In this document: one piece after another, positions 1 through 64,000 of the stretch
Layout: each line of letters starts with the position of its first letter
How positions within the stretch are numbered: position 1 is the first letter of the stretch
Virus record (IMG/VR): IMGVR_UViG_3300021961_000076
Span: 4,287 to 68,286 of that record
Strand: one strand, 5' to 3'
Length of the DNA stretch: 64,000 nt
Source of the DNA: a virus
Translations under genes and position numbers: made by a program
Notes under the pieces: model-generated
What the model was told of the DNA's origin: nothing
Seen by the model: only the letters and a program-made list of their open reading frames with translations
Databases searched by the model: none

Positions 1-71
1 TACGGTGTTAACATATCGTCTTTAATTGTTACTTGGGGCTTTACATGCCCGACCTTTTTTCCTCTTGCCAT
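1..71 (-). CDS. Hypothetical protein, N-terminal part only (runs off the window)
   Basis: ATG at 71 reads MARGKKVGHVKPQVTIKDDMLTP with no stop before the edge; an early-type promoter lies just upstream (92-123). Confidence 0.6.
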   Translation of the reverse strand, partial: MARGKKVGHVKPQVTIKDDMLTP

Positions 72-91
72 AACTTGTTTTGATTATACTC

Positions 92-123
92 TTAATATAC
101 GAAAAAGAGTACAGGGAGCCAAC
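92..123 (-). promoter_or_regulatory. Bacteroidota-type (early/middle) promoter
   Basis: Minus strand TTGG-N-TTTTCGTATATTAA; the same two-part motif recurs at about nine sites and resembles the Bacteroidota -33 TTG / -7 TAnnTTTG promoter. Confidence 0.65.
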
Positions 124-131
124 TCTAAAAC

Positions 132-569
132 TTATTTAATTTTAATTTTCGTAGGTTTATTTTCCTCAGTATGAGGGATGTTAATTGATAGAAGTCCATC
201 TTGCATCTTAGCATCAATGGCTTCAAGATCAAATCTACGAGCAATCTTATAACCTAAATTAAAAGAGCGCTTAGAGATGCCTTTATGGTAGAAGCGGATG
301 TTTTCTGGATCCTTCTTCTTCTCTTCTGAGTTATGAGTAACACGGAGTACATCACCTTCCACATTAATCTCAACATCGGCTTTGTTAAGACCTGTGCAGG
401 CAATTTCAAAAAATAGTCCGTCTTTGGTTTCGTAAATGTCGACCGGGTGTCCGATCTTATTATCTACCGGAGAAATAAAGGTAGATGTCTGATTGAAGAA
501 ATCCTTAAAAAGGATGTCGAATGTTGAGGATACATTGTTATCCCACAACTTGTAGTTGATTTGTGTCAT
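132..569 (-). CDS. Small heat-shock protein (Hsp20/alpha-crystallin)
   Basis: PVDIYE, F-x-x-x-Y, AKMQDGLLSINIP and C-terminal IKIK motifs; 145 aa. Confidence 0.93.
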   Translation of the reverse strand: MTQINYKLWDNNVSSTFDILFKDFFNQTSTFISPVDNKIGHPVDIYETKDGLFFEIACTGLNKADVEINVEGDVLRVTHNSEEKKKDPENIRFYHKGISKRSFNLGYKIARRFDLEAIDAKMQDGLLSINIPHTEENKPTKIKIK

Positions 570-676
570 AGTCCTTAGATCTATTTAGTTAATATTTTAT
601 ACAACCCGACTCCCATTCGGTGAGTCATCTTATGAGCGGCTCCCTGCTCTTTATTATATATAGCAGCTAATTTAAA

Positions 677-3019
677 TTAGTGACCATCTCTCCAGTTTCT
701 AGAAATTTCAGGAGGTGCTTTAAGAGTTACTCCTTCAAGCTTAGTTGTGTTCTCCATAATCTCTTTAATAATAGGAGCTACAAACTCTGCCTGATCTTCT
801 GGTACGTTAATGATTAACTGGTCATGGACTTGAGCTTGAACACGGCCGTCGATCCCAAGCTCCTTCAGCTTGCGATTGATCTGTACTGCTGCCCGGTTTA
901 CGACAGCCGCTGCAAGGCTCTGCAGTTGATAGTTCAAACAGTTGTTAAGTCCATTTCGGTAGTCACGGTACCATTGCAGTACTTGATCTTTACCGTAACG
1001 TTCTGATAGATCTTTTCTAAACTTCCAGTCCATAATCTGTTCACCAAAAGTATCGTACATCTTCTTTACTTTAGGTAGGTGACGGATACGTCCTACTTTA
1101 TTTGTAATAAAGCCATGTTCCTTAACTTGCTTACGAGAGTTTAATCTCCATTGCTTAAGTTGAGGGAAGCCATTTAGATAACCTTCTACAAGTACCTCTG
1201 CTTCTTTTTGAGATATACCTAGAGTCATTCCTAGAGCATAAGCCTCCATGCCGTATGCAATTCCTAACGAATAGGCCTTAGCCTGATTACGTTTAACAGG
1301 GTCTAACTTTTTTAGGTAGTTAGGAGCTTTCTTATCTGGGGATACTCCGTCAGGGTATTTATCACGCTGCTCATCAAGCTTCTCAGTCTGAATAGCTACA
1401 GTAGAGTAGAAGTCCCATCCGTTATTAAAGATCTCTTGAAGCTTAACATCACCTGATACTGAGGCAAAGCAGTGAGGTTCTAATGATTCGTAGTCGGCAT
1501 CGATGATCTTACGTCCTTCACCTGCAGTTAAGAAGGCACGAACGATGTTAGTATACTTAACGATAATAGGAGCATCTTCACCATCTTCTTTAGGCTTAGG
1601 TAGCTGCTGGGCATCTGAACCGTAGCGTCCGGAAACAGTACCGTTCTGCTTGAAGTAGAAGTAGTAACGACCATCTTCGTGATTATCTACAAAGCGATCA
1701 ATATAAGTAGACTTAATCTTTAGAAGCTTATTATAGATGCGTAAGTTCTCAGCCCATTCATAGTCCTTAGAGAGCTCTTCGATCATATCCATATCGAACT
1801 TATCTCGACCGGACTTAGTATTAGCTCCTGATACTAGAGGTTTAATGCCCATGTAGTCAAATACTAGCTCACCTAAGTGCTTCTTAGATTGAATGTTAAT
1901 ATACTCACCATCATTCTTCTCCTTCCATAAAGCCATAGAGATTTTTAGTACCTCCATCTCATTAAGGAGATCTAATTTACCTGTGAGTAAAAACTCTCTA
2001 ACAGGTGAATCTTCTAATTCAGCCAGAGTCTTTTGGGTAATAGAGTATTTACCGGTCTTGTCAGATTTAGGCAGAGATAAAGAATATCTCATAGCTAATG
2101 TCTGTGCCCATGTACCTTTATTAGAAGGTGGGAACTCTTTTAGAGCAGTGTCTACAACCCATTCTTTACCTGCAGCTAATGCTAGGATAGAATCAAGAAC
2201 GATCTTTTTATTCTTCTGAAGGTCTTCAATGATCTCTTCTTTAGTCTGCTCTAAGAGCTCTAAGTCTAAATCTACTCCCATCTCTTCCATAGGAATAGTC
2301 ACCTCACGGTATAAAGGCATTACTTCGTCTTCAAAGAAGAACTTTTCTAGATTCTCTACTTTTAACTTATCTAGAAAATATGTACAGACACGAAGGGTTA
2401 AGTCGGTATCGGCAGCAGCATACTTAGAAAGTATATCCATGTCTGCTTTGTAGATCTCAAAGCTCTCTTTAGTCACTGAGCCTCCATTACGTTTGATAGA
2501 TTCTTTCAGTTCGATCTGCTCTTCGTTAGCAGCCTTCTCTACATCTAAACCAATATGTTCCTGGATAGAGATAGCTAAAGGTTTAAGACCGAACACTCCC
2601 ATACCTGCTCCTTCTTCCTGAACAGTATGAACTAGTAGAGCGGTATCAACCCAGAGACTATCAAGTAAGTTAATTCCGTAGAAGTTCTTAGTAAATCGGC
2701 AGTCGAATGATGCGTTGTGCATCACAAGCTTCTTACCGATTAACATACTTAAAATCTTCTTAGCAATAGCATGACATCCAATACCTTCGATAGTAAGTTC
2801 ATCTAAGGATTCATTCTCATGACTCCAAGCCATCGTCGGCATATAGAATCCGATACCAATGTCACCTGATACAGAGAAACCAACTATCTGTCCTTTTCTC
2901 ATATTCAAGCTATCAGTCTCGGTATCGTATGCAATTACGTTCGATTCCTGAATATGTTGGATAAGTAGGTTAACAGTTTCCTTATCTGTAACCGTGTAGT
3001 ATTTTTTTTCAATTGTCAT
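677..3019 (-). CDS. polA: DNA polymerase family A (3'-5' exonuclease plus polymerase)
   Basis: Exo motifs YDTET, HNASFD, YAAAD; GTVSGRY; motif A DADYESLE; motif B RNQAKAYSLGIAYG; motif C QVHDQL. Confidence 0.95.
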   Translation of the reverse strand: MTIEKKYYTVTDKETVNLLIQHIQESNVIAYDTETDSLNMRKGQIVGFSVSGDIGIGFYMPTMAWSHENESLDELTIEGIGCHAIAKKILSMLIGKKLVMHNASFDCRFTKNFYGINLLDSLWVDTALLVHTVQEEGAGMGVFGLKPLAISIQEHIGLDVEKAANEEQIELKESIKRNGGSVTKESFEIYKADMDILSKYAAADTDLTLRVCTYFLDKLKVENLEKFFFEDEVMPLYREVTIPMEEMGVDLDLELLEQTKEEIIEDLQKNKKIVLDSILALAAGKEWVVDTALKEFPPSNKGTWAQTLAMRYSLSLPKSDKTGKYSITQKTLAELEDSPVREFLLTGKLDLLNEMEVLKISMALWKEKNDGEYINIQSKKHLGELVFDYMGIKPLVSGANTKSGRDKFDMDMIEELSKDYEWAENLRIYNKLLKIKSTYIDRFVDNHEDGRYYFYFKQNGTVSGRYGSDAQQLPKPKEDGEDAPIIVKYTNIVRAFLTAGEGRKIIDADYESLEPHCFASVSGDVKLQEIFNNGWDFYSTVAIQTEKLDEQRDKYPDGVSPDKKAPNYLKKLDPVKRNQAKAYSLGIAYGMEAYALGMTLGISQKEAEVLVEGYLNGFPQLKQWRLNSRKQVKEHGFITNKVGRIRHLPKVKKMYDTFGEQIMDWKFRKDLSERYGKDQVLQWYRDYRNGLNNCLNYQLQSLAAAVVNRAAVQINRKLKELGIDGRVQAQVHDQLIINVPEDQAEFVAPIIKEIMENTTKLEGVTLKAPPEISRNWRDGH

Positions 3020-3581
3020 CTGATAGAAGATACTTCTTATTTTTCTGAAAGGCTTGAGACCATCTGTTTATCTGACTGTCTTTAGTATCAATATACTTAG
3101 ATTCGTCAAGGGTAGGCTTGATGTTAAGCTTATCACCTTTTGGTAATCCTAATGCTTCTACTTCTTCTGCTTTAAAAAGATATACGTGTTCCATTGATAA
3201 GACAGGAGAGTAAAAAAGAATATAGTTAAAAAGCAAATTTCCTTCACTATCTCGCTTACAGTTAATACTTTGAAAGGAAGCGTATTTACCATTATCTAAA
3301 TGATCTGTTGTCTTTATCTCAACTCTTATCTTACCGTCGGGACTAATAATATCTAGTCCTTTGTTAGTTCTATGTCCTATCTTAAAAGAATCTACCGGAT
3401 ACTTAAAGTACCTTTCCAGCCAATACTTAGCTATAATCTCCATAAGAAGGTACTTACCTCCGTTAGCAATTGCTTTTCTGTATTCGTACCTGTTAAAACG
3501 GTACCGGTTAAATACTACAACAGAGATACCAAAAAGCTCTTCAAAGTCGTCTTTATCAAAAAACTCGACTATATCATTCAT
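3009..3581 (-). CDS. Putative PD-(D/E)XK nuclease (restriction/homing endonuclease-like)
   Basis: Helix with Glu (LLMEIIAK) followed by GLDIISPDGKIRVEIKT, a D-x10-E-x-K pattern. Confidence 0.55.
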   Translation of the reverse strand: MNDIVEFFDKDDFEELFGISVVVFNRYRFNRYEYRKAIANGGKYLLMEIIAKYWLERYFKYPVDSFKIGHRTNKGLDIISPDGKIRVEIKTTDHLDNGKYASFQSINCKRDSEGNLLFNYILFYSPVLSMEHVYLFKAEEVEALGLPKGDKLNIKPTLDESKYIDTKDSQINRWSQAFQKNKKYLLSDDN

Positions 3582-3603
3582 AACCTTTAGTTTTAATTAC
3601 TTT

Positions 3604-3636
3604 ATAAAGATAAGAAAGGAGCCCGTAGGCTCCAAC
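3604..3636 (-). promoter_or_regulatory. Early-type promoter overlapping the intrinsic terminator of queF
   Basis: Minus strand GTTGGAGCC-TACG-GGCTCC-TTTCTTATCTTTA: a hairpin with U-tract lies inside the TTG...TATCTTTA promoter spacer. Confidence 0.6.
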
Positions 3637-4551
3637 TTATTGACGTAAAGTTTTCTTCATTCTTTTTCCCGAATCAGAAAACCACCCTGGGATCATTTCT
3701 TTATGAGTTGCTCGGATAGGATTAATGTCGAGTCCTCCACGACGTGTATATAGACATGCTACCATAAGCTTTTCTGGCTCGTAGGCTTGCATGAGATGAG
3801 TAAAGACCATCTCACAGATCTCTTCGTGGAAGTGAGATACTTGACGGTGACTAACAATATACTTAGCTAATGAAGTAAGCTTGATAGTCTTCTTACCTTC
3901 CATATGGATATAAACATCACCCCAGTCTGGTTGGTTGGTTACTCGGCAGTTACTACGTAGAAGATTAGAATGAACCTTTGTAGTAACTGAAAAAGGAAGG
4001 TCTCCTCCTACCTCTAACTGAGAAGCGTCTGAATGGAAAGCTGTAAATTCTAGCTCGTCTAGGTTAACACTTGCTGCTAGATCGGCAAAGCCATCAAAAG
4101 CATACTCTGCTCCATAATCGTTACCAAAGAACGTACAAGCAACAAAACCTCCTAGCAGTTCAGTAAGATCAGCAGATACTGTCTTTTCAATCTGCTTGAT
4201 ACATTCCTTAGCTGTTTCGCCCATTGGAGTCATATTCAAAGAGTTTAGATACAATTTGATTGACTTAGACTCAACGTGATACTCTGAATCAGCAGGACAT
4301 ACAATCTTAAGCATACCTGCTACAGGTTGTCCTTTCTTAGTGATGGCTGATACTTCATAAGCGTTCCAGCTATCTACTCCTACGAAAGGTAAGTTACCTT
4401 CTTCAATGCCGTAAGCTTCTCTGTTTAAATAACGAGGTACTGCTACTAGCAACTCTGGGTCGTAGATAGCTTTGTAGCCTTCTCCTCCTACTTTACCGAG
4501 GTGCTTATTCGCAATCTCGACAACAGCATTGTAGTTTTTTACTTCTTCCAT
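3637..4551 (-). CDS. queF: NADPH-dependent preQ0 reductase, long bimodular form
   Basis: ESKSIKLYLNS QueF motif; catalytic SNCRVTNQPDWG; FHEE; YTRRGGLDINP. Confidence 0.93.
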   Translation of the reverse strand: MEEVKNYNAVVEIANKHLGKVGGEGYKAIYDPELLVAVPRYLNREAYGIEEGNLPFVGVDSWNAYEVSAITKKGQPVAGMLKIVCPADSEYHVESKSIKLYLNSLNMTPMGETAKECIKQIEKTVSADLTELLGGFVACTFFGNDYGAEYAFDGFADLAASVNLDELEFTAFHSDASQLEVGGDLPFSVTTKVHSNLLRSNCRVTNQPDWGDVYIHMEGKKTIKLTSLAKYIVSHRQVSHFHEEICEMVFTHLMQAYEPEKLMVACLYTRRGGLDINPIRATHKEMIPGWFSDSGKRMKKTLRQ

Positions 4552-4552
4552 T

Positions 4553-5086
4553 TTATTTGATATAGTTTAAAATTTGATCTACTCGCTGCAATGGGGAGCC
4601 AGTAACAGTTAAATAATGACGGTCAGTTAAATCGAGTTGCCATTGAAACTCTTCATCAATAATCCTTCTCCAAGCTTCATCGATACTACGCTGACCATCG
4701 TCCACAGCATCGAATTCAATCGGAAAGTAAATATAATGCGTATACTCCTCCTGTACTCGCTTCCAAGTATCTTCAATAAAGTCTAAGCCTTGTTGAGATA
4801 AAGCAGGCATATGCTTTGAATATACAACTAGATCTAGATAACAACGATCTAGAATTATACTATGAGGTCTTAGTAGAGCCTCTAAGTGAAAAGAAGAGAT
4901 AGCTAACTGAGTCTCAGTAGTACCTGCTTCATTGATAGGAAAGCCAAACTTAGCAACCGTACGAGTACTCTCGTTAACAAATTGCCATTGTTGAAAACCC
5001 CTTGTAGGAAGTTTAGATTTTAGTAATTCATACACAGTAGTCTTGCCAGTACTACTAGCTCCTACTAATGCAACTCGTCTAACCAT
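4553..5086 (-). CDS. P-loop nucleotide kinase-like protein (AAA_28/dNMP kinase-like)
   Basis: N-terminal Walker A GASSTGKTT, ILDRCYLD motif, DDGQR lid. Confidence 0.75.
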   Translation of the reverse strand: MVRRVALVGASSTGKTTVYELLKSKLPTRGFQQWQFVNESTRTVAKFGFPINEAGTTETQLAISSFHLEALLRPHSIILDRCYLDLVVYSKHMPALSQQGLDFIEDTWKRVQEEYTHYIYFPIEFDAVDDGQRSIDEAWRRIIDEEFQWQLDLTDRHYLTVTGSPLQRVDQILNYIK

Positions 5087-5622
5087 AACTTATTATGTAA
5101 AAATTCACCCCACATCTCTACTGATGTGTCATGTAATATACGAAAGATATCCTTCTTAGGCAACTGTCCGTGTATGCTTTCTCTTTCCATTAACACTTCT
5201 CCTTCGTCTACTCCGGCAGTTACTTTATGAATCACACACCCAGCACTTCTATAATTACCTTCCCAAGCTCTATACTGAGGATCTTTACCTTTAAGCTCAG
5301 GGTACTTAGTTATAAGGCCTGGATGTCCGTTATATGTCTCATACTGCTTACAGACGCTCTCAGGTACAACTCTTAGCCAGCCATGCAAAGTTACGATAGG
5401 ATTTTCATATCCCATCAACAGCCAATGGTACTCATGCTCTTCAGGCTTATTTTCAGTCCAGTGAAGTAAATGAGTAGGAATATCTTGATTGATAGTTCTT
5501 AGATGAGAAGGTCGATGATTAGTAATAATCTTATTAGGCCAGCGACCTAAGATCTTACTTACCTCAACAATCTCAGATCCTGTCTGACTAAAGAATGCTA
5601 TCCACGGACGTATTGCTACCAT
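5065..5622 (-). CDS. dpdN: PurN-like formyltransferase, probable preQ1 formyltransferase (DpdN)
   Basis: NGHPGL...YPELKG, GCVIHKVTAGVDEG formyltransferase motifs; lies next to queF and the dpdA-like gene; start placed at MVAIRPW (5622). Confidence 0.8.
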   Translation of the reverse strand: MVAIRPWIAFFSQTGSEIVEVSKILGRWPNKIITNHRPSHLRTINQDIPTHLLHWTENKPEEHEYHWLLMGYENPIVTLHGWLRVVPESVCKQYETYNGHPGLITKYPELKGKDPQYRAWEGNYRSAGCVIHKVTAGVDEGEVLMERESIHGQLPKKDIFRILHDTSVEMWGEFLHNKLWLDELH

Positions 5623-6415
5623 GTGCGAACCATCTAAAACGTTGAACATTATAAATTGCCTGGGTGAGTTCCTCGCTAGTAGGAACCATATTGATCATCT
5701 CAAATAACTTAATAGAAGCTTTGTCCCATAAGCCTTGATCTGTATACGGAATATTTAGTAAGCCGTGTACTACCGGGTTAGAAGTATCTAAAGAGTAGAT
5801 CCAATCGTAATCTTTATAGAAAGCAAACTCCTGAGGAAGTCCACATCCTAGTAAGTGGTGAGGAATATCTGTGTTGATAACTCCGTCACGTAGCATCTTT
5901 CCTAATAGCATTACTCTTCCTAGCATCCAGCTAACATACTTATTAGGATGCGGTACCATCTGTTCGTAGAGACTGTAATCGAAAGAGATAGCCACCATAT
6001 CTACTTCAGCTATAGTAGTCATCCATTCGTAACAAGTAACTATCTCAGAGTAAGTCTTTCCCTGTACTACACCTATCTTCTTACTGGGTGCTGCTAAAGC
6101 GTTTGCATACTTAAAGTTCCACTCAGCCATATTGTGCATAGTACGCTTAGCATTCTCTAAAGAGTCAGGTACGATATACCAAGTAGGCTTTAGGTAGTCA
6201 ATCCAGAAAGCAAAACGATCAGAATCAAAAGCTTCTCCTAATTCAAAGATAGAGTTATCTAAAATAATCTCTCGTCCTTTATCTCGAGCTTCTATAAACT
6301 TATCTAAATACTTTTCATTCTCTTCAAAGAGATGTACTAAGGCATAATCATAGTCCGTATACTGCTGAATAGTATCAAAGCTAGCTATCGGGCTTTCGTG
6401 TGCAATCTTAACCAT
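5588..6415 (-). CDS. dpdA: TGT-fold deazaguanine transglycosylase (DpdA3-like)
   Basis: ILDNSIFE, IVPD, VVQG, HLLG and SLDTS motifs in TGT/DpdA order; no Zn-binding C-terminal domain; sits inside the Que cluster. Confidence 0.8.
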   Translation of the reverse strand: MVKIAHESPIASFDTIQQYTDYDYALVHLFEENEKYLDKFIEARDKGREIILDNSIFELGEAFDSDRFAFWIDYLKPTWYIVPDSLENAKRTMHNMAEWNFKYANALAAPSKKIGVVQGKTYSEIVTCYEWMTTIAEVDMVAISFDYSLYEQMVPHPNKYVSWMLGRVMLLGKMLRDGVINTDIPHHLLGCGLPQEFAFYKDYDWIYSLDTSNPVVHGLLNIPYTDQGLWDKASIKLFEMINMVPTSEELTQAIYNVQRFRWFAHGSNTSVDSIL

Positions 6416-6605
6416 TTATATTTCCTAAGTCGTTAAATACTTTATTCAATTCAGACATCTGTATCTGTAGTTTATCTAAATTCTCTTCAAGTTCTTTTGC
6501 AGATTTCATAGATAGAGCTTGATCAACTACCTCTAAAGGTACTACCCAACGCTCTAGATCTTCTAAATAAATCTTATGTTCTTCTACTAACTTCTTTGGG
6601 TCCAT
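6408..6605 (-). CDS. Hypothetical protein (helical)
   Basis: 65-aa ORF tightly packed in the operon. Confidence 0.6.
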   Translation of the reverse strand: MDPKKLVEEHKIYLEDLERWVVPLEVVDQALSMKSAKELEENLDKLQIQMSELNKVFNDLGNING

Positions 6606-6607
6606 TA

Positions 6608-7108
6608 TTACTTAGAGTTTTTTAGCTCTTCTTCAGTAAAGAACTGTTTAAGATTAGGTGCGAAGTAATTAATGGACTTCATAACTTTATCATCTGCCTT
6701 GCGGTAAACTACATAACGGTTACCTACCTTACGAAAATAACAATCGCCGTGTTCTTTTTCTCGTTTCTCTATAGTGTCCATTGCTTCTTGTAGAGTAGCA
6801 CAACTCTTAGACATATTCGAGGCCTGAACTTCTTTATAAGCAGGTATTAATTTATCTTTGAGTCCAAATACCATTGTAGCATTACCTACAGCTACGTAAA
6901 GTAGATCGCAGATAGCGTCTAGTACCTCTACGATATCTTTCTCTTCGATAGCGTGAGCTAGTTCGTCTGTCTCTTCCTTAATAAAGTTAACGACAAAGTC
7001 AGTTAGCTTTTTATCATTAGGAATGATAGGAGTATAGTTATTCGGCTTACCGAACGTCTTGTTGAATACTTCTACTTCATCAACAAATTTTACTCGTACT
7101 TTTTTCAT
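6608..7108 (-). CDS. All-alpha NTP pyrophosphohydrolase (MazG/PRA-PH-like), candidate dGTPase
   Basis: EETDEL...EVLDAICDLLYV and EVQASNMSK motifs. Confidence 0.85.
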   Translation of the reverse strand: MKKVRVKFVDEVEVFNKTFGKPNNYTPIIPNDKKLTDFVVNFIKEETDELAHAIEEKDIVEVLDAICDLLYVAVGNATMVFGLKDKLIPAYKEVQASNMSKSCATLQEAMDTIEKREKEHGDCYFRKVGNRYVVYRKADDKVMKSINYFAPNLKQFFTEEELKNSK

Positions 7109-7815
7109 TTACAAGAATAACCTTTTACAAATTCATAAAATTCTGCTCGTGCTGAGTCTTCTTCCATAAAGCTCTTAGATAGCTTAGATGTCTTCATAGA
7201 AGCTCCTGCATGCTTAGTACCTCGACAAGATACACAGTTGTGGGTTGCTTCTACCATTACAGCTACTCCTACATTACCCTCACACACAGTATCGACTGCG
7301 TTGTGGATAGCTACAGTAAGCTGCTCTTGAATAGCGCCTCTACGGCCAAAGTGCTCTACAATACGATTGAGCTTAGATAGACCGATTACCTTACCTCCAG
7401 GACCTGGAATGTAAGCGATATGTACTCGACCTTGAATGGTCTGGTGGTGGTGAGAACACATAGAGGTTAAAGGAATATTACCTTCGAATACAATACCGTC
7501 ATAACCATCAGCAGGGAAGGCCGTGATCTCAGGCATAGGATTGAAACGTCCTGCCCATAAGTCATTCACATACGCCTTAGCCACTCGACGAGGAGTATCT
7601 GATGAGTTAGGATCATTACGCCAATCACATCCTAGAGCATCTAGGAATTCACCAAATGCCTTAGCAGCATTCTCAATGATATTAAACCTCTCCTGGTCTG
7701 TTAAGTTCATAGAGGTCATAGAGTGAACTCGGAACTTCTCTGCTAGTTGAGCGGAGATACCATTAGCGAACCCGGCTTGAGCGAGTTCTACATCATAACG
7801 TTTCTTTTCTGCCAT
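7105..7815 (-). CDS. folE: GTP cyclohydrolase I
   Basis: TPRRVAK, SMCSHH, GLSKLNRIV, IQEQLT, HNCVSCRG. Confidence 0.96.
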   Translation of the reverse strand: MAEKKRYDVELAQAGFANGISAQLAEKFRVHSMTSMNLTDQERFNIIENAAKAFGEFLDALGCDWRNDPNSSDTPRRVAKAYVNDLWAGRFNPMPEITAFPADGYDGIVFEGNIPLTSMCSHHHQTIQGRVHIAYIPGPGGKVIGLSKLNRIVEHFGRRGAIQEQLTVAIHNAVDTVCEGNVGVAVMVEATHNCVSCRGTKHAGASMKTSKLSKSFMEEDSARAEFYEFVKGYSCK

Positions 7816-7818
7816 ATA

Positions 7819-7849
7819 ATTTGTTTTTTGAGGTGGTGCTTCGACACCT
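7819..7849 (-). ncRNA. preQ1-I riboswitch-like aptamer in the folE leader
   Basis: AGGUG-UCGAAGCAC-CACCU-CAAAAAACAAAU: 5-bp P1, loop starting UCG and ending in C, A-rich tail with a C; close to the T. tengcongensis class I aptamer; ends a few nt before the ATG. Confidence 0.7.
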
Positions 7850-7854
7850 TTTTA

Positions 7855-7885
7855 TAATATACGAAAACTATTTCAGAGTGCAAAC
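7855..7885 (-). promoter_or_regulatory. Early-type promoter for the folE unit
   Basis: Minus strand GTTTG-N-TTTTCGTATATTA immediately upstream of the aptamer. Confidence 0.65.
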
Positions 7886-8379
7886 ACATCTCTGTAATTT
7901 CTTGCATAACCTTTCTCATTATCCATTCCAAAGCCTATTACCCATTCATCATCAATAGTAAATGCATGGTATGATTTCTGTTTAGGGATAGGTGAGGTTG
8001 CTCTAATAAGCAAGCTAACAATCGAGATAGAGGCTGGATGTTTAACTTCTAGGTATTCAATTACTGCTTTCATAGTATTACCTGTATCGTAGATATCATC
8101 TACCAGATATACGTGCTTACCTTTGATAGGAGTTTCCAGATCTTTCATAATCTGAATATCTCCTTGCTTCTTTTTACCTACATAAGATTTCACTCTCATA
8201 AAGTCACACTCTACATCAATAGGCATGCTCCTAACTAGATCTGCATAGAACATAAATGCTCCGTTTAACAAACCTACCATAACTACTGGTGTTTTATCTC
8301 CTCTGTGATCATCGGCAATCTGTTTACCGATAATTTTAGTTCGGATATCAATATCCTTAGCGTTCAATAACAGTTGCAT
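7873..8379 (-). CDS. hpt: Hypoxanthine/guanine phosphoribosyltransferase
   Basis: GLLNGAFMFYADL, VKSY, PRPP loop LVDDIYDTGNT, WVIGFGMD...RN. Confidence 0.9.
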   Translation of the reverse strand: MQLLLNAKDIDIRTKIIGKQIADDHRGDKTPVVMVGLLNGAFMFYADLVRSMPIDVECDFMRVKSYVGKKKQGDIQIMKDLETPIKGKHVYLVDDIYDTGNTMKAVIEYLEVKHPASISIVSLLIRATSPIPKQKSYHAFTIDDEWVIGFGMDNEKGYARNYRDVFAL

Positions 8380-8388
8380 ATTTTGGTT

Positions 8389-9213
8389 TTAAAAATCGTA
8401 GTTAGCACCTAATGTAATAAAGTATGGGATCTCTTTTATATAACCTAGCTCTATATCCGAAACGTCATAATCAAGTGCGCTTCTTAGTTTAGTTGCAAAG
8501 GAGAATGTATCTGTAACTTTATAACCTATTGATACTCCGTAGTACAGATTCATATTAAAATCATTCCAGTACCATAAATCAATCTCATTTACCGCATCTT
8601 CATATAAGGTAAAGTAATGTGTTCGGATATCAGTTAGTAGGAATACTTCTGGTCTTAGTATCCAATGGTTTAACTCCCACTCTTTCATTCCAATCAACAT
8701 TAGACTGTAAGTTTGATTTACAGCTGCATCATAGAATTCACCACCTAATTCAAAATCATCCCAGCTATAATCATTCACAAATAAAGTATATCCAATCTTT
8801 GTCGAATTTTTTTCATACATCTGGTTAAAGTATGGGGATATAGTTAGAGCATCTGGCGTATATCCAGAATTAGATAGGGTAATTGAGTAGTTATTGGTTC
8901 TCTTTAGCCCGCTGCTAAACTCTTTAACTCTGCCGTAGTTGTATCCAACTTTACCGTATTTGAATGATGGGGTATATGAATAAAAGATTCCATTTGTATG
9001 CTTTCCACTTTCCCACTCATATGCTAAGTTGAAACTAAATATAGTAAACTCACCTAAATAACCTAATGTTATATTTGAACTACTGATGATGTCGTTGTTC
9101 AGTTCAACATAAGTTACACTAGTCAGTTCTGAGTTAGCTTCTGCTCCTTCGTTAGATTGGCCAAACACCCACCCAAAGTGTAGCAGTAGTATAAGTGTTA
9201 GTATTCTTTTCAT
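8389..9213 (-). CDS. Putative outer-membrane beta-barrel protein
   Basis: Sec signal peptide, alternating aromatic beta-strands, C-terminal beta-signal-like YFITLGANYDF. Confidence 0.65.
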   Translation of the reverse strand: MKRILTLILLLHFGWVFGQSNEGAEANSELTSVTYVELNNDIISSSNITLGYLGEFTIFSFNLAYEWESGKHTNGIFYSYTPSFKYGKVGYNYGRVKEFSSGLKRTNNYSITLSNSGYTPDALTISPYFNQMYEKNSTKIGYTLFVNDYSWDDFELGGEFYDAAVNQTYSLMLIGMKEWELNHWILRPEVFLLTDIRTHYFTLYEDAVNEIDLWYWNDFNMNLYYGVSIGYKVTDTFSFATKLRSALDYDVSDIELGYIKEIPYFITLGANYDF

Positions 9214-9216
9214 TTA

Positions 9217-9462
9217 TCAATTCATTCCACCACCTCTACCTTCGTCTTGAGTTGGTTGTGATTCTGCTTTTTGTTCTTTCTCTTGTTGTTTTACCTTTGC
9301 ATTTTCAGCTGCCTTTACTTTGGTAGTGTTTAAGGATTCTACCTTTTGAGTTTCCTTATCAGTTCTCTGAACCGATTGGGCTGGATCACCGCTAATAGGA
9401 ACTGTCACCGTACAAGCGGATAAGGTAAGTATTATTGTAGGTATAATCCAGAACTTTCTCAT
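9217..9462 (-). CDS. Small lipoprotein
   Basis: Basic N-terminus, hydrophobic stretch, lipobox LSAC; low-complexity charged tail. Confidence 0.7.
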   Translation of the reverse strand: MRKFWIIPTIILTLSACTVTVPISGDPAQSVQRTDKETQKVESLNTTKVKAAENAKVKQQEKEQKAESQPTQDEGRGGGMN

Positions 9463-10622
9463 TGAATAAGTACTTTTTCTACTCTACCGTTATTATATCT
9501 GATTACATATAATCCTTTAAGTTCGGCCCAATTTATATTTTCTCCCATATAACGACCGTTCCAATCATATACTTTGTATTGCGTATTGAAATCTGCAATA
9601 TTTTCTTCAATTCCAATTGTTGAGTTTACAATCAGAGTAACAAAGTAGTCGTTATTAGAAGAGTTACTGGAAGCTCTTAATACTCCTTTATATGTACCTA
9701 CCTGCAGGTCTGTTAAGTTCCAGGTTGTATTTGAAGCTTGAGTAACATTAACTCCTGGGAAGGTCAAGCTAGTAGAGGTGTAGTTGTTAATTAATACACT
9801 AACGTATAGCGAATCTCCATTAAGCAGGTCTTGAGTAAAAGCAACTGGAGGTACTGGTACGTTAGGAGTAGATCCTGGTTGAGTAATGTATACTTGCTGA
9901 ATTCTATTTACTCCGATCAAGCTTCCGTTTCTATACTCGCTAATTTTATACCCGGTAGCAAATTGACCATTAGTAGTTGGACCCCAAGTAATAGCTCCGT
10001 TTGCGTCTACATAGTATGTACCGTAATTACCTAGTTGAGAGAAAGGAGCTAAGGGTACAAACACTCCATTTGCATACTGATTAAGAGCGTCATCTTTTTC
10101 TACCATTACAGAATCTCCATCAGGATCTACTGCAAAAAGAATTGATGTAGCTGTATCACCAGTAACCCAGTTGATAGGAAGAGGATTTACAATGATAGGA
10201 GCCGAGTTAGGTACTGAGGATTTCTTATAATCTAATCCCATAGTAAAGCTGCTATTCATAGATGAAGCAGCGTTAGTGTGAATACCTCTACAACAGTTTG
10301 TATAAACGTATCGATAATCGCCTGCTGTTAATACTCGGTAGCCGGAATAGATTGCTACGTTAACTCCTTGCCAGGTTGAAGTAACTTGTTGAGTTAAACT
10401 CACTGTAGTATTCTGTTGATAGAACCCATTAGTAAGTTTGTACTCAGTTAAGGTTAGAGAAGTAGGTCCGCTGATACCTTGAGGGTCAGTAAACAGAGTA
10501 ACTGTAATATCTACAGTATCAGAGTATCCGCGCTGGATAGCTTGAGTATATCCTCCTAAGAGGTGTGATGCACTTAGGTTAAATCCTAATGCAAGGGTGA
10601 GTAAGGTTAGTAGTTTTTTCAT
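9459..10622 (-). CDS. Secreted beta-rich protein with a T9SS type-A-like C-terminal sorting domain
   Basis: Signal peptide, then SHLLGG and NCCR motifs seen in Bacteroidota surface proteins; NSAP/DPDGD repeat; C-terminus YKVYDWNGR...KGLYVIR...KVLIQ. Confidence 0.65.
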   Translation of the reverse strand: MKKLLTLLTLALGFNLSASHLLGGYTQAIQRGYSDTVDITVTLFTDPQGISGPTSLTLTEYKLTNGFYQQNTTVSLTQQVTSTWQGVNVAIYSGYRVLTAGDYRYVYTNCCRGIHTNAASSMNSSFTMGLDYKKSSVPNSAPIIVNPLPINWVTGDTATSILFAVDPDGDSVMVEKDDALNQYANGVFVPLAPFSQLGNYGTYYVDANGAITWGPTTNGQFATGYKISEYRNGSLIGVNRIQQVYITQPGSTPNVPVPPVAFTQDLLNGDSLYVSVLINNYTSTSLTFPGVNVTQASNTTWNLTDLQVGTYKGVLRASSNSSNNDYFVTLIVNSTIGIEENIADFNTQYKVYDWNGRYMGENINWAELKGLYVIRYNNGRVEKVLIQ

Positions 10623-11218
10623 CGAATTACGTTTCTACAATTACATTTAAAAGCTTCAAGCTCTGAGGTATCAGGCTTAACATTCTTAAAATAGTAACAT
10701 TCTCGCTTATTTCCAACTTTTAGTTCCTTATAATACCCTACTGGGATAGCAGCATTTGCAGGTACGCGGTTTGGAGTTGCTCCATACTCTACTCTGATAA
10801 AGACTTTAACTTCGTTATCTTTAGCTAATTCTCTCTCACGTACTTCCAACTTCTTCCATACTCCTCTATTAAGAGACTGTTGCTGTAGGCTAGAATTAAC
10901 ATAGGTAAAAGTACTAAGTAGCATATTACGATCGCAGTTAAAAGAGGCGGCAGGAGCCATATGACCTTTATCCCATTCATTAGCTACGTAGTCGTCATTA
11001 TCGGAAGTATGTACTTGCTTCTCTTTATAAAAGTCCATTCCTGATCTAGAGGCTGTACCTGAAGGACACATTACAGTGTAGCGGATAGAGCGAGGTCCTT
11101 CTAAGACTTCTGAGTAGTTAATAATAAAGTTAGGTGTTGTGTAATATACGCTATCTTTTAACTGTGCGTATGTGGTTACTGATAAGAAGAGCAGTAACAG
11201 AGTTGACCATTTTTTCAT
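10619..11218 (-). CDS. Exported DNA/RNA non-specific endonuclease (NucA/EndA family)
   Basis: Signal peptide; WDKGHMAPAA, Q...LNRGVWKKLE, IPVGYYK. Confidence 0.9.
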   Translation of the reverse strand: MKKWSTLLLLFLSVTTYAQLKDSVYYTTPNFIINYSEVLEGPRSIRYTVMCPSGTASRSGMDFYKEKQVHTSDNDDYVANEWDKGHMAPAASFNCDRNMLLSTFTYVNSSLQQQSLNRGVWKKLEVRERELAKDNEVKVFIRVEYGATPNRVPANAAIPVGYYKELKVGNKRECYYFKNVKPDTSELEAFKCNCRNVIR

Positions 11219-11220
11219 AA

Positions 11221-11868
11221 TTAATAATTTAGGGCTTTAGAAATAACAGGAAATTCTTCTATAAATAGTTTTTTGATTTCTTTAGCTACATCCTGAATCT
11301 CTTTCTGTGCGTGAGCGTCATCTCGGAGATCTAAGAAGTGAATCCATGAGCGGATAGAACCAGTCATGTGAATCTTAGTTTTAGTAGATAATGGTAACAC
11401 CATTCGAGCTACTTCTCTTGCTACACCTTCATCAAGGAGTCGCTTATAAAGATCTTGAGAAGCTCTGAAGTGCTTGCCTATCTGAGCTGAAGCAGCAGTA
11501 GAGTACCCGTCATAGTATACATCTGGGTTGAATATCTCAGTAGAACTTTGTCTGTTATCTTCAGCTTGCTTTCTTAACTCTACCCTCTCAAACATTCCGT
11601 CCAAGAGGTTAACATCTTGATAACGTTGACTAAATTCCTGAAAGGTAAAAGAGCGGTGACGTATTAACTGAATGCCAATTGCTTTAGAGGTTTCAATCTC
11701 TACTGACATATAACCATGCTCAAATGGAGACCAGTGCTTATGTTTGATCAGATAGTTAAGAAGCCCTTCAGGCTTTTCTACCTTATCGGTACGTTTAGAG
11801 GATACTCTAGCAATTTTAACAATTGCATTTTCGGCATCCGGTGTGACGTGGTTTAGTGTTACTTTCAT
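11221..11868 (-). CDS. thyX: Flavin-dependent thymidylate synthase
   Basis: HWSPFEH, RHRSFTFQEFSQRY, AREVARMVLP, HAQKEI. Confidence 0.96.
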   Translation of the reverse strand: MKVTLNHVTPDAENAIVKIARVSSKRTDKVEKPEGLLNYLIKHKHWSPFEHGYMSVEIETSKAIGIQLIRHRSFTFQEFSQRYQDVNLLDGMFERVELRKQAEDNRQSSTEIFNPDVYYDGYSTAASAQIGKHFRASQDLYKRLLDEGVAREVARMVLPLSTKTKIHMTGSIRSWIHFLDLRDDAHAQKEIQDVAKEIKKLFIEEFPVISKALNY

Positions 11869-12050
11869 ATTTCTTGATATTCGATTTTTGGAACCTCTCT
11901 ACAAAAATAGAGTAGACCATCCTTGCGGAAGGTATGTGTACAATGCCAGTACTGTTTAAGAAGTTCAACATCCCATTGCTTATCTTCTCTAAGGACTCTT
12001 TGAACTTCATACCAATCATCGTTTAATGTTATTAAATCTTTCTTTCTCAT
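11865..12050 (-). CDS. Hypothetical protein
   Basis: 61-aa ORF with 4-nt overlaps to both neighbours. Confidence 0.6.
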   Translation of the reverse strand: MRKKDLITLNDDWYEVQRVLREDKQWDVELLKQYWHCTHTFRKDGLLYFCREVPKIEYQEI

Positions 12051-12298
12051 TTATACTCTAATCCGAAATGCTTATAGTTAGCATGAACAGAATTTTCTTC
12101 GCCCATTTGAATAGCAAGGGTTTCGTTTTCAAATATTGCTTCTACTGGGCAGGCTGGTATACAGGCTCCACAGTTAATACATTCGTCTGGATGTATGAAC
12201 ATCTGTTCTAAGCTTTCGTAGATACAATCAATAGGGCATGCTTCAATACATGCTCCATCTTTCTCTCCTATGCATTTACTTCCTATAATAAAACTCAT
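12047..12298 (-). CDS. Dicluster Fe-S ferredoxin
   Basis: CIGEKDGACIEACPIDC and IHPDECINCGACIPACPVEAI; start placed at MSFII. Confidence 0.92.
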   Translation of the reverse strand: MSFIIGSKCIGEKDGACIEACPIDCIYESLEQMFIHPDECINCGACIPACPVEAIFENETLAIQMGEENSVHANYKHFGLEYK

Positions 12299-12642
12299 TT
12301 CCAAAGAACTTGAACACAGATTAATATAAGAGCTAAAAGTAGACTGATAGCTGTCTTAGTTGAGATAGGTTCTCCCATATAGTACCATACGCAAAAGGCG
12401 TAAATAATCATTCCTGTACCGAAGCCTATAAACCTAGCCGGCCATAGAAGGCCGTCAAATCCAGCAACAGTTGTTCTAGTAGCCCAGATAAAAATAAATG
12501 AAATAGGTACTCCAAATAAAGCTATAGCCCATTCGTGCTTTCTAAACCACTCCCAGATAAACTGACCGTTAAGCTGGTAAAAGGTTATAAGCTGTCCTAG
12601 CAAGAATAAGCTCGCTCCAATTAGAATACTTTTTATATTCAT
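12295..12642 (-). CDS. Small four-TM membrane protein, DMT/SMR-like
   Basis: 115 aa, four hydrophobic segments, GEPIS loop before the last helix as in DMT/SMR proteins. Confidence 0.5.
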   Translation of the reverse strand: MNIKSILIGASLFLLGQLITFYQLNGQFIWEWFRKHEWAIALFGVPISFIFIWATRTTVAGFDGLLWPARFIGFGTGMIIYAFCVWYYMGEPISTKTAISLLLALILICVQVLWK

Positions 12643-12818
12643 ACTCGTACTCCGTAACGAAATTCGTGCTTCTCATTTTCTTTTTCTGCTCCTATACCGT
12701 CTAAGGTTAGGTAGCCTAGCTCATACCCGTAGGCACTTAAAGCAGAGATGACTCCTGCTGGGTCAACTACTTTTAAAGCCCAGAGCTGATGTAGGTTTTG
12801 TAAAAATCCGTGTGGCAT
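12639..12818 (-). CDS. Hypothetical 59-aa protein (missing from the ORF track)
   Basis: MPHGFLQNLH...EFRYGVRV*; TAATG coupling with the queE stop and ATGA overlap with the next gene. Confidence 0.6.
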   Translation of the reverse strand: MPHGFLQNLHQLWALKVVDPAGVISALSAYGYELGYLTLDGIGAEKENEKHEFRYGVRV

Positions 12819-13600
12819 TATACTTCGCGTTTAGTGTCAAAGGCAATGATGTGTTCACGGCCTGTAAAATTATAATAGTTATCAGTACACCATTGTATTA
12901 CCATTGGGTAAACTCTGATGAGTTCTTCTCTGTTATCTCCAGGAGGCATAATCCAGATCTTATCTTTAGGTACTTCTAACTCGTCCATGAAGGCACGAAT
13001 CTCATCCCAGGTGTCAGGCATCTCTACCGGATTAACAACCACCTTCATATGGTAGTCTGAATGGTAAGTCATAGACTGCTTGATAGACTCTTTGTTAAGC
13101 CTAAAGCGGTTATGGGTATCAATAAAACGCTGATCTACAACAGACCCAAGAGGCGTAACTGCACCAAGTACAGGAACAGAATTGCTGAACTTAGGACTGA
13201 AGCTAATAAGACCAATAGGGTAATCTGTTTCCAGAAAGGCCGATCCTTCAGTCTCGATAGTAATAACAATACCCCTTTCATTAGCAAAATGTGTTAATTC
13301 ATTTACAATAGCTGGGTGCATGGTAGGTGAACCTCCTGTTAGCATCATCTCCTTAATCTCAGGATGTGCATCATAAATGTCTACGATGTCCTGAAATGAG
13401 TATTTACCTTTCTCTGGGTGAATACTTGTGTACCAGCTATCACACCATCCTCCTTCTCCGAAGTAACAGCGGTGAGTACAGCCTGTAGTACGTACAGCAA
13501 CAGTAGGTCTACCGGCACGGCTACCTTCTGATTGTACGCATGTGTAAAGTTCTACGATAGGTAGAGTCTTACTATAGTCTTCAATTCTCTTAAGCGGCAT
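12818..13600 (-). CDS. queE: 7-carboxy-7-deazaguanine synthase (radical SAM)
   Basis: ELYTCVQSEG..AG.PTV.VR, GCTHRC-x7-CD, LTGGSP, IETEG, SPK; start placed at MPLKR. Confidence 0.92.
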   Translation of the reverse strand: MPLKRIEDYSKTLPIVELYTCVQSEGSRAGRPTVAVRTTGCTHRCYFGEGGWCDSWYTSIHPEKGKYSFQDIVDIYDAHPEIKEMMLTGGSPTMHPAIVNELTHFANERGIVITIETEGSAFLETDYPIGLISFSPKFSNSVPVLGAVTPLGSVVDQRFIDTHNRFRLNKESIKQSMTYHSDYHMKVVVNPVEMPDTWDEIRAFMDELEVPKDKIWIMPPGDNREELIRVYPMVIQWCTDNYYNFTGREHIIAFDTKREV

Positions 13601-14048
13601 AGATTGCTGAGTTTTTGTGGTTTTCCATAAATTTAACTTTAACAACCTTTACGCGACCTTCAGTCTCTAGTTGTACGAAATCGTTTAGCTTGTGGTAAAG
13701 ATATTCTGCAAATTTCTCTGCACCTACTGCCGGTATTACTCTTAATTGAATAATACCTCTAGCGTCTAAATCTACAAAGTCTGACATAGCAGGGTCGTCT
13801 TCTGATACTACGACAGTATGATCAAACATATACTCCATCCACTCTTTAGGTTGACGTCCTTCAATAAGGTTATTAGCACGCTTCATACCTCCGAAGTCCC
13901 ATACCCAGTTTCGATGATCTAAGTCACCTTCAAACGTTACTTCAAACTCTACGTCGTAACCGTGAAGATACTGACAGTGAGTCGTATTTGCTCTCCATTG
14001 ACGGAAGCAAGTACTAAATCCGTCAAACTTCTTTCTACTCTTATACAT
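13590..14048 (-). CDS. queD: 6-carboxy-tetrahydropterin synthase
   Basis: HCQYLHGY, WVWDFG, FDHT, GAEKFA; start placed at MYKSRK. Confidence 0.9.
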   Translation of the reverse strand: MYKSRKKFDGFSTCFRQWRANTTHCQYLHGYDVEFEVTFEGDLDHRNWVWDFGGMKRANNLIEGRQPKEWMEYMFDHTVVVSEDDPAMSDFVDLDARGIIQLRVIPAVGAEKFAEYLYHKLNDFVQLETEGRVKVVKVKFMENHKNSAIYAA

Positions 14049-14304
14049 CTTCTGTAAAGTTTTTATATTGTTCAATATAATGATTTAAAGGCTTAGCTCC
14101 AACTGTACGAGCAAACTCTTTTCCGGACTCGTCTACCAGTACGACTGTTGGTACACTACGGACAGTATATTCCATTGTTAGGAGCTCTTCAGTATCGATA
14201 TTAATCTTCTCTACTGCAATTCCTTGCTCTTTTACTTTCTCCATTGTTGGACCTAACATTCGGCAAGGTCCGCACCAAGGGGCGCTAAAATACAAATACT
14301 TCAT
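14041..14304 (-). CDS. trxA: Thioredoxin
   Basis: WCGPC active site and VRSVPT cis-Pro loop. Confidence 0.93.
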   Translation of the reverse strand: MKYLYFSAPWCGPCRMLGPTMEKVKEQGIAVEKINIDTEELLTMEYTVRSVPTVVLVDESGKEFARTVGAKPLNHYIEQYKNFTEDV

Positions 14305-14576
14305 ACTAATTCTTCTATAATTCCAATTACTTCACTTATAACTAATACAGCAACAGCTGCAGGAATATTTACCAGCAGCAAAAAGTAGCCTCCAATTCGG
14401 ATACCGGATTTAATAAATGAGATGATCTGATGCCATTTTTGATCAGGCATCTTATTGAAGTTTTTAAACTCCTTTGAATACTTAATCTCTTTACCTTTAA
14501 TCTTGTTATAAAGGTCAGGATTAATGATACTGTCTTTAGGGAGGACAGGCTCCGTCAATAACTGTTTTTTTGCCAT
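14301..14576 (-). CDS. Hypothetical membrane protein, first gene after the second aptamer
   Basis: Hydrophobic C-terminal half (IISFIKSGIRIGGYFLLL...IGIIEELV). Confidence 0.65.
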   Translation of the reverse strand: MAKKQLLTEPVLPKDSIINPDLYNKIKGKEIKYSKEFKNFNKMPDQKWHQIISFIKSGIRIGGYFLLLVNIPAAVAVLVISEVIGIIEELV

Positions 14577-14578
14577 AA

Positions 14579-14609
14579 TTGTGTTTTTAAAGTGGTGCTA
14601 CGACACTAT
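14579..14609 (-). ncRNA. Second preQ1-I riboswitch-like aptamer
   Basis: AGUG-UCGUAGCAC-CACU-UUAAAAACACAAU; loop matches the folE copy at 8 of 9 nt while the stem differs but still pairs; ends just before the ATG. Confidence 0.65.
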
Positions 14610-14611
14610 AC

Positions 14612-14651
14612 TAATATAAGAATAAATAGGGAGGGAGACAAGCTCCCCCCT
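14612..14651 (-). promoter_or_regulatory. Early-type promoter overlapping a GC-rich terminator-like hairpin after queC
   Basis: Minus strand GGGGGAG-CTTGT-CTCCCTC...TTCTTATATTAG. Confidence 0.55.
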
Positions 14652-14653
14652 AA

Positions 14654-15502
14654 TTAATTTGCGTGTGCTGCTAAAACTTTTTCAACATGCTCACGTGCTA
14701 CCTCCCAGCTTACCGGGCCGGTCTCATCAGCGTACGCTACAGGGTCAGGTCGTCCTAGCTTAATAAAAGCTTCAATACGCTCTACTGAAGAGGCTGATTT
14801 GTAGTCTGAGTACCAAGTCCAGGCATTAGTCTCTGGACGGTGATAGTACTTGATTGGTTTGTAAGAGGTGTTAGTACGCTTATAAACTTCATCAAAGTCT
14901 ATTCCTAGCTTCTCACACAATACCAATCCGTCTTCTAGAATAGTAAACTTATCACCTTCCAAATAAGGAGTCCAATAAGATACCCGATCGCTATCCCAGT
15001 TACCCACTCTAAAGGCGTGATCGTCTGCGTCACGGAACTCTTGACGGCAGTCCGGATAGATTGCATGGTCTCCTGCATGGATACCAAGAGCGATTGAAGT
15101 TTCTTCCTGAGTTTCATTTGCAATAGAAAGTGCTATAGCTTGTGTAATAGAGCTGAAGATTTTGTTTCGGTTCGGTACAACAGTAGCTTTCATATTCTCT
15201 TCTGCGTAATGACCTTCAGGTACTTCAGCACCACCTGTTACTAGAGCCGAGTTGAGCAGATCAACTAAACCATCGAGCTTAATAACTCGGTAGTTTACTT
15301 TACATCCACCGTAACAATCATTCTCGTCACAGTTGCGATTTAGATAATCAACCAATGATTGAGCTCTTTCAAGTTCTACTCTGTGCTTTTGACCGTAGTC
15401 AAATGATACTGCGGTTACAGTATCGAATTCATTTAATGCTTTTAAAAGCAAAGTAGAGGAGTCCATCCCTCCTGAAAGACTAACAACAACGTGTTTTGCC
15501 AT
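14654..15502 (-). CDS. queC: 7-cyano-7-deazaguanine synthase (variant lacking the Zn-binding Cys)
   Basis: SGGMDS, FDYGQKH..E, VVPNRN, GDHAIYPDCR; Zn-cysteine positions read TSY...DYKSASSVER. Confidence 0.93.
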   Translation of the reverse strand: MAKHVVVSLSGGMDSSTLLLKALNEFDTVTAVSFDYGQKHRVELERAQSLVDYLNRNCDENDCYGGCKVNYRVIKLDGLVDLLNSALVTGGAEVPEGHYAEENMKATVVPNRNKIFSSITQAIALSIANETQEETSIALGIHAGDHAIYPDCRQEFRDADDHAFRVGNWDSDRVSYWTPYLEGDKFTILEDGLVLCEKLGIDFDEVYKRTNTSYKPIKYYHRPETNAWTWYSDYKSASSVERIEAFIKLGRPDPVAYADETGPVSWEVAREHVEKVLAAHAN

Positions 15503-15582
15503 TTTAAATATAATTTATAACTGCCAGGTATTTTAAGCGTATAGGCTTACGCTATTACTCTTCAATTTAGTTTAGCTATAGC

Positions 15583-15699
15583 TCACTTTTCTGTACGGTA
15601 CTTACCGCGGATAACATCAATGATAAACCTTAACATATAAAATCCTAAAGTGCCCATTGCTACGCCGGCAAGAAACAATCCAATTACTTCAAAACCCAT
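15583..15699 (-). CDS. 38-aa single-TM protein (missing from the ORF track)
   Basis: MGFEVIGLFLAGVAMGTLGFYMLRFIIDVIRGKYRTEK*, directly after the promoter at 15724-15754. Confidence 0.55.
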   Translation of the reverse strand: MGFEVIGLFLAGVAMGTLGFYMLRFIIDVIRGKYRTEK

Positions 15700-15723
15700 T
15701 TTACTTCTTTTTAAATTTATACT

Positions 15724-15754
15724 TAATATACGAATAACTTATTAAAGTTCCAAC
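15724..15754 (-). promoter_or_regulatory. Early-type promoter for the queC unit
   Basis: Minus strand GTTGG-N-ATTCGTATATTA. Confidence 0.65.
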
Positions 15755-15773
15755 TTAACTAATAACTTTTTTA

Positions 15774-16247
15774 CTACTTAACTAAAATACTTCTAATAAT
15801 TACATTATCTTGATACCAAGAGATTTGGGTATCACTAACACTCTCTACGTAATGACATCCTACCTGAAGAGGTGTAATGTTAGCCCACTCTACTTCAACA
15901 TAGCCTGTGTTCCAGCCTTCATTCATTAATTGACTAATACCTAGCGAGTCTCCGGAAAAGATATATTTTGTTTCTGCCATCCAGCCGGTAATAGGAAGAC
16001 CGGTAACATCAGTACCTAGAGGATAATAATACTTCCTGGTGCCGTCTGAGTATTCCCAGATCTTATATGCTACTGAGTATTCTCCATCTAAGATTCGAGT
16101 AGGAGCTGTTTCTTTCTCACAGCTGGCTAGTATAAGTACTCCGGTTAGGATTAGTATCCCGTAGAGTATTTGAGTTACAGTCCAAGCTATACTTCGTTCA
16201 CGTTCTGTGCGGTGTTTAGAATCCCACCATTTGCCTGTGTACTTCAT
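15774..16247 (-). CDS. Hypothetical membrane/lipoprotein-like protein
   Basis: TM segment ending in ILASC followed by a beta-rich domain. Confidence 0.55.
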   Translation of the reverse strand: MKYTGKWWDSKHRTERERSIAWTVTQILYGILILTGVLILASCEKETAPTRILDGEYSVAYKIWEYSDGTRKYYYPLGTDVTGLPITGWMAETKYIFSGDSLGISQLMNEGWNTGYVEVEWANITPLQVGCHYVESVSDTQISWYQDNVIIRSILVK

Positions 16248-16510
16248 TCTATAACCAATGTATTTTTATTAATAATATCGATAAATATTTTTAAATCATC
16301 CTTGCCGGTGAATATTACCTTAGCATCTTCAAACACCTCAACATACCAGTTTCCATTCTCTACTTCATCATTCGAAGGTGATATTAGAGAGATTGAACCA
16401 TTACTACCTAAATCTATATCGTAGTAATAAAAGTCATTGTCAGCACCGCTCTCTTCAGCGGTTACATCATTTCGTTCAAAACCGAAATCAATTAAGTCTT
16501 GCTCTGTCAT
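16244..16510 (-). CDS. Hypothetical acidic protein
   Basis: 88-aa ORF with overlapping start/stop junctions. Confidence 0.6.
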   Translation of the reverse strand: MTEQDLIDFGFERNDVTAEESGADNDFYYYDIDLGSNGSISLISPSNDEVENGNWYVEVFEDAKVIFTGKDDLKIFIDIINKNTLVIE

Positions 16511-16737
16511 TAGTCAAATTTTAATCCGTTCTCAAACATAATCTCACGGAGCTTATCTCTACACTTCTCGTATGTTTCGTATTTGTCTTTACTGTACTCT
16601 TCATCAGGCATATACTTATACTGTGCTCTTAGCCATTGGTCCATTTCCCACAATGTTGATTGTGCTTTAGCACCATTGACTGCTAAATCAAAGTCAATAT
16701 GATCTTCCGGCAGATTAAATTTTAGGATAGCTTCCAT
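16510..16737 (-). CDS. Hypothetical protein
   Basis: 75-aa ORF starting MEAILKFNLPED, coupled to neighbours. Confidence 0.65.
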   Translation of the reverse strand: MEAILKFNLPEDHIDFDLAVNGAKAQSTLWEMDQWLRAQYKYMPDEEYSKDKYETYEKCRDKLREIMFENGLKFD

Positions 16738-17024
16738 AATTCGTAATTACTATTTTGAGTTTTAAACTTAATGTAGTCTTCACGCTGTTCAACAATTTCT
16801 GTAACAGTGGTAGTTTGCCAAGTAAAAAACTGATTAAATGGAGACATAATCAATGAACGATCTACTGCTGGTTCATCGTGTTTGGATTTAAACTTACCTT
16901 TCTCATTAAATTCAACCCACATTACTTCGGCTGATTGTTTGGTTAGTCCGTCTCGTTCACGAACTAATATCCAATTGTTAGGTTGGATATCTACTGGTAT
17001 TTTAATTTGATTTAGTTTGCTCAT
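16722..17024 (-). CDS. Hypothetical protein
   Basis: 100-aa ORF in a tightly packed cluster. Confidence 0.6.
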   Translation of the reverse strand: MSKLNQIKIPVDIQPNNWILVRERDGLTKQSAEVMWVEFNEKGKFKSKHDEPAVDRSLIMSPFNQFFTWQTTTVTEIVEQREDYIKFKTQNSNYELWKLS

Positions 17025-17257
17025 TTGTATTTTCTAATTACTTCAAAGGTTCGTTTCAAATCACTATCAAGATGTATCTTTTGATCTACCCTAACAGGAT
17101 ACCAAGCAATAGTATAACCATGATTAGCATTGTAATCTTCGGGTTGTATTCTATTACCATTTACTTTATGTAGATAAATCCAAGGTATATTACCCATTAA
17201 CTCAAGCTCAATACCAATTTTCTTAAGACGGTTTATAAAAATTTCTACTTCGTTCAT
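17021..17257 (-). CDS. Hypothetical protein
   Basis: 78-aa ORF with ATGA overlap. Confidence 0.6.
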   Translation of the reverse strand: MNEVEIFINRLKKIGIELELMGNIPWIYLHKVNGNRIQPEDYNANHGYTIAWYPVRVDQKIHLDSDLKRTFEVIRKYK

Positions 17258-17269
17258 CTCTTGTTGGTG

Positions 17270-17524
17270 TTAAAGGTTGTACTTTTCTTTCATTCGCTTA
17301 TAGAACTCTGGTGTTTCGGGAGCATACTTTTTAAGCAAATCCAAATAATATTGGTGCTTATATCCTTCATCATCGGTTGTCTCGTATTTGATTAAGTCTC
17401 TTAATCGAGCAGCCACTTCATATCTCTCTGTTTCAACACACCAATCTAATCTGTTTTGCATTAATTGTACAAATACTAAATGAGTATCGTCCAATTCTTC
17501 TTGTAGTTCATAAGGATGTTTCAT
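17270..17524 (-). CDS. Hypothetical protein with a UVR-like helical motif
   Basis: ERYEVAARLRD resembles the UvrB/C coiled-coil motif. Confidence 0.55.
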   Translation of the reverse strand: MKHPYELQEELDDTHLVFVQLMQNRLDWCVETERYEVAARLRDLIKYETTDDEGYKHQYYLDLLKKYAPETPEFYKRMKEKYNL

Positions 17525-17865
17525 TCCTCTGTTGTATTAATTATACCGCCAATAATTTTACTATCAGCTAAATGAGACATATCATTTGGATCGTACTCGT
17601 GAGGTTTGGTTTTAATTAGGTACCCAGTCTCAACTGGTTCAAATGATTCTACAATTACGTTCATTTCATCTCCGTAGATAGTATGAGATAGCATTTGACC
17701 TTTTCTAATAAAAGGACCTCCACTTGGATCTACGTAAATTGGATCTTTAATGTCTTCATCGTATCCAATTCGATGATGCTCAAAATTGCCTTCCCATAAC
17801 ACATCACCATTCTCTTGTTTGGTGAATGTGTAGACGTCTCCGTAACGATTCTTATACTCGACCAT
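17521..17865 (-). CDS. Hypothetical protein
   Basis: 114 aa with NRYGD and VDPSGGPFI motifs. Confidence 0.6.
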   Translation of the reverse strand: MVEYKNRYGDVYTFTKQENGDVLWEGNFEHHRIGYDEDIKDPIYVDPSGGPFIRKGQMLSHTIYGDEMNVIVESFEPVETGYLIKTKPHEYDPNDMSHLADSKIIGGIINTTEE

Positions 17866-17929
17866 TGCGCTCTACTTGTTTAAGAATTGCGTATAACAAT
17901 ACGATAATAATAATTCCTACTAATAACAT
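17852..17929 (-). CDS. 25-aa single-TM peptide (missing from the ORF track)
   Basis: MLLVGIIIIVLLYAILKQVERNGRV*, immediately after the promoter at 17951-17982. Confidence 0.45.
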   Translation of the reverse strand: MLLVGIIIIVLLYAILKQVERNGRV

Positions 17930-17950
17930 GACCTTAATTTTAATTACAAC

Positions 17951-17982
17951 TAAATATACGAATCATCTTTCAGATCTACAAC
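17951..17982 (-). promoter_or_regulatory. Early-type promoter
   Basis: Minus strand GTTG-N-ATTCGTATATTTA. Confidence 0.65.
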
Positions 17983-17983
17983 T

Positions 17984-18205
17984 TTAAAATGCTTCATCTA
18001 ATGTTGCCGGACGGATTTTCTTATAGTAGTTATAGTTCTCTAACTCTTCTTCCGACATCTTAGGTGCTTGAACTTTTTGAGGCTTAGGTTGGAAGCTCTT
18101 AAGCATCTCTGGTCTGTTCTCTTGCACCCAGTGCATATAGCTAGGATCGATCTCCCATACCTCCTGGACTGAATAACCTTTATATTTTCCTGATCTGAAT
18201 TGCAT
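17984..18205 (-). CDS. Small protein with a GKYKG motif (ExoX C-terminal/DUF3820-like)
   Basis: F.SGKYKG.SV.EV...DPSY..W. Confidence 0.6.
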   Translation of the reverse strand: MQFRSGKYKGYSVQEVWEIDPSYMHWVQENRPEMLKSFQPKPQKVQAPKMSEEELENYNYYKKIRPATLDEAF

Positions 18206-18771
18206 TAATGAGTATATTCAATTAGCTCTTCTAACCTCTCTTTCTTAATCTTATTCTTTAAAGAATTAATATAGTAGTCTGCCTCAGCATAATGTTTACC
18301 GAGGTACTCGTAGTACTCTGATTCATTTTTAGCTCTACTGAGATATTTGTTCTGCCATAAAGCATAATCAATAACTGAATGAGTCCAGTGATCGTATTGA
18401 GCATGACCTCGGTTACGTCCAATAGCAGTAGTAGCTCGCTGATAAGCTTTCTTCATACCAAAGAGATTGTGATTCTCTTTAAAGATAGCAGAAGTATACG
18501 TTCCTGATTCAATCCGAGCCTGAGCTAATACGATATGAGGGTACTTAATGTTAAGCTCTTTCATATACCGTATAAGATTCTCCTCTGAGAATTGCTGAGT
18601 GTATACCGTATCATGAGCGACGATAGTAATAGTCTCTCGATTAGTTTGAATACCCGGTGTGATAGAGGTGCTAAATGCTAGTACGGCAAAGATTCCTCCT
18701 AGTACAAGAGCCATCTTTTTGCGGTCCACCTTCTTAAACTGCAAGTTTTGTTTGTCGTAAAAATAAATCAT
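18205..18771 (-). CDS. GH73 glucosaminidase-family peptidoglycan hydrolase with N-terminal TM
   Basis: LAQARIESG, HNLFGMK, Y..W..S..DY, YAEA..Y. Confidence 0.85.
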   Translation of the reverse strand: MIYFYDKQNLQFKKVDRKKMALVLGGIFAVLAFSTSITPGIQTNRETITIVAHDTVYTQQFSEENLIRYMKELNIKYPHIVLAQARIESGTYTSAIFKENHNLFGMKKAYQRATTAIGRNRGHAQYDHWTHSVIDYALWQNKYLSRAKNESEYYEYLGKHYAEADYYINSLKNKIKKERLEELIEYTH

Positions 18772-18774
18772 AGG

Positions 18775-18969
18775 TTATTTTTCAGAATTAAGTCGCTTAA
18801 TACGTTCGTCAATCTTAGAGATTTGACTCTCTAAAAATACCTGGCGTTCTGCCAGTCCGTTCATCTGCTCTACTGTCTCAAAGATAGAAGAATGCAGTTG
18901 ATCAACGACACCAAATAGTTCGTTGAGCAGTTCGGTTCGTTTAATTTCTAACAACTCTTTTCTAGTCAT
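18775..18969 (-). CDS. Hypothetical coiled-coil protein
   Basis: 64-aa ORF after the promoter. Confidence 0.55.
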   Translation of the reverse strand: MTRKELLEIKRTELLNELFGVVDQLHSSIFETVEQMNGLAERQVFLESQISKIDERIKRLNSEK

Positions 18970-18990
18970 AACCGTGGCTTTTCATTTCTA

Positions 18991-19037
18991 TAAATATAAG
19001 AACTAGTTTGCAGTTAAGCAACTTTTTCGTATATTAA
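18991..19037. promoter_or_regulatory. Overlapping divergent early-type promoters
   Basis: Minus strand GTTG-N-TTCTTATATTTA (18991-19022); plus strand GTTTG-N-TTTTCGTATATTA (19006-19036). Confidence 0.6.
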
Positions 19038-19075
19038 GAGAAGATTAACTATTTATTACTATAATATTAAGACCC

Positions 19076-19300
19076 ATGAAAAAAGTACTTCTACTACTCA
19101 CAGGGTTGATCTTGATGGCATCATGTTCAGCCCCACAGGCTCTAGCTACAGAGAATATCTCTCGAGGGCTAAATCGAGAAAGACAGGCTATTATCTACGA
19201 AGATAAAGTCGTAATTATCACTCGAACCACTTTAACTCCAATGGAGTATGCGTTAATGTTAGAAAAGACTCGAGAGAATAGACGAGACTTAAACAAATAA
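19076..19300 (+). CDS. Small lipoprotein; the only credible plus-strand gene
   Basis: MKK, hydrophobic stretch, LMASC lipobox; has its own promoter and terminator. Confidence 0.75.
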   Translation: MKKVLLLLTGLILMASCSAPQALATENISRGLNRERQAIIYEDKVVIITRTTLTPMEYALMLEKTRENRRDLNK

Positions 19301-19329
19301 AAAAAGGGCCTTTTGGCCCTTTCTTTTTT
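19299..19329. terminator. Bidirectional intrinsic terminator
   Basis: A-run, GGGCC-TTTT-GGCCC, T-run, between convergent genes. Confidence 0.85.
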
Positions 19330-19645
19330 AACTCACATCAAACTCTGATGTTTCTGCCTTAATTCCTTTTTCTTTTAGTGCTTTGATTACTGCACCGTGA
19401 GCTTCATAAGGATCTGATTGGAAGTCTATATCAATTCCTAAAATGTCTAGCATTCTTTGAGCTTCTTTGCTATAAAGTTTCTTATCCCAGTTTGTACCGC
19501 TTCCGTCTTTTAGGTAAACGTATACTCCGTATAACATTGTCTTGCCGTCTACGAAAGTAATATCTACTTTCTCTACGTTGTCAGCTGTAATTCCTTCAGC
19601 GTCGTAGGTTCCTTCTAAGATAATATTAGATAATTTCATGTGCAA
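19328..19645 (-). CDS. Hypothetical protein
   Basis: 105-aa ORF preceded by the CTATTTATA motif (19654-19662). Confidence 0.6.
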   Translation of the reverse strand: MHMKLSNIILEGTYDAEGITADNVEKVDITFVDGKTMLYGVYVYLKDGSGTNWDKKLYSKEAQRMLDILGIDIDFQSDPYEAHGAVIKALKEKGIKAETSEFDVS

Positions 19646-19663
19646 AGATTTAATATAAATAGT

Positions 19664-21379
19664 CTATCCGTCACAAGATAAGCAATCCTCTGAAGTACGT
19701 GAACCAATGTCGCCGTTAATGACTGAGTCAGTACGTAGATAGTAAAGAGTCTTAATTCCTAACTTCCATGCAGTCTGGTGTACTAGGTTGATGAACTTAG
19801 GACTGTCTGTAGGATCAAATGCTAAGTTTAATGACTGAGTCTGGTCAATATACTTCTGACGAACTGCAGCCTGTTCTACTAGCGCTAGCTGATTGATCTC
19901 GGTAAAGGTGTAGAAGATTTCTTTGTCTTCTGAAGGCATAATACTTTCAGGTACATTAATAACCGAACCTCTATCCTTCATAATAATATCCCATACCTCG
20001 TCGGTATTGTGCCCTTTGTCTTCTAAGTATTGTTCGAGCACCGGGTTCTTACGAATGAACGTACCCTTACCGCTATTGAACGTATAGATGTTAGCAGGTA
20101 ACGGCTCAATACCAGCAGATACACCTCCGGAAATAGAACTATTGCTAACAGTCGGGGCAATCGCGAGCAAATGCGTGTTGCGCATTCCCGTACCTTTACA
20201 CCATTCTGGTTCTCCATATTCTTCAGCTAATTTTCTAGATGCAGCTTCGGCTTGGGTTCTGATCTGTGAGAAGATTCGGTTTGTCCATGCCGTAGAAGCA
20301 ACAGATACGAATGGCAATCCTTTTTGCTGTAAGAAAGTATGCCATCCTAGAACTCCTAGTCCAATAGCGCGACCTTTTTTAGCTGAGCGATGTGAGCGGG
20401 CAAGTGAATCCTTACCATCAGTCTTATATAAGAACTCTTCCATTACTCCGTCTAAGAAGTAAATAGCAGTCTCAATTAAGTCTGAGTCTTTCCATTCATC
20501 ATACTTAGCTAGGTTTACTGAGCTTAAGCAGCAGATAAATGAGTGGTCTTCGTCTGTATGAAGAGTAATCTCAGTACAGATGTTAGTCATACTAACGTCT
20601 AAGTTATTCTTTATGTATGCTTGAGGATTGTCATTATTAACATTATCCTTAAACATAAGATAAGGTTCGCCTGTCTCTACTCTTGACTTGAGGATTTCAA
20701 CCCAGAGTTCGACTGCTTCTTGATCTCGTCGTTCAAGCTTGCGCATGAACTCATCATCCACCACAACGCATTGGTGTAGGTTGAGACACTGTCTATTTGG
20801 ATCTCCTTTTGGACGTCTGATTTGGAGGAATTCTTTGATGTCTCCATGATTGATATCTAAGTTAACAGAAGCAGCTCCTCTTCTAACTGCTCCCTGATTG
20901 GTTGCAATAATAGTTGAATCGTAGATCTTAGCCCAGGGCACTACGCCTTCTGAGTATCCGTTACCGGTAATAGGTGTTCCTCTTTCTCTAACACGGGATA
21001 GACCAATACCTACACCACCACCTAATGAGGAGAGTCTCATTAGCTCTGCATTTGTTAGACCTATTCCTCTAATGCTATCAGGTGTATCGATGCCAAAGCA
21101 TGAGATAGGTAAACCTCTTTCAGTTCCTGTGTTAGAAAGTACCGGAGAAGCTAGGTTTAACCAGCCCTTCCACATATACTTAAAGAACTTAGGAGCTAAT
21201 TCAGGTCTTTTTAATCTATTAGCTACAGCAGTAGATACTCGCTGATAAGCTTTCTTAGGTGTTTCTCCTGGTAGCAAATAACCTTTTGAGATAGTTGCTA
21301 AGGATAGTTCGTTCATCCATTCAGGAAAATCCTTTCCTGCCTCCCATTGAGAGGAATCTACGTAAATACTATTGTTCAT
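19664..21379 (-). CDS. nrdA: Class Ia ribonucleotide reductase alpha subunit (short, no ATP cone)
   Basis: ASPVLSN, PISCF, GGGVG, TNICTEI, CCLSS, APTVS, TLYY, C-terminal CLSC; start placed at MNNSIY. Confidence 0.95.
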   Translation of the reverse strand: MNNSIYVDSSQWEAGKDFPEWMNELSLATISKGYLLPGETPKKAYQRVSTAVANRLKRPELAPKFFKYMWKGWLNLASPVLSNTGTERGLPISCFGIDTPDSIRGIGLTNAELMRLSSLGGGVGIGLSRVRERGTPITGNGYSEGVVPWAKIYDSTIIATNQGAVRRGAASVNLDINHGDIKEFLQIRRPKGDPNRQCLNLHQCVVVDDEFMRKLERRDQEAVELWVEILKSRVETGEPYLMFKDNVNNDNPQAYIKNNLDVSMTNICTEITLHTDEDHSFICCLSSVNLAKYDEWKDSDLIETAIYFLDGVMEEFLYKTDGKDSLARSHRSAKKGRAIGLGVLGWHTFLQQKGLPFVSVASTAWTNRIFSQIRTQAEAASRKLAEEYGEPEWCKGTGMRNTHLLAIAPTVSNSSISGGVSAGIEPLPANIYTFNSGKGTFIRKNPVLEQYLEDKGHNTDEVWDIIMKDRGSVINVPESIMPSEDKEIFYTFTEINQLALVEQAAVRQKYIDQTQSLNLAFDPTDSPKFINLVHQTAWKLGIKTLYYLRTDSVINGDIGSRTSEDCLSCDG

Positions 21380-21386
21380 CTCTTTT

Positions 21387-22370
21387 TTAGAAAATTGAAG
21401 CGGAATCCCACTCCATGTGACCTTTTGAATAGTTAGTAACTCTGTTAGCGAAGAAGTCTGTGTGCTGCTTACCTGCAATCACCATATCAAACCACTTCAT
21501 AGTCTTGATAGCTCCTTTGTCAATCTCTGAAGAAGGGATGAGAGGCTTGAGACCTAGATCACCCATCTTAGTATTTACACGGTGCTTGATAAAGTTCTTT
21601 AGCTCTTCTTTACCTAGGTTCTCTAGATCACCCATCTCAAATACTTTATCAATAAAATCAAACTCTAGCTTTAAAGCCATTCTAGCTGCTTCTTCGATAT
21701 CAGCAATAAGCTTATCAGTCTTAAGTTCTGGATGTTCTTTCATCAATTGTTTAAATATCCAACAACCTGCCTCCGAGTGAAGTGATTCATCACGAACAGA
21801 CCACTCTACAATCTGACCTACGCCCTTAAGCATGTTTCTCATCTTAAAAGAAAGGAGTACAGCAAAGGAACTAAATAGGTTCACACCTTCCGTAAACGCG
21901 GAAAAAATTGCAAGGCTACGAGCTACTTCATGGTAATCTATCTTTCCGTTGTGACCATCCCTTACATTCATAAGAGATTCAATCTTAGCGTGAGTGGATT
22001 CATCCTCCATAAACTCGGCGAAGTTATCTAAGCCTAACTGCTCATTCAATAGAGAATAAGCTTCGGCGTGAATGGTTTCAAAAGCACCGAATGTAGTAGC
22101 CATCATAATGATTTCTGGCTTACGGAACCATTTTGTTACAAGACCGGTCCAGTAATCGTTTACTACTGTTTCCGTTTGAGCGAAGCCTTTTAATATACCC
22201 CCTATAACGTTCTTTTCGTGTTCTTTTAAGTTTGATTTCCAGTCTGTGATGTCGTTTGCCATCGGCACTTCTGTGTGTAGCCAGTGTGCTTGTTGCTGCT
22301 TTAACCAATACTCATGTGCTTTGGGATACTCAAATGGCTTATACACCACTCGCTCTTGTAATATATCCAT
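21387..22370 (-). CDS. nrdB: Class Ia ribonucleotide reductase beta subunit
   Basis: ETIHAEAYS, EGVNLFSSF, RDESLH, DFFANRVTNY. Confidence 0.95.
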   Translation of the reverse strand: MDILQERVVYKPFEYPKAHEYWLKQQQAHWLHTEVPMANDITDWKSNLKEHEKNVIGGILKGFAQTETVVNDYWTGLVTKWFRKPEIIMMATTFGAFETIHAEAYSLLNEQLGLDNFAEFMEDESTHAKIESLMNVRDGHNGKIDYHEVARSLAIFSAFTEGVNLFSSFAVLLSFKMRNMLKGVGQIVEWSVRDESLHSEAGCWIFKQLMKEHPELKTDKLIADIEEAARMALKLEFDFIDKVFEMGDLENLGKEELKNFIKHRVNTKMGDLGLKPLIPSSEIDKGAIKTMKWFDMVIAGKQHTDFFANRVTNYSKGHMEWDSASIF

Positions 22371-22456
22371 ATCTTTATATAATCCTTAATATGTTAGACA
22401 AAAACAGCCCTTGAGGTATTATCCTCTCGGGCCGTGTTTTATAAATACGGCCGCTA

Positions 22457-23821
22457 TTAGTTTCCTTGTTGTAATTCAAAGAACTTTTTAGCTAAAAGTG
22501 CACGGTCATGGGTATCCACTCCCGCTACATTGGTTGGTTGGACTGGTGCTAGCTCCTCTCTCAAGATATCGTCTGAGATGTCTATATGACCGTTGTTGGT
22601 ATTCACAAGAGCGTTGTAGGTCATACCGTCCATCCCGTAACGATTCTTCATGATGTGAACTCGGCCAGTACCGTTTACCTTGTCTTCTTTCTGTCTTGAT
22701 AGAGAGATTGCTACGTCAGCTACCATTAACTTATCGTAAGAGCCGGCGGCTTTATCTCCTTCAATAACCTGGTCTTTAGCTCCCATTCGGTTGACTTGAG
22801 AAGGGGTTAGGATAGGAATTTTCAGCTCCCTAGCCAATCCTTTTACGGCTACGAATACATCGTCAATCTCATCTTTACGCTCAGTGAATTTCTTTGAAGG
22901 TGCTCTCAAGTAATCAACGTAGTCGATGATAACTAGATCTGCCTTGAAGTCCATATCCTCGCATTTCTGAATGTGAGATTTAATAGTAGTCACTGTAGCT
23001 GCTTTAGGAGCGTACTCTTTTACAATAAGCTTACCTGGGAGTTTAGTTACAATCTCTTCTACTTTAGCTCTATGCTTATTCACCTCATCGATAGAATAAC
23101 CAGTAAAGTAACAGTCAAAACGTTTACCTACATAATCTTCACCAAGCTCTAACGTATAATAGATTACGTTAAATCCTTGCTGAACAGCATGTGCAGCCAT
23201 TGCAACCATCATCCAAGATTTACCACCGCCCGGATTACCAAAGATAATTCCTAAGTCACCAGGACCGAAACCTCCTTGGAATCCTTCATTCAATACTCGC
23301 CAAGGAGTAGGAACGGTTGGGCGGTAGTTCTCTCGGTATCTACTTTCAATATCTTTTAGGTATTCATGCCCGATGTTTTTATCCATCCCTGCTTTCAAAG
23401 CTGTCTCAATCATACCTCTGATAGCATCGTAGTCACCTGCATTGAGTAGGTCAGCACTATCCATCAAGGCTTGCTTGAGCTTCTGGTTCTTACAGAAGGT
23501 AGTAAATTCCTCCTGCACATACTCTAGGTCCTGCTGAGAAGCTTGATATGAATTACGTAACTCTTCTTTAATTGCAGTCTTTAATACCTCGTTATCGATC
23601 TTTACAAGTTCGATCTTAAGAACATCCATTGTAATAACAGTATGGTACTTGTCAAAGTACTGAATAATGTTTTTAAGGATCCACTTGTGAGCGTCAGCAT
23701 CAAAGTAATCTTCCTGAATAGTATCTCGTACGTTGAGAAGAAAAGCCTTATCCGTAAGTAATGAACCTAGTACTTTAACCTGAAAGGGTTTACCGTACTG
23801 TGAGAGCTTAGTAAGCGTCAT
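22457..23821 (-). CDS. Replicative DnaB-like (SF4) helicase
   Basis: GNPGGGKS, YTLEL, IIDYVD, SQVNR, KNRYG. Confidence 0.92.
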   Translation of the reverse strand: MTLTKLSQYGKPFQVKVLGSLLTDKAFLLNVRDTIQEDYFDADAHKWILKNIIQYFDKYHTVITMDVLKIELVKIDNEVLKTAIKEELRNSYQASQQDLEYVQEEFTTFCKNQKLKQALMDSADLLNAGDYDAIRGMIETALKAGMDKNIGHEYLKDIESRYRENYRPTVPTPWRVLNEGFQGGFGPGDLGIIFGNPGGGKSWMMVAMAAHAVQQGFNVIYYTLELGEDYVGKRFDCYFTGYSIDEVNKHRAKVEEIVTKLPGKLIVKEYAPKAATVTTIKSHIQKCEDMDFKADLVIIDYVDYLRAPSKKFTERKDEIDDVFVAVKGLARELKIPILTPSQVNRMGAKDQVIEGDKAAGSYDKLMVADVAISLSRQKEDKVNGTGRVHIMKNRYGMDGMTYNALVNTNNGHIDISDDILREELAPVQPTNVAGVDTHDRALLAKKFFELQQGN

Positions 23822-23826
23822 GTAAC

Positions 23827-24849
23827 CTATTTTTTAACTGTAAGTAAATATCTAAATGTTTCTAACCAACTTTCTGTGTTCTTTGTAATGCCCTGTTCGA
23901 TGTTATCTTGCTTAAGCATTAATATGAACGCCATTATGTTTAATTGTGATGGGCAGTTGTCCATCATATCCAATATAAGATCTTTTTGGGGATCAGACAA
24001 CCTTGGCTCCATTAAATTCATCAAATCGTAATTTTGCCATACTCGGTCGTACTGGTTAAGTACCTTTGCAAAGATTTTAGTCTTTTCAACACCTGCTTCA
24101 CAGACCTCGAAAACATATTCTAATCCAGTTCCAGGCTTATCCACTAAGTCTGGGAAGTGTTTAAAAATACCTTTCGGACCGAGACCCTTAACTCCAGAGA
24201 GGTTGTCTGAATTATCACCCAAAAGCGACTTCATTACCAAATAATTCTCTGCAAGAACTCCTACTTCCTCTTTTACATCAGCCGGACCAAAGACTTTCTT
24301 CTTAGTAGGGGCGTACACCTCTACGTTTTCGTTTACAATCTGTAAAAAGTCTTTGTCTGAAGAGACGATAGTTACTTTGTTATCATTACCGAATTGCTGA
24401 GCAATATAAGCAATAACATCATCAGCTTCTACCTTAGGCATTGAGATCATATCTACAGGTAACATCTGTAAATATTCAATCAAGCGTCCGATCTGATCAG
24501 CCATAGAAGCATATTCATCTTCTTTCTTATCAAACATCTCCCAGTTAGTAATCCGGTTGATATCTCGATTAGCTTTGTAATCAGAGTTGATATTCTTTCT
24601 TGATGCCGACGACCCCGGCCCGTCAAAGACGATCACTACTCTGGTTGGATTAAAAGTACGGGTTAAGAACCCGAGAGACTTTAGAAATCCTACCATACCG
24701 CCGACATGAGCTCCTTGCGGATTCATCAGCCTGATGGTGGTAAAGTTGCGAATGAACGTATTCAGCGCATCAATAACCAGAATGTGATCGTTAACTTTGC
24801 GGGGTGCCGACGGCTGTACTTTATTTAGTAAAGCGTCGTATTTTCCCAT
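23827..24849 (-). CDS. 5'-3' exonuclease/flap endonuclease (RNase H-like)
   Basis: IDALN, VFDG, YKANR, EADDVIA, SSDKDFLQ, GDNSDNLSGVKGLG; start placed at MGKYD. Confidence 0.92.
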   Translation of the reverse strand: MGKYDALLNKVQPSAPRKVNDHILVIDALNTFIRNFTTIRLMNPQGAHVGGMVGFLKSLGFLTRTFNPTRVVIVFDGPGSSASRKNINSDYKANRDINRITNWEMFDKKEDEYASMADQIGRLIEYLQMLPVDMISMPKVEADDVIAYIAQQFGNDNKVTIVSSDKDFLQIVNENVEVYAPTKKKVFGPADVKEEVGVLAENYLVMKSLLGDNSDNLSGVKGLGPKGIFKHFPDLVDKPGTGLEYVFEVCEAGVEKTKIFAKVLNQYDRVWQNYDLMNLMEPRLSDPQKDLILDMMDNCPSQLNIMAFILMLKQDNIEQGITKNTESWLETFRYLLTVKK

Positions 24850-24853
24850 ATCC

Positions 24854-25939
24854 TTATGTGTTGAGGTCGAAATCCATTCCGATGTCTCGGATGTCTTCTT
24901 CCATACTTCCTTCTTCGATAAGATCAAAGTCTACTGAACCTAGTAGTGTTAACCAGCGGTCCTTATGAGCATCTTTGTACTTATCAATTGCTTTCTTATC
25001 ATCATCGATGAATCCGTGTGGAGTCATAACAATGCGTCCTCGTGATTGAATACCGTTGATGTGATTCTTCTCAATCTGGATGTTAGTACGTTTAGCAAAC
25101 TCTACCTGCATACCGCTCTTAATCGCTTTGATCTTAGAGGTTCCAGGGTTAGTAATGTTACCGAACGTTACTACCAGAGTAGCATCGTACCACATCGACA
25201 TACCGCCTTTGTTCTGTAGCTTAGCCATTCCCATCGGTGATTCAGGCTTCATAGTCCAAACCTTATTAATCGCAACCAGAGTGTTGGTGTACTTAGAGCC
25301 TTCCTTACGAGAAAGAAGAATCTTCTGGTTTACGTTATTACCGAATTGGGTAGACATCGCTCCTGCATTCCATTCGTTGTTGTTCTTATTAGAACGTACC
25401 GATAGGTCGCAAGGTACTGAACCAATAGAGTCCCAGAAGAAGCACATGTTATAAGGAAGATCTCCTTGCTTCTGATCATCGATAAGATCTAGGATGAAAG
25501 CAGCTACATCTTCGATGGTATTCATCTGACCTCTATCTGTGTAGATAAAGAAACCTTCGTAGTCTACAATCTCTCCTGTGCTCTCATCAACAACCTCTTG
25601 GAACTCAAGGCCCATCTCACGAGCATGTTCCCAAGACCATTTCATCTCGGTGATAATGAACACCGGCAAGATTCCCATCTTCTGTGCAGAAACAGCTGCC
25701 TCTAGTAGAGCAGTAGTCTTACCGGTGTCACTATGACCTCTTAATAATGTAATATGACCTTCGGGAATGCCTGGGATAGAAGTAATCTCCTGGAAGGCTT
25801 TAGATAGAGGAATCCAGCGCTGCTCCTTAAACTTAATACTGCTATTGGAGAGGCCTTTGCTCTTCTTAAACTTATCCAGGCTAAAACTCTTCTTAATCGC
25901 CGCTTCGGCGTTCTCAGATATTCCTTTTCTTTTGGCCAT
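24854..25939 (-). CDS. RecA/UvsX-like recombinase
   Basis: GHSDTGKTT, FWDSIG, KGG...YDA, IEKNH. Confidence 0.85.
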   Translation of the reverse strand: MAKRKGISENAEAAIKKSFSLDKFKKSKGLSNSSIKFKEQRWIPLSKAFQEITSIPGIPEGHITLLRGHSDTGKTTALLEAAVSAQKMGILPVFIITEMKWSWEHAREMGLEFQEVVDESTGEIVDYEGFFIYTDRGQMNTIEDVAAFILDLIDDQKQGDLPYNMCFFWDSIGSVPCDLSVRSNKNNNEWNAGAMSTQFGNNVNQKILLSRKEGSKYTNTLVAINKVWTMKPESPMGMAKLQNKGGMSMWYDATLVVTFGNITNPGTSKIKAIKSGMQVEFAKRTNIQIEKNHINGIQSRGRIVMTPHGFIDDDKKAIDKYKDAHKDRWLTLLGSVDFDLIEEGSMEEDIRDIGMDFDLNT

Positions 25940-25941
25940 AC

Positions 25942-26751
25942 TTAGAAGGGTAGATCGTCGTCTTTAAACAAATCGTCAAACTGACTTACAGTGTCTTGCT
26001 TAGGAGCTTGATTCTCCAAAGTAAACGACTGCTTCGGGGCTTGCGTTACAGCAGGTGCTGCTACAACAGGTGCAGGTGCTGCATCATCTCCTTCTTCGTT
26101 ACCAGAAAGCCAGCCTTCAAGCTGCTTCTTAACGAAGTTAAAGTCGTACTTAGTAAAGCACTTCAAAGGATCTGGTTGGTTTTTCAACCAAGTATCTACG
26201 TGAGTGTTATTCTCACTCAAAGTAGACTGCTTAGGCTTGATACGAACTGCAGTCTGAGGATATGGATTACCTTGAGTAACTTCTACTACTACGTCGAAGC
26301 CGTTCATTACATCGGTAAAATCACCTACATCTTCGTCAGCAGCTAATTGAAGCAAGGTATTATAAACCTGCTTACCAAAGCCCCATAGACGTACTCCTTT
26401 GTCTTCTTCACCACGAACAACTACAGGTGCGAATACACGCATCTTAGGTGCAAGCTTACCAGATAGTGACCAGTTGTCACGATCAGAAGTCTTACGAAGT
26501 TCATTAACGAAATCTACAACAGGGTCTTGCTCACCGAAGTTTGAGAGAGCAATCATCGGATACTTTCCGATGCCATAGTGGAAGTACAATTCACTGAAAG
26601 GATAGTCAGGGTTGTACATTGAAGGAACTACACGAATCTGATGCTTACCTACGCTAGGCTTCCAAAAGACTGCCTCGTAGTCGATCTTCTCGCGTTCCGG
26701 TCGATTACTTGACATTGCGTCAAGCTTCTGCTTAATTGCGGATAAATCCAT
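25942..26751 (-). CDS. ssDNA-binding protein (gp32-like)
   Basis: FWKP...IRVVP, YFHY, acidic tail ending DDDLPF; next to the recombinase. Confidence 0.85.
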   Translation of the reverse strand: MDLSAIKQKLDAMSSNRPEREKIDYEAVFWKPSVGKHQIRVVPSMYNPDYPFSELYFHYGIGKYPMIALSNFGEQDPVVDFVNELRKTSDRDNWSLSGKLAPKMRVFAPVVVRGEEDKGVRLWGFGKQVYNTLLQLAADEDVGDFTDVMNGFDVVVEVTQGNPYPQTAVRIKPKQSTLSENNTHVDTWLKNQPDPLKCFTKYDFNFVKKQLEGWLSGNEEGDDAAPAPVVAAPAVTQAPKQSFTLENQAPKQDTVSQFDDLFKDDDLPF

Positions 26752-26799
26752 AATAAAACTAATTTAAGATAACTGATTAAAAAAATATGTTTTCGTATA

Positions 26800-26830
26800 C
26801 AATATACGAACTTGTTCTCTAAGATACAAC
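26800..26830 (-). promoter_or_regulatory. Early-type promoter of the replication operon
   Basis: Minus strand GTTG-N-GTTCGTATATTG. Confidence 0.6.
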
Positions 26831-27286
26831 TTAAAGTTCAATAATTTTATGAAGGCGGGTGTTGATACGCTTAAGTTCTGTACCGCGAGTGAGTAGTATA
26901 CAGTTACGATAGTCATTCCAATCTACTCTATAGTTAGGGTCAGCATGACCTCCGTTTAACTCTTTGATGAGAGTGTTAAGAGCGTTAATTGTGTAAAGCG
27001 TATTAGATTCTTTCTTGCGATGTACAAGAATAGTGTTATCCAGGAAGTTGGCTACATTACCAAAGTCCACGTTATAAGTACATACGTACTCATCATTGCT
27101 TTTAGCATGAAGAACAAAGATCTTATTGTACATAATATCGTACTTACCTTTGATCGTCTCTACTAAATTGTCTATATTATCTTCTGTCGTAAAAGTACAG
27201 AATAGTTTATTACTCATATCGTCATTCCAAATTGTGGTATCTGTGACGAAGTCATAACCAAATATTGGCATTGTATCAACTTCCAT
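26831..27286 (-). CDS. Hypothetical phage protein (true start probably downstream of 27286)
   Basis: KLFCTF, CTYNV, HRKKESNTLYTINALN; the CTATTTATA motif abuts the annotated ATG. Confidence 0.7.
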   Translation of the reverse strand: MEVDTMPIFGYDFVTDTTIWNDDMSNKLFCTFTTEDNIDNLVETIKGKYDIMYNKIFVLHAKSNDEYVCTYNVDFGNVANFLDNTILVHRKKESNTLYTINALNTLIKELNGGHADPNYRVDWNDYRNCILLTRGTELKRINTRLHKIIEL

Positions 27287-27301
27287 TATAAATAGAATTT
27301 A

Positions 27302-28642
27302 CTAGTCTAAAACTAAATTATTACTGTATTTGAATTTAACAGGGTATCTCCCTTGTGTTTCTAAGATTTTCTTTAAGTCTTCTAAGGTTTCTTTACCATC
27401 CTCAAGGTAGAAATCAAATAGGATAGCATCATAAGTATATAACGTAACCTTTGTTTTCTTAGCTCTTAGATAGCTCAGCACTTCTTTTAATATAAGAACG
27501 TTTCTTGAGGTCTCCAACGATTGAATCACATAATTGAATAATTTTTGCGGATTCATATCTTTTAACGTAGAGTAGAAGGGCTTTTGTGAGATAGGAGCAT
27601 AGACTACACCATTCTCTACGTACTCCTTCCATAATTTATTAATATACTCAGCTACCTTATCAAAGAATTCAATATGACGATACTTATCCGGCACTCCTCC
27701 GTACATAATCTGGAAAGTAGTCTGTTTGGACTGTTTATACTCCTCTTCAGTTAAGGTTTCTTTGTCAAAGTACATCCTTCCTAGCTGAGTATGTACACTT
27801 TCAGGTGTAAACTCGTAGCCGACTACCTCTCCAATGAGTCTTATATGGTAGCCATCAAAGTCAAACTCTACAAACTTGTCTCCTTTTGGGATGAAGCACT
27901 TTCGGTACTCCTCCTTCTTGGGGATTGCAGCATAGTTGACAGAATTAAAGGCAGAAGTAGGACGGCTAGTGGGATTATAGAGATTGTAATTAGTATAAGC
28001 AATATTATTCGCAATACTAAAGCGAGGATTTGCAGGGGTAAACTTCTCCAGAAACTGTTCATACGTTACTCTTATACCTGATTGTTCAGATAAATAGAAG
28101 ACTCCCATGGCTAGGTTGTTGTAGAACTTCCAGGCCGGCAAGTCTAGTATATATTTACTATCCTCTATAACATCTAACAGGCTTCTATAGTTTCTCTCGC
28201 ACTTCTCAAAAAGTTTAGGTAGAGGGATAATAGAATTAAGATCTTCTTTATCCTGTAGTCTATTATAAAACCACTGTATGGTCTGAGGAGGGTCTGGAAG
28301 CTGTAAGCTTTCATACTCTCTCATAGAGTACATTAGGTTGATATCATTGATATTACCGTGAGAGAAATGATATAAGAACGTCTTCTTGTTAAACGTATAC
28401 AGTGTATCAAAGCAATTTAGGATGCTCTGTATGCGATCTTTAGTTACATTAAGTCCTTCGGTGTGATTTACTGGAATAATGTATCCCTCATGGTAGCCGA
28501 TAGGGCGTATATAAGCAGCCACAGTCCCAGTAAGTAGACTATGATAACGGTCATTCCCCGAAATAATCTCAACGTACGCTTCATTTCGTCCTAATGCACA
28601 TAAATAATTTAGCTGTTCGTCGCTTTCAACGATATAAAACAT
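27302..28642 (-). CDS. Second, divergent family-A polymerase-like protein
   Basis: TSRPTS..N.AAIPK..R..F, motif A EFDFDGYHIRL, motif B K..TFQIMYG, FNYVIQS, motif C YDAILF; degenerate N-terminal exonuclease-like region. Confidence 0.8.
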   Translation of the reverse strand: MFYIVESDEQLNYLCALGRNEAYVEIISGNDRYHSLLTGTVAAYIRPIGYHEGYIIPVNHTEGLNVTKDRIQSILNCFDTLYTFNKKTFLYHFSHGNINDINLMYSMREYESLQLPDPPQTIQWFYNRLQDKEDLNSIIPLPKLFEKCERNYRSLLDVIEDSKYILDLPAWKFYNNLAMGVFYLSEQSGIRVTYEQFLEKFTPANPRFSIANNIAYTNYNLYNPTSRPTSAFNSVNYAAIPKKEEYRKCFIPKGDKFVEFDFDGYHIRLIGEVVGYEFTPESVHTQLGRMYFDKETLTEEEYKQSKQTTFQIMYGGVPDKYRHIEFFDKVAEYINKLWKEYVENGVVYAPISQKPFYSTLKDMNPQKLFNYVIQSLETSRNVLILKEVLSYLRAKKTKVTLYTYDAILFDFYLEDGKETLEDLKKILETQGRYPVKFKYSNNLVLD

Positions 28643-28664
28643 AACTCATTAATATAACCTTTCA

Positions 28665-28695
28665 TAATATACGAACTTATTTTCATTTTACAAAC
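28665..28695 (-). promoter_or_regulatory. Early-type promoter for the second PolA
   Basis: Minus strand GTTTG-N-GTTCGTATATTA. Confidence 0.6.
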
Positions 28696-29240
28696 TGAGC
28701 AGGATCTTTTAAGTAAGAGCTAATACCTGGGAGTCTTTTTTCTGCTAACTGCATAACTGTACGGTTACTTCCTATATTGCGTAAGCTCCAACTTAAAGCT
28801 AACAGTTCATATTTAGGGTAGTAGTACTTGATTTCTTTTTTACTAATTGATTCGTAGACGTCTTTACGAACTTCTAAGATTCTTCCAATAGTTTTATCTC
28901 TAAGAAAGTATCTTAGTAATTCTCCCTTAGTGTAGTTTTCTTGTGAAGGCACAGGGTAGTATATATTTACAGGTTCTGTAACGCGTAGTTTAAGAGCTTC
29001 TACATCTTGTCTTATAATATCGTACTGTTCAGGTGTAATCAGTACTGGGGGCTGTTCAGAGACGGTTTCATTAAAGACTAACTTCTGGGCTCCTTTCTGT
29101 AACGGGGAAGTACCTGTGTATATTTCTCCACTAAATGTTTCAAAATAAGGACCGGTATAAGGTTCTCTTGTACTCTCAATCAGCAGACTATTTCCTGCTG
29201 TCTGTAGACCTGTTTTATATTTGCTTTTGGGTAAATACAT
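28683..29240 (-). CDS. Hypothetical protein, last gene of the baseplate operon
   Basis: Starts MYLPKSKY; YTGPYF and YYP.P...Y..G...RYF motifs; position. Confidence 0.6.
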   Translation of the reverse strand: MYLPKSKYKTGLQTAGNSLLIESTREPYTGPYFETFSGEIYTGTSPLQKGAQKLVFNETVSEQPPVLITPEQYDIIRQDVEALKLRVTEPVNIYYPVPSQENYTKGELLRYFLRDKTIGRILEVRKDVYESISKKEIKYYYPKYELLALSWSLRNIGSNRTVMQLAEKRLPGISSYLKDPAQFVK

Positions 29241-29241
29241 G

Positions 29242-32200
29242 TTAAGCGAATTGTTCAGCAGCAAGAGTATACGTCGGTTTGAAATTCTCTAATACATATG
29301 CATCATATTCTGCCTGAGATGGGTACTTATCTTTTAATCCTTGGTAATTATTTCTCCAGTGTGCTCGAGCTCCGAATCCATTCCATTTTTCGTACCAAAC
29401 TTTAGCACATTCTTCAGCATTAGTAGCTCTATCGAATCCTTTGTCTGTAAAATCTTTAACTTTTTGCGCCATAAATTTCTCAAGTGATACAAAACTTACA
29501 AAAGCTTTTTTTAGACCTGTACCGCCTTCTGTTGCATAAGTAAATCCATTAGATATATTCTCACCAAAAGTTGTAAAACTCCAACCACCACTGGTTATAT
29601 CGTAGCCGCCAAAGTTGTAGTTAAATCCTTTTATAGTTTTATTACTACCGCCTTGTTCTCTAATCATTACCGCTAGAACTGCTTTTCGAAGATTCACGTT
29701 AGTGGTTGCAGCTTTGACTGCTGTTACCGCTTGAGCATATGTAATAGTTGTTTGCTTAAATTCCTGTTCTTTTCCTTCCCAGCCTTTATCTAAGTTCTTA
29801 CGCGGGTCAACATCACCTACTGGAGGAGGGGATAAAGATTGCTCTGCATCTTTGATAATTGGAGCACCTGCTCTACCTTTGTCATTAGTGTTGTAGATCT
29901 GAGCTTTTACTGTGGTTGTCCATCCACCTGTTGAAACAGCTTGCTGTATACCTGTAACAATAAATCCGATTCCGTTCTTAGAATTAGCTTTGTAACTATC
30001 TGGTATAATACTGTCAAGTATCTTAAAGCTTTCCATTACATTAAATCCGCTTATACCGTCTACAGTTATGCTGAGTTCGTAAGGTATAATAAATCCAAAG
30101 TCTTGTCCTCCTTGAATCTGCTCTACTAACTGTCTTTGGCAGAAAGTAGCATACTGTGGTATTACAGACTCAACTGCTCTCCTGTAGTAGTAGCTTGCAG
30201 TACCTCCTTCAGGGTAGGTAGCTCGTAAATAATCAAATACGTCTGCGTAATCTTTTAGTTTAGCTTCTTTATCTGCTTTAGCTGTTGCTGCTTCGGCAGC
30301 GACAATCTGTCTACGAGTAACATCGTCTACCTTTTGCTCAATAAACCTATCTTTTAAGTTCTTATTAAAGTATTTCCAAGCGGTTCCTTCTATTCCATTA
30401 GATTCAGGATTAGCTTGAGCGGCGATTGCTAATTGAGCTCCGATTGCTGGGCTGAGTTTGCTTGTTAGGTTTAGGTTTCTAACAAAGCTATTCTTACCAA
30501 ATATACTAAACGTTGCGTACTCATTTTTAAAAGCATCGGGATCTAAAATTTCTCTATCAACAACGTGGAAGGTATTGTCCAGTTCAAAGTATTGAAGTTC
30601 GAAACTGTTAAAGTTACCAATAGCTATTACAATATCCTTAAGTATAGTGTCTATTAAATCATATAAACGTACTTGACCGCTACTATAAAAACTTTCTACT
30701 ACGTCTCCAATGTAATCGATTTCAACAAATATACTTAGTATATCTACAGCACCCTGTTCTGGTGGGAGTAGGCATTTACTTGTATCCACGGAGTAGTGGA
30801 AGGCTTTTAGGGTTTTAATAAAATGCGTTACGCTCTTTTTGGTATGAAACTTAAAGAGCTCTTCTCCTTTTGCTCCATCTCTTGGTAAAAGAGTGTTTAA
30901 AGTATCTAGTAAGAACCCTAACTGTATGTAACTATAGTAGATTAGCTCTGTAGAGTCAGTTCCTTCTCCGGTTTTAATTGTAACGGATTTAGACCGTAAA
31001 GTTCTATACTCACTAGGTACTTTGTAGTACTTCATGTCGGCATCTTGCAAAGTATGTACTCCGTTACGTTTTACTTCACTTGCGGGCCTATCTTGAGATA
31101 TTTTGTATTTTGCCTGGTGTAGTATGTAGTGTATACGTGACTGTAGAGGTTCTTTATCCGTAGCTATAATTTCAAAAATGTCGACCGGTTCCTGTTCTGG
31201 TACTTTATCTTCTGGTTTTTCTTGGGTCTCGCTTGCACTTGCTCCTACGTCTACGGTAAACTCAAAATCAATAGGTGTAAGAGTGTATACATACTCATGT
31301 ACAGCTGCCTGATACTCTACGTCTCCTAGTTTCATCCTCCTTAGAGTCTCTATCTGGTTTGCTTGGAGTTTAAGTTGAAAGTTTCCCCCTGATGTTTCTG
31401 CAAATAACATCGCTGACTCTATTGGTAGACGGTAGTAAGTTTCTGATGCTAGTCTAAGTTTATTACTTACAGCGGTACCTCCACGTAACGATATAGGCTG
31501 TATTCCTCCTTTTCCGTTATCCTGTTTTGCTTGGGATAGTGCGCCGGTATGATCTACTATAATTAGTTCATCATTTTTTACGTTATAGTAGATCGGAGGG
31601 GTTATAATTCTAATAGTAGGTGCTGGTGAATTTTTTACTCCAATCAGTCGGAAAGATTTTTCATCACTGTACCACACATTTCCGGTCTTTGTGAAGTTAC
31701 CAGGGGATGCTTCAGTCACACCAGATATTTGATCGTATGCTGCTTTATATCCGTAGAGTTTTATACCGCGAGTTTGACTTGCTAGTTTGTTATCTAGAAG
31801 GTATTGTTTAAACCCGGCAAGTTCTGTAAGGTACTCTTCTACCAGTTTAGCTAGTTGAAGATCTGATTCAGTTGTAGGTTTATCGGGGTTAATTACTTCA
31901 GTTACAGTACCGCCTTCATTTTCAATCTCTTGCTCCTCTCTTAACTTTGTAATGATATTACTACGTTCAATTTCTGCAGCAAATTTACTATACGCTTGTA
32001 TTTCACTGTTAGTAACCGCTACGTTAATGTTGAGAGATTCAAGCGTAGATCCAATAGAAACAATATCTACACTACAGGCATACGTACCGTCTTGCTGTAT
32101 ACTCCAGCTAAAGTTCTTAATCAGCCCGTACATCCCATCGTAGTTGTAATTATACTCTTTACGTAGGGCGTCAATCTTACCGTATAGTTCTGTTTTAGTC

Positions 32201-32715
32201 TTAGGGCTACCTTCTCCTTTAAAGAAATCAATAAGGGTTGGAATATCTTTTACTTTATATGCAGATGTTTTAGCATCTAAGTACTTAGAATGTCCCCATT
32301 CCAGTAGTGCGGAGTAGCCCGGACGCATAAATAACTGCTCATAGATATTAAGCTGCTCAACTGAATGTATAATAAACTGAACTGTAGCTGTTCTTAAACT
32401 ACCGTACCTGTTGTGGGTATTTAGGTTCATTGAAGTGATACCTGGTTTAGGTCTAATTCCTAAACTTGTGTCCTGATATCCAGCTACTTCGCTTGAACCT
32501 GCTAAATTGATTCCGTTAGTAAGTATATTAAGCCTTGCTAACTCATCAGAGCTACCTACATTAATTGCTGAGGTTAGTTTTATCCACGGCATTTTTTGCA
32601 GAAAAAAGCTATAGTCGCCTTCGACAACTCTATCAGAATTGCCGAGAATCTTTTGGCGAGCTTCTACCTGCTTTACTAATAAGCTATCAATAGGTTTACC
32701 TAAAACAAAACTCAT
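29242..32715 (-). CDS. Baseplate hub-like protein with a C-terminal lysozyme-fold domain
   Basis: PGITS...GSLR.ATV.F, LFMRPG.S.LLEWG, NFSWS; C-terminal LAVMIREQG...NYNFGG; position after the tape measure and LysM-like genes. Confidence 0.65.
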   Translation of the reverse strand: MSFVLGKPIDSLLVKQVEARQKILGNSDRVVEGDYSFFLQKMPWIKLTSAINVGSSDELARLNILTNGINLAGSSEVAGYQDTSLGIRPKPGITSMNLNTHNRYGSLRTATVQFIIHSVEQLNIYEQLFMRPGYSALLEWGHSKYLDAKTSAYKVKDIPTLIDFFKGEGSPKTKTELYGKIDALRKEYNYNYDGMYGLIKNFSWSIQQDGTYACSVDIVSIGSTLESLNINVAVTNSEIQAYSKFAAEIERSNIITKLREEQEIENEGGTVTEVINPDKPTTESDLQLAKLVEEYLTELAGFKQYLLDNKLASQTRGIKLYGYKAAYDQISGVTEASPGNFTKTGNVWYSDEKSFRLIGVKNSPAPTIRIITPPIYYNVKNDELIIVDHTGALSQAKQDNGKGGIQPISLRGGTAVSNKLRLASETYYRLPIESAMLFAETSGGNFQLKLQANQIETLRRMKLGDVEYQAAVHEYVYTLTPIDFEFTVDVGASASETQEKPEDKVPEQEPVDIFEIIATDKEPLQSRIHYILHQAKYKISQDRPASEVKRNGVHTLQDADMKYYKVPSEYRTLRSKSVTIKTGEGTDSTELIYYSYIQLGFLLDTLNTLLPRDGAKGEELFKFHTKKSVTHFIKTLKAFHYSVDTSKCLLPPEQGAVDILSIFVEIDYIGDVVESFYSSGQVRLYDLIDTILKDIVIAIGNFNSFELQYFELDNTFHVVDREILDPDAFKNEYATFSIFGKNSFVRNLNLTSKLSPAIGAQLAIAAQANPESNGIEGTAWKYFNKNLKDRFIEQKVDDVTRRQIVAAEAATAKADKEAKLKDYADVFDYLRATYPEGGTASYYYRRAVESVIPQYATFCQRQLVEQIQGGQDFGFIIPYELSITVDGISGFNVMESFKILDSIIPDSYKANSKNGIGFIVTGIQQAVSTGGWTTTVKAQIYNTNDKGRAGAPIIKDAEQSLSPPPVGDVDPRKNLDKGWEGKEQEFKQTTITYAQAVTAVKAATTNVNLRKAVLAVMIREQGGSNKTIKGFNYNFGGYDITSGGWSFTTFGENISNGFTYATEGGTGLKKAFVSFVSLEKFMAQKVKDFTDKGFDRATNAEECAKVWYEKWNGFGARAHWRNNYQGLKDKYPSQAEYDAYVLENFKPTYTLAAEQFA

Positions 32716-33014
32716 CTGTTAGCGTTTTCGTTATCTATTGCTGTTAATACTCTGGATAGCGGCATTGGAATTCTTATCTGGTACCCTGGTTCAATGAATA
32801 AAGTATCTCTACGCACGGTAGGATTAGCAGCTGCAATAATATACCATAGAGAGGAATCTCTATAAAATTGATTAGCTAAAATATCAAAACGGTCTCCTAC
32901 TGTTGTAATTACATAGTAGTCTTCTGGTGATGCTTCTACATCCTTATACACGGTAGTTCCTCTTAGAGGTTGTCCTTCACGTATAACAGTGCTTATTTTA
33001 TCGTACCTGCTCAT
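32712..33014 (-). CDS. LysM/tail-X-like baseplate protein
   Basis: GDRFDILANQFY.DSSLWYIIA.AN...G.QIRIP. Confidence 0.8.
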   Translation of the reverse strand: MSRYDKISTVIREGQPLRGTTVYKDVEASPEDYYVITTVGDRFDILANQFYRDSSLWYIIAAANPTVRRDTLFIEPGYQIRIPMPLSRVLTAIDNENANR

Positions 33015-33022
33015 TAATATTA

Positions 33023-34087
33023 TTATTTAAAGGCCGGTAAGCCGTTTGCAATAAAAGGTAATTCAAAATCTGTACTATCTCCTGTGAATCTTTGAGGTAG
33101 CTTATAATGAATAATATTCATAGAAATCTGCAATTTAATAACTTGAGGTAGTAGTACAGGTACATCATCTTTCTCATTACTTGACCACGGTACATCTACT
33201 TCCACAGTGTCTGCAATGCTTGTAATAACTCCATACTGGGATAGATAATCTCCTATTCTAATAGCTGTAACAGTACCTTGTGGTAGGTTGTCAACGTATT
33301 TAGGGTATGTATGTGATATTAACGAATTCACTTTTTGATATGCAGCGTGTTGTTCAGCTTCACTAAAGATAGGAACTGTTAACCCAAAAGACAACGTTCT
33401 GCCGGTATTTGTGTAAGTATAGAGAGGTTCTCCTCTACCTACATACTGTACAGTAGTCCAGCTAGGATTAAAACTATTTGAAATTCCTTGTATAAAACCT
33501 CTAAAAAGTAATGTTGAATTAGTTTCACCTACTATTCGAAAGACAACCGGCAGTGACTCTTTCTTAAGTAGTTCTTGTACATTACTACTGATTCCAACGG
33601 TACCTATTTCATCAGAAGTACCTGCTCCTGCGAATCCTTGCTCATCCCAGGTTTGAGCTCCTTTCATTCGTTTATTATTCTTACTAATAAACACCTTACC
33701 GGAGTACTTAGCCTCTGAAGCAGCATTAGTAGAATTAATATAGGTAACGTATTCTCTTCTTAGTAAAGCTGCTACTTCGTTTGCCGCAAAATGGGTGCCG
33801 GTTCCTGAGACTGGTACCTGAGCTAAGATAGCTGCTAAAGCTGAAGCGTATCCAACTGCTCCATTTTGAGCTGACTTTAGTAGATCTTGCCTACCTTGTC
33901 CAGTAGCAAAAGATGCTTTATTTAAAGTATCTGCTGTTTCAGAAGCTCTTAAGATAGTCTGATTGATTGCAAAGTTAGCTCCGGTAGTAGTTAACGGATT
34001 AAGAATTTTAGCAATTCTAATCGTATCATCTCTACGAGCTCTAGTCTGTAGAGTTAGGTTATCTTTAAAATCTCGAATTAGTGGCAT
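33023..34087 (-). CDS. Tail tube initiator/baseplate protein
   Basis: FRGFI..IS.SF.PSW..VQYVGRGEP.Y.Y..T.R.LSF; directly after the tape measure gene. Confidence 0.6.
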   Translation of the reverse strand: MPLIRDFKDNLTLQTRARRDDTIRIAKILNPLTTTGANFAINQTILRASETADTLNKASFATGQGRQDLLKSAQNGAVGYASALAAILAQVPVSGTGTHFAANEVAALLRREYVTYINSTNAASEAKYSGKVFISKNNKRMKGAQTWDEQGFAGAGTSDEIGTVGISSNVQELLKKESLPVVFRIVGETNSTLLFRGFIQGISNSFNPSWTTVQYVGRGEPLYTYTNTGRTLSFGLTVPIFSEAEQHAAYQKVNSLISHTYPKYVDNLPQGTVTAIRIGDYLSQYGVITSIADTVEVDVPWSSNEKDDVPVLLPQVIKLQISMNIIHYKLPQRFTGDSTDFELPFIANGLPAFK

Positions 34088-36384
34088 TAGATTGCGTAGT
34101 TATTTCCTGAGGCTAATCCTAACCCCACCTGGTTACTGTCCATATAAATTCTAGCTTCTTTTTCTGCTAACTTACGTAGAGCATCTTCTTGTTTTTTGTT
34201 TTGCTCTTCTTCTCTTCTCTTACGCTCTTCTTCTCTTTGTTCAGCGCCTCTTTCAGATGCCTCTAATGCTCCAGAAAGCAATCCGATTGCTCCTCCAACA
34301 ATAGCACCTGCTGCTGTACCAATACCCGGTACGATAGATCCTATAGCAGCTCCGTATAATGCTCCTTGACCAGCTCCTGATACTACATCTGTAGTTTTTG
34401 CAGCTGCTATGTTACCTTCCTCTTCAAATTCGTCGGCAAAGTAATTACCTCCCATTTGAACTAAAGCTCCTCCGAGAGCAAAACCGCCTGCTCTCATCAT
34501 ATTACCTTTACTGAGGTTGAGCATCTTACCTGCAGAACCAGGCGTTCCGCCTCCGGCTCCTCCTAATCCAACTTCTTTAGTGAACATTGGGGTTAACGGA
34601 GTTGCACCTTTAAGTCCTCCTAAGAGTGACTTACCTAGAGCAACTACAGCCATTCCAGTACCTCCCATACCCATCACAAACTTAGTAATAGGGCTAGAAG
34701 CTAGACTTGAGATGAAGTCAGCAATCTTGTCTATAGTACCACTTTCGTCTAATTCAGCAAAGAAGTCTGCAAATGCTCCTTGAAGTTTAATTACAACATC
34801 TTCAAACTTTTTAGTTGCATCAGCTTGCTCCTGTACCTGTCTTAATGCTTCACCTATCGATAATTCTTCATTACGAGCTTTAGCAGCATCTACTAATGCT
34901 TGAGCATTTTGTAACTGTTCGTCAGAAGCTGCTTTAGCTCTATCTCCTAACTTATTAATCATGTCCTGCCTTAAAAGGACTGTACCCATTTGATCAGCAG
35001 TCATACCTAAAGCTTTCGCAATAGATTCACGCTGGATAACGGACATGTTTTGGAAGTCGTTTAGTGTACCTACCTCACGGTTAAGTTCTCTCATTAGAGT
35101 TACATCGTCACCTCTTAGCGATGCTAAACGAGCTTGTTCTAAATTAAGATCTTTACCAGTTAGTACTTCTGCTTCTAGTTCATCTGAGATAGATTGTTCG
35201 AAGTTAAGAAGTTGATTTGCAGTGTTTCTTATTTGCTCGAAAGACATTCCTAGCTTTTCAGCCATTACAATGCCTTCTGCTAAAGCTTTTGGACTATTCC
35301 TGAAGTTGAGTAATGTTGTAGTAGAGAGACCTTTAATCTTCTCCATTATTTGACTCAACGGCATATGGACTTTTAGGTTCTGTCCTGCCTCATTAGCAGC
35401 AGACGCCAGACTTGAAGCATATTCACTAGAACTTACTCCTAAGTTCATAGAAAGCTGCTCTACTTTTGCAGCAGCTTCTGCTGATGCTCCTAAGTATTCT
35501 GTATTTCTTATGAAGTTTTTAGTTGCATCGCCACTAAACTCTACCGATACTCCGAGAGACTTATTAAGTTCTCCATTAGCTTTTACTAACTTAATAGTAG
35601 CGATTCTAGCGTCTTCAGAATTTTCTGCTACTTCTCTAAAGCGGTTAGCCATTTCTCGGCCACCTTGCATCCCAATACCGAGCTGCTTATTAAAGTCCCC
35701 AGCTACTGTACTAGCAGTAAATAGAGACTTAATTATAGCTGCGGGACCTATGAGTTTTGCAAACTCTCCTGCTGCTACTGCAGCACCTTTGAGATTTGCT
35801 TGTAACTTACTAGCTCCGTTCTCAGCTGCGTCTTTTGCAGAGGCTGCTGCTTTTTCAAATGGTGCGCTTAACGTTCGACCGAGTACGGGTATTGAACCTA
35901 ATGCATCTGCAAGTTTTTGAAATCCTTTGCCTGCTTCTACTACTTTTTTAGATTGATCAGCAACTGCTTCCATTCCTTTAGCTGATGCTTTGACTGTTTG
36001 TTCAAAATCAAGAAGAGTCTCTAAGGTCTTCATTATAGCCTTAGTTTCGTCTTCAGTAGCAGTTTTTACTTTTTCTAAAAGAATGATTCTTTGAACTTCA
36101 GTCTTAAGGAGAGCTTTTTTAATTTTATTGTTAGATTCGATTATTTTTTCATAATCTCTTTCACTCTCAATATTTTTATTTAGCTCATCAGCAATACTCT
36201 GGTATGCCTTCTTAGTCTCGGTAATATTACGACGGGCACGAGTACTTATACCGTCTGTGGCTTGCGCCAAACCGGCAAGCTGCTTAGACATACTTGCAAT
36301 CTGTGAAGCGGTTTGTTCTGCTTCAACAGCCATTTGTTTTGCGTCTAAGTTTCCTAAAGGTATTCTTTGTGGATCGTCGGCCAT
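34087..36384 (-). CDS. Tape measure protein
   Basis: 765 aa, Ala/Lys/Glu-rich helical, Gly-rich hydrophobic C-terminal segments; follows the chaperone genes. Confidence 0.8.
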   Translation of the reverse strand: MADDPQRIPLGNLDAKQMAVEAEQTASQIASMSKQLAGLAQATDGISTRARRNITETKKAYQSIADELNKNIESERDYEKIIESNNKIKKALLKTEVQRIILLEKVKTATEDETKAIMKTLETLLDFEQTVKASAKGMEAVADQSKKVVEAGKGFQKLADALGSIPVLGRTLSAPFEKAAASAKDAAENGASKLQANLKGAAVAAGEFAKLIGPAAIIKSLFTASTVAGDFNKQLGIGMQGGREMANRFREVAENSEDARIATIKLVKANGELNKSLGVSVEFSGDATKNFIRNTEYLGASAEAAAKVEQLSMNLGVSSSEYASSLASAANEAGQNLKVHMPLSQIMEKIKGLSTTTLLNFRNSPKALAEGIVMAEKLGMSFEQIRNTANQLLNFEQSISDELEAEVLTGKDLNLEQARLASLRGDDVTLMRELNREVGTLNDFQNMSVIQRESIAKALGMTADQMGTVLLRQDMINKLGDRAKAASDEQLQNAQALVDAAKARNEELSIGEALRQVQEQADATKKFEDVVIKLQGAFADFFAELDESGTIDKIADFISSLASSPITKFVMGMGGTGMAVVALGKSLLGGLKGATPLTPMFTKEVGLGGAGGGTPGSAGKMLNLSKGNMMRAGGFALGGALVQMGGNYFADEFEEEGNIAAAKTTDVVSGAGQGALYGAAIGSIVPGIGTAAGAIVGGAIGLLSGALEASERGAEQREEERKRREEEQNKKQEDALRKLAEKEARIYMDSNQVGLGLASGNNYAI

Positions 36385-36410
36385 ACGTAGTTACAATATA
36401 TTATAAATAG

Positions 36411-36434
36411 GAAAGCCTCTATTTTGTAGAGGCC
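36411..36434 (-). terminator. Terminator followed directly by a late-type promoter motif
   Basis: GCCTCTA-CAAAA-TAGAGGC-TTTC, then CTATTTATA (36402-36410). Confidence 0.55.
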
Positions 36435-36707
36435 TTCGTAGTATAAGTTGGTTTAGGTATTGGAGGACGTACTAGACTACTGTTTTGAGGGGTTGCTTGC
36501 TGGATACCTTGGGCTTTTCTTTGAGCTTCTTCCTGGGCTTCTCTCTGCTTATCGTAGTATTCTTTAATGGATTGTGCAGTAAACTTTCTTAACCATATAG
36601 GCATATTGTAAACTGTCTGCCAATCGTATCCTCCGTTACCATGAAATACTATTTCATGTACCTGATTAAATACTTGGGTTCTATACTCACGCGTCAGGCC
36701 AAAAAAA
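36419..36707 (-). CDS. Frameshift extension of the tail assembly chaperone (gpT-like)
   Basis: Frame is open from the T7 run: FGLTREYRTQVFNQVHEIVFHGNGGYDWQTVYNMPIWLRK...; the track ORF 36419-36604 is its distal part. Confidence 0.7.
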
Positions 36708-37418
36708 GCTAATAGTTATAGGGAGAGCGACCTCCTCTTCGCTCCCATCTGAATTAGTGTAAGTAAACTTAAGATCTAGGTCTGGTGCAGTATTAGAGTA
36801 AGCTTCTCTGATCGCTCTAGCATCTTTGGCAAGTAAGAACTGATCTACAAATTTTCTAATGTCACCTAACTCTCTACTACCGTTAACAGAAGTTACCATA
36901 TACTTTAGACGAGTGGTTACTTCAGCAATGTTTTCTTTATTAATCTTCTGTAGACCTTTAATCTCTTTTTCAATATCTACTTCGTCTTTATGTGTTAAGA
37001 GTCTATAGGTAATTTCATATTTAGAGACCGGTAGTATTAAGCTAAATTCGTTTTGACCTCTAACGTACTCAATATCAGTCTTTTTAGGCTCCATTAACGA
37101 AAGATCTACTGTAATCTCTTCGCTGTTGTAATTCACCGGGTAGTCTTTACCGTAGGATAAAATTCTAGCTGCTATCATAATAGCATTTTTATCACCTATA
37201 AGTAGGTCACCGTAGTCAAATTTAGTAATAAGTAAAGATTGAAGTAACTTATCAATTACAACACCGCTCTTAATATAATTTTGGTTTGTTAAGATATCTT
37301 CTTCTTTAGCAGTCATGTACTTCATTTCAACTGTACCGCTTGCTAGTGGGTGACCTTCTGGGTAGAGTAGTCCTTTAGAAGGTAATTCGATAGTCTCTGT
37401 TGGTAGATTAAATTCCAT
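36687..37418 (-). CDS. Tail/baseplate assembly chaperone (T4 gp26-like)
   Basis: LPSKG..YP, MTAKEEDIL, ends FFWPDA; lies between the tube and tape measure genes. Confidence 0.75.
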   Translation of the reverse strand: MEFNLPTETIELPSKGLLYPEGHPLASGTVEMKYMTAKEEDILTNQNYIKSGVVIDKLLQSLLITKFDYGDLLIGDKNAIMIAARILSYGKDYPVNYNSEEITVDLSLMEPKKTDIEYVRGQNEFSLILPVSKYEITYRLLTHKDEVDIEKEIKGLQKINKENIAEVTTRLKYMVTSVNGSRELGDIRKFVDQFLLAKDARAIREAYSNTAPDLDLKFTYTNSDGSEEEVALPITISFFWPDA

Positions 37419-37455
37419 AAACTATTAGTTATAACGTTTATATATAAATATATGA

Positions 37456-37486
37456 AAATAAAAAACCCGGCCATAAAGACCGGGCT
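37456..37486 (-). terminator. Intrinsic terminator after the tail tube gene
   Basis: GCCCGGTC-TTTAT-GGCCGGGT followed by a T-run. Confidence 0.75.
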
Positions 37487-37512
37487 TCTTTTGTTGACAA
37501 GGCGGGGGTATA

Positions 37513-37998
37513 TTAGAAGTTCAGTACGCAGTAGTCCATCGCAATTGTTAATTCAACTGAGATAGCTTCGTCTGTAGACCAGTTGTACTGTCCAAAGTTA
37601 GAAGACTGTACGAATGCACCTTTGATGACCCATTCACCAATAATATCACCTACAGGACCTAACATGTTAAGAGTTATAATCTTCTTGTAGAAGTCTGCGT
37701 ATCCAGCACGACCAGTTACTGATTCGTATCCTAAACGAGCCCACTCCATAACAGCCTGTGCACCAGAAGGAGTAATCGGATCGTAAAGGCTAAGAGTCAT
37801 ATTCTGCCACTCTCTCTTACCGCGGAGCTTTCTATAAGTGTTGATATGATCAAGCTTGATAACACCGTCAGTGAAGGAAGGTGAAGTTACGCTCTTAACC
37901 ATATATGATGGAATTCCATCGATGTACATGATAAATCTGTTCGTTACCTTCGGTTCGAAGGCTGTGAACATGATTTCGTTTGGATCTAGTACTGGCAT
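37513..37998 (-). CDS. Tail tube protein (gp19-like)
   Basis: FEPK..NRF, W..MTL.LYD, EW.IKGAF; 161 aa, directly after the sheath gene. Confidence 0.85.
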   Translation of the reverse strand: MPVLDPNEIMFTAFEPKVTNRFIMYIDGIPSYMVKSVTSPSFTDGVIKLDHINTYRKLRGKREWQNMTLSLYDPITPSGAQAVMEWARLGYESVTGRAGYADFYKKIITLNMLGPVGDIIGEWVIKGAFVQSSNFGQYNWSTDEAISVELTIAMDYCVLNF

Positions 37999-38029
37999 GT
38001 TACTTCTTTTTTTACTTTATTATAAATAG

Positions 38030-39775
38030 TTACGCTCCAAATGTTGCACCTGTAGGTTGTACTACGAAGTCGAGTACGATAAATTCTGCAGTTTTAGCTG
38101 GCTGGATAAAGATCTGACCTACTAACTGGTTTCTATCGATAACGTCAGCAGTGTTGTTGGTGTCATCCATTACAACTCTGTAAGCGTAAAGTCCTTGTCT
38201 TTGAACTACTGTCTCCAAGTATGGGTTAACAGCAGCTAAGAATCTATTTCTAGTTGCGATTGTATTTTGCTCGAATACTAGGTTGTTAGCTTGATCGCCG
38301 ATGAAGTTCTTAAGGTTGATAAGAAGTCTTCTAACGTTTACACGATCAAGAGCAGAAGCTTTAGTCTGTAAGGTCTTCTGACCGTAAGCAACTACGCCTG
38401 AACCTGGGAAGGTAGCAAGTGGGTTAACTTTTCCTAAGTATAGTGTATCTCTATCAGATTGAGAAAGCTTTCTTTCTGCCATTACTACTGAAGGAATACC
38501 GCCTCTGATGAGACCAGCAGGAGCAAACCATTCAGCACCAACGTTATCAGTGAAGGCGTAAACACCTCCCATTACTGTAGAAGCTGGAGCCCATACGTTT
38601 CTTCCTAGTTCTCCGCTAACAAGCTTAACCCAAGGCCAGTAAGCAGCTGCATAAGAGCTGTTCATACCAGCAGCAACACCTGTTACCTGTCCTACTGTAC
38701 TTCCGTACTGGCGTAGGTCAGCTACATAAACTGCATCTCCTCTAGTCTCTACCATGCTAGTTAAAGCAGTTACAGCAGAAGAATGTTGGTTTTTGTTAAT
38801 ACCTGGTGTTAGTAATACGTTGAATCTGTATTCGTCTCTGTTAGCAAGGATTGTTGCAACGCTTACTCCTTTGTTATCTACGTTAGTATAAGCAGTAGCA
38901 GCAACACCTTGAGTGTCTGTACCGTTTACATTTTCAAAGAAGTTAGCAGTAGTGCCAGCTTGGAATAAAGTACCTGTACCTTCTAAGAATGTACCGTGGT
39001 AAGAACCAGAGCCAACTGAGAAGTTATCAAAGGAGCTAGAGTAAGCAGGCTTAGCAGCACCTGTGTTATCTAAGTAGTCAGGAGTTTTGAAAGCTACACT
39101 AGATACGTAAACGTATTTAGAAGCATTAGGATAATCACCATTAACAGTTACTACTCCGTCAGTACCTAGTACCTTATATTGGTCACCAATTCTCTTGGCA
39201 ATGTAATTGTCTGATTTTGGATCAAGAGATAAGTTAGAGTATGTCTCTAAGATAACTTTACTTCTCTCGTTATCGTCACCCCTTCTAATGACAAGTGAGA
39301 TAGTACCTTGACTAGAATCTACATTAGTTACTTCCCATCTAACGTTATCTGCAGAGCCACTTAGTAGAGCATTGTCGGCTAAGTTCTCAGCAGCAGAACC
39401 GCTGTTATTCATGATCTCACCTTCAGCAAGAGTTTTTAAAGTAAACCATGCAGTAGATCCGCTGTATACCGTAGCAGAAGCACCGTCAAATGCTTGCTCA
39501 GATACTCTGGTTACTAATAAAGAACTGCCGCCTTGCTCGAAATACTTCTCAGCTGCTAAGGTTGTAAAGTGTGTATAGTAGTCACTACCTGATTTGAATG
39601 CACCACCAAATACGTTTACGTATTCGCCGTATGAACGAACTACAGTTGGAATACCAACAGGACCTTTAGCTGCAGGTCCTACAAGAGCTGTAGAGATCTC
39701 GCCGGCGGCTGGTGTGATGAAAGATAGGTCATTCTCTCTTGAGAATACACCTGGTGATAAAATTCTTTCTGCCAT
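38030..39775 (-). CDS. Contractile tail sheath protein
   Basis: SPGVFSRE.D, GPAAKGP, YWPW, WFAPAG, GQKT, VNVRRL, P.KTAEFI. Confidence 0.95.
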   Translation of the reverse strand: MAERILSPGVFSRENDLSFITPAAGEISTALVGPAAKGPVGIPTVVRSYGEYVNVFGGAFKSGSDYYTHFTTLAAEKYFEQGGSSLLVTRVSEQAFDGASATVYSGSTAWFTLKTLAEGEIMNNSGSAAENLADNALLSGSADNVRWEVTNVDSSQGTISLVIRRGDDNERSKVILETYSNLSLDPKSDNYIAKRIGDQYKVLGTDGVVTVNGDYPNASKYVYVSSVAFKTPDYLDNTGAAKPAYSSSFDNFSVGSGSYHGTFLEGTGTLFQAGTTANFFENVNGTDTQGVAATAYTNVDNKGVSVATILANRDEYRFNVLLTPGINKNQHSSAVTALTSMVETRGDAVYVADLRQYGSTVGQVTGVAAGMNSSYAAAYWPWVKLVSGELGRNVWAPASTVMGGVYAFTDNVGAEWFAPAGLIRGGIPSVVMAERKLSQSDRDTLYLGKVNPLATFPGSGVVAYGQKTLQTKASALDRVNVRRLLINLKNFIGDQANNLVFEQNTIATRNRFLAAVNPYLETVVQRQGLYAYRVVMDDTNNTADVIDRNQLVGQIFIQPAKTAEFIVLDFVVQPTGATFGA

Positions 39776-39829
39776 CTTTATGAAGGGTTAATTATTCTTT
39801 ATATAAATATGTTAGTGAAGTGCAAACCA

Positions 39830-40783
39830 TTAATAGTATCCAGTAGTAGTAGAATAGCTCCCAGTTACTCCTAAAGTAACATTAACATTTGCTAATGTAC
39901 CTGGGTCTTCAATTGCGCCAGCTCCATCAAAAGTATAAGCTCTAACCTGAGGTATGATAGATCCTGCAGTTATTTTACTGTCCCCTAAGTCATTGTATTG
40001 TACGGATGTTAGTCGAGTATTACCTTTGATCATTGCAAATGCAATAGATCCTGAGAAGTTAGATCCGGCTGTATAAGGAGTACCTCCGATATAAAGCTGG
40101 TCTGCTAAAGGAAGATCGTGTGAGGTTACTATACCGTTACCTTTAGGAATTAGGTTATATGCTCTATTTCCAACTCTAGCATAGAAGCTTGTCCATGCTA
40201 AAGGCATATTTGGTGCGTTAACGGACTGTGGGTTTCTACCAATTTCAATTAATGTATACCCGTTATCTTGGTTTCCCCATACGTTAGCAGGAATAGTAGC
40301 GTAAAATCTTGAATACTTACCTGCATTTGTGCCTCTAATCTCTAAGTTATATCCGTTTAATGTTACTTCCAGAGAATGACTAGCAAAAGAGCCTGTATAA
40401 GCATGTAATAGGTATTGCTTCTCTCTAGTAGGTACTGCATCAGGCTTAATCATAAATACAAATGATAAAGAACCTGATGTTACTCCGTTAAGATCGATAT
40501 CACCAATAGAAGAAGTAAAGTAGGTGTTTCCGCCAAATACACCTGCTGATGTTCTGTATACCTTCTCAGTAGTAGGGGCTTGAACCGGCTGTGCTACAGG
40601 AGCAGCTAGAGCTACTGGTGCTGGTCTGCCAGCAAACTGGGAGGTGTTCGGTACAAGTCCAGCAGCACGGTTATACGTGGTAGCTTGGCTAGCTCTATCT
40701 TGCAAGTTCGAATACTGTAGTCTGTATTGCTGAGCTTGAATAGTAGTAGGCTGGAGTTGAGATTTTTTATTTTCTAATGCCAT
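39830..40783 (-). CDS. Virion protein with a ConA/LamG-like domain
   Basis: Low-complexity N-terminus, then SFVFMIKP...LYIGG...FSGSI beta-sandwich motifs. Confidence 0.5.
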   Translation of the reverse strand: MALENKKSQLQPTTIQAQQYRLQYSNLQDRASQATTYNRAAGLVPNTSQFAGRPAPVALAAPVAQPVQAPTTEKVYRTSAGVFGGNTYFTSSIGDIDLNGVTSGSLSFVFMIKPDAVPTREKQYLLHAYTGSFASHSLEVTLNGYNLEIRGTNAGKYSRFYATIPANVWGNQDNGYTLIEIGRNPQSVNAPNMPLAWTSFYARVGNRAYNLIPKGNGIVTSHDLPLADQLYIGGTPYTAGSNFSGSIAFAMIKGNTRLTSVQYNDLGDSKITAGSIIPQVRAYTFDGAGAIEDPGTLANVNVTLGVTGSYSTTTGYY

Positions 40784-40808
40784 ATCCGGGAATGTTTTTT
40801 ATAAATAG

Positions 40809-40831
40809 AAAAAGAGGGCCGAAACCCTCTT
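40809..40831 (-). terminator. Intrinsic terminator with UUCG loop, followed by a late-type motif
   Basis: AGAGGGT-TTCG-GCCCTCT-TTTT, then CTATTTATA. Confidence 0.8.
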
Positions 40832-40857
40832 AATCATCCCCCTGGAGTGCGTAAAGC

Positions 40858-41145
40858 TTATTCTGCAGCTGGTTCTTCAGCTGGAGCTTCTGGTTGTGGT
40901 GCAGGAACGAACTCTCCTGATTGAAGGTCTACAGTTCCGTCACCGTACTTTTCAGAAAGCTCTTTACCGAAAGCGTTTTCTTCTTCACGAAGCTCGGTTA
41001 AGAACTTCTCAGCATTAGTACGTCTACGCTCGATGTTCATTTTGATTAATTCGATCTCGCCGAATTCTGCAACGATTGCGCGATTCTTGTCTTGAAGTTC
41101 AGCAATCTGCTGAAGCTCTTCTTGAGTTAATTTCTGGTTTTCCAT
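40858..41145 (-). CDS. Hypothetical acidic coiled-coil protein
   Basis: 95 aa; EKYG.GTVD..SGEF motif. Confidence 0.65.
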   Translation of the reverse strand: MENQKLTQEELQQIAELQDKNRAIVAEFGEIELIKMNIERRRTNAEKFLTELREEENAFGKELSEKYGDGTVDLQSGEFVPAPQPEAPAEEPAAE

Positions 41146-41215
41146 GTAACAAATTTAATTTAACCGGTTAGTTATATATAAATATATGAATAAAATCTTT
41201 CTTAGGCAACTTTAA

Positions 41216-44191
41216 TTATCCTGCGAGCATTACACTGAATTTATTCCCGGACGTTGTGGTAAATTCTGCTCTCTGTTCTTCTTGTAATACTACAATAGAT
41301 GCAAGATTACCCAGCGCCTCGCCATCTTGTGTTACTGGGATAGCATCTCCTTTAGCATTAAGTAGACTGTTAACTTCTGATTCTGTATAGTATCTATCGT
41401 CGTGAGTGTGGGAAGACGGGCTAAAAGTAGTTGGCTTACCTGATACGTTGCTCCAAGCAACTGAACCAGCGCTGTCTGCATACCCTGCGGATATTTTTTG
41501 CCATCCTCCTAATACCCTGTTTTCTTCAAAGCGAACAGAAATATAAGGACTAGCAGTGTTCCTAGGGATAGCTAACTGCATTCCATATGTATTGTAGTCG
41601 TACTCATTTCCTAATCCTACTGTAAGTGCATAGAATTGGTTAGGGCTAGTGTCAGTACCCGGGCCGTTGGTGTTTCCTTGAACGAATCTCCACCCAAAGC
41701 CAGTGCTTAGAGTTCCGCCAGCAGCATCAAAGGATGTTCTAGTACTGTGGTTATCCCCGAAGTTATTCCACCATCTACTAGCATCAGTGATTGATCCAAT
41801 ACCGTGAGTATGTGAAGATGCTGCTTTAGTACCTAATAGAGTATCTACTTCCGATTCTGTATAGTAACGGTCATCGTGAGTGTGAGAAACTGCTGCTGCA
41901 TAACTCCCAATATTTGAGCTATCTAGAATCTTTCTCCATCCGTACTGTGTTCCGTTAGTCATTCTACTTACATAGAAATCATCTCCGTGGAAGTTATGAG
42001 CAAGTTTAAAATCGTAGTTATTATCACTTGTCCATGAAGCGCCGGCAATTGTTATCCAGTTCCACCATTCTGTATATGGTGCTCCACCTGGGTTATACCC
42101 GTAGAAGAATCCTCCCTCTTGAGCTCGAGAAACCATACTGCTATCGTTTCTGGTAGATTTTCTAGAGTTTGCACCGTAAACAATTCTCGATGAATCTATA
42201 CCGTCTATAAGTTCTGAATCTGCTGCTTTTGCAGTTGATCCTAGTTTACCGGCTAATAAAGTATCTACCTCCGATTCTGTATAGTAACGGTCATCGTGAG
42301 TGTGAGAAGGTAAGGCTGTTAAAGCATAGTTTCCAACATTAGAGCTATCTAAAATAGTTTTCCATTCAGTCCAGCTATCTGATACTGCTGCATCATTATC
42401 TGCGCTTCTTACTCTTAAGGAAGTACCTCCGTAGTTTGAACCATGGCCCATATAGAGCTGAAAGTCACCTCCTGCATCGCTTCCTCCGCGTGCTCCTACA
42501 TGAAGCACTGCGCCGTAGTTTGGCCAGCCGTTAGCGGCTTGTACAAATGAGGTTTGAATTCCAGTAGTATAATCTCCTGCTCTAGTGTCTGCACTCCATA
42601 CATAGTTTCCTTGTGTAAGAACTATATTGTGAGTATGTGAGGATGCTGCTTTGGTACCTAATAAAGTATCTACTTCTGATTCAGTATAATAACGGTCATC
42701 GTGAGTGTGATTACCAGCAGCTGCATCAGTAGCTCCAGTACCTAAAGGTCTCCAGGTATTAGTGTCGGTGTCTGTGGAAGTAATAGTTATAGTACCAGCG
42801 TTCTTAGTAACTGTGGTAGCTCCAGCTCCTCTAATTACTATATCTCCAGATGATACATCATCCGCTACACCTACTCTAGTTACAGTATTAACATACGAAG
42901 TGATATATCCTGAGTCATTGGTAAATGAAGATACGTTTGTAGGTCTGTCTGTTATATCAGTCCATACGTGAGTATGTGAAGGTAGAGATGTTAAAGCATA
43001 TGAGCTAACATTACGGGAGGTTACTGTTACAGCAGCAGGGCGCTCTTGTTCAACAGTATCAAAAGAGGTTACCGGTGTGATTGACCATCCTGTTGCCCAA
43101 TCGGAATCAATAGAATTATACCCAGATTGGAATTCAGTTACATATACTTGAGGGTAAGACCAAGAAGAATTTGTCTCTCCGATCCATATACAATCCCCAG
43201 TACTGTCGTATCCAAATCTTACTGTTAACTGTACTCCAGCATCACTTATCTGGTGTGCAAATAAATTATACCAGTTTCCTCCTGCGTAGTTATAACCTCC
43301 TAGTTCAATGGTGTAAGAATTACCGGTATTGTACTGGTAGATCTTTACAGTCATTCTCATCATTGTAGATGAGTTGTTTTTACGTGTAGGTAGCTTAATT
43401 TTAAATGCTCCTGTTACTGTAGAAGTACTTGTTGTATAAACAGCACCTTCAGGAGCATACACTCTAGCACCTTCAAAACCAACTGTAGTGCCTCGGAAGA
43501 ACGGGTATCCTCCGTTACGGTATATGGTAGTATTCCACCCGTCATTAGATGCATTAAGTGTTCTATAATCACCAGCGTTTTGAATCCACGATCCTACTTC
43601 AAATCCTGCATTAACATATACGCTTTTACTTCCGTATGAACGAATCCATGAAGAATCAATCATGTACCAGCCACCGCCATGGGTCTCAAAGTATAATCCG
43701 TCGTTACCGGAAACTCTTACCCAACCTCCGTTTGCATAGATATCTCCTTTTACGTGAAGCTTGTAGTCAGGGTCAGCAGCACTAAAGTTACCAATTCCTA
43801 ATTTATTTCCTTGTATAGCTAAACCGTCGGTTGGTCTGGCGATATCAGCAGGTTCTCCGTCATATCCTGTAGCTAAGAAAATCATACCGTCAGCACTCTT
43901 AGCCCAAATTCTTAACTCTGCATCAGCATCATCGTGTTGGCGAATACCTGTTCTCCAAGTTGAAACACTACCAAACACAATAGACCCCTCGTAGTTTCCA
44001 GCATGAAGGTTAAGTTTTCCTGTTAATGTTCCTCCTGCTAGTGGAAGGTAGTCGTGAGTATGAGAAGCTGCAGCGAAGGCGGTAGCTTGGTTCCCGTCTA
44101 GAGTATCTGCATCTAGGCCAGAGCTAGCTCCATCATTAGCCGATGTCCAGATCTGTCCTCCTGATATGTAGACTGTATCTTTAAGTTTCAT
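41216..44191 (-). CDS. Tail fibre protein (991 aa)
   Basis: SGLDADTLDG, repeated H-T-H-D-D-R-Y-Y-T-E, shufflon-like GGW module, W..W knob ends. Confidence 0.85.
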   Translation of the reverse strand: MKLKDTVYISGGQIWTSANDGASSGLDADTLDGNQATAFAAASHTHDYLPLAGGTLTGKLNLHAGNYEGSIVFGSVSTWRTGIRQHDDADAELRIWAKSADGMIFLATGYDGEPADIARPTDGLAIQGNKLGIGNFSAADPDYKLHVKGDIYANGGWVRVSGNDGLYFETHGGGWYMIDSSWIRSYGSKSVYVNAGFEVGSWIQNAGDYRTLNASNDGWNTTIYRNGGYPFFRGTTVGFEGARVYAPEGAVYTTSTSTVTGAFKIKLPTRKNNSSTMMRMTVKIYQYNTGNSYTIELGGYNYAGGNWYNLFAHQISDAGVQLTVRFGYDSTGDCIWIGETNSSWSYPQVYVTEFQSGYNSIDSDWATGWSITPVTSFDTVEQERPAAVTVTSRNVSSYALTSLPSHTHVWTDITDRPTNVSSFTNDSGYITSYVNTVTRVGVADDVSSGDIVIRGAGATTVTKNAGTITITSTDTDTNTWRPLGTGATDAAAGNHTHDDRYYTESEVDTLLGTKAASSHTHNIVLTQGNYVWSADTRAGDYTTGIQTSFVQAANGWPNYGAVLHVGARGGSDAGGDFQLYMGHGSNYGGTSLRVRSADNDAAVSDSWTEWKTILDSSNVGNYALTALPSHTHDDRYYTESEVDTLLAGKLGSTAKAADSELIDGIDSSRIVYGANSRKSTRNDSSMVSRAQEGGFFYGYNPGGAPYTEWWNWITIAGASWTSDNNYDFKLAHNFHGDDFYVSRMTNGTQYGWRKILDSSNIGSYAAAVSHTHDDRYYTESEVDTLLGTKAASSHTHGIGSITDASRWWNNFGDNHSTRTSFDAAGGTLSTGFGWRFVQGNTNGPGTDTSPNQFYALTVGLGNEYDYNTYGMQLAIPRNTASPYISVRFEENRVLGGWQKISAGYADSAGSVAWSNVSGKPTTFSPSSHTHDDRYYTESEVNSLLNAKGDAIPVTQDGEALGNLASIVVLQEEQRAEFTTTSGNKFSVMLAG

Positions 44192-47100
44192 TATATTAAC
44201 CTTCTAAATTTAAACACATACCTTGAACTTCCAGTATTGTCTGTATCCCCTGCCATCTCTAAATACATATTTCCATCATTTGCTCCTGGTGTACGTTTTG
44301 TACGTAGGTAAATTCTACCACTATTTGGAGCGTGACCAGCTCTGTGCAGCACTATTTCGTCTGTAACAGTTGAATTTGTTGCTGTTCCGAACCAGGACAT
44401 TGTACCTGAGTAGTACTCTGTGTAATGTCCTCCTCCTACTGCGTAGTCATTTACATATACCTGTACTATGTAGGTACCTGTTGATAAGGTATTACCTCTA
44501 ATACTTGTAGCCTGCCAGTCTGTTCTTAACGTCATATCTACGTTGACTGTAACTAATCCCAATAGGTCTGCTGAATCTGTAGAATCTTTTCTGGCAAATC
44601 TAGTATCAGATTCAGTTTCTGTGTAGTAACGGTCATCGTGAGTGTGGTTACCAGCAGCTGCATCAGTAGCTCCAGTTCCTAGCGGTCTCCAAGTGTTAGT
44701 ATCAGTAGAACTAACTACTCCGTTTGTATCAATACTTAAGTTTGTACCAATCTTAATACCTCCTAAAGTACTAGCTGATGCTATAGGTAGTGAGTAATTG
44801 TTTGCATTAGCAGCAATACCGTCTAACTTTGTACCATCAGTAGCTATATCTCTACCGTCTACTGTACCTGCTAAAGTTATATTACCTCCTATGTAAAGGT
44901 TACTATTAACTGCCCATTGTCTGGATGTTTTTACAATATCGTTACTGTCTCCAGATGGCTCTTCTGCCTGGCCGGCGGCTGTTCCAAAAGTTAATGCTCT
45001 ATTCTCTTCTTCCCAGAACTCAACCTCCATTGTAAAGGTATCTCTCCAGTCACCAGCCATCTGAGCCCATACCTCGTATGAGTTTCTAAGCCCGGATGCT
45101 GATGTTCTAATGGATTTTACTGCTTTAAATATAGAAGCTGTATTATCAATAGAGTACCAGTATAGGTCGTGGTTTTCTTGAGTACTTCCTCCGTTTTCAT
45201 ATAGAACATGAATAACTTCTGTACCGATTGCTACATCGTCGTATCCATTTAACTTAGCTTTAATGAGAGCTTTATCGTAAGATCCTACTATCTCTACGCT
45301 AAATAAATGTACCCATTTTCCGTTGATACTTCCACCGTTTACTCCTACTGATCTAACCTTAAAGTACTTTCTCCATCCGTAAGCATAGTGGAATAATGTA
45401 GGGACTATAGTAGGAGCAGTTAAAGTACCGGTCATAGTACCTCCTGCTAATTTTAAGAACCTACTATCAGATTCAGTCTCAGTAAAATAGCGATCATCGT
45501 GATCGTGAGAAGGTAAGGATGTTAGGTAGGTACCTGATGCTTGTTTACCGGCTAATAGAGTATCTACTTCTGTCTCGGTGTAGTAACGATCGTCATGGGT
45601 ATGAGACGGTAAAGATGTTAGGGCGTAAGAGCCAATATTTCCCGATGTAAGTATAGTGCTAGGAGAGTATACGTTATCTATGTGTACAAATCCGTTAAAC
45701 GAATCACCTCCTCCTCTTTCTTTAGTCCAGCCTACACCCTGTAGGTGTAGTCTACCTACACGTCCTTTAAGCCTTATGGTAGTAAACCTGTCAACGCCTT
45801 CAACCTTGTACATATGGGATCCAGCGTGATCGAGGCTAACACTTTCATGTTGTACATCCTGGAAATCGTTTATACGTTTAATCCATAATGCTGTTCCGTT
45901 GGATTTGACTCCGTAGACGTCAAAATACCCTGTGTTCGACCATGCTAATGTAGAGATATGCATCATCTTCATACCGGACGGTACAGCAAAGTCAATACTA
46001 TAACCACTAGCATCTGCAGTTCTACCGCTAACATCAGTATATATTCTACCAGAAGTACTTCTTAAAGTAGCATCCCAATAGTTATCATCTGAGGGGTTCC
46101 ATCCTCCTACTCTATCGGAAAATCCGTTGCTTACATTAGTAGTACTATCCCAAGTATTAGTTAATTTACCATCTAAATAACTATTAACTTCAGTTTCGGT
46201 GTAGTATCGGTCATCGTGAGTGTGATTACCGGCTGCGGCATCAGTAGCACCGGTACCTAGCGGTCTCCAAGTGTTAGTATCCGTAGAGCTTAATACTCCT
46301 TCAGATATTGAGAGATTAGTTCCTACCTTAATACCGCCTAGCACACTAGCAGAAGCTACAGGTAGTGAGTAATTATTAGCACTTGCTGCTATACCGTCTA
46401 GCTTAGACTTGTCAGTAGTGGACATTAAGCCAGCACGGCTAGTAGTAGCATCGCTATAGGTAGTATCTGTGTCAGTCCAAGGAACATTAACATACATTTG
46501 CTCATTAGAGAGCTGTACTGGGTAGTTCTTTCCGCTGGCTGTATATCCGATCTTAACACCGCCTAATACTGAGGAAGTAGCTAGAGGTAGTGAGTAGTTA
46601 TTTGCACTTGCGGCAATGCCGTCTAATTTAGTCTTGTCAGTAGTTGACATTAGACCAGCTCTTTCAGTAGTAGCGTTACTGTAGGTAGTATCAGTATCTG
46701 TAGAGGTAATTGTAATAGTACCTCCAGACTTAGTAATTGTAGTAGCTCCAGAGCCAGCTAAAGTAATATTGCCGGATGTTAAATCTCCTGTAACACCTAC
46801 TGAAGTTACTGTGTTGGTATCCGTAGAACTTAAGACTCCATCAGTTATTGAGAGGTTAGTACCTACTTTAATACCGCCTAGTACACTAGCTGATGCTACC
46901 GGTAATGAGTAATTATTTGCATTAGCAGCGATTCCATCTAGCTTAGTACCATCTGTGGCAATATCTCTACCGTCTACTGTGCCGTCTACCTCTATACTGC
47001 CTCCTATGTTTAACGTAGCATCTTTATAGAAGACTTTGTTTAAGTATGGATTATCATATTCCGTATCCGGAGAGTTTATATAGCTTGAAAGATCTACTGT

Positions 47101-48390
47101 TACTGTGGTTGATGCGCCTCCTTTTCTTCTTACAAAGTACCTGACGTTAGGACCTCCTCTTAGCCATACGTTAAGTTTACTGTATTCAGCACCGTCGCCC
47201 ATATCAATTCTACCGACAATCACAGTATAGTTATGAGTTACGTGAACATCTTCAAATTCACGCATTCCTCCCCAAGCATTTTCCTGTACTTTACCGGTTA
47301 TGGACATTCCCCCAAAATGGGTAGCAGATCCGTTGTTCCAGTTTGCATCTGTTCCACCGATCGAATCACTATAATTCCTAAAGATTTCGATTTCGTCTAG
47401 CTGATCTACATCAAAGCTTACTTTATAGTAGGTGTCTCCTCGTCCGGTAACGTAGAAAGCTTGGAAGGTTTTATTATAGTAACCTGCTAGCTTAGTATCA
47501 ATTTCAGTTTCAGTGTAGTAGCGATCGTCGTGTAAGTGATTACCTGCTGCTGCGTCAGTAGCACCCGTTCCTAATGGTCTCCAGGTATTAGTGTCTGTAT
47601 CAGTTGAACTGATTGTAAGTATCCCGGTATTTCTATCATAAGACACCGAAGTTGCTCCTGCTCCTGTTACTGCTAGAGTAGTTCCACTGCCTATCTCTCC
47701 TGTGTTTGTTCTATCTGAGATAGTCCAACTACCGTAATTATCGTAGTTATGAGTGTGGGAAGTAGCTGCAAATGGACCTGTAGCAGCGTAAGATGCTGAA
47801 GTAGCAGAAGTGGCTGAAGTGGCGTTGCCTGAAAGTGCTCCTTCAAAGGTAGCAGCTTTAATAGTGCCGTCTGCTTGCGGGATACCTGCTGCGGTATATT
47901 CGCCCCAGTTTAGTTTTCCGTTAGCTCCCATCCACAGGCTTTTAGATACCCTACCTGCCCAGTGGAAGTTTAAGTTTGGAGAATACTTATCCGCACTTTG
48001 AGTACTATCAACTGCATCACGTTCTCTTAAAGAGATTGGTGAATTCGCCCAGTCTTCTCCGTTAGTTAAATTTGTGTAAGCGGTAACCATTCTAGTGATT
48101 GTGCCGCCTGCTAACGGTAGATAATCGTGAGTGTGATTGGCGTCTGCTTTACTTGCAATCTTAGCAGCAATGCTGGCACTAAAGTTAGCATCATCACCAA
48201 TTGCTGCAGCTATTTCGTTTAACGTATCTAAAGTACCCGGGGCAGATGCTACTATATAATCTATAATTGACCCTGTGTCTGCTATTTTTAGATAACGGTC
48301 ATCATGAGTGTGATTACCTGCTGCTGCATCAGTAGCACCGGTTCCTAATGGTCTCCAGGTATCGGTATCGGTATCGGTTGAACTGATTAC
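42660..48390 (-). repeat. Dispersed ~90-bp repeats encoding TDT(N/D)TWRPLGTGATDAAAGNH(T/L)HDDRY
   Basis: Copies near 42680-42775, 44620-44710, 46195-46290, 47510-47610 and 48290-48385, spanning two genes. Confidence 0.85.
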
Positions 48391-49431
48391 AAATCCTCCT
48401 GCTTCAGCAGAATAAGTAACTGTAGTTGCTCCGTCTCCTGTAAGGTTTAAGCTTCCTGAGTAATAATCTCTTCTATTAGCGCTTAAGATTGTACCTGCTT
48501 GTACGTTTGCAGATAATACTCCGGTTTCGCTGTTAATTGATAATCCACTACCGATTTTAATACCTCCTAGTGCGGAAGCTGTAGCAATAGGTAGTGAATA
48601 ATTGTTGGCGCTAGCTGCTATACCGTCTAACTTAGTCTTATCTGTAGAAGACATAAGTCCGGCTGTAGAAGTAGTAGCAGCAGAATAAGTAGTGTCTGTA
48701 TCTGTAGAACTAATTATAAATCCTCCTATCTGAGAGGAATACGTAACCGAGGTGGCACCGCTTCCTGTGAGGCTTAAGCTTCCGGAATAAAAGTTTTGCC
48801 TATCGGCGCTTAGGATAGTACCTGCTGGTGCGGTTACTACTCCGGTTGTTTTATTGACTGTTAAACCACTACCAATCTTAATACCTCCTAAAGCAGTGGT
48901 GGTAGCAATAGGTAACGTATATACAGTATCAACTAAGAAAGAGCTGGTCTGGGCTATAAGTCCATCTAGCTTGGTTCCATCTCCAGCTATATCTCTACCG
49001 TCTACTGTTCCGTTAACGGAGATATTGTTAGCAACCGATAGGTTTTTGATTGTGGTAGTTTGGGTATACGGGAAATAATTTATACCTGAAGAATCTCCTT
49101 TAGGAGAAGCATTTGATCCTACTGTACCAAAGTAAATACCGTAGACTTGAGCTGAACTACTATCTGCTGTAATGGTTAGCTTAGAAGCAGTAATGTTTGA
49201 ATTGACAGACAGTACCCCGGTACCGCCGTTCATCGTTAGACCGTTACCAACTTTGATTCCCCCCAATGTAGAAGAATTAGCCACGGGTAATGAATACCCA
49301 GAAACTGACCCAGCGATAACATTACCGTTGGCATCAGTACCTAATACGTTCTGGCTTGTTAGGTTTTCAAGCTTGAGATGTGCAAGGGAGCCAGAAGACC
49401 CATGCAACACCACCTTTTTCCATGATGGCAT
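44191..49431 (-). CDS. Long tail fibre protein (1746 aa)
   Basis: Repeats of LDGIAA.ANNYSLP.A...LGGIK.G, HTH motifs, APGTLDTLNEIAAAI coiled segment. Confidence 0.85.
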   Translation of the reverse strand: MPSWKKVVLHGSSGSLAHLKLENLTSQNVLGTDANGNVIAGSVSGYSLPVANSSTLGGIKVGNGLTMNGGTGVLSVNSNITASKLTITADSSSAQVYGIYFGTVGSNASPKGDSSGINYFPYTQTTTIKNLSVANNISVNGTVDGRDIAGDGTKLDGLIAQTSSFLVDTVYTLPIATTTALGGIKIGSGLTVNKTTGVVTAPAGTILSADRQNFYSGSLSLTGSGATSVTYSSQIGGFIISSTDTDTTYSAATTSTAGLMSSTDKTKLDGIAASANNYSLPIATASALGGIKIGSGLSINSETGVLSANVQAGTILSANRRDYYSGSLNLTGDGATTVTYSAEAGGFVISSTDTDTDTWRPLGTGATDAAAGNHTHDDRYLKIADTGSIIDYIVASAPGTLDTLNEIAAAIGDDANFSASIAAKIASKADANHTHDYLPLAGGTITRMVTAYTNLTNGEDWANSPISLRERDAVDSTQSADKYSPNLNFHWAGRVSKSLWMGANGKLNWGEYTAAGIPQADGTIKAATFEGALSGNATSATSATSASYAATGPFAATSHTHNYDNYGSWTISDRTNTGEIGSGTTLAVTGAGATSVSYDRNTGILTISSTDTDTNTWRPLGTGATDAAAGNHLHDDRYYTETEIDTKLAGYYNKTFQAFYVTGRGDTYYKVSFDVDQLDEIEIFRNYSDSIGGTDANWNNGSATHFGGMSITGKVQENAWGGMREFEDVHVTHNYTVIVGRIDMGDGAEYSKLNVWLRGGPNVRYFVRRKGGASTTVTVDLSSYINSPDTEYDNPYLNKVFYKDATLNIGGSIEVDGTVDGRDIATDGTKLDGIAANANNYSLPVASASVLGGIKVGTNLSITDGVLSSTDTNTVTSVGVTGDLTSGNITLAGSGATTITKSGGTITITSTDTDTTYSNATTERAGLMSTTDKTKLDGIAASANNYSLPLATSSVLGGVKIGYTASGKNYPVQLSNEQMYVNVPWTDTDTTYSDATTSRAGLMSTTDKSKLDGIAASANNYSLPVASASVLGGIKVGTNLSISEGVLSSTDTNTWRPLGTGATDAAAGNHTHDDRYYTETEVNSYLDGKLTNTWDSTTNVSNGFSDRVGGWNPSDDNYWDATLRSTSGRIYTDVSGRTADASGYSIDFAVPSGMKMMHISTLAWSNTGYFDVYGVKSNGTALWIKRINDFQDVQHESVSLDHAGSHMYKVEGVDRFTTIRLKGRVGRLHLQGVGWTKERGGGDSFNGFVHIDNVYSPSTILTSGNIGSYALTSLPSHTHDDRYYTETEVDTLLAGKQASGTYLTSLPSHDHDDRYFTETESDSRFLKLAGGTMTGTLTAPTIVPTLFHYAYGWRKYFKVRSVGVNGGSINGKWVHLFSVEIVGSYDKALIKAKLNGYDDVAIGTEVIHVLYENGGSTQENHDLYWYSIDNTASIFKAVKSIRTSASGLRNSYEVWAQMAGDWRDTFTMEVEFWEEENRALTFGTAAGQAEEPSGDSNDIVKTSRQWAVNSNLYIGGNITLAGTVDGRDIATDGTKLDGIAANANNYSLPIASASTLGGIKIGTNLSIDTNGVVSSTDTNTWRPLGTGATDAAAGNHTHDDRYYTETESDTRFARKDSTDSADLLGLVTVNVDMTLRTDWQATSIRGNTLSTGTYIVQVYVNDYAVGGGHYTEYYSGTMSWFGTATNSTVTDEIVLHRAGHAPNSGRIYLRTKRTPGANDGNMYLEMAGDTDNTGSSRYVFKFRRLI

Positions 49432-49442
49432 ATACTACTTAC

Positions 49443-49495
49443 ATTGAGGTTGGTTACAGGATAGTGCCTGCCCACTTCCCTTTCGGGCCTTCAAT
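49443..49495 (-). ncRNA. Candidate three-way-junction cis-regulatory RNA in the tail-fibre leader
   Basis: AUUGA-A-GG, CCC-GAAA-GGG, AAG, UGG-G-CAGG-CACUAU-CCUG-UAA-CCA, A, CC-UCAAU; lies between the late motif and the ATG. Confidence 0.5.
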
Positions 49496-49509
49496 CTAAT
49501 ATAAATAGA

Positions 49510-49659
49510 TTATTGTTTTGGAGTGGTAGCTGTAAGGTGTAAATCAACCTTATCTAGTAGCTCTGCAATCATTCTTACGCTGCTTCCTTGAAATGTAGCA
49601 TTCTCAACACACTGTTTAATGATCTGAAAGTCATTGTGTGTAAAATCTGGTTTTGACAT
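49510..49659 (-). CDS. 49-aa hypothetical protein (missing from the ORF track)
   Basis: MSKPDFTHNDFQIIKQCVENATFQGSSVRMIAELLDKVDLHLTATTPKQ*. Confidence 0.6.
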   Translation of the reverse strand: MSKPDFTHNDFQIIKQCVENATFQGSSVRMIAELLDKVDLHLTATTPKQ

Positions 49660-49661
49660 AA

Positions 49662-49841
49662 CTATTGACCTCCTAATTTAATGTATTGATTCTGTAGTTT
49701 TACTACTGCTCGGGTTAGGGTATCTAGCTCATCACCGGAGAATCTCATTTTTTTAATTTTGAGTAATAAGAATTCTAGCTCCTCGACCGTCAACTGGTTA
49801 GGATCTTCTTGTTTTTGTGTAACCTTATCTAATAACCCCAT
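49662..49841 (-). CDS. 59-aa hypothetical protein (missing from the ORF track)
   Basis: MGLLDKVTQ...LTVEELEFLLLKIKKMRFSGDELDTLTRAVVKLQNQYIKLGGQ*. Confidence 0.65.
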   Translation of the reverse strand: MGLLDKVTQKQEDPNQLTVEELEFLLLKIKKMRFSGDELDTLTRAVVKLQNQYIKLGGQ

Positions 49842-49868
49842 AAAATTTAGTTTAGTTTAATATAACTG

Positions 49869-50666
49869 TTAATTTCCTTCGCCACCGCCGCCGGAACTTA
49901 CAAACTCATTGCCTGAATCTACAGTATCGCCGTCTTTGGTATAGATGTAAATTTCTCCTGTAACAGTATCTACGAAAATTGAACCGTGACCGTAAGTATT
50001 ACCCCCGTACCTAGGAGCAACAGTAGGTGCTTCACCGGTTGCCCCTGTGTAGACAACACCTGCCCATGCTTGAGGAAGAGCAGCACCTGTATTAGTTTCT
50101 GCAACAGAGTCGTTGAACGACCACCTGTCTTGTGCATTATCGTAGAAGAAGGCTCTACCAAATTGAACACCTGATACAACACTTGTAGGTACGATGATAC
50201 CAGCGTCAGCTGTAGTAGATCCTGAACCTAGTAAGATGAATCGGTCTTCAACTGTTAAGTTTGTAGTGTTAATAACCGTTGATGAACCGTTAACAATTAA
50301 GTCTCCTTCGATAGTTACGTCTCTACCAAAAGTAGAACCTGAGATTGTTAATACATTGGCAGAAGCGTTCCAGGTAAACTGATCATCTCCGTATACGTTT
50401 TCACTGTCTAAATAGACTGCTACTTTTCCTGCAGATGCACCAGAGGTTCCAAGTAGGCCGCCGTCGAATACTCTTATATCGATTGATCTCTTTTTAAGAG
50501 TTCCGTCTGCTTCAGCAATTGCAACAATTTTAGAAGTGCCGCTTGTAGCAGAACCTGATAAATTAGCAAATTTTGCTACTGAACCTGTGATCGGACCATC
50601 TGCATATACGCTAGCTAATTCAGCTGCTGACCCTGATACTATAATCTTCTTCCATGCTGTTGCCAT
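49869..50666 (-). CDS. Tail fibre-associated structural protein
   Basis: N-terminal WKKIIVSGS; GDLIVNG.STVINTTNL.VED.FI.L motif. Confidence 0.7.
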   Translation of the reverse strand: MATAWKKIIVSGSAAELASVYADGPITGSVAKFANLSGSATSGTSKIVAIAEADGTLKKRSIDIRVFDGGLLGTSGASAGKVAVYLDSENVYGDDQFTWNASANVLTISGSTFGRDVTIEGDLIVNGSSTVINTTNLTVEDRFILLGSGSTTADAGIIVPTSVVSGVQFGRAFFYDNAQDRWSFNDSVAETNTGAALPQAWAGVVYTGATGEAPTVAPRYGGNTYGHGSIFVDTVTGEIYIYTKDGDTVDSGNEFVSSGGGGEGN

Positions 50667-50701
50667 GTTGTGTACTGTTTAATGTTTATATAAATAGGTC
50701 G

Positions 50702-51265
50702 TTAATTCTCATTTTCTTTGCCAGGGTCTGCTGGGGAGATTGGGTCTGAGAGACCTAGATGACCTACGTAGTAACCTTCTCCTAAAGATCCTAATCCTGA
50801 AGCATAAATAATACCGGTAGTAACCGTAGGAGGTTCTGCTTTTACCGGCAGTTTAGTTATACCCTCTGATGTTACTTCTAAGATAGTGCTTCCTGATGAA
50901 TTTTTTAATATTAACGGGGAAGTGGTATCCGGTGTTGTTATTGTAGCTTGAGTGAGTGTGATACTGTTAGCTAAATCTAAATAAACTTTACCGTCTACTG
51001 CTTTGGTAGAGATATTTCTACCTCCCATAATAGAGAGGTTTGTTGTTGCGACATCTACTATAATATTGCCAGAGTCTGTACCTGTGGTAATCTTTGTTAC
51101 ACCGCTTCCAGTGGTAGTAGTTGTGGTAGTACTTGTGGTAGTATTAAGTACAATCTTACCGCCTTCATCTTCAATTTCTCTAATAATTTTACCGCTTGCA
51201 TCTACTGAGAGAGAAGCTTTTCTAAGGTTAGCTAATGCTAATGCGGTAAGACGAGTAGATGCCAC
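50702..51265 (-). CDS. Putative virion structural protein (GTG start)
   Basis: Thr-rich linker, beta-rich; late-type motif at 51279-51287. Confidence 0.6.
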   Translation of the reverse strand: MASTRLTALALANLRKASLSVDASGKIIREIEDEGGKIVLNTTTSTTTTTTTGSGVTKITTGTDSGNIIVDVATTNLSIMGGRNISTKAVDGKVYLDLANSITLTQATITTPDTTSPLILKNSSGSTILEVTSEGITKLPVKAEPPTVTTGIIYASGLGSLGEGYYVGHLGLSDPISPADPGKENEN

Positions 51266-51288
51266 AGAATAATTTTATTATAAATAGG

Positions 51289-51309
51289 AAAAGCCGGCGA
51301 TTGCCAGCT
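51289..51309 (-). terminator. Terminator followed by a late-type motif
   Basis: AGCTGGC-AATC-GCCGGCT-TTT, then CCTATTTATA. Confidence 0.6.
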
Positions 51310-51331
51310 CCTCGCTATATCTTAGTAAATA

Positions 51332-51697
51332 TTAAAGTGCGTCAGTAGCAGCACTAAAATCAGGTGTAGTCTTAAGGTAAGCGTATGCTTGCTCAATCCA
51401 AGTGCTATCTGAATCTAGATCAACTTGGAAACCAAAGTGAGTTCTAGAAAGTGACTCTGAGTGAGCATTACGAGCTTCTAAAGAGGCATAGGTTAAAACA
51501 TCACCAGAAGCGTTAGCTGTCTTAGTCCATTGAGTTTCGTATACCGGCGGTACTGGTTCACCATTTTCATCAATAGATCCAGTAGACACTACTACGGGTG
51601 CTTCATATTCGTGTACGTTATAATTTAGATTACCAATTCTATGATAAGCATCTTCAAATGTAACGCCAAATTTAGAAAAATCGCTTGTTAGTCCCAT
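51332..51697 (-). CDS. Tail-fibre-associated small protein (possible chaperone)
   Basis: G.TF.DAYHRI...QAYAYLKT..DF..A.D. Confidence 0.55.
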   Translation of the reverse strand: MGLTSDFSKFGVTFEDAYHRIGNLNYNVHEYEAPVVVSTGSIDENGEPVPPVYETQWTKTANASGDVLTYASLEARNAHSESLSRTHFGFQVDLDSDSTWIEQAYAYLKTTPDFSAATDAL

Positions 51698-51720
51698 GTT
51701 GTTATTTTTAATATAAATAG

Positions 51721-51939
51721 TTATACTTCTACCTCTACAACTTTGTACTGTCTGTCTGTAGGATCAGCAGCCTGTAATTCAGCTGCCTTAGCATCGGCTT
51801 CTGCCTGAGTATCAAACTCATCAACAGTATCGTCGTTGTTAAGTTTTTGTACCCAGATCTGTCTTTTAGCCCAGTTAGGGTCATTGGCATCGTAGCCAGC
51901 CGGAATAAGTTGTTTTAAAACTCTATAAGTTGTCGCCAT
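51721..51939 (-). CDS. Hypothetical protein
   Basis: 72-aa ORF in the fibre module. Confidence 0.6.
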   Translation of the reverse strand: MATTYRVLKQLIPAGYDANDPNWAKRQIWVQKLNNDDTVDEFDTQAEADAKAAELQAADPTDRQYKVVEVEV

Positions 51940-52102
51940 CGTTTAGTTTTTTATATGTAATAAGTTGATTAATATACTCCTGTCTTCTTTTGCATCCGCA
52001 ATCAGACTTTCCTCTTGCTTTTGCTATTTTTTGTGCTAATCGATCTATGCCGGTAGCATGAGTGACTCTAGCAATAGTATCTCCTAACCCTTTATCTTCC
52101 AT
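51923..52102 (-). CDS. 59-aa GLGD/CGC-motif protein (missing from the ORF track)
   Basis: MEDKGLGDTIARVTHATGI...DCGCKRRQEYIN. Confidence 0.7.
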   Translation of the reverse strand: MEDKGLGDTIARVTHATGIDRLAQKIAKARGKSDCGCKRRQEYINQLITYKKLNDGDNL

Positions 52103-52117
52103 AGTCCTTTATTATAA

Positions 52118-53227
52118 TTATGGGTAAATATTCTGGGTGAAGTCTGCTGTAGTTACTGTTAACTCTATATTAAATCCAGTATAGTCCTCTTCTGTAGAGT
52201 TTGCTCCATTTCCAAGTTCAAAATGTACCATGTCTGAATATATGTTAGCAATGTCATTTGGATCAGGAGGAGTACCGCTGTTATAAAGTGTGCTAACGTC
52301 AGTTGTTGTTGCTGCATACATGTTTGTATAGCTTACCCATCCTATCCATCCGAGCCATACACCCGGAGCGCCAGTTGTGAGTCCTCCTAAATGTGCTTGA
52401 CCTATTTTCCAATACTGGTCTCCGGTGTAGTTTATATTCGATGGGCCGCCGTTGCCGCTGGTAGCATATGACATATTCTTTAGAGCGCTAGTGTTCCAGT
52501 ACACTTTAAATTTATCTACATTTTGTCCTTGGTTAGCATCGTATACAAAAACTAAATGTACAAATCCGTTACCGTTTGGATTACCAGGCTGGGAGTTAAC
52601 GTTCCAGGTATCAGCGTCAGTTACCCCAGTTTCATTAACATTAGCACCGCTTCCGTCTAAAGGTACTTGCCATACTCTATTGTTAGCAGAACCGGAAGCG
52701 GCAGAAATAGTAAGCTGTAGGTAGTTATCTGTACCGTTGGTGTAGTAGGGAACATAGTTAATATCACAAATGTATCCGTTTGACTGATCATCAATCCACC
52801 ACAGTCCATGTAGACGTTGGTAACCTGGATCGCCGTTTGAATAGGGCCCTATACCGTCTGGTCTTACCCACATTGAAAGTGTCCATTTCTCCGTCAGGTC
52901 GGCTTGAAGTTTAGCTTCTGGGTCGTTACCTATTCGGTTGGTGCTCTGTAGCTTATCAGTACCATCTACCCCTCCATCAAAGTAGTATGAAGCAGTAGCG
53001 AATGGACATGGTGCATCATGATCATAATTTCTCCATTCAGACATCTTAGCTGGGTTAGCAGCCAAAGGGTAAGAAGGAGAACAAATATTGATAGTAGCAT
53101 ACGTACCGTTCTCGGCTGGATCTAAAGAAGTAGAAGCAGCAGTATACGGACCGCTAGTATAGTTAGCTGCCTGTAACTCCTGTCTAATCTTACCTAATGA
53201 TATCTCTCCTGAACCTGGTACTGCCAT
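52118..53227 (-). CDS. ConA/LamG-like receptor-binding protein
   Basis: N-terminal P.SG.ISL fibre-tip docking-type motif; WTLSMWVRP, HLVFVYD, KVYWN. Confidence 0.7.
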   Translation of the reverse strand: MAVPGSGEISLGKIRQELQAANYTSGPYTAASTSLDPAENGTYATINICSPSYPLAANPAKMSEWRNYDHDAPCPFATASYYFDGGVDGTDKLQSTNRIGNDPEAKLQADLTEKWTLSMWVRPDGIGPYSNGDPGYQRLHGLWWIDDQSNGYICDINYVPYYTNGTDNYLQLTISAASGSANNRVWQVPLDGSGANVNETGVTDADTWNVNSQPGNPNGNGFVHLVFVYDANQGQNVDKFKVYWNTSALKNMSYATSGNGGPSNINYTGDQYWKIGQAHLGGLTTGAPGVWLGWIGWVSYTNMYAATTTDVSTLYNSGTPPDPNDIANIYSDMVHFELGNGANSTEEDYTGFNIELTVTTADFTQNIYP

Positions 53228-53231
53228 AATC

Positions 53232-53570
53232 TTATTCTAAATCTTGAATTGGTGCTGTCCAAGCTTCAGTAGCAAGTAAAGCAAGAATCTCTTCGTGGTT
53301 GTATTCTGTATAAGCTTCTGAATAGATAGAAGGTCTTCCGTATACTCCGGCTTCTACTGTGGTAGTTACTTCTTCTCCAGTTTCAATGTCATTATGAGTC
53401 TGAGTGTATGTCTCTTCTACTACCATTACTTCATACTTAACAAAAGTTTCACTTCCGTCTACAGAATATCTTAGAGAATCTGCTGAAGTTTCTAGAACCT
53501 GATTAAAGTCTACATTCTCTACTTCGGTGGCTGGGATAACTAACCAGCGTCTGTTAGGAAATCTGCTCAT
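53232..53570 (-). CDS. Hypothetical virion-associated protein
   Basis: VDF.QV.ETS..SLRYS.DG..TFVKY...Y.HEEIL. Confidence 0.6.
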   Translation of the reverse strand: MSRFPNRRWLVIPATEVENVDFNQVLETSADSLRYSVDGSETFVKYEVMVVEETYTQTHNDIETGEEVTTTVEAGVYGRPSIYSEAYTEYNHEEILALLATEAWTAPIQDLE

Positions 53571-53590
53571 AGTGTTTTTATATAAATAGA

Positions 53591-54787
53591 TTACATGTTA
53601 AATCGGCCTTTGTATAAATTAAAGTTGTTTCTTACCTCTATGGCCGTAAGTGCTCGGTTGTAATATTTAGCTACTGGTATTTCACCGTGGTACCACTCTC
53701 CGTATGCTCCTGAAAAGGCTCTTCTTCCTCCAATGTAGATATTAGTGACACGTGCTCCGCTTTTTGCGGATGTAACCGTATTACCTAGACTACCGTTTAA
53801 ATATATACGTATATCATCAGTTCCATCCCAAGTTCCAACTAAGTGGTAGTACACTCCTTTAGATAAACCGCCTATGTCGCACCCGCTTCCGCCAGACGCA
53901 TCTCTTACATACAATCCTACACTATCACCACCATGTTTATTAAGCCCGTACATTCCTGAGTAAGAGCTGCCATTACCAAATATATTACTCCTATACCCGT
54001 TGTCCCAAGTTGCTGTAGGATCTACCATGAATATACATTCCATAGTAAATGGTTGTGAGTAATCTGAAATTCCAACGGCGGAGATACTCATGTAGTCACT
54101 AGTACCGTCAAAAACTTTCTGTGCACTGCTATCAAATGATACGGTTGATATGTCAATTGTTGAATTGCCTGTAAGATCTAATAAACCTTGTGTGGCTGAT
54201 CGAGTGCCGTTTACAAATGGAGTTTCATGGGATTTAGCTTCAATTTGTACGTTTGTTAATCGTAGTACAGCATTTGCGCCGTTTACTGTTACGTTGTCTA
54301 TCCATTGGGTAAATCCAACTATACCGGTAGAGTTTATAACTCCAGACCACGTCATGTGTATCTTTTGAACTGGTTTATCACTAATAGTTACCTTATCTGC
54401 TGAATCCGAACCTGCAATATGATATGGGTAGGGTCCTGTGTTTCCTTGTCCAATTGTAATAGAACTAAAGGTACAATTTGTTTCACTTACAAATTCTACA
54501 TCTGCCGATATTGTAATATACGAGCCAATATAAGAAGATACACTCCAGTAAAAAGTTCTCCAAGCTGATCCTACTGCAGCACTATTTTGCTGGGTAGTTA
54601 TTAGAAAAGTCTTAGTGTTACTATCTACAACACTGTAAGTACCCTGCCACCCATTTTGGGATGGAGTGTCTGTAGTTAAGTTAGTCGTAGGCTCTCCCTT
54701 ATAACTATTCCTAGTATCTCCAGTATCGTATGCAAATACTAATGCATCCGTACCTGCTATCTTTCCGTATCCGTGTCTTACTGCCAT
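53591..54787 (-). CDS. LamG-like protein with an inserted CBM-like domain
   Basis: LVF.YD.G...SY, FDGT.DY, YHLVGTWDG, IYLNG, YYNRALT..EV..NFN. Confidence 0.75.
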   Translation of the reverse strand: MAVRHGYGKIAGTDALVFAYDTGDTRNSYKGEPTTNLTTDTPSQNGWQGTYSVVDSNTKTFLITTQQNSAAVGSAWRTFYWSVSSYIGSYITISADVEFVSETNCTFSSITIGQGNTGPYPYHIAGSDSADKVTISDKPVQKIHMTWSGVINSTGIVGFTQWIDNVTVNGANAVLRLTNVQIEAKSHETPFVNGTRSATQGLLDLTGNSTIDISTVSFDSSAQKVFDGTSDYMSISAVGISDYSQPFTMECIFMVDPTATWDNGYRSNIFGNGSSYSGMYGLNKHGGDSVGLYVRDASGGSGCDIGGLSKGVYYHLVGTWDGTDDIRIYLNGSLGNTVTSAKSGARVTNIYIGGRRAFSGAYGEWYHGEIPVAKYYNRALTAIEVRNNFNLYKGRFNM

Positions 54788-54793
54788 AACTTA

Positions 54794-55993
54794 CTAAATA
54801 TTAAATCTGCCTTTGATGGCGTTGAAGTTTGATTTGACCTCTGAGGCTGTGAGCGTTCGGTTGTATATTTTTGCAATAGGAAGCTCGCCGTTCATAGTTC
54901 TACTGTCTCCTCTTCCTATAGAGATAGAAGATGAGTTTTGATACGGGTTACTGGTTAATGTAGTTTCATTTTCTAAAACTCCGTTTATGTAGATTTTCCA
55001 ATTATAACCACTATCAAAAGTAGCCACTACGTGATAATACTGTCCGTTAGTAACAGTTGTAGAGGAGTATAAATTATTCTGATTTGCTGATTGGGCATCA
55101 TAACATATCATGGCAATTAGGTTACCTCCAGCATTATTAGCTCTTAGTCCGTAAACAGCTCCTCCACTATATCCTCCCTCTTTTTGAAACATTACATGGT
55201 ACCCACTAAATGCAGTACCGTTAGCTTTGAATACAGCTTCTAGTGTGTGAGCTGTAAGTATGTTCCAAGTAGCAGATGGAATTTGTATTATATCATCCGT
55301 ACCATCAAAAGTCATTTGTGCATTACTGTCAAATGATACGTTTGTTAGATTGATTGTTGAATTGCCTGTGAGATCTAGTAAGCCTTGGGTGGCTGATCGA
55401 GTACCGTTAGCATATTGAGTTCTATGATCTTTTATTTCAAATTGAGCTTCATAAACATCAAATGTTTCTCCTACGTAGCTTGTGTTACTGCTTGTATTTA
55501 TGCCGAAGGTAAGTATACTAGCTCCTGTTGGATTAGATGAAAATACAAAAATATAGGTAGTTAGGTACCATCCTTGCCCTATATTAACTGTGTCTGCTGT
55601 CTCGGAAGTAAAGCTATTATTATTTCCTTCTGGGTATCCTTTATATGCTGAAACGCTTATACTTGGAGAAGTTGTTGTAGTACCGTTATACTTCCACTTA
55701 AAAGAAAACGTATAAGCTACTCCTGTGGTTAATCCACTTGGAAATATTGCTGCTCTAGCAGTGTTTACTGCATTAGTAATTGTGTACCTCTTAGCAGTAA
55801 TTGATTTATTGTTTTCATTTAAGACTGTAGTATCTACAGGTCCAGATGCGTATGCGTACAGTCCGTAATTAAAAGTACCGGGTACATAGTTAGTTGTAGG
55901 CTCTCCTTTATAAGAATTGCTTACATCTCCTAAATCATAGCCAAAGACTAGATTCTCTTCTCCGTATGTATTTGGTCCTACTGCTGTTGGCAT
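54794..55993 (-). CDS. LamG-like protein with an inserted CBM-like domain (paralog)
   Basis: Same architecture and shared segments with 53591-54787. Confidence 0.75.
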   Translation of the reverse strand: MPTAVGPNTYGEENLVFGYDLGDVSNSYKGEPTTNYVPGTFNYGLYAYASGPVDTTVLNENNKSITAKRYTITNAVNTARAAIFPSGLTTGVAYTFSFKWKYNGTTTTSPSISVSAYKGYPEGNNNSFTSETADTVNIGQGWYLTTYIFVFSSNPTGASILTFGINTSSNTSYVGETFDVYEAQFEIKDHRTQYANGTRSATQGLLDLTGNSTINLTNVSFDSNAQMTFDGTDDIIQIPSATWNILTAHTLEAVFKANGTAFSGYHVMFQKEGGYSGGAVYGLRANNAGGNLIAMICYDAQSANQNNLYSSTTVTNGQYYHVVATFDSGYNWKIYINGVLENETTLTSNPYQNSSSISIGRGDSRTMNGELPIAKIYNRTLTASEVKSNFNAIKGRFNI

Positions 55994-55994
55994 A

Positions 55995-56666
55995 TTATTG
56001 GAATCTTGTTTTTTGTGCTTCGTAGTTTTGTAACACTTCGTCGTCCGATAAAAGCCTTGAATATGATGTATACTTTGCTATACTTCCTTCAAAGGGCCTA
56101 TCGGAGGTGTTCCAAGGAGCAACCCCTAGTCGTATTACACTGCTATTAGGAGTCACCACTCCTGATCTAATGGCAGTATACTTTCTTGCATTTAGCCAAA
56201 AAGTAAGTGCTGTTCCGTTCCAACCTAAGACTATATGAGCCCAAGTATTAAATGCAACAGAAGCTATTCCTCCCCAGTCTTGGTTACTGCTCCCATACGT
56301 AACATACCCCCAGTTACTCCCGTTTATTCGTATAACTCGAGTTGCGCCATACGTACCTCCTCCTCCAAAGCCAGCTACCATTTGATCAGAACCGTCACTA
56401 CTTGGTTTTACCCAAGCTTCTATAGATCCTTGTGAAGTGTGGAAGGTAGAATCTAAGCTAGAAAAATTGATATAATCGTCGGTACCGTCAAAGACCCATA
56501 TCCCGTTATTACTATTTGAAAAAGTAGCGTTAGTTATTGTGCCAGTAGGAGTACTAATCAAATCAGACACAGTAGTACCTGTCCCAGGGTATGAATTTAT
56601 ATCACCTGCATCAATGGCAAAGGTTATTCCACTTGTTACTATTCTAGGATTGTGATGGAGTGACAT
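55995..56666 (-). CDS. LamG-like protein without the insert
   Basis: DAG..NSYPG.G, FDGTDDY, SIEAWVKP, W.HIV..W.G, YSRLLS..EV.QNY. Confidence 0.8.
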   Translation of the reverse strand: MSLHHNPRIVTSGITFAIDAGDINSYPGTGTTVSDLISTPTGTITNATFSNSNNGIWVFDGTDDYINFSSLDSTFHTSQGSIEAWVKPSSDGSDQMVAGFGGGGTYGATRVIRINGSNWGYVTYGSSNQDWGGIASVAFNTWAHIVLGWNGTALTFWLNARKYTAIRSGVVTPNSSVIRLGVAPWNTSDRPFEGSIAKYTSYSRLLSDDEVLQNYEAQKTRFQ

Positions 56667-59600
56667 TAACCTTTGAGTTTTTTAATTTCTTGTTTCAATT
56701 CATCGATCTGCTTTTGCTGCTCTTTGATTGCTTCAATCAATACAGCTGTAATGTTACCGTAAGCAACTGAATAAGTTCCTTCAGAGTCTTGAGATACTAC
56801 TTCCGGTAGTACTTCTAGTACTTCCTGGGCTATAACACCGATCTTCTTCTCAGGCTCTCCTATCTTATTATACGAAACTCCTCGTAAGTTCTGTACTTTT
56901 TCTAGAGAATTTTCTAGCGTTACTACGTTTTCTTTTACTCTAGCATCTGAATAAGCGATTACATCACCTGTTGCACGGATAGTTCCAGTTACATCTAGTT
57001 TATAAGCTGGAGTTGTTGATCCAATACCTACGTTACCGTTTGGCAGTATTACAAACGTTTTTGCATAGCTAGCTACAGCTCCAGCTGCCCCAGTGGACGG
57101 AGTCATTCTTATCTGGAAGCCACCTGTTGCATCGCTGTAAAGCAGGTTAGCATAACCAGCTGCTCTGTGTCTAAAATCAGTACCGTCAAAATAAACGTTC
57201 TCTCCTATCCAAGCATTATTTACTCCGTAAGTATATACTTCCCAGGATCCAAATTTAGCACTTTCAGTTTGACCTAGCCGTACTTCAAACTTACTATAAT
57301 CACGAACACTGCAAGTACCAATACCTACCTTACTACCAGTTACTACTAAATCACACTGTCCATAAGCTCCTAATACTACTGTATTATCAGCAAACGCTTC
57401 CATAACCGGTAGACCGGCTATAGTGTTAACACTAAATAATGAATCACTTAGATCATCGCTTACCTCAAATAATCTACCGTTATTACCATCAACGGCCATG
57501 ATAGTAGTGTTGGCTGTACTACCTGATCCTGCTACTACTAGAACGTCGGCTGATCCAACTACATTAAGTTTAGCTGATGGCGATGTTGAACCGATACCTA
57601 CGTTTGCAGTAGTATCGATAGTCATAACGTTAGCAGTGTTGTTAGGGTGGAATACTATCTTACCGTTACTGTTATAGATGTTTAAGGAACTAACACCACC
57701 CCAGCTTGTATTAGCTGATCCCTGTTTAAATACTTCCCCAGTACCACTGTTGGTTGCCCATACAGTATTTGAGTATAGTGTATTACTTGAGTCACCGATA
57801 AGTACTTGTATACCGGTCGCATTGTTTTCAAACTTTGCAATGTTAACAACCGATGGAGAGAATACGTTAAGTGGAGCAGTAGCGCTAGATTTACCTATAG
57901 CTACATCTCCTAAGAAGTATGCATTACCGTTGCTATAGATTCCTGCATTGTCGACTGAAGCGCTGGTGAAGAACATATCAAAGTTCTGGTCTACTCTCCA
58001 TCTATATACTCCGGCTCCGTTTGATGCTCTTATGATATTAGTATTGGTGTCTCTGTAGTTAACATCTAGAACAGATCCAGGAGATGTTAAACCAACACCT
58101 ACATTACCGTTCTTATCTATTGTAAGTCTTGCAGAAGTTGGATCTCCGCCAGCGGCTGTTGAGTTAGCAATAGTAAAGTTTCCGTAGTTTGTAGAAATGG
58201 CTCCTACCGTCCAGTTCCTTGAATCAGTTTGTCCAGAAACAGTATCATAAAAGGCTACTTGTGGAGCTGAAGCCCAGGTCTGTGAGGATGCAGCTATTGT
58301 CAATATCTTAGCTGGGCTGGTAGTACCAATACCTACGTTACCGTTACTATCTATAACAAAATCTGCAGTACCGTCTGTTACACCGCCTTGCTGTCCAATG
58401 GTTGGAGTAGTGTTAGCATCTGTAGATCTAATGATTGCAAATTTGTTAACATCAAGAGCATTAGTGATTAAGATTCTTCTAGAGCTACCAGTGTAATTTG
58501 AGTTTGCCCACAGTAATATCTGACCAAAGTCTCCGTAATAGTTTGTACCTGCATCTGTTACGTTCTTACCCTGTATTATAAGTTTTGTATCAGAGGCTGT
58601 GGTAGTACTTCCATAAGATGCACCGATATTAACATAACTGTTTGCATCGGTTGCTAATAATGTTGTATTATGGATTTTTGCATTACCGTCTACTTCTAGA
58701 GTGTAGCCTGGGGTAGTAGTACCTAATCCTAGATTACCGTTATAGAGCAGAGTCATCGGAGTATGAACAGTAGTGGTATTTAGAGCTAATCTCCATCTTA
58801 AACTCATAGGAGCGTAAGTACTGGCTGTACCTCCGTTATCATCTTTGTACCAGGTCATATCACCGCCAAACTTATAGTAGTTTGGTCCAGCAGTTTGTAA
58901 AGCAAAGGCCTGAATTTGGAAGATCTCGTCTCCGTTAGCTACACTTGAGTTAGCTCCTGTTGTTCCTCTGGATTTATATCCGATAATTTTAGCAGGATTA
59001 GAATCAGTAGAGGATTGGTTTATTCCGATGTGAGGGTTTGCTGGGTTATCGCTTGTAACTAAGAAGACTGGGTTTGAGTCAAACGTCCAGGAAGCTGCAG
59101 TTGGACTAGAGTCATCATTAGTAATAGTGAATCCTCCTGTAGTGTTTGAACTATCGCTTACTCTAAAGATAGCATTACCTTGAACATCAAGTGCTGCGGA
59201 TGCTCCGCTTTTACCTATACCTACGTTACCTCCAAATAAAGCATCTCCGTTTCTCTTCAATACCATAGGAGTCTCATAGGTACTTCCGCTGTTAAACCAG
59301 AATACCATTCCACCTCCCAGATTAGGTGTTAAGCCGAAATCTGTTTCTGCCGATCCGTAAGACATTTTCCAGGTACCGTCTACTTCTGTTCTTGCTCCGC
59401 CTCCTCCGTGTTCAAGAGCATAGCTAGAGGCTAAGTTAGCGCCGGTGCCTTTTATTAAAGACGCAGCAGTTGCTGTAGAATTATAGAGATGTAGTTTTTC
59501 AGATGGACCAGTAGTTCCAATTCCTAAGTTACCAAATGGATCTAAAGTCATCTTAGAGCTTAATCCAACGCCTGATTCTCTTACTTGGAATTTAAGTCCT

Positions 59601-62600
59601 GAGCTGTAGTTACCTGATGTACTGTTTAATTTGTACATTTTGATGATAGCACCTTCTGTGTAGTTAGTATCACCGATATACTTATATCCAAGAACAATCT
59701 GACCGCCAACACCGGCAGCTTGTGATGTAGAATCGTAATGAGCTAATCCGGTTCTTACATCATCGTTTGCACCGATGGCTGAGTAAAAAGTTCCGTTACC
59801 ATCTACTCTTAGTTTTGCATCTGGTGTTGTTGTACCAATACCTACGTTACCGCTTGATCCGGTGATGAATAGGTCATTATAAGTGCCGTCTCTACCTACT
59901 CTGATAGAGCGAGTGCCGGAATTAGATCCAAATGAAGATATTCCGCTTTGATCACTTATGTAGGCTGAGCCTCCTTGTACATATCCGGTAGCATAAATGT
60001 TTCCAGCAACCTGTAGCTTTTGACCTGGACTAGTAGTGCCAATACCTACATTACCTCCAAACGGGTTGATATGCAACTGACCGGTTTGTGTAGAATCTCC
60101 TAGGACTTGCATGGTGTAGTTCTCAGTACCATTTGATGATACTACAAAGTCTCTTACAGCTCCATTTCTACCTGTGATTCTAAATGCTACAGATCCTGAA
60201 GAGGTAGCTCCTAGATCTTGAGCTGACCAAGATTCATCGTTATTGATATGAAGCTGTGCTAGAGGAGCGCTAGTGTTAATACCTACGTTTCCGTTAGCTC
60301 CGTCTGCGTATATAGAGTAAAGGTTTGCTGTTGTACCTACATAGAAATCTACATCACCTTGGTTGATGTTGACTACTACTCTATCTTGAGTAGTCTCTTG
60401 CCAGCGCATCATCTCTACTCCTCCAGCAAAAACTTGAGCTATATCTGTATCAAATCTAAAATATGTATTTGTATCACCGGTATGGTAGATATACTCGTCT
60501 GTATATAGAGTGCTTCCTAATATATTACCGCTAGAATGTATATCTCCTGCTACGTCTAATTTTGTAGTCGGTGCTGCTACTCCAATACCAATGCTAGATC
60601 CTGAGATTACTAGAACGTTTTGATTCCAGTCAGTAGCACTGCCTGAAGGAGCATTTGCTGTAATAAATTCAGTAAAGTCCGGTAATGCTACTTCATTACC
60701 AAAGAACGATCCTCCAGTTATAAGCTTAGGATCAATACCTATAGCTGCTGCTACACCGTTTGAGCCCTTACCGTACCAATCACCAATCTGTGCTACTTCG
60801 TAACTTGATGCATATCCGTAGTAAGAGGTCTGGAAGTATGTTAACGGTGCTCCGTTGCTTACTCTAAATAGAGCACCTGTGTTAGCGTCTACATGCAGCT
60901 TATAAGATGGTGAGGAAGTACCAATACCTACAAAGCCGCCACTGTGACCAGTAATTCGCATTGCTTCGGTTGCTGCGACTGAGGCGCCTCCACCCGGTGA
61001 TGTTCCAAATGCTAAAGCTCCAGCAGGAACCGAAGAAGCTACATCATTAATATTTTGAATATAGGCAGCAATTTTAGTTCCATTAGGACTGCTAGAATCT
61101 TTAGTGTAGAAGTCTATTTTACTTATATTCTGCCCGGAAGACCAAGTCTTATCTTCTGTATTAGTTAGTCTAAGTAAAGGTTGAGAGTTAGCAATATCTA
61201 ATGTAGCGGCAGGGTTAGCAGTACCAATACCTACATTACCGCTAGAATTTATTACCATTCTAGGTACGGCCGGGGAGTTTAGCGCTATAGGATTTGTGAA
61301 GAATCTAATATTACTACCACCGTTTGTACCATCTGGATAGCCGGTAGAAACAATATCAAGGTACCTTGGATATGGACCAAGTCCATCGCTATCGCTTGCG
61401 TAATAGCCATTAAAGAAGTTTTGTCCAAGCCCTGTGTTTGGGCCAGCATCATAAGAAGCTACTGGTGTACTTCCGTTACTTATTTGGTTTTGTATAGATA
61501 ACTGGGCGTATGGGTTTGTTAATCCAATACCTACGTTGCCGTTTATATATAAAAAGTTGGAACCTCCACCCAACAATTGAAGCTGATTACCAGTGTATGG
61601 GGTTACGCGGTCGGTATAAAGTATTCCTGATGGTTGCCATATATCGCCCTCGACGTGAAGGATGGCTCCTGGAGTAGCAGTACCAATACCTACTTTACCG
61701 TCATTACGTATAATAAATCTAGGATTATTATCAGTCCAGACAGCTAACGGTGCTGCATCTGTTCTCGCGCTATTTAGAGTTCTGATAAAGAGGTTATTAC
61801 CATCACCGGCGTTTAAGAATTCCACCATTGCAGCAGAGCCGGAGCCTATTCCGGCAAAGCCGGCCATACCATCTACCTCTAAATAATTTTGTTCTAAAGT
61901 ACCTGTGATACCTACCGTTCCGTAGAAGTCATGGGTATCATCGTTGCTATTACCAAATATTGTAGATCCTGAGTCAAATACAATACTTGCAGATACAAAC
62001 GTAGTATGGAATTCTCTTGCTGTAAGAATACCGTCAACGGTCATATCTCCTACAAACTTAGTATCTCCTACTACATGCAACATGGTGTCTGGGAGGGTGG
62101 TACCAATACCTACACGGGCTGCGGTGTATGAGTAGTCAGTTCCTGATTCTACCCATCTCCACATCTCTACTCCTCCGGCTACGATTCTAACCTGGTCTGC
62201 AGAAACAAAGTCTAAGTATGTGTTTGTATCTGCGGAGTCATAGACATATCTATCTGTGTAGATAGCTCCGCCTCTGATTGTTCCGAGTACGTCTAGGTTG
62301 TAACTCGGTACTGTAGTTCCAACACCTACTTTTATGTCACCAGTTCCACTATTAGTAAAAGCAACAGTTCTATCTACACTACTGCCCCATCCAATTTGTG
62401 CTATGCTACCGTCTGACTGGATATTAAACACGCTTGAACCATAAGTATACATCAGAAAGGATGTACTAGCTCCTGATCCGGTTTCAATAAGTACTTGTCC
62501 AAGTCTTGGGTTAATTGTGCCTGAATCTGTTCCAAAATGAGCTCCTCCGACTACGTGTAGGGTAGCATTAGGAGAGGTGGTTCCGATACCTACGCTACCG

Positions 62601-64000
62601 GCGACACGTAAACCACCTGTACTGGTTTCCCCAATTGAGACGTGGTTTGCATTACTATACTGTAGGTATAGAGTACCATCGTTTGTTGTTCCGCTTGCTG
62701 CTCCAGCTATAAACCTTGTTTTTATAGCGTTTTCACTTGTACTAGTACTGTATATGTTACCGGTATACCTAGCGTTACCGACAACATCCAGGGTAAATCC
62801 TGCACTGTCGGTCCCAATACCCACACTACCCCCGTATGGGTTGAGGAATATCGGATAGGCTGTAGTGCCTGCTCCGTTAGTTCTTTGAATGTATGCTCCT
62901 CCTCCGTCAACACCTCCGAAAGAAGTAACGGTTGAATCTAAAGCGTTAGTTTTAAGTAGTAGAGAGGCTGATGTTACTGTAGTTGCTCTATCTCCGGCAT
63001 ATCCCGCTTCTGCAGATGCTACGTGTAGCCTGACTGACGGAGAAGCAACTCCAATACCTACATTACCTGTAGTATCGATAATAAAGTTAATATCGTCAGG
63101 AGTGCCGCTAAAGCCTGAGTCTAATCTAGAGATTGCAAATTTACGGTCTGGGTTGACAGCTACACCCCATGATCCTGTTCCTGCAGTATCAAAGCGTAGT
63201 CTATTCCACTTACCATCATCACCGGCGAGTACTACGTTACCAAAGTAGCCCTGTTGGCCGGAGGTAGGGGGAGTACCTGTAACTTTAACGTGGAGAGGTG
63301 CGTACGGGGTAGAGGTGCCGATACCTAAATTAGCGCCGTCGAAAATAAGATCAGCATCAGAAGTTAAAGTGTCAGCATCCGACCAGTAAGCTACTCTGTT
63401 AGTAGCACCTGAACCATCTACCAGGCTCGTGCCCCATACTCTTGAATCAATCTCGTCAGTCTTTAAATACCCGTCAGAATCTAAAATTACAACAGAGTTA
63501 TCTGCTCCTGTTCCTAAGTTAGGAGCGTAAATTGTACCGTCGTTCTTGATAGCTAATCTATCTGTACCTGAGCCGTTGGTCATGTACATATCAAAGAACT
63601 GGTCTACTCTGAATCTGTAGTTACCAGATCCGCTGGATACTCTAATGATATTAGTAGTTCCGTCTGGATGGTTTACGTCTAGGATAGCACCTGGGTTAGT
63701 TATACCAATACCTACTTTTCCGGTTCCGTCTAAGCGTACTACCTCTCCAGAATCGTCGTATAACCTTAAGGCATCAATACTGGTAAATCCTACCAATACA
63801 TCGTCTGTAGAAGATTCTAACTGAAGGATAGGTACGTATGTTCCGTCTCCGCGAGTAACATAATAAGTTGGATTTGATCCGGTAATAGAAATGTTACCGG
63901 CGACATCAAGTTTTGTTACTGGGCTACTGGTGCCAATACCTACACTACCTAATGCGTTAATACGCATTTGCTCGGTATTTTCTGTGAAGAAGGTAATACT
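56666..64000 (-). CDS. Giant tail fibre with GNVGIGT repeats and a C-terminal peptidase S74 chaperone; start lies beyond the window
   Basis: Many G.VGIGT..P...L.V repeats; YSDARVKEN...GVIAQEV..VLPEVV...YG...AVLIEAIKEQ; frame is open to position 64000. Confidence 0.9.
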   Translation of the reverse strand, partial: SITFFTENTEQMRINALGSVGIGTSSPVTKLDVAGNISITGSNPTYYVTRGDGTYVPILQLESSTDDVLVGFTSIDALRLYDDSGEVVRLDGTGKVGIGITNPGAILDVNHPDGTTNIIRVSSGSGNYRFRVDQFFDMYMTNGSGTDRLAIKNDGTIYAPNLGTGADNSVVILDSDGYLKTDEIDSRVWGTSLVDGSGATNRVAYWSDADTLTSDADLIFDGANLGIGTSTPYAPLHVKVTGTPPTSGQQGYFGNVVLAGDDGKWNRLRFDTAGTGSWGVAVNPDRKFAISRLDSGFSGTPDDINFIIDTTGNVGIGVASPSVRLHVASAEAGYAGDRATTVTSASLLLKTNALDSTVTSFGGVDGGGAYIQRTNGAGTTAYPIFLNPYGGSVGIGTDSAGFTLDVVGNARYTGNIYSTSTSENAIKTRFIAGAASGTTNDGTLYLQYSNANHVSIGETSTGGLRVAGSVGIGTTSPNATLHVVGGAHFGTDSGTINPRLGQVLIETGSGASTSFLMYTYGSSVFNIQSDGSIAQIGWGSSVDRTVAFTNSGTGDIKVGVGTTVPSYNLDVLGTIRGGAIYTDRYVYDSADTNTYLDFVSADQVRIVAGGVEMWRWVESGTDYSYTAARVGIGTTLPDTMLHVVGDTKFVGDMTVDGILTAREFHTTFVSASIVFDSGSTIFGNSNDDTHDFYGTVGITGTLEQNYLEVDGMAGFAGIGSGSAAMVEFLNAGDGNNLFIRTLNSARTDAAPLAVWTDNNPRFIIRNDGKVGIGTATPGAILHVEGDIWQPSGILYTDRVTPYTGNQLQLLGGGSNFLYINGNVGIGLTNPYAQLSIQNQISNGSTPVASYDAGPNTGLGQNFFNGYYASDSDGLGPYPRYLDIVSTGYPDGTNGGSNIRFFTNPIALNSPAVPRMVINSSGNVGIGTANPAATLDIANSQPLLRLTNTEDKTWSSGQNISKIDFYTKDSSSPNGTKIAAYIQNINDVASSVPAGALAFGTSPGGGASVAATEAMRITGHSGGFVGIGTSSPSYKLHVDANTGALFRVSNGAPLTYFQTSYYGYASSYEVAQIGDWYGKGSNGVAAAIGIDPKLITGGSFFGNEVALPDFTEFITANAPSGSATDWNQNVLVISGSSIGIGVAAPTTKLDVAGDIHSSGNILGSTLYTDEYIYHTGDTNTYFRFDTDIAQVFAGGVEMMRWQETTQDRVVVNINQGDVDFYVGTTANLYSIYADGANGNVGINTSAPLAQLHINNDESWSAQDLGATSSGSVAFRITGRNGAVRDFVVSSNGTENYTMQVLGDSTQTGQLHINPFGGNVGIGTTSPGQKLQVAGNIYATGYVQGGSAYISDQSGISSFGSNSGTRSIRVGRDGTYNDLFITGSSGNVGIGTTTPDAKLRVDGNGTFYSAIGANDDVRTGLAHYDSTSQAAGVGGQIVLGYKYIGDTNYTEGAIIKMYKLNSTSGNYSSGLKFQVRESGVGLSSKMTLDPFGNLGIGTTGPSEKLHLYNSTATAASLIKGTGANLASSYALEHGGGGARTEVDGTWKMSYGSAETDFGLTPNLGGGMVFWFNSGSTYETPMVLKRNGDALFGGNVGIGKSGASAALDVQGNAIFRVSDSSNTTGGFTITNDDSSPTAASWTFDSNPVFLVTSDNPANPHIGINQSSTDSNPAKIIGYKSRGTTGANSSVANGDEIFQIQAFALQTAGPNYYKFGGDMTWYKDDNGGTASTYAPMSLRWRLALNTTTVHTPMTLLYNGNLGLGTTTPGYTLEVDGNAKIHNTTLLATDANSYVNIGASYGSTTTASDTKLIIQGKNVTDAGTNYYGDFGQILLWANSNYTGSSRRILITNALDVNKFAIIRSTDANTTPTIGQQGGVTDGTADFVIDSNGNVGIGTTSPAKILTIAASSQTWASAPQVAFYDTVSGQTDSRNWTVGAISTNYGNFTIANSTAAGGDPTSARLTIDKNGNVGVGLTSPGSVLDVNYRDTNTNIIRASNGAGVYRWRVDQNFDMFFTSASVDNAGIYSNGNAYFLGDVAIGKSSATAPLNVFSPSVVNIAKFENNATGIQVLIGDSSNTLYSNTVWATNSGTGEVFKQGSANTSWGGVSSLNIYNSNGKIVFHPNNTANVMTIDTTANVGIGSTSPSAKLNVVGSADVLVVAGSGSTANTTIMAVDGNNGRLFEVSDDLSDSLFSVNTIAGLPVMEAFADNTVVLGAYGQCDLVVTGSKVGIGTCSVRDYSKFEVRLGQTESAKFGSWEVYTYGVNNAWIGENVYFDGTDFRHRAAGYANLLYSDATGGFQIRMTPSTGAAGAVASYAKTFVILPNGNVGIGSTTPAYKLDVTGTIRATGDVIAYSDARVKENVVTLENSLEKVQNLRGVSYNKIGEPEKKIGVIAQEVLEVLPEVVSQDSEGTYSVAYGNITAVLIEAIKEQQKQIDELKQEIKKLKG

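Follow-up and report, generated by a model that had tools for sequence, protein, structure and literature searches.

Kinase and pyrophosphatase genes linked to DpdA3 suggest a nucleotide-level route to formylated preQ1 in phage DNA

The closest described relative of the locus considered here belongs to Flavobacterium phage immuto_2-6A, in whose DNA all G is replaced by fdPreQ1. Because neither dG nor dPreQ1 was detected in that DNA (Cui 2023, PMC10516641), both replacement and formylation are complete. The genomes of the Campylobacter Firehammervirus CP220 and of Cellulophaga phage phiST are likewise reported as completely modified (Cui 2023, PMC10516641), and there too DpdA3 has a P-loop kinase and an NTP phosphohydrolase for neighbours, HD-AAA_33 and AAA_28 in CP220 and MazG with AAA_18 in phiST. 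Their final bases differ, being dADG and dDG; QueF and DpdN are missing from both, and the stretches examined showed no PRT homologue. The words "kinase" and "phosphoribosyl" are absent from the main text of PMC10516641, which names MazG for phiST only. A passage of the same paper records the ADG nucleoside in the cytoplasm of CP220-infected cells, and a modified dGTP is not a new idea, a passage of Hutinet 2019 citing such a proposal for Campylobacter phages.

Two further groups of systems bear comparison. The superfamily, the three catalytic Asp and the preQ0 supply genes are shared by DpdA3 with bDpdA/DpdB and with phage DpdA1 (9g), but DpdA1 loci lack kinase and NTPase neighbours and 0.1-30% of G is modified (Cui 2023, PMC10516641). 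In bDpdA, unlike DpdA3, the DNA surface is formed by Ins8, of 128 residues, together with a Zn site, and the ParB-fold DpdB is required. The second group comprises the dZ route (PurZ, MazZ, DatZ) and the T4 hmC pathway (dCTPase, dCMP hydroxymethylase and the gp1 dNMP kinase), in which a canonical dNTP is cut to the dNMP, converted at the monophosphate level, re-phosphorylated and polymerised, with complete replacement as the outcome. The dZ route starts from dGMP, according to a passage of PMC12783734. Unlike those routes, conversion at the present locus would be a TGT-fold base exchange rather than chemistry on the attached base, and the released base would be recycled via a PRTase; the cassette has no homology to PurZ or dCMP hydroxymethylase.

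The cassette and its neighbourhood

The window, a 64,000-nucleotide stretch of IMG/VR virus record IMGVR_UViG_3300021961_000076, is syntenic with the immuto_2-6A region (PMC10516641) in the order PRT-FolE-...-NTPase-small ORF-DpdA3-DpdN-kinase-QueF-...-PolA (Table 1). Identities are 66% for DpdA3, 58% for DpdN, 64% for the kinase, 57% for MazG, 76% for FolE, 66% for QueF and 74% for PolA. The window differs in having an HGPRT-type enzyme in place of a 131-aa PRT, ThyX where ThyA is annotated, and additional ORFs of 274, 81 and 387 aa, while a DUF4494 ORF is missing.

Table 1. Features of the cassette and associated genes in the window
Feature	Coordinates	Strand	Remarks
PolA	677..3019	-	family A DNA polymerase with 3'-5' exonuclease; DNA_pol_A 198.6, DNA_pol_A_exo1 47.6 bits (Pfam)
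190-aa ORF	3009..3581		between PolA and QueF
Terminator-like hairpin, T-rich tail	3618..3633	-	directly past QueF stop codon; consensus scan, pattern match only
QueF	3637..4551	-	bimodular NADPH-dependent preQ0 reductase (preQ0 to preQ1); final gene of unit
P-loop nucleoside/nucleotide kinase, AAA_28 type (K28)	4553..5086	-	Pfam AAA_28, phrog_2107
DpdN	5065..5649	-	PurN-like formyltransferase; Formyl_trans_N 41.4 bits (Pfam)
DpdA3	5588..6415	-	minimal TGT-fold transglycosylase, 275 aa; counterpart is immuto gp206 (66% identity)
65-aa ORF	6408..6605	-	acidic, helical; position conserved
MazG/HisE-type NTP pyrophosphohydrolase (MazG/PRA-PH)	6608..7108	-	all-alpha; PRA-PH 44.9 bits (Pfam); phrog_671
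FolE	7105..7815	-	GTP cyclohydrolase I, preQ0 synthesis step one; GTP_cyclohydroI 147.4 bits (Pfam)
HGPRT-like PRTase	7873..8379	-	TIGR01203 149 bits, cut-off 150
QueE	12818..13645	-	radical SAM 7-carboxy-7-deazaguanine synthase; Radical_SAM 32.1 bits (Pfam); 67% identity to immuto region annotated QueE
QueD	13590..14075	-	PTPS family; PTPS 58.5 bits (Pfam)
QueC	14654..15502	-	preQ0 synthase; QueC 127.7 bits (Pfam)
RNR	19736..21103		

Every gene named for positions 3637-8379 in a preliminary description of this DNA was recovered there, on the minus strand, from ORFs, Pfam, PHROGs and NCBIfam; the span runs from QueF through the kinase, DpdN, DpdA3, the 65-aa ORF, the NTPase and FolE to the PRTase, with QueE, QueD and QueC upstream and beyond it. 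PolA, said to lie directly downstream, is indeed downstream, but is parted from QueF by an ORF and by the terminator-like hairpin, one of 23 such sites against 8.9 expected from shuffles. The surroundings, which encode ThyX, RNR, PolA and an endonuclease, are a module for replication and nucleotide metabolism.

QueF is of the bimodular form (QueF_N 106.9 and QueF 70.2 bits in Pfam; 248.5 bits against TIGR03138, under the cut-off of 293.45) and is found at 68 of 82 related loci, while the MazG-type NTPase is found at 76 of the 82. In the latter the acidic motif E45, E46, E49 ... E61, D64, D68 is invariant across 14 sequences, and no solved relative was found by sequence. The 65-aa ORF overlaps the dpdA3 start by 8 nt and matches no family in Pfam, PHROGs or NCBIfam; a comparable ORF of 57-76 aa immediately precedes DpdA3 in most immuto-lineage loci.

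The AF2 model of DpdA3 (pLDDT 96.3) aligns with Z. mobilis TGT over 233 residues (Z 18.0, rmsd 3.1 A; Foldseek E = 3.4e-8). D53, D84 and D210 are invariant, the D210 region aligning with the nucleophile region of Salmonella DpdA 7ui4. This full TGT catalytic set suits a polymer substrate equally well, a point against a nucleotide-level route. There is no Zn subdomain or conserved Cys motif, and just 65 residues follow the nucleophile; absence of the subdomain is not diagnostic, the CXCX2C motif being likewise missing from the alignment of DNA-acting DpdA1, nor does net charge separate the groups (DpdA3 median -8; 9g DpdA1 -8). The CP220 DpdA3 is 36-38% identical to that of the window, and the phiST protein falls under tblastn detection from the window protein. 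The window DpdN corresponds to immuto gp204, the named DpdN (58% identity), and aligns with the catalytic N-x-H and D residues of PurN. Because its ORF overlaps the dpdA3 3' end by 62 nt, its true start may be internal to the called ORF.

Kinases and pyrophosphatases beside DpdA3

Pfam assigns the K28 kinase to AAA_28 at 51.7 bits, Thymidylate_kin reaching just 18.6 bits, under its cut-off of 27. The top Foldseek matches listed for its AF2 model (pLDDT 94.4) comprise NadR ribosylnicotinamide kinase along with deoxynucleoside and thymidylate kinases; the cytidine kinase AbmG and YorR, an uncharacterised protein, are listed as well. Nearly all of those listed are nucleoside or nucleotide kinases, and no motor or translocase ATPase is among them. 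G9, G14, K15, T17, R42, R81, D85, R133 and R168 are invariant in 63 sequences. The protein is proposed to be the kinase for a modified dNMP or deoxynucleoside.

DpdA3 has 3 kb or more of sequence on each side at 108 loci, and at 103 of these a kinase-type gene is encoded on its strand no more than 3 kb away: K28 in 93, K28 with HD-AAA_33 in one, AAA_18 in six, DUF3310 in two and a Bacillus P-loop protein in one. The other five have one elsewhere on the contig, AAA_28 on four contigs and DUF3310 on one. With the same flanks, a K28, K18 or DUF3310 match lay within 3 kb at 1 of 77 loci in a control made up of 9g-type DpdA1 alone (DpdA2, DpdA4 and bDpdA were left out), and a generic test for small ORFs with an N-terminal P-loop found 94 of 108 against 0 of 77. 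By locus the difference gives Fisher p = 1.2e-44, from counts inflated by many loci that are related or from the same contigs; 70%-identity clusters give the fairer figure, 28 of 31 for DpdA3 against 1 of 40 for DpdA1 (p = 2.6e-15). The association of DpdA3 with a kinase is thus far beyond chance.

Where DpdA3 is flanked on each side by 4.5 kb or more (100 loci), NTP pyrophosphatases of three folds (MazG, dUTPase/DCD-like and HD) accompany it at 75, the remaining 25 having no NTPase within about 6 kb; the same HMMs gave no match among the DpdA1 control ORFs. Co-occurrence with dpdA3, which the preliminary description had put forward as a check, is therefore strong for both kinase and NTPase and specific to DpdA3 as against DpdA1, which supports its placing of the two in the pathway; they are not bystanders.

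Three unrelated kinase types, AAA_28, AAA_18 and DUF3310, substitute for each other beside DpdA3. At 11 loci a DUF3310 protein of 87-122 aa replaces K28 in the slot between DpdN and QueF; all four of these submitted to Pfam were confirmed (34.9-38.5 bits, cut-off 24). The T7 gp1.7 "nucleotide kinase" matches DUF3310 at 81.5 bits, and phosphorylates dTMP and dGMP according to passages of PMC11897194 and PMC9339283. The short proteins span only the C-terminal domain of gp1.7, and the family also includes SaV, whose function is unknown. Fusions join DpdA3 to DUF3310 (P0234), DpdL to AAA_18 (L088 to L091) and DpdA3 to DpdN (P0211, P0228). At about 15 loci DpdA3, K28 and QueF form a minimal operon with opposite-strand genes on either side, and in one case, a contig of 93 kb, over 70 kb separate QueC from such a unit. 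A P-loop kinase accompanies DpdA3 in four distant lineages, those of immuto, CP220, phiST/MA9V-3 and Bacillus BSP7.

Against a dedicated role, 83 records of Streptomyces phages contain K28 homologues but gave no DpdA3 match. Moreover, since no Pfam thymidylate kinase scores above cut-off in five DpdA3 phage genomes, K28 could be their general dNMP or dTMP kinase.

A proposed nucleotide-level route and its rivals

We lean towards reading the cassette as immuto-type, with genomic G replaced by 7-(formylamino)methyl-7-deazaguanine that is made on free nucleotides before replication. [quoted passage not shown] The MazG-type enzyme is proposed to convert dGTP to dGMP, which would both remove the canonical triphosphate and supply the acceptor. 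DpdA3, through its three catalytic Asp, would remove guanine from dGMP or from deoxyguanosine and put preQ1 or its formylated form in its place. DpdN, using 10-formyl-THF, would add the formyl group to the aminomethyl side chain either ahead of this exchange or immediately afterwards. The dedicated kinase would phosphorylate the product, host NDP kinase would finish the triphosphate, and phage PolA would incorporate the modified dNTP. Gene identities, folds, linkage, fusions and the DpdA1 control are observed; the substrates of DpdA3, the kinase and the NTPase, and that of the PRTase discussed below, we infer. The interchange of three kinase types beside DpdA3, including the DUF3310 of T7 gp1.7, fits such a route. 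Published chemistry also speaks for it: the complete replacement and formylation in immuto DNA, the cytoplasmic ADG nucleoside in CP220 infection, and the failure of DpdA3 to function in an E. coli DNA-modification model (Cui 2023, PMC10516641).

The PRTase would serve salvage. Wherever an immuto-lineage locus extends far enough (69 loci), a PRTase is present immediately upstream of FolE, in two alternative forms: the HGPRT form at 12 of 82 loci and the 131-aa PRT at 57 others. Both keep the D-D-I-x-D-T-G loop (DDIYDTG in the window), and neither has a homologue on the examined stretches of the CP220, phiST, MA9V-3 and BSP7 loci. The PRPP-loop Asp acts on N7 of the purine, an atom absent from 7-deazapurines. 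Because the window enzyme keeps HGPRT features, it more likely recycles released guanine to GMP, and so to GTP for FolE, than loads a base. The pre-replicative interpretation of the preliminary description is supported in its kinase and NTPase linkage to DpdA3 and unsupported in its casting of HPRT as a possible deazapurine loader, the enzyme scoring as an ordinary HGPRT (149 bits; PDB structures at E = 1e-30) and occurring at so few loci.

The published model, possible but in our judgement doubtful, makes DpdA3 a highly efficient DNA-guanine transglycosylase that exchanges G for preQ1 in polymerised phage DNA. On this view formylation by DpdN takes place in the DNA or on the base while still free, the role of the P-loop or DUF3310 protein is that of a DpdB-like NTP-dependent helper or of a general dNMP kinase, MazG is house-cleaning and the PRTase salvages released guanine. 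Complete replacement with complete formylation is unusual for post-replicative chemistry and counts against it. In its favour are the TGT fold with all three Asp, the DNA substrate of every DpdA assayed to date, the five DpdA3 genomes without canonical Tmk, the relatives of K28 in Streptomyces phages without DpdA3, and its statement by the authors who measured the DNA, a model that a passage of PMC12783734 still cites in December 2025. An NTP-using partner alone is no proof of a nucleotide route, because bacterial DpdA requires ATP hydrolysis by its partner DpdB on DNA; yet DpdB has a ParB fold unrelated to these kinases, and the K28 model resembles small-molecule kinases rather than DNA-dependent ATPases. 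The model also leaves unexplained why three unrelated kinase types, one of them a dGMP/dTMP kinase domain, interchange beside DpdA3, why kinase-type domains are fused to DpdA3 and DpdL, why 76 of 77 DpdA1 loci lack such a gene within 3 kb, and why DpdA3, kinase and QueF move as a unit apart from the preQ0 genes.

It is very unlikely that the genes for kinase, NTPase and PRTase serve ordinary nucleotide metabolism and are here only because phage replication modules cluster such genes. The cassette does sit in such a module, and most loci sampled come from related phages, but linkage holds in 28 of 31 DpdA3 clusters and in four lineages unrelated to one another; it involves kinases of different folds, fusions and isolated three-gene operons, and DpdA1 cassettes also adjoin polymerase genes, yet without kinase or NTPase. 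Least likely of all is a ribonucleotide route, in which the PRTase joins PRPP to preQ0, preQ1 or formyl-preQ1, the kinase yields the diphosphate, phage RNR makes the deoxy form and DpdA3 acts on the side, perhaps on tRNA or in repair: the constant PRT upstream of FolE implies that PRT activity is selected, and RNR is present, but the window enzyme scores as an ordinary HGPRT, both PRT forms keep the loop with the N7-directed Asp, no PRT homologue was found on the examined stretches of CP220, phiST, MA9V-3 or BSP7, none is labelled in the minimal operons, and the universal marker is DpdA3.

The linkage of DpdA3 to a kinase-type gene at 103 of 108 loci is new. Nearly constant, and usually accompanied by a dNTP-splitting enzyme, it suggests that free nucleotides receive the new base ahead of DNA copying, a pre-replicative reading that contradicts the published post-replicative model.

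Organization of the cluster

The window cluster is a further case of the published immuto-type DpdA3/DpdN cassette, with the gene order of Flavobacterium phage immuto_2-6A, and it is the comparative result that matters. ORF calls and family scans bore out the gene set and coordinates of the preliminary description, and every ORF in the span it reported lies on the minus strand. PolA, which had been placed directly downstream, is indeed nearby but is not contiguous with QueF, a 190-aa ORF and a hairpin lying between them. The source record, 68,286 nt long and estimated to be 42% complete, has no match to the NDK or Tmk family anywhere along its length. Relatives of the region were reached by protein-level searches, megablast against phage records giving no match.

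Features of the deazaguanine cluster and neighboring genes, in minus-strand order
Feature	Position	Strand	Evidence
Ribonucleotide reductase large subunit	19736-21103	-	PF02867, three adjoining matches, one 604-aa frame
QueC	14654-15502	-	Pfam QueC
QueD	13590-14075	-	Pfam PTPS
QueE	12818-13645	-	Pfam Radical_SAM
ThyX	11221-11868	-	Pfam Thy1
Endonuclease_NS protein	10619-11218	-	Pfam
387-aa ORF	9459-10622	-	no family match
81-aa ORF	9217-9462	-	no family match
274-aa ORF	8389-9213	-	no family match
HGPRT-like PRTase	7873-8379	-	TIGR01203 149 bits, cut-off 150
FolE	7105-7815	-	Pfam GTP_cyclohydroI
MazG/PRA-PH NTPase	6608-7108	-	Pfam PRA-PH 44.9 bits vs 21.3
65-aa ORF	6408-6605	-	no family match
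DpdA3, 275 aa	5588-6415	-	no Pfam match; similarity to named DpdA3 proteins
DpdN, PurN-like formyltransferase	5065-5649	-	Pfam Formyl_trans_N 41.4 bits
K28 P-loop kinase	4553-5086	-	Pfam AAA_28 51.7 bits
Bimodular QueF	3637-4551	-	Pfam QueF_N + QueF
Terminator-like hairpin	3633-3618	-	consensus pattern scan
190-aa ORF	3009-3581	-	no family match
PolA	677-3019	-	Pfam DNA_pol_A

GC-rich hairpins with T-rich tails directly follow the QueF and QueC stop codons on the minus strand (3618-3633 and 14630-14650), which suggests separate transcription units: QueC, the block ending in QueF, and the 190-aa ORF with PolA. Promoter-like sites were no more numerous than chance would give (39 against 45.3 expected). 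The 274-, 81- and 387-aa ORFs between the PRTase and Endonuclease_NS genes match nothing in Pfam, PHROGs or NCBIfam; since relatives of the 387-aa ORF occur in 4/82 related loci and those of the 274-aa ORF in 0/82, a clade-specific insertion is indicated. ThyX is present in just 6/82 related loci, and immuto_2-6A has an annotated ThyA where the window has ThyX; thus the type of thymidylate synthase has been exchanged within the lineage. The 65-aa ORF, acidic and helical, shares 8 nt with the start of dpdA3. An ORF of the same kind, 57-76 aa long, stands directly before DpdA3 in most immuto-lineage loci, these small proteins having in common the pattern '..H K v Y v e ... M V P L S v A ..', and the 65-aa product may be a small subunit or regulator. 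Variants elsewhere include a FolE2-type GTP cyclohydrolase in place of FolE (L099:4955-5920; PF02649, 193.9 bits) and, in one viral contig, a Vut_1 protein directly upstream of DpdA3 (L138:5277-5930; PF02592, 82.2 bits), which we take to belong to the YhhQ family of queuosine-precursor transporters.

DpdA3, DpdN and the neighboring nucleotide enzymes

The window DpdA3 is 66.2% identical to immuto gp206 over 97% of the query and 36-38% identical to Campylobacter phage homologues such as CP220 gp056. The family is large, with 4195 relatives among 90%-identity clusters, 1479 representatives at 50% and occurrences in at least 563 IMG/VR viral stretches; the DpdA3-like query from BSP7 found no relatives in IMG/VR, and the phiST query only 4. 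The AF2 model (pLDDT 96.3) has a TGT-type TIM-barrel fold, superimposing on Z. mobilis TGT (Z 18.0, rmsd 3.1 Å, 233 residues aligned) and matching TGT in Foldseek (E = 3.4e-8, TMq 0.62). D53, D84 and D210 are invariant in the alignment (n=67), and the D210 segment aligns weakly (E = 0.17) with the part of Salmonella DpdA (7ui4) around its nucleophile. For D53 and D84 we assume the roles suggested by motif similarity to TGT. The active-site roles themselves (acid/base, base recognition, nucleophile) are taken from the account in Gedara 2023.

In bacterial DpdA (bDpdA) and TGT a Zn motif and a large insertion after the nucleophile form the DNA/RNA surface, whereas DpdA3 has neither: the structural Zn site CXCX2CX22H is absent, two alignment columns reaching at least 50% Cys and neither making the motif, and the 65 residues after D210 hold no large Ins8 insertion. 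The missing Zn site is a trait of the DpdA3 subfamily and does not speak against superfamily membership. As a sign against DNA binding, these absences were given little weight, because the alignment of the DNA-acting DpdA1 also has no Cys motif. Net charge or pI as a proxy for DNA binding was not discriminating (median -8 for DpdA3, -8 for 9g DpdA1). Long DpdA3 representatives include P0257 (419 aa), P0126 (586 aa), which carries a 317-aa N-terminal extension with no family match, and P0131 (475 aa), in which a NUMOD3 motif follows the DpdA3 domain and may reflect a homing-endonuclease fusion or read-through.

The window DpdN is 58% identical to that of immuto (YP_010114479.1). Its 'NGHP' and 'VDEG' align to 'NIHP' and 'DEG' of PurN, an N-x-H ... 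D set that presumably comprises the PurN catalytic residues; no alignment to DpdN was obtained for the N-terminal portion of PurN, which binds the GAR phosphate. The ORF as called overlaps the dpdA3 3' end by 62 nt (5588-5649, minus strand). Translation of DpdN may really begin at an internal ATG; translational coupling is another possible reading of the overlap. DpdA3 and DpdN are fused in two DpdA3 representatives (P0211, P0228).

In the MazG-type protein E45, E46, E49, E61, D64 and D68 are invariant, the resulting EExxE...ExxD being, we assume, the acidic metal motif of the MazG/HisE all-alpha NTP pyrophosphohydrolases; neither the protein nor its 14-sequence profile found an informative relative in the PDB. 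The window type occurs in 76/82 close loci. An NTP pyrophosphatase of MazG, dUTPase/DCD-like or HD type, with examples confirmed by Pfam, accompanies DpdA3 in 75 of the 100 loci that extend 4.5 kb or more to each side of it, and the same HMMs found none among the DpdA1 control ORFs.

The PRTase, which had been proposed, as an alternative to DpdA3, to load the modified base, has HGPRTs as its best PDB matches (E = 1e-30) and retains the PRPP loop DDIYDTG. At the slot upstream of FolE, 81 immuto-lineage loci carry either the HGPRT type (12) or an unrelated-looking 131-aa PRT (57), both together in 0 loci, the other 12 ending before the slot; DD-I-x-DTG is kept in both forms, and two mutually exclusive forms at one position argue that PRT activity is selected. 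The loop Asp acts on purine N7, an atom that deazapurines do not have. Given this and the HGPRT score just short of the cut-off, the PRTase is read as a guanine recycler feeding FolE and, judged from its sequence, probably does not load the deazapurine base.

Kinase linkage and its forms

K28, the AAA_28-type P-loop kinase beside DpdA3, has an invariant GxxxxGKT P-loop and invariant R42, R81, R133 and R168 (n=63), and its model (pLDDT 94.4) has the fold of a nucleoside/nucleotide monophosphate kinase, with P-loop and LID Arg residues present. The fold matches listed comprise the ribosylnicotinamide kinase domain of NadR (TMq 0.75), deoxyadenosine, deoxycytidine and deoxyguanosine kinases and Tmk, all with probability 1.00, together with Dm-dNK, YorR and the cytidine kinase AbmG; none of the top structural matches listed is a DNA-dependent ATPase. 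phmmer of the kinase against the PDB gave no match, so that the fold search alone was informative. The database label of thymidylate kinase is not supported as such (PF02223, 18.6 bits vs 27; TIGR00041, 18.1 bits vs 83.25). Relatives at about 30% identity, such as that of Mildred21 (L085, 9001-9621), occur in 83 Streptomyces phage records with no DpdA3 match; in the records listed these genes mostly lie directly 3' of a methyltransferase gene.

DpdA3 loci were sampled as 80 close, 80 divergent and phiST-like loci, their ORFs being called and labeled with iterated HMMs, and the kinase count was restricted to those in which DpdA3 has 3 kb or more of sequence on each side (n=108). In 103/108 a kinase-type gene is found no more than 3 kb away on the strand of DpdA3: K28 in 93, K28 with an HD-AAA_33 fusion in one (CP220), AAA_18 in 6, the T7 gp1.7 domain DUF3310 in 2 and a Bacillus phage P-loop protein in one. 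The median gap between K28 and DpdA3 is 566 nt, and the contigs of the five exceptions bear AAA_28 (4 contigs, 56-68 bits) or DUF3310 (1 contig, 46.7 bits) at a more distant site. The control, confined to the DpdA1 class, consisted of 96 loci centered on relatives of the enzyme from phage 9g, 94 with a recognizable DpdA1 ORF. Where at least 3 kb was available on both sides, a K28, AAA_18 or DUF3310 match within 3 kb was found in 1/77 and a small N-terminal P-loop ORF in 0/77; that generic test was positive for 94/108 DpdA3 loci. Over the whole fetched stretches any kinase match occurred in 3/94 control loci, two of the three from one contig, and the phage 9g record has no kinase in its cluster. 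Some loci share contigs across both scans, so the counts by cluster are the fairer: 28 of 31 DpdA3 clusters (70% identity, holding a full locus) have a kinase, against 1/40 for DpdA1 (Fisher p = 2.6e-15; by locus, 1.2e-44). The co-occurrence of kinase and NTPase with dpdA3, named as a check in the preliminary description, is thus borne out.

DpdA3-K28-QueF stands alone between opposite-strand genes in about 15 loci, and in one 93-kb contig QueC is more than 70 kb away from this unit. A P-loop protein adjoins DpdA3 in immuto, CP220, phiST, Chryseobacterium phage MA9V-3 and Bacillus phage BSP7, that of phiST (CGPG_00066) scoring 29.8 bits for AAA_18 (cut-off 29.4). In the slot between DpdN and QueF a DUF3310 protein of 87-122 aa replaces K28 in 11 loci, and the 4 of these 11 tested with Pfam were all above cut-off; one DpdA3 representative is a DpdA3-DUF3310 fusion. 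T7 gp1.7, an annotated nucleotide kinase (DUF3310, 81.5 bits), is described as phosphorylating dTMP and dGMP (PMC11897194, PMC9339283). AAA_18 is fused to DpdL, a QueD paralogue and proposed CDG decarboxylase, in 4 of the 6 AAA_18 loci. By HMM matches the pair occupies single ORFs of 304-322 aa (L088:4082-4996; L089, L090, L091:2489-3457), and these phiST-like ORFs look like a base-tailoring enzyme fused to a kinase.

Base exchange before or after replication

As reported in Cui 2023 (PMC10516641), fdPreQ1 replaces G in immuto_2-6A DNA, dG and dPreQ1 being undetectable; efforts to get DpdA3 working in an E. coli model were unsuccessful; and free ADG nucleoside was seen in CP220 infection. The main text of that paper does not contain 'kinase' or 'phosphoribosyl'. 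Hutinet 2019 relates that Crippen 2019 had suggested, for Campylobacter phages, that the polymerase uses a modified dGTP, and 7-deazaguanine is still presented as the textbook nucleic-acid-level case in a December 2025 paper (PMC12783734). No proposal of a nucleotide-level role for DpdA3 was found in the literature covered, most subscription journals lying outside it.

The reading that we favor, by a modest preference, is a nucleotide-level route. The pyrophosphatase would split dGTP to dGMP, DpdA3 would swap guanine for preQ1 or formyl-preQ1 on a mononucleotide or nucleoside, DpdN would formylate, and the dedicated kinase would re-phosphorylate the product for polymerization by PolA, the PRTase recycling the released guanine. 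Such a route would explain the complete replacement and complete formylation in immuto DNA, the failure of DpdA3 in the E. coli DNA-modification model and the free ADG nucleoside in CP220 infection. The case for a pre-replicative base-substitution class comes from genomic context, and every substrate assignment is one that we infer. The pre-replicative scheme originally put forward is partly supported: the membership of kinase and NTPase in the DpdA3 system stands, and loading by the HPRT probably does not. It is an evenly balanced question whether DpdA3 is the first TGT-superfamily enzyme to exchange a base on free dGMP or deoxyguanosine, closing, with a dNMP kinase, a dGTP pyrophosphatase and a PRTase, a pre-replicative cycle in which the G pool becomes a 7-deazaguanine dNTP pool.

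The main rival, which we regard as possible but distinctly less probable, is the published exchange at the DNA level, with the kinase as a DpdB-like helper or a general dNMP kinase. Bacterial DpdB, the ATPase partner of bDpdA, is a precedent for an NTP-using helper. A general dNMP-kinase role for K28 is possible, since Pfam Tmk matches above cut-off are absent from all five DpdA3 phage genomes scanned, and the K28 relatives in Streptomyces phage records with no DpdA3 match are a further caveat. Mere synteny and a ribonucleotide route driven by the PRT are both improbable, ranking below the nucleotide-level route and DNA-level exchange.

DpdA3, to which full replacement of G after replication has been attributed, is thus almost always accompanied by a nucleotide kinase and usually by a dNTP pyrophosphatase; the partially modifying DpdA1 class, in the loci sampled, is without kinase and pyrophosphatase neighbors. 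With three proteins named, the disputed point of whether fully 7-deazaguanine-substituted genomes are made before or after replication is now directly testable. If the nucleotide-level route is correct, base exchange on a mononucleotide would be a new enzymatic way to hypermodified dNTPs, useful for the enzymatic synthesis of 7-deaza-dGTP analogues, and fully substituted genomes (fdPreQ1, dADG, dDG) would be made by polymerization.

Follow-up and report, generated by a model that had tools for sequence, protein, structure and literature searches.

Does the short leader that precedes folE in this phage genome hold a metabolite-sensing RNA, or are its hairpin and A-rich segment features of some other kind? 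The original prediction took the leader for a preQ1-I-like riboswitch that gives feedback control of DNA hypermodification, and the sequence it had written out, from AGGUG through CACCU to AUG, matches the minus strand exactly: AGGUG at 7849-7845, the loop UCGAAGCAC at 7844-7836, CACCU at 7835-7831, CAAAAAACAAAUUAU at 7830-7816, and the folE ATG at 7815-7813. Positions here are those of the window, the whole 64-kb stretch of DNA that was analyzed. In this first copy of the motif (copy 1, 7816..7849, minus strand, delimited from the sequence, a covariance model, and stem covariation), the stem P1 has its 5' strand at 7849-7845 and its 3' strand at 7835-7831, with 7848-7845 as the conserved 4 bp. 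The loop runs U7844, C7843, G7842, A7841, A7840, G7839, C7838, A7837, C7836, and 3' of the stem are found an A-rich L3 (7830-7824), a C7823 that is a candidate partner of G7839, and a tail (7822-7816).

The genes downstream are those of a 7-deazaguanine pathway, much as had been proposed. The first, folE, encodes GTP cyclohydrolase I (7105..7815, minus strand; Pfam PF01227, E 4e-43), and the operon folE-mazG-like-65aa-dpdA-dpdN-kinase-queF runs from 7815 down to 3637 on the same strand. Pfam matches, together with BLASTP against DpdA and DpdN of the cultured phage immuto, recover the whole predicted series of NTPase, dpdA, dpdN, kinase, and queF: a MazG/PRA-PH-like NTP pyrophosphohydrolase, a 275-aa protein that has no Pfam match and is 65% identical to the annotated DpdA of immuto, a PurN-like formyltransferase that is 58% identical to immuto DpdN, an AAA_28 kinase, and QueF. 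Upstream, a spacer of 57 nt separates the stop of a phosphoribosyltransferase (PRTase) gene (7873-8379) from the folE ATG (7815). An early promoter had been placed ahead of the leader, and a sigma-70-type scan does report a promoter-like TTTGCA-17-TATATT at 7884->7856. The promoter-like region (7854..7884, minus strand) consists of TTTG at 7884-7881, a 19-nt spacer, and TATATTAT at 7861-7854, so that the predicted promoter would end 4 nt before A7849, the first base of the stem; related leaders also keep a TATATT or TAAATT ahead of the motif. Both leaders of the window that carry the motif are spanned by metatranscriptome contigs of relatives (90-99% alike), and three of these contigs (7637-7965, 7787-8118, and 7812-7959) run from the PRTase gene through the leader into folE. 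As these contigs give neither starts nor strand, and as DNA carry-over is possible, they are uninformative on the start of transcription.

The second of these leaders has the same organization. Copy 2 (14577..14607, minus strand, delimited in the same manner by sequence and model) reads AGUG-UCGUAGCAC-CACU-UUAAAAAC-ACAAUU-AUG. Its P1 joins A14607-G14604 with C14594-U14591 around the loop UCGUAGCAC at 14603-14595, and these are followed by an L3 of UUAAAAA (14590-14584), C14583, a tail (14582-14577), and the ATG at 14576. By analogy with copy 1, TATATTAG (14611..14618, minus strand), 3 nt upstream of the stem, is a putative promoter -7-like box. Directly after the stop of queC (PF06508) comes a terminator-like G+C-rich hairpin, GGGGGGAG..CUCCCUCC, and then a U-rich stretch (14621..14650, minus strand), which, as read by eye, sets queC apart from the copy 2 transcript. 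The operon headed by copy 2 (12818..14576, minus strand; called from ORFs and from Pfam PF00085, PF01242, and PF04055) encodes a 91-aa membrane ORF (14301-14576), a thioredoxin (14041-14304), QueD (PF01242; 13590-14075), and the radical SAM protein QueE (12818-13645). A core pattern, GTCGNAGNNCCNNNNNAAAAA, has 2 matches in the window where 100 shuffles give an expectation of 0.00. Likewise, R1, the covariance model built from the 55 distinct instances described below, finds exactly two strong matches in the 64-kb window, one of 48.0 bits at copy 1 (7814-7854) and one of 54.4 bits at copy 2 (14573-14613), and the next-best match scores 12.1 bits. The motif is no chance hairpin.

Related viruses extend this picture considerably. 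Among 80 IMG/VR loci collected by FolE protein similarity alone, with no RNA pattern of any sort, 22 carry the motif immediately before folE (R1 scores of 36.8-56.5 bits, with nothing else at E<=1) and 58 lack it; the stems in the 22 are GGUG/CACC, GGAG/CUCC, or AGUG/CACU. Viral contigs were also searched with a pattern that allowed any base in the stem and specified only the upstream TATATT, the loop, and the A-run; this gave at least 118 loci, 117 of which were re-matched by script. Stem complementarity is bimodal among the 117 matches listed, with four or more contiguous pairs in 69 and 0-3 in 48, where four contiguous pairs are expected by chance in about 2% of cases; among the matches listed, 35 of the 48 low-pairing loci have no pair at all. 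De-duplication left 55 distinct instances among the matches listed. Because these instances were chosen for a 4-bp stem, a percentage of paired positions calculated from them is partly fixed by construction, but the FolE-anchored set and the bimodal stem result are free of that bias. Two loci with one extra loop U (L097 and L153) are true instances, and a G-U-rich match with no start-codon context (L135) was dropped as chance.

The genes downstream of the 55 instances were called by blastx against the proteins of the window itself. FolE follows in 29 and the non-homologous FolE2 in one (L193; PF02649, E 1e-65); a small membrane ORF and then QueD, with QueE where the DNA reaches that far, follow in 16; QueD follows directly in 3; a lipoprotein-like ORF, a small ORF, and then QueD-QueE follow in 2; and the other 4 have less than 62 nt of downstream DNA. 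Every instance with enough downstream DNA among the matches listed (51/51) heads a 7-deazaguanine operon, whether of folE, folE2, or queD-queE, and no unrelated operon follows any of the 55. The proposed link to the genes of a phage DNA-modification pathway is thus borne out, including by the second copy before queD-queE and the one before FolE2, and the motif has been kept across a non-orthologous replacement of the first enzyme of the pathway, from folE to folE2. Many phage contigs carry two copies with unlike stems, GGUG with AGUG in the window and UGAG with AGUG in three others (L102, L107, and L155). Phage immuto (160 kb) has one copy, before folE (record 32358-32398, 56.7 bits), with the stem-closing G-C pair and the loop C present, and Cellulophaga phage phi13:1 has none.

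A BLAST search of cultured phages with 41 nt of copy 2 returned matches at E>=2 only, and the best of them, an antisense match within a structural module of Escherichia phage Bas82, was set aside as chance. The pattern GTGTCGNAGNACCACNNNAAAAAC, which covers GUG-type stems only, has 6 matches across 185,579 species genomes. One alone (L209) has the context of the motif, and it sits on a 5.9-kb phage-like contig in a Verrucomicrobiales MAG.

Which stem this RNA would form is answered differently by folding energies and by the related sequences. For copy 1, ViennaRNA favors GGUGU-CGAA-GCACC, at -6.2 kcal/mol, over the stem of the original prediction, at -3.9 kcal/mol, and with GUG-type stems in general the competing hairpin is predicted to be the more stable. 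The related sequences decide for the register of the original prediction. In consensus the motif has a 4-bp stem and a loop U-C-G-N-A-G-N-N-C, followed by an A-run and a C, and five stem haplotypes occur, all of them fully Watson-Crick: AGUG/CACU (24 instances), GGUG/CACC (12), GGAG/CUCC (9), UGAG/CUCA (7), and UGUG/CACA (3). In this register, the pair 7-24 is AU in 24 of the 55 instances, GC in 21, and UA in 10, and the pair 9-22 is UA in 39 and AU in 16, so that two of the four pairs change on both sides; the other two pairs are G-C throughout, and every cell of the alignment is paired. The covariation score is 0.425, compared with 0.126 +/- 0.022 for shuffles, none of 500 of which scored as high, and slid registers reach no more than 0.18. 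The register favored by ViennaRNA shows no double change, and at three of its five pairs it is broken in 17-34 of the 55 rows; it was rejected. The 5-bp P1 that had been claimed therefore stands in its register and in its covariation across the 55 instances, but the conserved stem is 4 bp long: a fifth pair of the A7849-U7831 type is found in 7 of the 55, copy 1 of the window among them. The stem of copy 2 taken alone has a predicted energy of only -0.6 kcal/mol.

None of the 55 instances has a G-U pair in the stem, and the stem covariation is for this reason also compatible with an inverted repeat in DNA. One alternative, then, is a DNA operator, in which a dimeric repressor of both promoters would recognize the repeat GNNG-N9-CNNC just downstream of the -7 box. 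Paired changes in the half-sites, with all stem variants Watson-Crick, suit a palindrome too, and with its start 3-16 nt beyond the TATATT box the repeat overlaps the likely start of transcription. Against this, the half-sites are of 4 bp only, and the highest conservation is found not in the arms of the repeat but in the asymmetric 9-nt spacer and in the A-run and C on one side. The orientation is also fixed relative to the downstream gene, with the 7-deazaguanine gene on the motif's own strand in 51/51 informative instances, and the spacing to the ATG is constrained while that to the TATATT box varies over the 3-16 nt already given. A DNA operator is accordingly considered highly improbable.

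Conservation of the loop and tail is nearly complete. In all 55 instances the loop has its U, G, A, and G at fixed positions and ends in C, and the stem is closed by an invariant G-C pair whose C is the first base of the 3' strand; the C after the loop U is present in 54. An A-run of at least 4 stands right before the tail C in 55/55, L3 is 7 nt long in 43/55, and the base after the tail C is A in 54/55. The patterns used to collect the instances themselves required the loop C, the G before UCG, the loop U, and the A-run, but the 22 FolE-anchored loci, chosen without an RNA pattern, carry the same loop and tail bases; the alignment of related folE leaders, which the original prediction had named as a check, thereby shows conservation of loop as well as stem. 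In 54/55, 5-12 nt separate the tail C from the nearest ATG downstream. The outlier (L022) has an upstream, out-of-context ATG. A Shine-Dalgarno-like GGAG is absent from all instances except one (L037).

The A-rich tail by itself is not distinctive, since AAAAAC occurs within 25 nt upstream of the ATG at 8 of the 67 ORFs of at least 80 aa in the window, where the mean A fraction in the 25 nt upstream of ORFs is 0.40. With A-rich leaders so common in the phage, and with bacterial mRNAs known to be stabilized by 5' hairpins, the motif might be a constitutive 5' stem-loop joined to an ordinary A-rich initiation region and kept for mRNA stability or initiation, with no switching. A stabilizer, however, needs no invariant 9-nt loop, and the stem energy predicted for copy 2 is too weak for protection. 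The confinement of the motif within the window to two 7-deazaguanine operons and its retention where folE2 replaces folE also speak against a general role of this sort, which is given very little credence.

The conserved bases have a more specific counterpart in the preQ1-I aptamer of Thermoanaerobacter tengcongensis, preQ1 riboswitches being the smallest metabolite sensors known. In the available text of PMC7641330, C15 of that aptamer is the base that pairs with the ligand, the edge of which is read by U6 and A29, and the conserved G5 contacts the aminomethyl group; a ceiling triple is formed by C7-G11-C30, helix S2 is made up of G11-C30 and C9-G33, which flank A10-A32 and G8-A31, and the first stem has the A-rich L3 in its minor groove. 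When the phage motif is numbered after this aptamer, a stem-end G5 is followed by U6 C7 G8 N9 A10 G11, two variable bases, a C, and C16. So far as the available text describes the pocket, the phage bases that match G5, U6, C7, G8, A10, G11, C15, C16, A29, C30, and A31 are invariant or nearly so in the 55 instances, and the exception to a one-to-one mapping is position 9 with its partner, which are not conserved. The match of loop and tail bases to the T. tengcongensis aptamer on which the original prediction had drawn therefore extends to the pocket residues across all of the instances. The candidate specificity cytosine of copy 1, equivalent to C15, is the last loop base, at position 7836 on the minus strand.

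Not every contact of the known aptamer can be followed in this way. The bases for the ceiling, with its G11-C30 pair and C7 triple, and for the non-canonical pairs G8-A31 and A10-A32 are all in place (the C in 54/55, an unvarying G, A, and G, the tail C, and after it an A in 54/55), and as both the loop G and the tail C are invariant, pairing of the G11-C30 type is without support from covariation. Covariation of loop position 4 with the tail positions is not significant in the 55 instances, and the equivalent of C9-G33 is pairable in 36/55, compared with about 32 expected from base frequencies, which gives no support to a distal P2 pair.

It is at this point that the main rival to a riboswitch has to be weighed, an RNA operator to which a protein of the phage or of its host would bind and so coordinate both operons with no direct sensing of a metabolite. 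The protein might be a repressor acting on an operator like those of T4 RegA or gp32, or a PyrR-like PRTase. A short hairpin with an A-rich stretch near the start codon is typical of translational operators, and the motif has both beside its start codon; its stem, moreover, is too weak for stable folding alone. PyrR is itself an RNA-binding regulator with the PRTase fold, and in the window as in immuto the folE copy has a PRTase gene as its immediate upstream neighbor. The PRTase of the window (7873-8379), however, matches the hypoxanthine PRTase equivalog TIGR01203 at 149 bits and PyrR models at 26-27 bits, and its identity as PyrR was rejected. Copy 2 is not adjacent to the PRTase gene, no candidate regulator gene emerged, and the invariant bases correspond one for one to the preQ1-I pocket residues given in the available structural account, a match that a protein operator does not need. 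An RNA operator of this kind is judged unlikely, and the riboswitch remains the preferred reading.

Even so, the element is not recognized as a member of the known family. The search with the Rfam PreQ1 covariance model (RF00522, gathering score 39 bits) that the original prediction had put forward went against it: there is no match at either copy, nor at related leaders, some of which were possibly never scored after the first-look filter. The search covered the window at the gathering threshold, positions 7700-7950 at E<=10, the whole virus record, five related records, and immuto. Elsewhere in these sequences the model gives weak matches only, of no more than 15.3 bits. One of 13.8 bits (record 56223-56269, window 51937-51983) is A-rich with no convincing stem and was regarded as chance.

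How much weight this failure carries can be gauged from RF00522 matches in 151 Clostridia genomes. Two of these, L224 and L225, are genuine preQ1-I elements with a UCGCAG loop, 6-7 nt before QueT transporter genes (PF06177). They score only 30-31 bits with RF00522, so that the threshold misses some true members of the family; the phage motif scores lower still. The phage motif aligns with both column for column, as G-UCG-N-AG, C-C, A-run, and C, and the loop that was said to be 1 nt shorter than in the known class is so in this comparison, with 2 bases and a C in the phage and 3 and a C in the two Clostridia elements. After the tail C, L224 and L225 continue with AAGG(A)GG, a segment absent from the phage motif. 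In the opposite direction, R1 run against 13 Clostridia loci with RF00522 matches did not recover the true elements, the best match to one being 11.5 bits. R1 and RF00522 thus fail to bridge the two families in either direction.

The folE-associated THF-II riboswitch, or folE motif, is a cis-element of folE leaders. No THF-type match was found at E<=10 in 7700-7950, where three unrelated chance matches were returned, and no Rfam 15 family reaches its gathering score anywhere in the window. The second copy of the motif, before queD-queE, likewise points to 7-deazaguanine rather than folate. A possible preQ1 riboswitch in the que cluster of Streptococcus phage Dp-1 was dropped from consideration, as its first 6 kb hold no Rfam preQ1 match at E<=1.

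Among preQ1-I elements, a close likeness is found with type II, represented by T. tengcongensis and Bacillus subtilis and by RF00522, with L224 and L225 serving as its examples here. In both, the loop starts U-C-G-N-A-G and ends in C, a G-C pair closes the stem, the 3' segment is an A-run and then C-A, the start codon is a few nucleotides downstream, and there is a link to 7-deazaguanine metabolism. The phage motif differs from type II in a conserved stem of 4 bp rather than 5, a loop of 9 nt rather than 10, an L3 mostly of 7 nt instead of 8-9, and the lack of both the AAGG(A) Shine-Dalgarno segment and a conserved distal P2 pair. Its carriers are phages, with hosts that are probably Flavobacteriia, rather than Firmicutes, and its genes are folE and queD/queE for DNA modification rather than genes of tRNA-queuosine salvage or synthesis. 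According to the available text of PMC10622847, P1 has 5-6 bp in all three types of preQ1-I, and type III, from the yhhQ leader of Escherichia coli, resembles the phage motif in being very compact, its hairpin loop short and its L2 of 3 nt, and, as proposed for the phage, in having one ligand site with a specificity C and in acting on translation. As described there, the type III loop is pyrimidine-rich and its AAGG tail is a Shine-Dalgarno sequence that contacts the ligand, whereas the phage loop is the type II-like UCGNAG and a Shine-Dalgarno sequence is lacking. Riboswitches already known from phages include the glutamine (glnA-motif) riboswitches of marine myophages and cyanophages, which are likewise carried by lytic phages and are called a rare feature in phages in the available part of PMC9004378; they are unlike the present motif in ligand, fold, and regulated genes, and none of them is tied to DNA modification.

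In sum, the motif shares the pocket bases of preQ1-I but departs from it in RF00522 score, in the length of P1, and in the distal P2 pair by which preQ1-I sequesters the Shine-Dalgarno sequence. All computational checks other than RF00522 agree with a preQ1-I-like riboswitch, through stem covariation, invariant pocket bases, and gene context, and on these sequence comparisons the motif is probably a new, minimal, Shine-Dalgarno-independent variant of preQ1-I that gives feedback control of phage DNA hypermodification. Bacteroidota mRNAs naturally have no Shine-Dalgarno sequences, their ribosomes needing an A-rich leader instead, and an expression platform made of an A-rich single strand would fit such hosts. 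As the stretch from the motif to the ATG contains no terminator, control of translation is the likelier mode.

The mechanism that may be proposed on this basis starts from an aptamer, some 31-34 nt long, that would stand right at or close to the 5' end of two phage mRNAs, one for folE-dpdA-dpdN-queF and the other for the small ORF, trx, queD, and queE. Its ligand would be a free 7-deazaguanine base from the pathway, most likely preQ1 and possibly preQ0, as type II aptamers discriminate between these two only 17-fold in the available text of PMC10622847. The ligand would pair with the last loop C, and the loop U and the final A of the A-run would read it; loop G and tail C would pair above it, and the A-run would dock against the stem in its minor groove. 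An H-type pseudoknot formed in this way would lock the A-rich, otherwise unstructured leader and so block loading of the 30S subunit. Whenever the base accumulates faster than DpdA inserts it into DNA, translation of folE and queD/queE would then be expected to drop. In immuto DNA, the available text of PMC10516641 reports 345,000 fdPreQ1 per 10^6 nucleotides and no detected dG peak; with G fully replaced in this way, the pathway must carry a very large GTP flux, and feedback at folE and queD/queE is physiologically sensible for that reason.

A bolder version of this proposal is offered tentatively. The motif may be the smallest natural riboswitch so far, an offshoot of preQ1-I borne by phages that, with a 4-bp stem and about 31 nt, hides an A-rich, "Kozak-like" Bacteroidota leader lacking a Shine-Dalgarno sequence; perhaps tuned to preQ0 or to the formylated base, it could match synthesis of the hypermodified base to DNA replication at two operons.

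In the literature searched, which left most subscription journals outside, no report was found of a phage that carries a preQ1-type element, or of anything that regulates the 7-deazaguanine genes of phages, and the words "riboswitch," "regulat," and "promoter" are absent from the main text of the paper on the fdPreQ1 pathway of immuto (PMC10516641). Full replacement of G by a 7-deazaguanine derivative demands a very large flux of GTP, the control of which in phages is undescribed in the literature searched. If the proposal is true, the motif would be the first riboswitch tied to DNA hypermodification, sensing at both entry points, folE and queD/queE, as well as the first preQ1-I architecture adapted to ribosomes that ignore Shine-Dalgarno sequences, and a whole phage lineage of it would have been missed by the PreQ1 model of Rfam. 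The cultured pair of immuto and Flavobacterium sp. LMO8 carries a copy and makes the proposal directly testable, and an aptamer this small suits quick biophysics and use as a minimal genetic part for Bacteroidota.

The genes placed directly behind the preQ1-I-like leader element differ among the phages that carry it. In 16 of the 55 instances collected from viral contigs, the first gene encodes a member of a small-protein family of 61-107 aa, and QueD follows next every time. In the window this member lies at 14301-14576 (-), directly after the second copy of the element (14577-14607 (-)), and others are found in related contigs, including L107:6973-7176 and L155:2246-2470. The members share the motif H-Q-x-(I/V/L)-S-F-(I/L)-K-S together with a hydrophobic C-terminus, and searches of Pfam, NCBIfam, and PHROG returned no match for the family. 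An AGUG-type element with the small ORF also occurs in a typical phage context on a 5.9-kb contig binned into a Verrucomicrobiales MAG (L209, NYWG01000135.1), which is probably a mis-binned phage fragment.

A different type of variation is found in one related phage contig, in which the gene behind the element (L193:3064-4062 (-)) encodes FolE2 (PF02649) rather than FolE. This is a non-orthologous replacement of FolE by FolE2 in which the leader has been retained.

Immediately 3' of the queC stop codon, the segment 14621-14650 (-) contains a hairpin rich in G+C, with a U-rich stretch behind it. This hairpin is likely an intrinsic terminator, and because of it queC would be transcribed apart from queD-queE and would not stand behind any copy of the element.

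Variations in the conserved 4-bp stem P1 are also associated with differences in potential folding. In GUG-type stems (arms AGUG, GGUG, or UGUG), the CAC of the loop repeats the 3' strand (7845-7836 (-) in the folE leader of the window, with the same bases in the second copy), so that an alternative hairpin, GGUGU-CGAA-GCACC, is more stable than P1. This hairpin is not present in GAG-type stems (arms GGAG or UGAG); in some phages it could bias the ligand-free state. The sole match in the virus record to RF00522, the Rfam PreQ1 model, falls elsewhere, at window positions 51937-51983 (-) (13.8 bits, E 0.14), where a AUAAAAAACUAAAC-like stretch lacks a convincing stem, and it was judged a chance match.

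Between the two 7-deazaguanine operons are four ORFs (8389-11218 (-)). Those of 274, 387, and 199 aa have signal-peptide-like N-termini, and the fourth, of 81 aa, has a hydrophobic N-terminus and a Cys; a Pfam search of the 274- and 387-aa ORFs gave no match. A similar ORF of 190-207 aa occupies the same place in related contigs.

Directly upstream of folE in the window, and in the same arrangement in the cultured relative immuto, is a hypoxanthine-PRTase-like gene (7873-8379 (-)), whose product scores 149 bits with model TIGR01203, just under the cut-off of 150. The combination of this PRTase with the kinase and the MazG-like enzyme hints that a purine or 7-deazapurine base is handled at the nucleotide level, a role that lies outside the published base-exchange model.

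Follow-up and report, generated by a model that had tools for sequence, protein, structure and literature searches.

The preQ1 class I (preQ1-I) riboswitches, of which McCown et al. in 2014 reportedly defined types 1-3, are the described RNAs that the element analyzed here most resembles. Their ligand pocket, as outlined in the portion of a recent review devoted to it (PMC11625349), is made of a specificity cytosine immediately before the P1 3' strand, whose own 5' neighbor is A in types II and III and U in type I, of a uridine (L1) directly following the P1 5' strand, which reads the ligand N9, and of an adenine of the A-rich L3, with the G of the G-C pair closing P1 as the floor. For the T. 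tengcongensis aptamer, that same portion describes a C.G-C triple above the ligand, and the relevant parts of another paper (PMC10622847) give G.A and A contacts and a C9-G33 pair. The latter paper also reports that a class I construct minus one P1 base pair still bound preQ1 (ca. 52 nM). In the T. tengcongensis template printed in PMC10639078, P1 has 5 bp and the 10-nt loop starts with UCGCAG. Riboswitches are rarely found in phage genomes, and a survey from 2017 names, in the sections covering phages, only c-di-GMP-I and glutamine riboswitches and no preQ1 class (PMC5473149). On the host side, the mRNAs of Bacteroidia are described in excerpts of PMC6847099 as being without a Shine-Dalgarno (SD) sequence, their initiation being tuned by mRNA structure and by the upstream nucleotides. 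Finally, the phage immuto_2-6A carries formyl-dPreQ1 in place of all dG, according to the available part of a preprint (bioRxiv 10.1101/2023.04.13.536721).

The window, i.e., the whole stretch of DNA analyzed here, comprises 64,000 nt (positions 4,287 to 68,286 of the IMG/VR virus record IMGVR_UViG_3300021961_000076). Exactly two copies of a small hairpin motif are present in this 68-kb genome, each heading one 7-deazaguanine operon (Table 1). A first-pass annotation, made from the letters of the sequence, had placed an aptamer copy at 14579-14609, just before an ATG; the element is there, with coordinates offset by 2 to 5 nt. That its loop matches the folE copy at 8/9 positions, and that the outer stems differ and still pair, could be confirmed from the sequence. 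Both stems have 4 bp, to which copy 1 may add a fifth, an A-T pair (A7849-T7831), and in the ungapped alignment of the two copies the outermost pair goes from A-T to G-C. The position claimed for it, after a promoter -7 element, fits the sequence as well, with a TTG or TTTG found in both copies 19 to 20 nt upstream of a TAnnTT-type element. The promoter consensus of Bacteroidota is TTTG / TAnnTTTG. At copy 2, the promoter scan listed TTGTCT-17-TATATT (9/12), and this promoter-like element would put the RNA 5' end at, or just 5' of, P1.

Table 1. Coordinates of the two motif copies, their surroundings, and the bacterial copies (window positions unless a locus is named).
Feature	Position	Strand	Remarks
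Copy 2, whole element	14607..14580	-	AGTG, tcgtagcac, CACT, then ttaaaaaCA; 3 nt 5' of the ORF91 start codon
Copy 2, hairpin	14591..14607	-	AGTG 14607..14604, 9-nt loop tcgtagcac 14603..14595, CACT 14594..14591; P1 covariation
Copy 2, A-rich tail ttaaaaa (L3-like)	14590..14584	-	From sequence; A-run then CA conserved
Copy 2, caca (candidate P2 3' strand)	14583..14580	-	Followed by att, then ORF91 ATG 14576..14574
Promoter-like -7/-10 element tatattag	14611..14618	-	tat spacer to P1; TTG 14641..14639, 20 nt upstream
Terminator-like hairpin and T-rich run	14630..14650	-	Directly 3' of the queC stop codon (14654)
queC	14654..15502	-	Upstream of copy 2; without a motif copy of its own
Unit headed by copy 2	12818..14576	-	ORF91, thioredoxin, QueD, QueE
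ORF91	14576..14301	-	No Pfam family
Thioredoxin	14304..14041	-	
QueD/PTPS	14075..13590	-	
QueE radical SAM	13645..12818	-	
Copy 1, whole element	7848..7820	-	GGTG, tcgaagcac, CACC, then tcaaaaaaCA; 5' of folE
Copy 1, hairpin	7832..7848	-	GGTG 7848..7845, loop tcgaagcac 7844..7836, CACC 7835..7832
Copy 1, tail tcaaaaaa then caaa	7820..7831	-	Followed by ttat, then folE ATG 7815..7813
Promoter-like element tatattat	7854..7861	-	TTTG 7884..7881, 19 nt upstream; aaaaa between element and P1
Unit headed by copy 1	3637..7815	-	FolE, MazG-like, orf65, DpdA-like, formyltransferase, AAA_28, QueF
FolE	7815..7105	-	
MazG-like	7108..6608	-	
DpdA-like, 275 aa	6415..5588	-	No Pfam match; name taken from its homologue in phage immuto_2-6A, which is annotated as DpdA
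Formyltransferase	5649..5065	-	
AAA_28 kinase-like	5086..4553	-	
QueF	4551..3637	-	
Bacterial CCTG/CAGG-stem copies	L280:1029-1064; L323:3525-3560; L381:5446-5481	+; -; -	Loci L410-L439, L440, L448-L452

Around copy 2 the minus strand carries all the genes. The terminator-like hairpin sits between queC and the ORF91 unit, separating them, and three overlapping terminator-like sites are found here against 0.4 expected. The unit headed by copy 2 runs on through small ORFs, a ferredoxin, ThyX and an Endonuclease_NS (non-specific endonuclease) to ca. 10619; homologues of ORF91 in Atlas belong only to viral hypothetical clusters. The region at 3637-8379 (minus strand) contains an HPRT-like phosphoribosyltransferase, a MazG-like pyrophosphohydrolase and an AAA_28/thymidylate-kinase-like protein alongside the DpdA-like, formyltransferase and QueF genes, a set with which the modified base could be made by a nucleotide-level route. 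These last three genes are common to the window phage and immuto_2-6A; by analogy with the latter, the window phage probably makes the same base (formyl-dPreQ1). Between both units (8389-10622, minus strand), three ORFs of 274, 81 and 387 aa have N-terminal hydrophobic leaders and, by eye, look like secreted or outer-membrane proteins of host type.

The significance of the two copies derives from a shared 15-mer, from their structure and from their position, and not from the 9-nt loop, which is by itself not rarer than chance (9 matches at ≤1 mismatch versus 10.8 expected). Apart from the two exact occurrences of the 15-mer, GTGTCGWAGCACCAC, no site in the entire 68,286-nt genome comes closer to it than 3 mismatches. 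The first-pass annotation, too, took two such copies as speaking against chance. It had also proposed a covariance-model scan of the genome and of related contigs. The model (R1) was built from 66 distinct instances (alignment A1), with both window copies in the training set, and, so trained, scored copy 2 at 56.4 bits and copy 1 at 41.4 bits, the next site in the genome reaching 12.2 bits.

Across related viral contigs, the P1 stem appears as AGTG/CACT, GGTG/CACC, GGAG/CTCC, TGAG/CTCA or TGTG/CACA, with two near-invariant parts, the loop TCGNAGMAC (T-C-G-N-A-G-C/A-A-C) and a tail consisting of an A-run and then CA. We scanned IMG/VR with a pattern in which loop and tail were fixed and both stem arms left free. 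Among the 86 distinct instances recovered, 57 had at least 4 consecutive closing pairs (exactly 4 in 56 of them) and 29 had 3 or fewer; the split is bimodal, and by simple arithmetic [(6/16)^4] 4 pairs would be expected by chance in about 2/86. Alignment A1 was pre-selected for pairing and is therefore 100% paired by construction, but this does not apply to its pair types, which are, for the four pairs in turn, AU41/GC12/UA8/CG5, GC61/CG5, UA56/AU10 and GC66. Leaders of FolE homologues, gathered by protein similarity only, contain the motif with GGTG/CACC, GGAG/CTCC and AGTG/CACT stems, and RNAalifold on alignment A2 (FolE-derived leaders) predicts P1 too, with compensatory changes at 2/4 pairs. 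Two different stems are often found within one contig, e.g., AGTG and TGAG in L091, L113, L118, L046 and L251. All the stem variants are Watson-Crick, G-U pairs being absent, so that pair types alone cannot exclude a symmetric DNA site, and the independent events are few, with no more than about six types of stem and with close relatives contributing many of the instances. The A-run followed by CA is conserved also in the instances retrieved with a pattern that leaves the tail unspecified, and in all real instances P1 is followed by an A-run that is 4 to 8 nt long.

In the viral contigs, nearly all copies of the motif stand at the two 7-deazaguanine operon heads. We examined 69 distinct stem-plus-tail instances in viral loci: 38 are directly 5' of ORF91, QueD or QueE and 24 directly 5' of FolE, which places 62/69 at pathway heads. 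One more precedes a 197-aa ORF with ORF91 next, two precede the same 197-aa ORF at truncated loci, two are at contig ends, and two (L011 and L208) are spurious by their sequence. An equal occurrence before unrelated genes, named by the first-pass annotation as the outcome that would speak against its reading, is not what we found. In 478 kb from 80 FolE loci, R1 gave 21 matches at E ≤ 0.01, all of them on the strand of the gene and ending at the folE start codon, and no match at this threshold in the remaining 59 loci. One of the latter, L155, has at 2952-3000 (+) a variant FolE leader, with a loop ending in UUC (as in preQ1-I type I, it is "UC" that precedes the P1 3' strand) and the tail taataaaaacggag. 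Each of three related contigs carries exactly two copies. The gene order 3' of the motif in the copy 1 unit is also that of relatives and of phage immuto_2-6A; Cellulophaga phage phiST has no copy of the motif. In the closest relatives (L096:263-298, L025:2607-2642 and L051:1094-1129), the copy of the ORF91 unit has the loop tcggagcac and a tail ending in cacc, i.e., G at N4 and C at tail +3, and stands before an additional ORF of 197 aa, whose start resembles a signal peptide and which lies 5' of ORF91. The site L453:8965-9000 (NC_055915.1, 32361-32396) represents a ready experimental system.

The motif is also found in bacteria, which were scanned using one genome per species. With a CCTG/CAGG stem and the same loop and tail, it heads queC-queD-queE in Thalassospira, where the downstream gene is QueC by Pfam (1e-60). 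R1 detected exactly one copy in each of 37/37 genomes of the Thalassospira family, and a copy 5' of queD-queE in 6/41 sampled Vibrionaceae; RF00522, the Rfam preQ1-I model, misses the bacterial copies too. The loop tcgtagcac and the tail ttaaaaaca of copy 2 are found in identical form at the heads of these ordinary bacterial queC operons. In five of the six Vibrionaceae leaders (L440 and L449-L452), a conserved segment, GTGCTGCATTG, lies ca. 60 to 100 nt 3' of the aptamer, with complementarity to the loop of the latter (GTAGCAC) as well as to the CAATGCA just 5' of the start codon; the minimum free energy (MFE) folds of these five leaders include the loop pairing in four. By its complementarity, the segment looks like an alternative pairing of the expression-platform kind, which might switch in either direction. 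In the putative host family (Flavobacteriaceae), R1 found no copy in 151 genomes, with few candidates scored, and the pattern gave 5 matches in 401 genomes versus 8 for the backwards control, which is not above background. One of 41 sampled genomes of this family has an RF00522 match, a canonical preQ1-I type I element (50 bits) at L455:1501-1545 (-), located 1 nt 5' of a Vut_1/YhhQ-type transporter gene; it is a class I switch in an SD-less lineage.

MFE folding does not favor P1 (z = +0.43 for copy 2). Its preferred register-shifted hairpin (GUGU/GCAC in copy 2 and GGUGU/GCACC in copy 1) was rejected as a conserved feature because the pairing is lost in the GGAG/TGAG-stem class with a loop ending in aac. 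A longer-range pairing of the 5' half of the copy 2 aptamer with the start-codon region, seen in a 66-nt fold, was also discarded, being no better than in shuffled sequences. As for the candidate pseudoknot stem P2, its loop G and tail C are invariant and hence give no covariation signal either way. The additional pair proposed between loop N4 and tail +3 is weakly positive (57/75, with a shuffle mean of 51.5 and 57 reached in 54/2000 shuffles), and an A at N4, present in the folE copy of the window, breaks it. In metatranscriptomes, small shares of the region were recovered in six runs; in four of them these were short assembled contigs, mostly 90 to 99% alike, that are blind to transcript starts and strand. 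One RNA library (run X15) contains a 221-nt contig (depth 3.9) that covers window positions 14581-14732, from the 3' end of queC over the terminator-like hairpin to the aptamer. Its origin is a close relative (2 letters differ, with a 2-nt gap in addition), and it reflects either read-through transcription or DNA in the library.

Taking together its sequence and the analogy with described switches, we consider it likely that the element is a preQ1/preQ0 riboswitch, compact and similar to type II, by which translation is repressed in an SD-less host. It would be a minimal class I aptamer, closest to type II, located at the mRNA 5' end and made of a 4-bp P1, a 9-nt loop, an A-rich strand of ca. 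7 nt and C-A-N-N. Going by the solved class I structures, the ligand would be a free 7-deazaguanine base (most likely preQ1, possibly preQ0) that stacks on the G-C floor, pairs with the last C of the loop and is read by the U that opens the loop and by the A that ends the A-run, and a pairing of the loop G with the tail C would close an H-type pseudoknot. The start codon lies 5 to 13 nt 3' of the tail C in the viral instances, which leaves no room for a terminator. With the start codon so close to the tail C, and with no SD in Bacteroidia, folding is expected to bury the A-rich, normally unstructured initiation region and to reduce the translation of ORF91 and folE, the genes with which the two operons begin. 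The outcome would be a feedback on the phage's own supply of 7-deazaguanine for the replacement of G in its DNA. The OFF direction, and a control of translation rather than of stability, are what we infer from this arrangement. The small riboswitch regulon proposed by the first-pass annotation is supported by the stem covariation, the two operon heads, the association with que genes in two proteobacterial families and the class I contact positions, the nature of the ligand being deduced.

A broader proposal seems to us equally likely to prove right or wrong. It holds that these elements are a fourth and smallest preQ1-I type (ca. 28 nt, 4-bp P1, 9-nt loop, invisible to Rfam), common to the que operons of the Thalassospira family and Vibrionaceae and to a large set of phages of Bacteroidota. 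On the phage side, a riboswitch would for the first time be known to preside over DNA hypermodification (whole-genome replacement of G by a preQ1 derivative), and this one would act on translation without an SD by folding the A-rich initiation region into the aptamer.

The same fold could have another ligand, such as preQ0, CDG, formyl-preQ1 or a nucleotide form, which we regard as unlikely. It would agree with the QueF, formyltransferase, HPRT-like phosphoribosyltransferase and kinase-like AAA_28 protein encoded by the phage, with the replacement of all dG by formyl-dPreQ1 that the accessible text of the preprint reports for the cultured relative (bioRxiv 10.1101/2023.04.13.536721), and with an L2 one nucleotide shorter than that of the T. 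tengcongensis aptamer. However, the same loop and tail stand at ordinary queC and queD-queE operons in the Thalassospira family and Vibrionaceae, with the specificity C, L1 U, L3 A and G-C floor kept as they are and no residue change indicating a new ligand. The suggestion of the first-pass annotation that loop and tail may have been retuned to preQ0, formyl-preQ1 or a nucleotide therefore finds no support, an identical loop and tail preceding ordinary queC operons. A protein-binding site, whether for a translational repressor on the RNA hairpin or for a dimeric regulator on a DNA inverted repeat, strikes us as quite improbable. The stem arms do form an inverted repeat, all of whose variants are Watson-Crick, a pattern that a co-evolving symmetric operator would keep, and the element overlaps the promoter-proximal region. 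Yet conservation resides in the asymmetric loop and tail instead of the arms, two arm sequences coexist within single phage genomes, and the orientation relative to the gene is constant; moreover, no shared regulator is known for the Bacteroidota phages, Alphaproteobacteria and Gammaproteobacteria in which loop and tail precede que genes.

We give even less credit to a ligand-independent 5' feature, i.e., an mRNA-stabilizing hairpin, a processing site or a phage-specific promoter or initiation signal. Its appeal is that the element lies at the predicted transcript 5' end and that the stem is thermodynamically weak, the fold of copy 2 not being favored over shuffled sequences. Nevertheless, only 2 of the many gene heads in the genome carry the element, in phages and bacteria alike it stays within one pathway, and a stabilizer or promoter would not need an invariant 9-nt loop and an A-run matching a known ligand pocket. 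Chance, or a simple duplication of leaders without function, is hardly credible: the 9-mer loop alone is not rare, but the loop is fixed and the stem covaries over dozens of contigs in three bacterial or phage lineages.

A search of the literature retrieved no report linking a riboswitch to phage 7-deazaguanine DNA modification, and the word riboswitch is absent from the portion of the phage-modification preprint available to us (bioRxiv 10.1101/2023.04.13.536721); such sequences may already be contained in the type 2 alignment of McCown et al. 2014. A binding of preQ1 by these RNAs would mean that phages meter a base that they need in genome-scale amounts, and that the class I pocket works in a scaffold smaller than those of the known types. 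They would also provide a natural test case for riboswitch control of translation in bacteria that ignore the Shine-Dalgarno sequence, SD-independent control being presented as an open challenge in the pertinent passages of a recent review (PMC11625349). The motif further exposes a blind spot of RF00522, behind which leaders of bacterial que operons are hidden.

At the gathering threshold of RF00522 (39 bits) there were no matches in the window, and a genome-wide search with this model gave only an unrelated site (13.8 bits). Stretches of 161 and 41 nt around either copy had no PreQ1 match in Rfam at E ≤ 10, and with preQ1-II, preQ1-III, THF-II (folE motif) and the other Rfam 15 families we obtained only chance-level matches to unrelated families. 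Given that RF00522 failed to detect it at any threshold tried, the element was filed as a variant and not as a recognized member. Every named class I ligand-contact position has, judged by sequence, a counterpart in the phage element. The closing pair is G-C in 66/66 instances of A1 (pre-selected for pairing) and in 21/21 of A2; the T right after the P1 5' strand is invariant in A1 and A2; and the loop ends in AC in both copies and without exception in A1 and A2, though the search patterns required the C.

Among the known types, the resemblance is greatest with type II. Like the T. tengcongensis and B. subtilis representatives, the phage element has a G-C-closed hairpin with U after the P1 5' strand and AC before the P1 3' strand, its loop start (UCGNAG) matches the UCGCAG of T. 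tengcongensis at 5/6 positions, an A-rich tail is followed by C-A, and the element is located 5' of genes of 7-deazaguanine/queuosine biosynthesis and, as in the translational switch of T. tengcongensis, just 5' of the start codon. In contrast to type II, P1 has 4 bp instead of 5 and the loop 9 nt instead of 10 (T. tengcongensis) or more; L2 (3 nt versus 4) and L3 (ca. 7 nt) are also shorter than in T. tengcongensis. There is no Shine-Dalgarno sequence to sequester, and the genes under its putative control are those of phage DNA modification and not of tRNA queuosine. With type III (E. coli yhhQ leader), it would share the small size, the AC at the specificity position and the translational control. 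However, the pertinent sections of PMC11625349 and PMC10622847 describe for that type a pyrimidine-rich loop, UU after P1, three conserved P1 G-C pairs and full pairing to an AAGG SD, whereas the loop of the phage element is purine-rich (G, A, G; tcgNagMac), P1 is followed by UC and there is no SD, and membership in type III was rejected on these three counts. The type I switch of the putative host family (L455) has in common with it the setting in an SD-less phylum, the A-rich tail and a start codon a few nucleotides downstream, and differs by its 6-bp P1, its 12-nt loop starting with UU and ending with UC, and its tail ending in CUAAG. Finally, the c-di-GMP-I riboswitches of C. difficile prophages and the glutamine aptamers of cyanophages, as presented in the corresponding part of the 2017 survey (PMC5473149), are phage-borne metabolite-sensing leaders, as this element would also be; unlike them, it would govern the phage's own pathway of DNA hypermodification.
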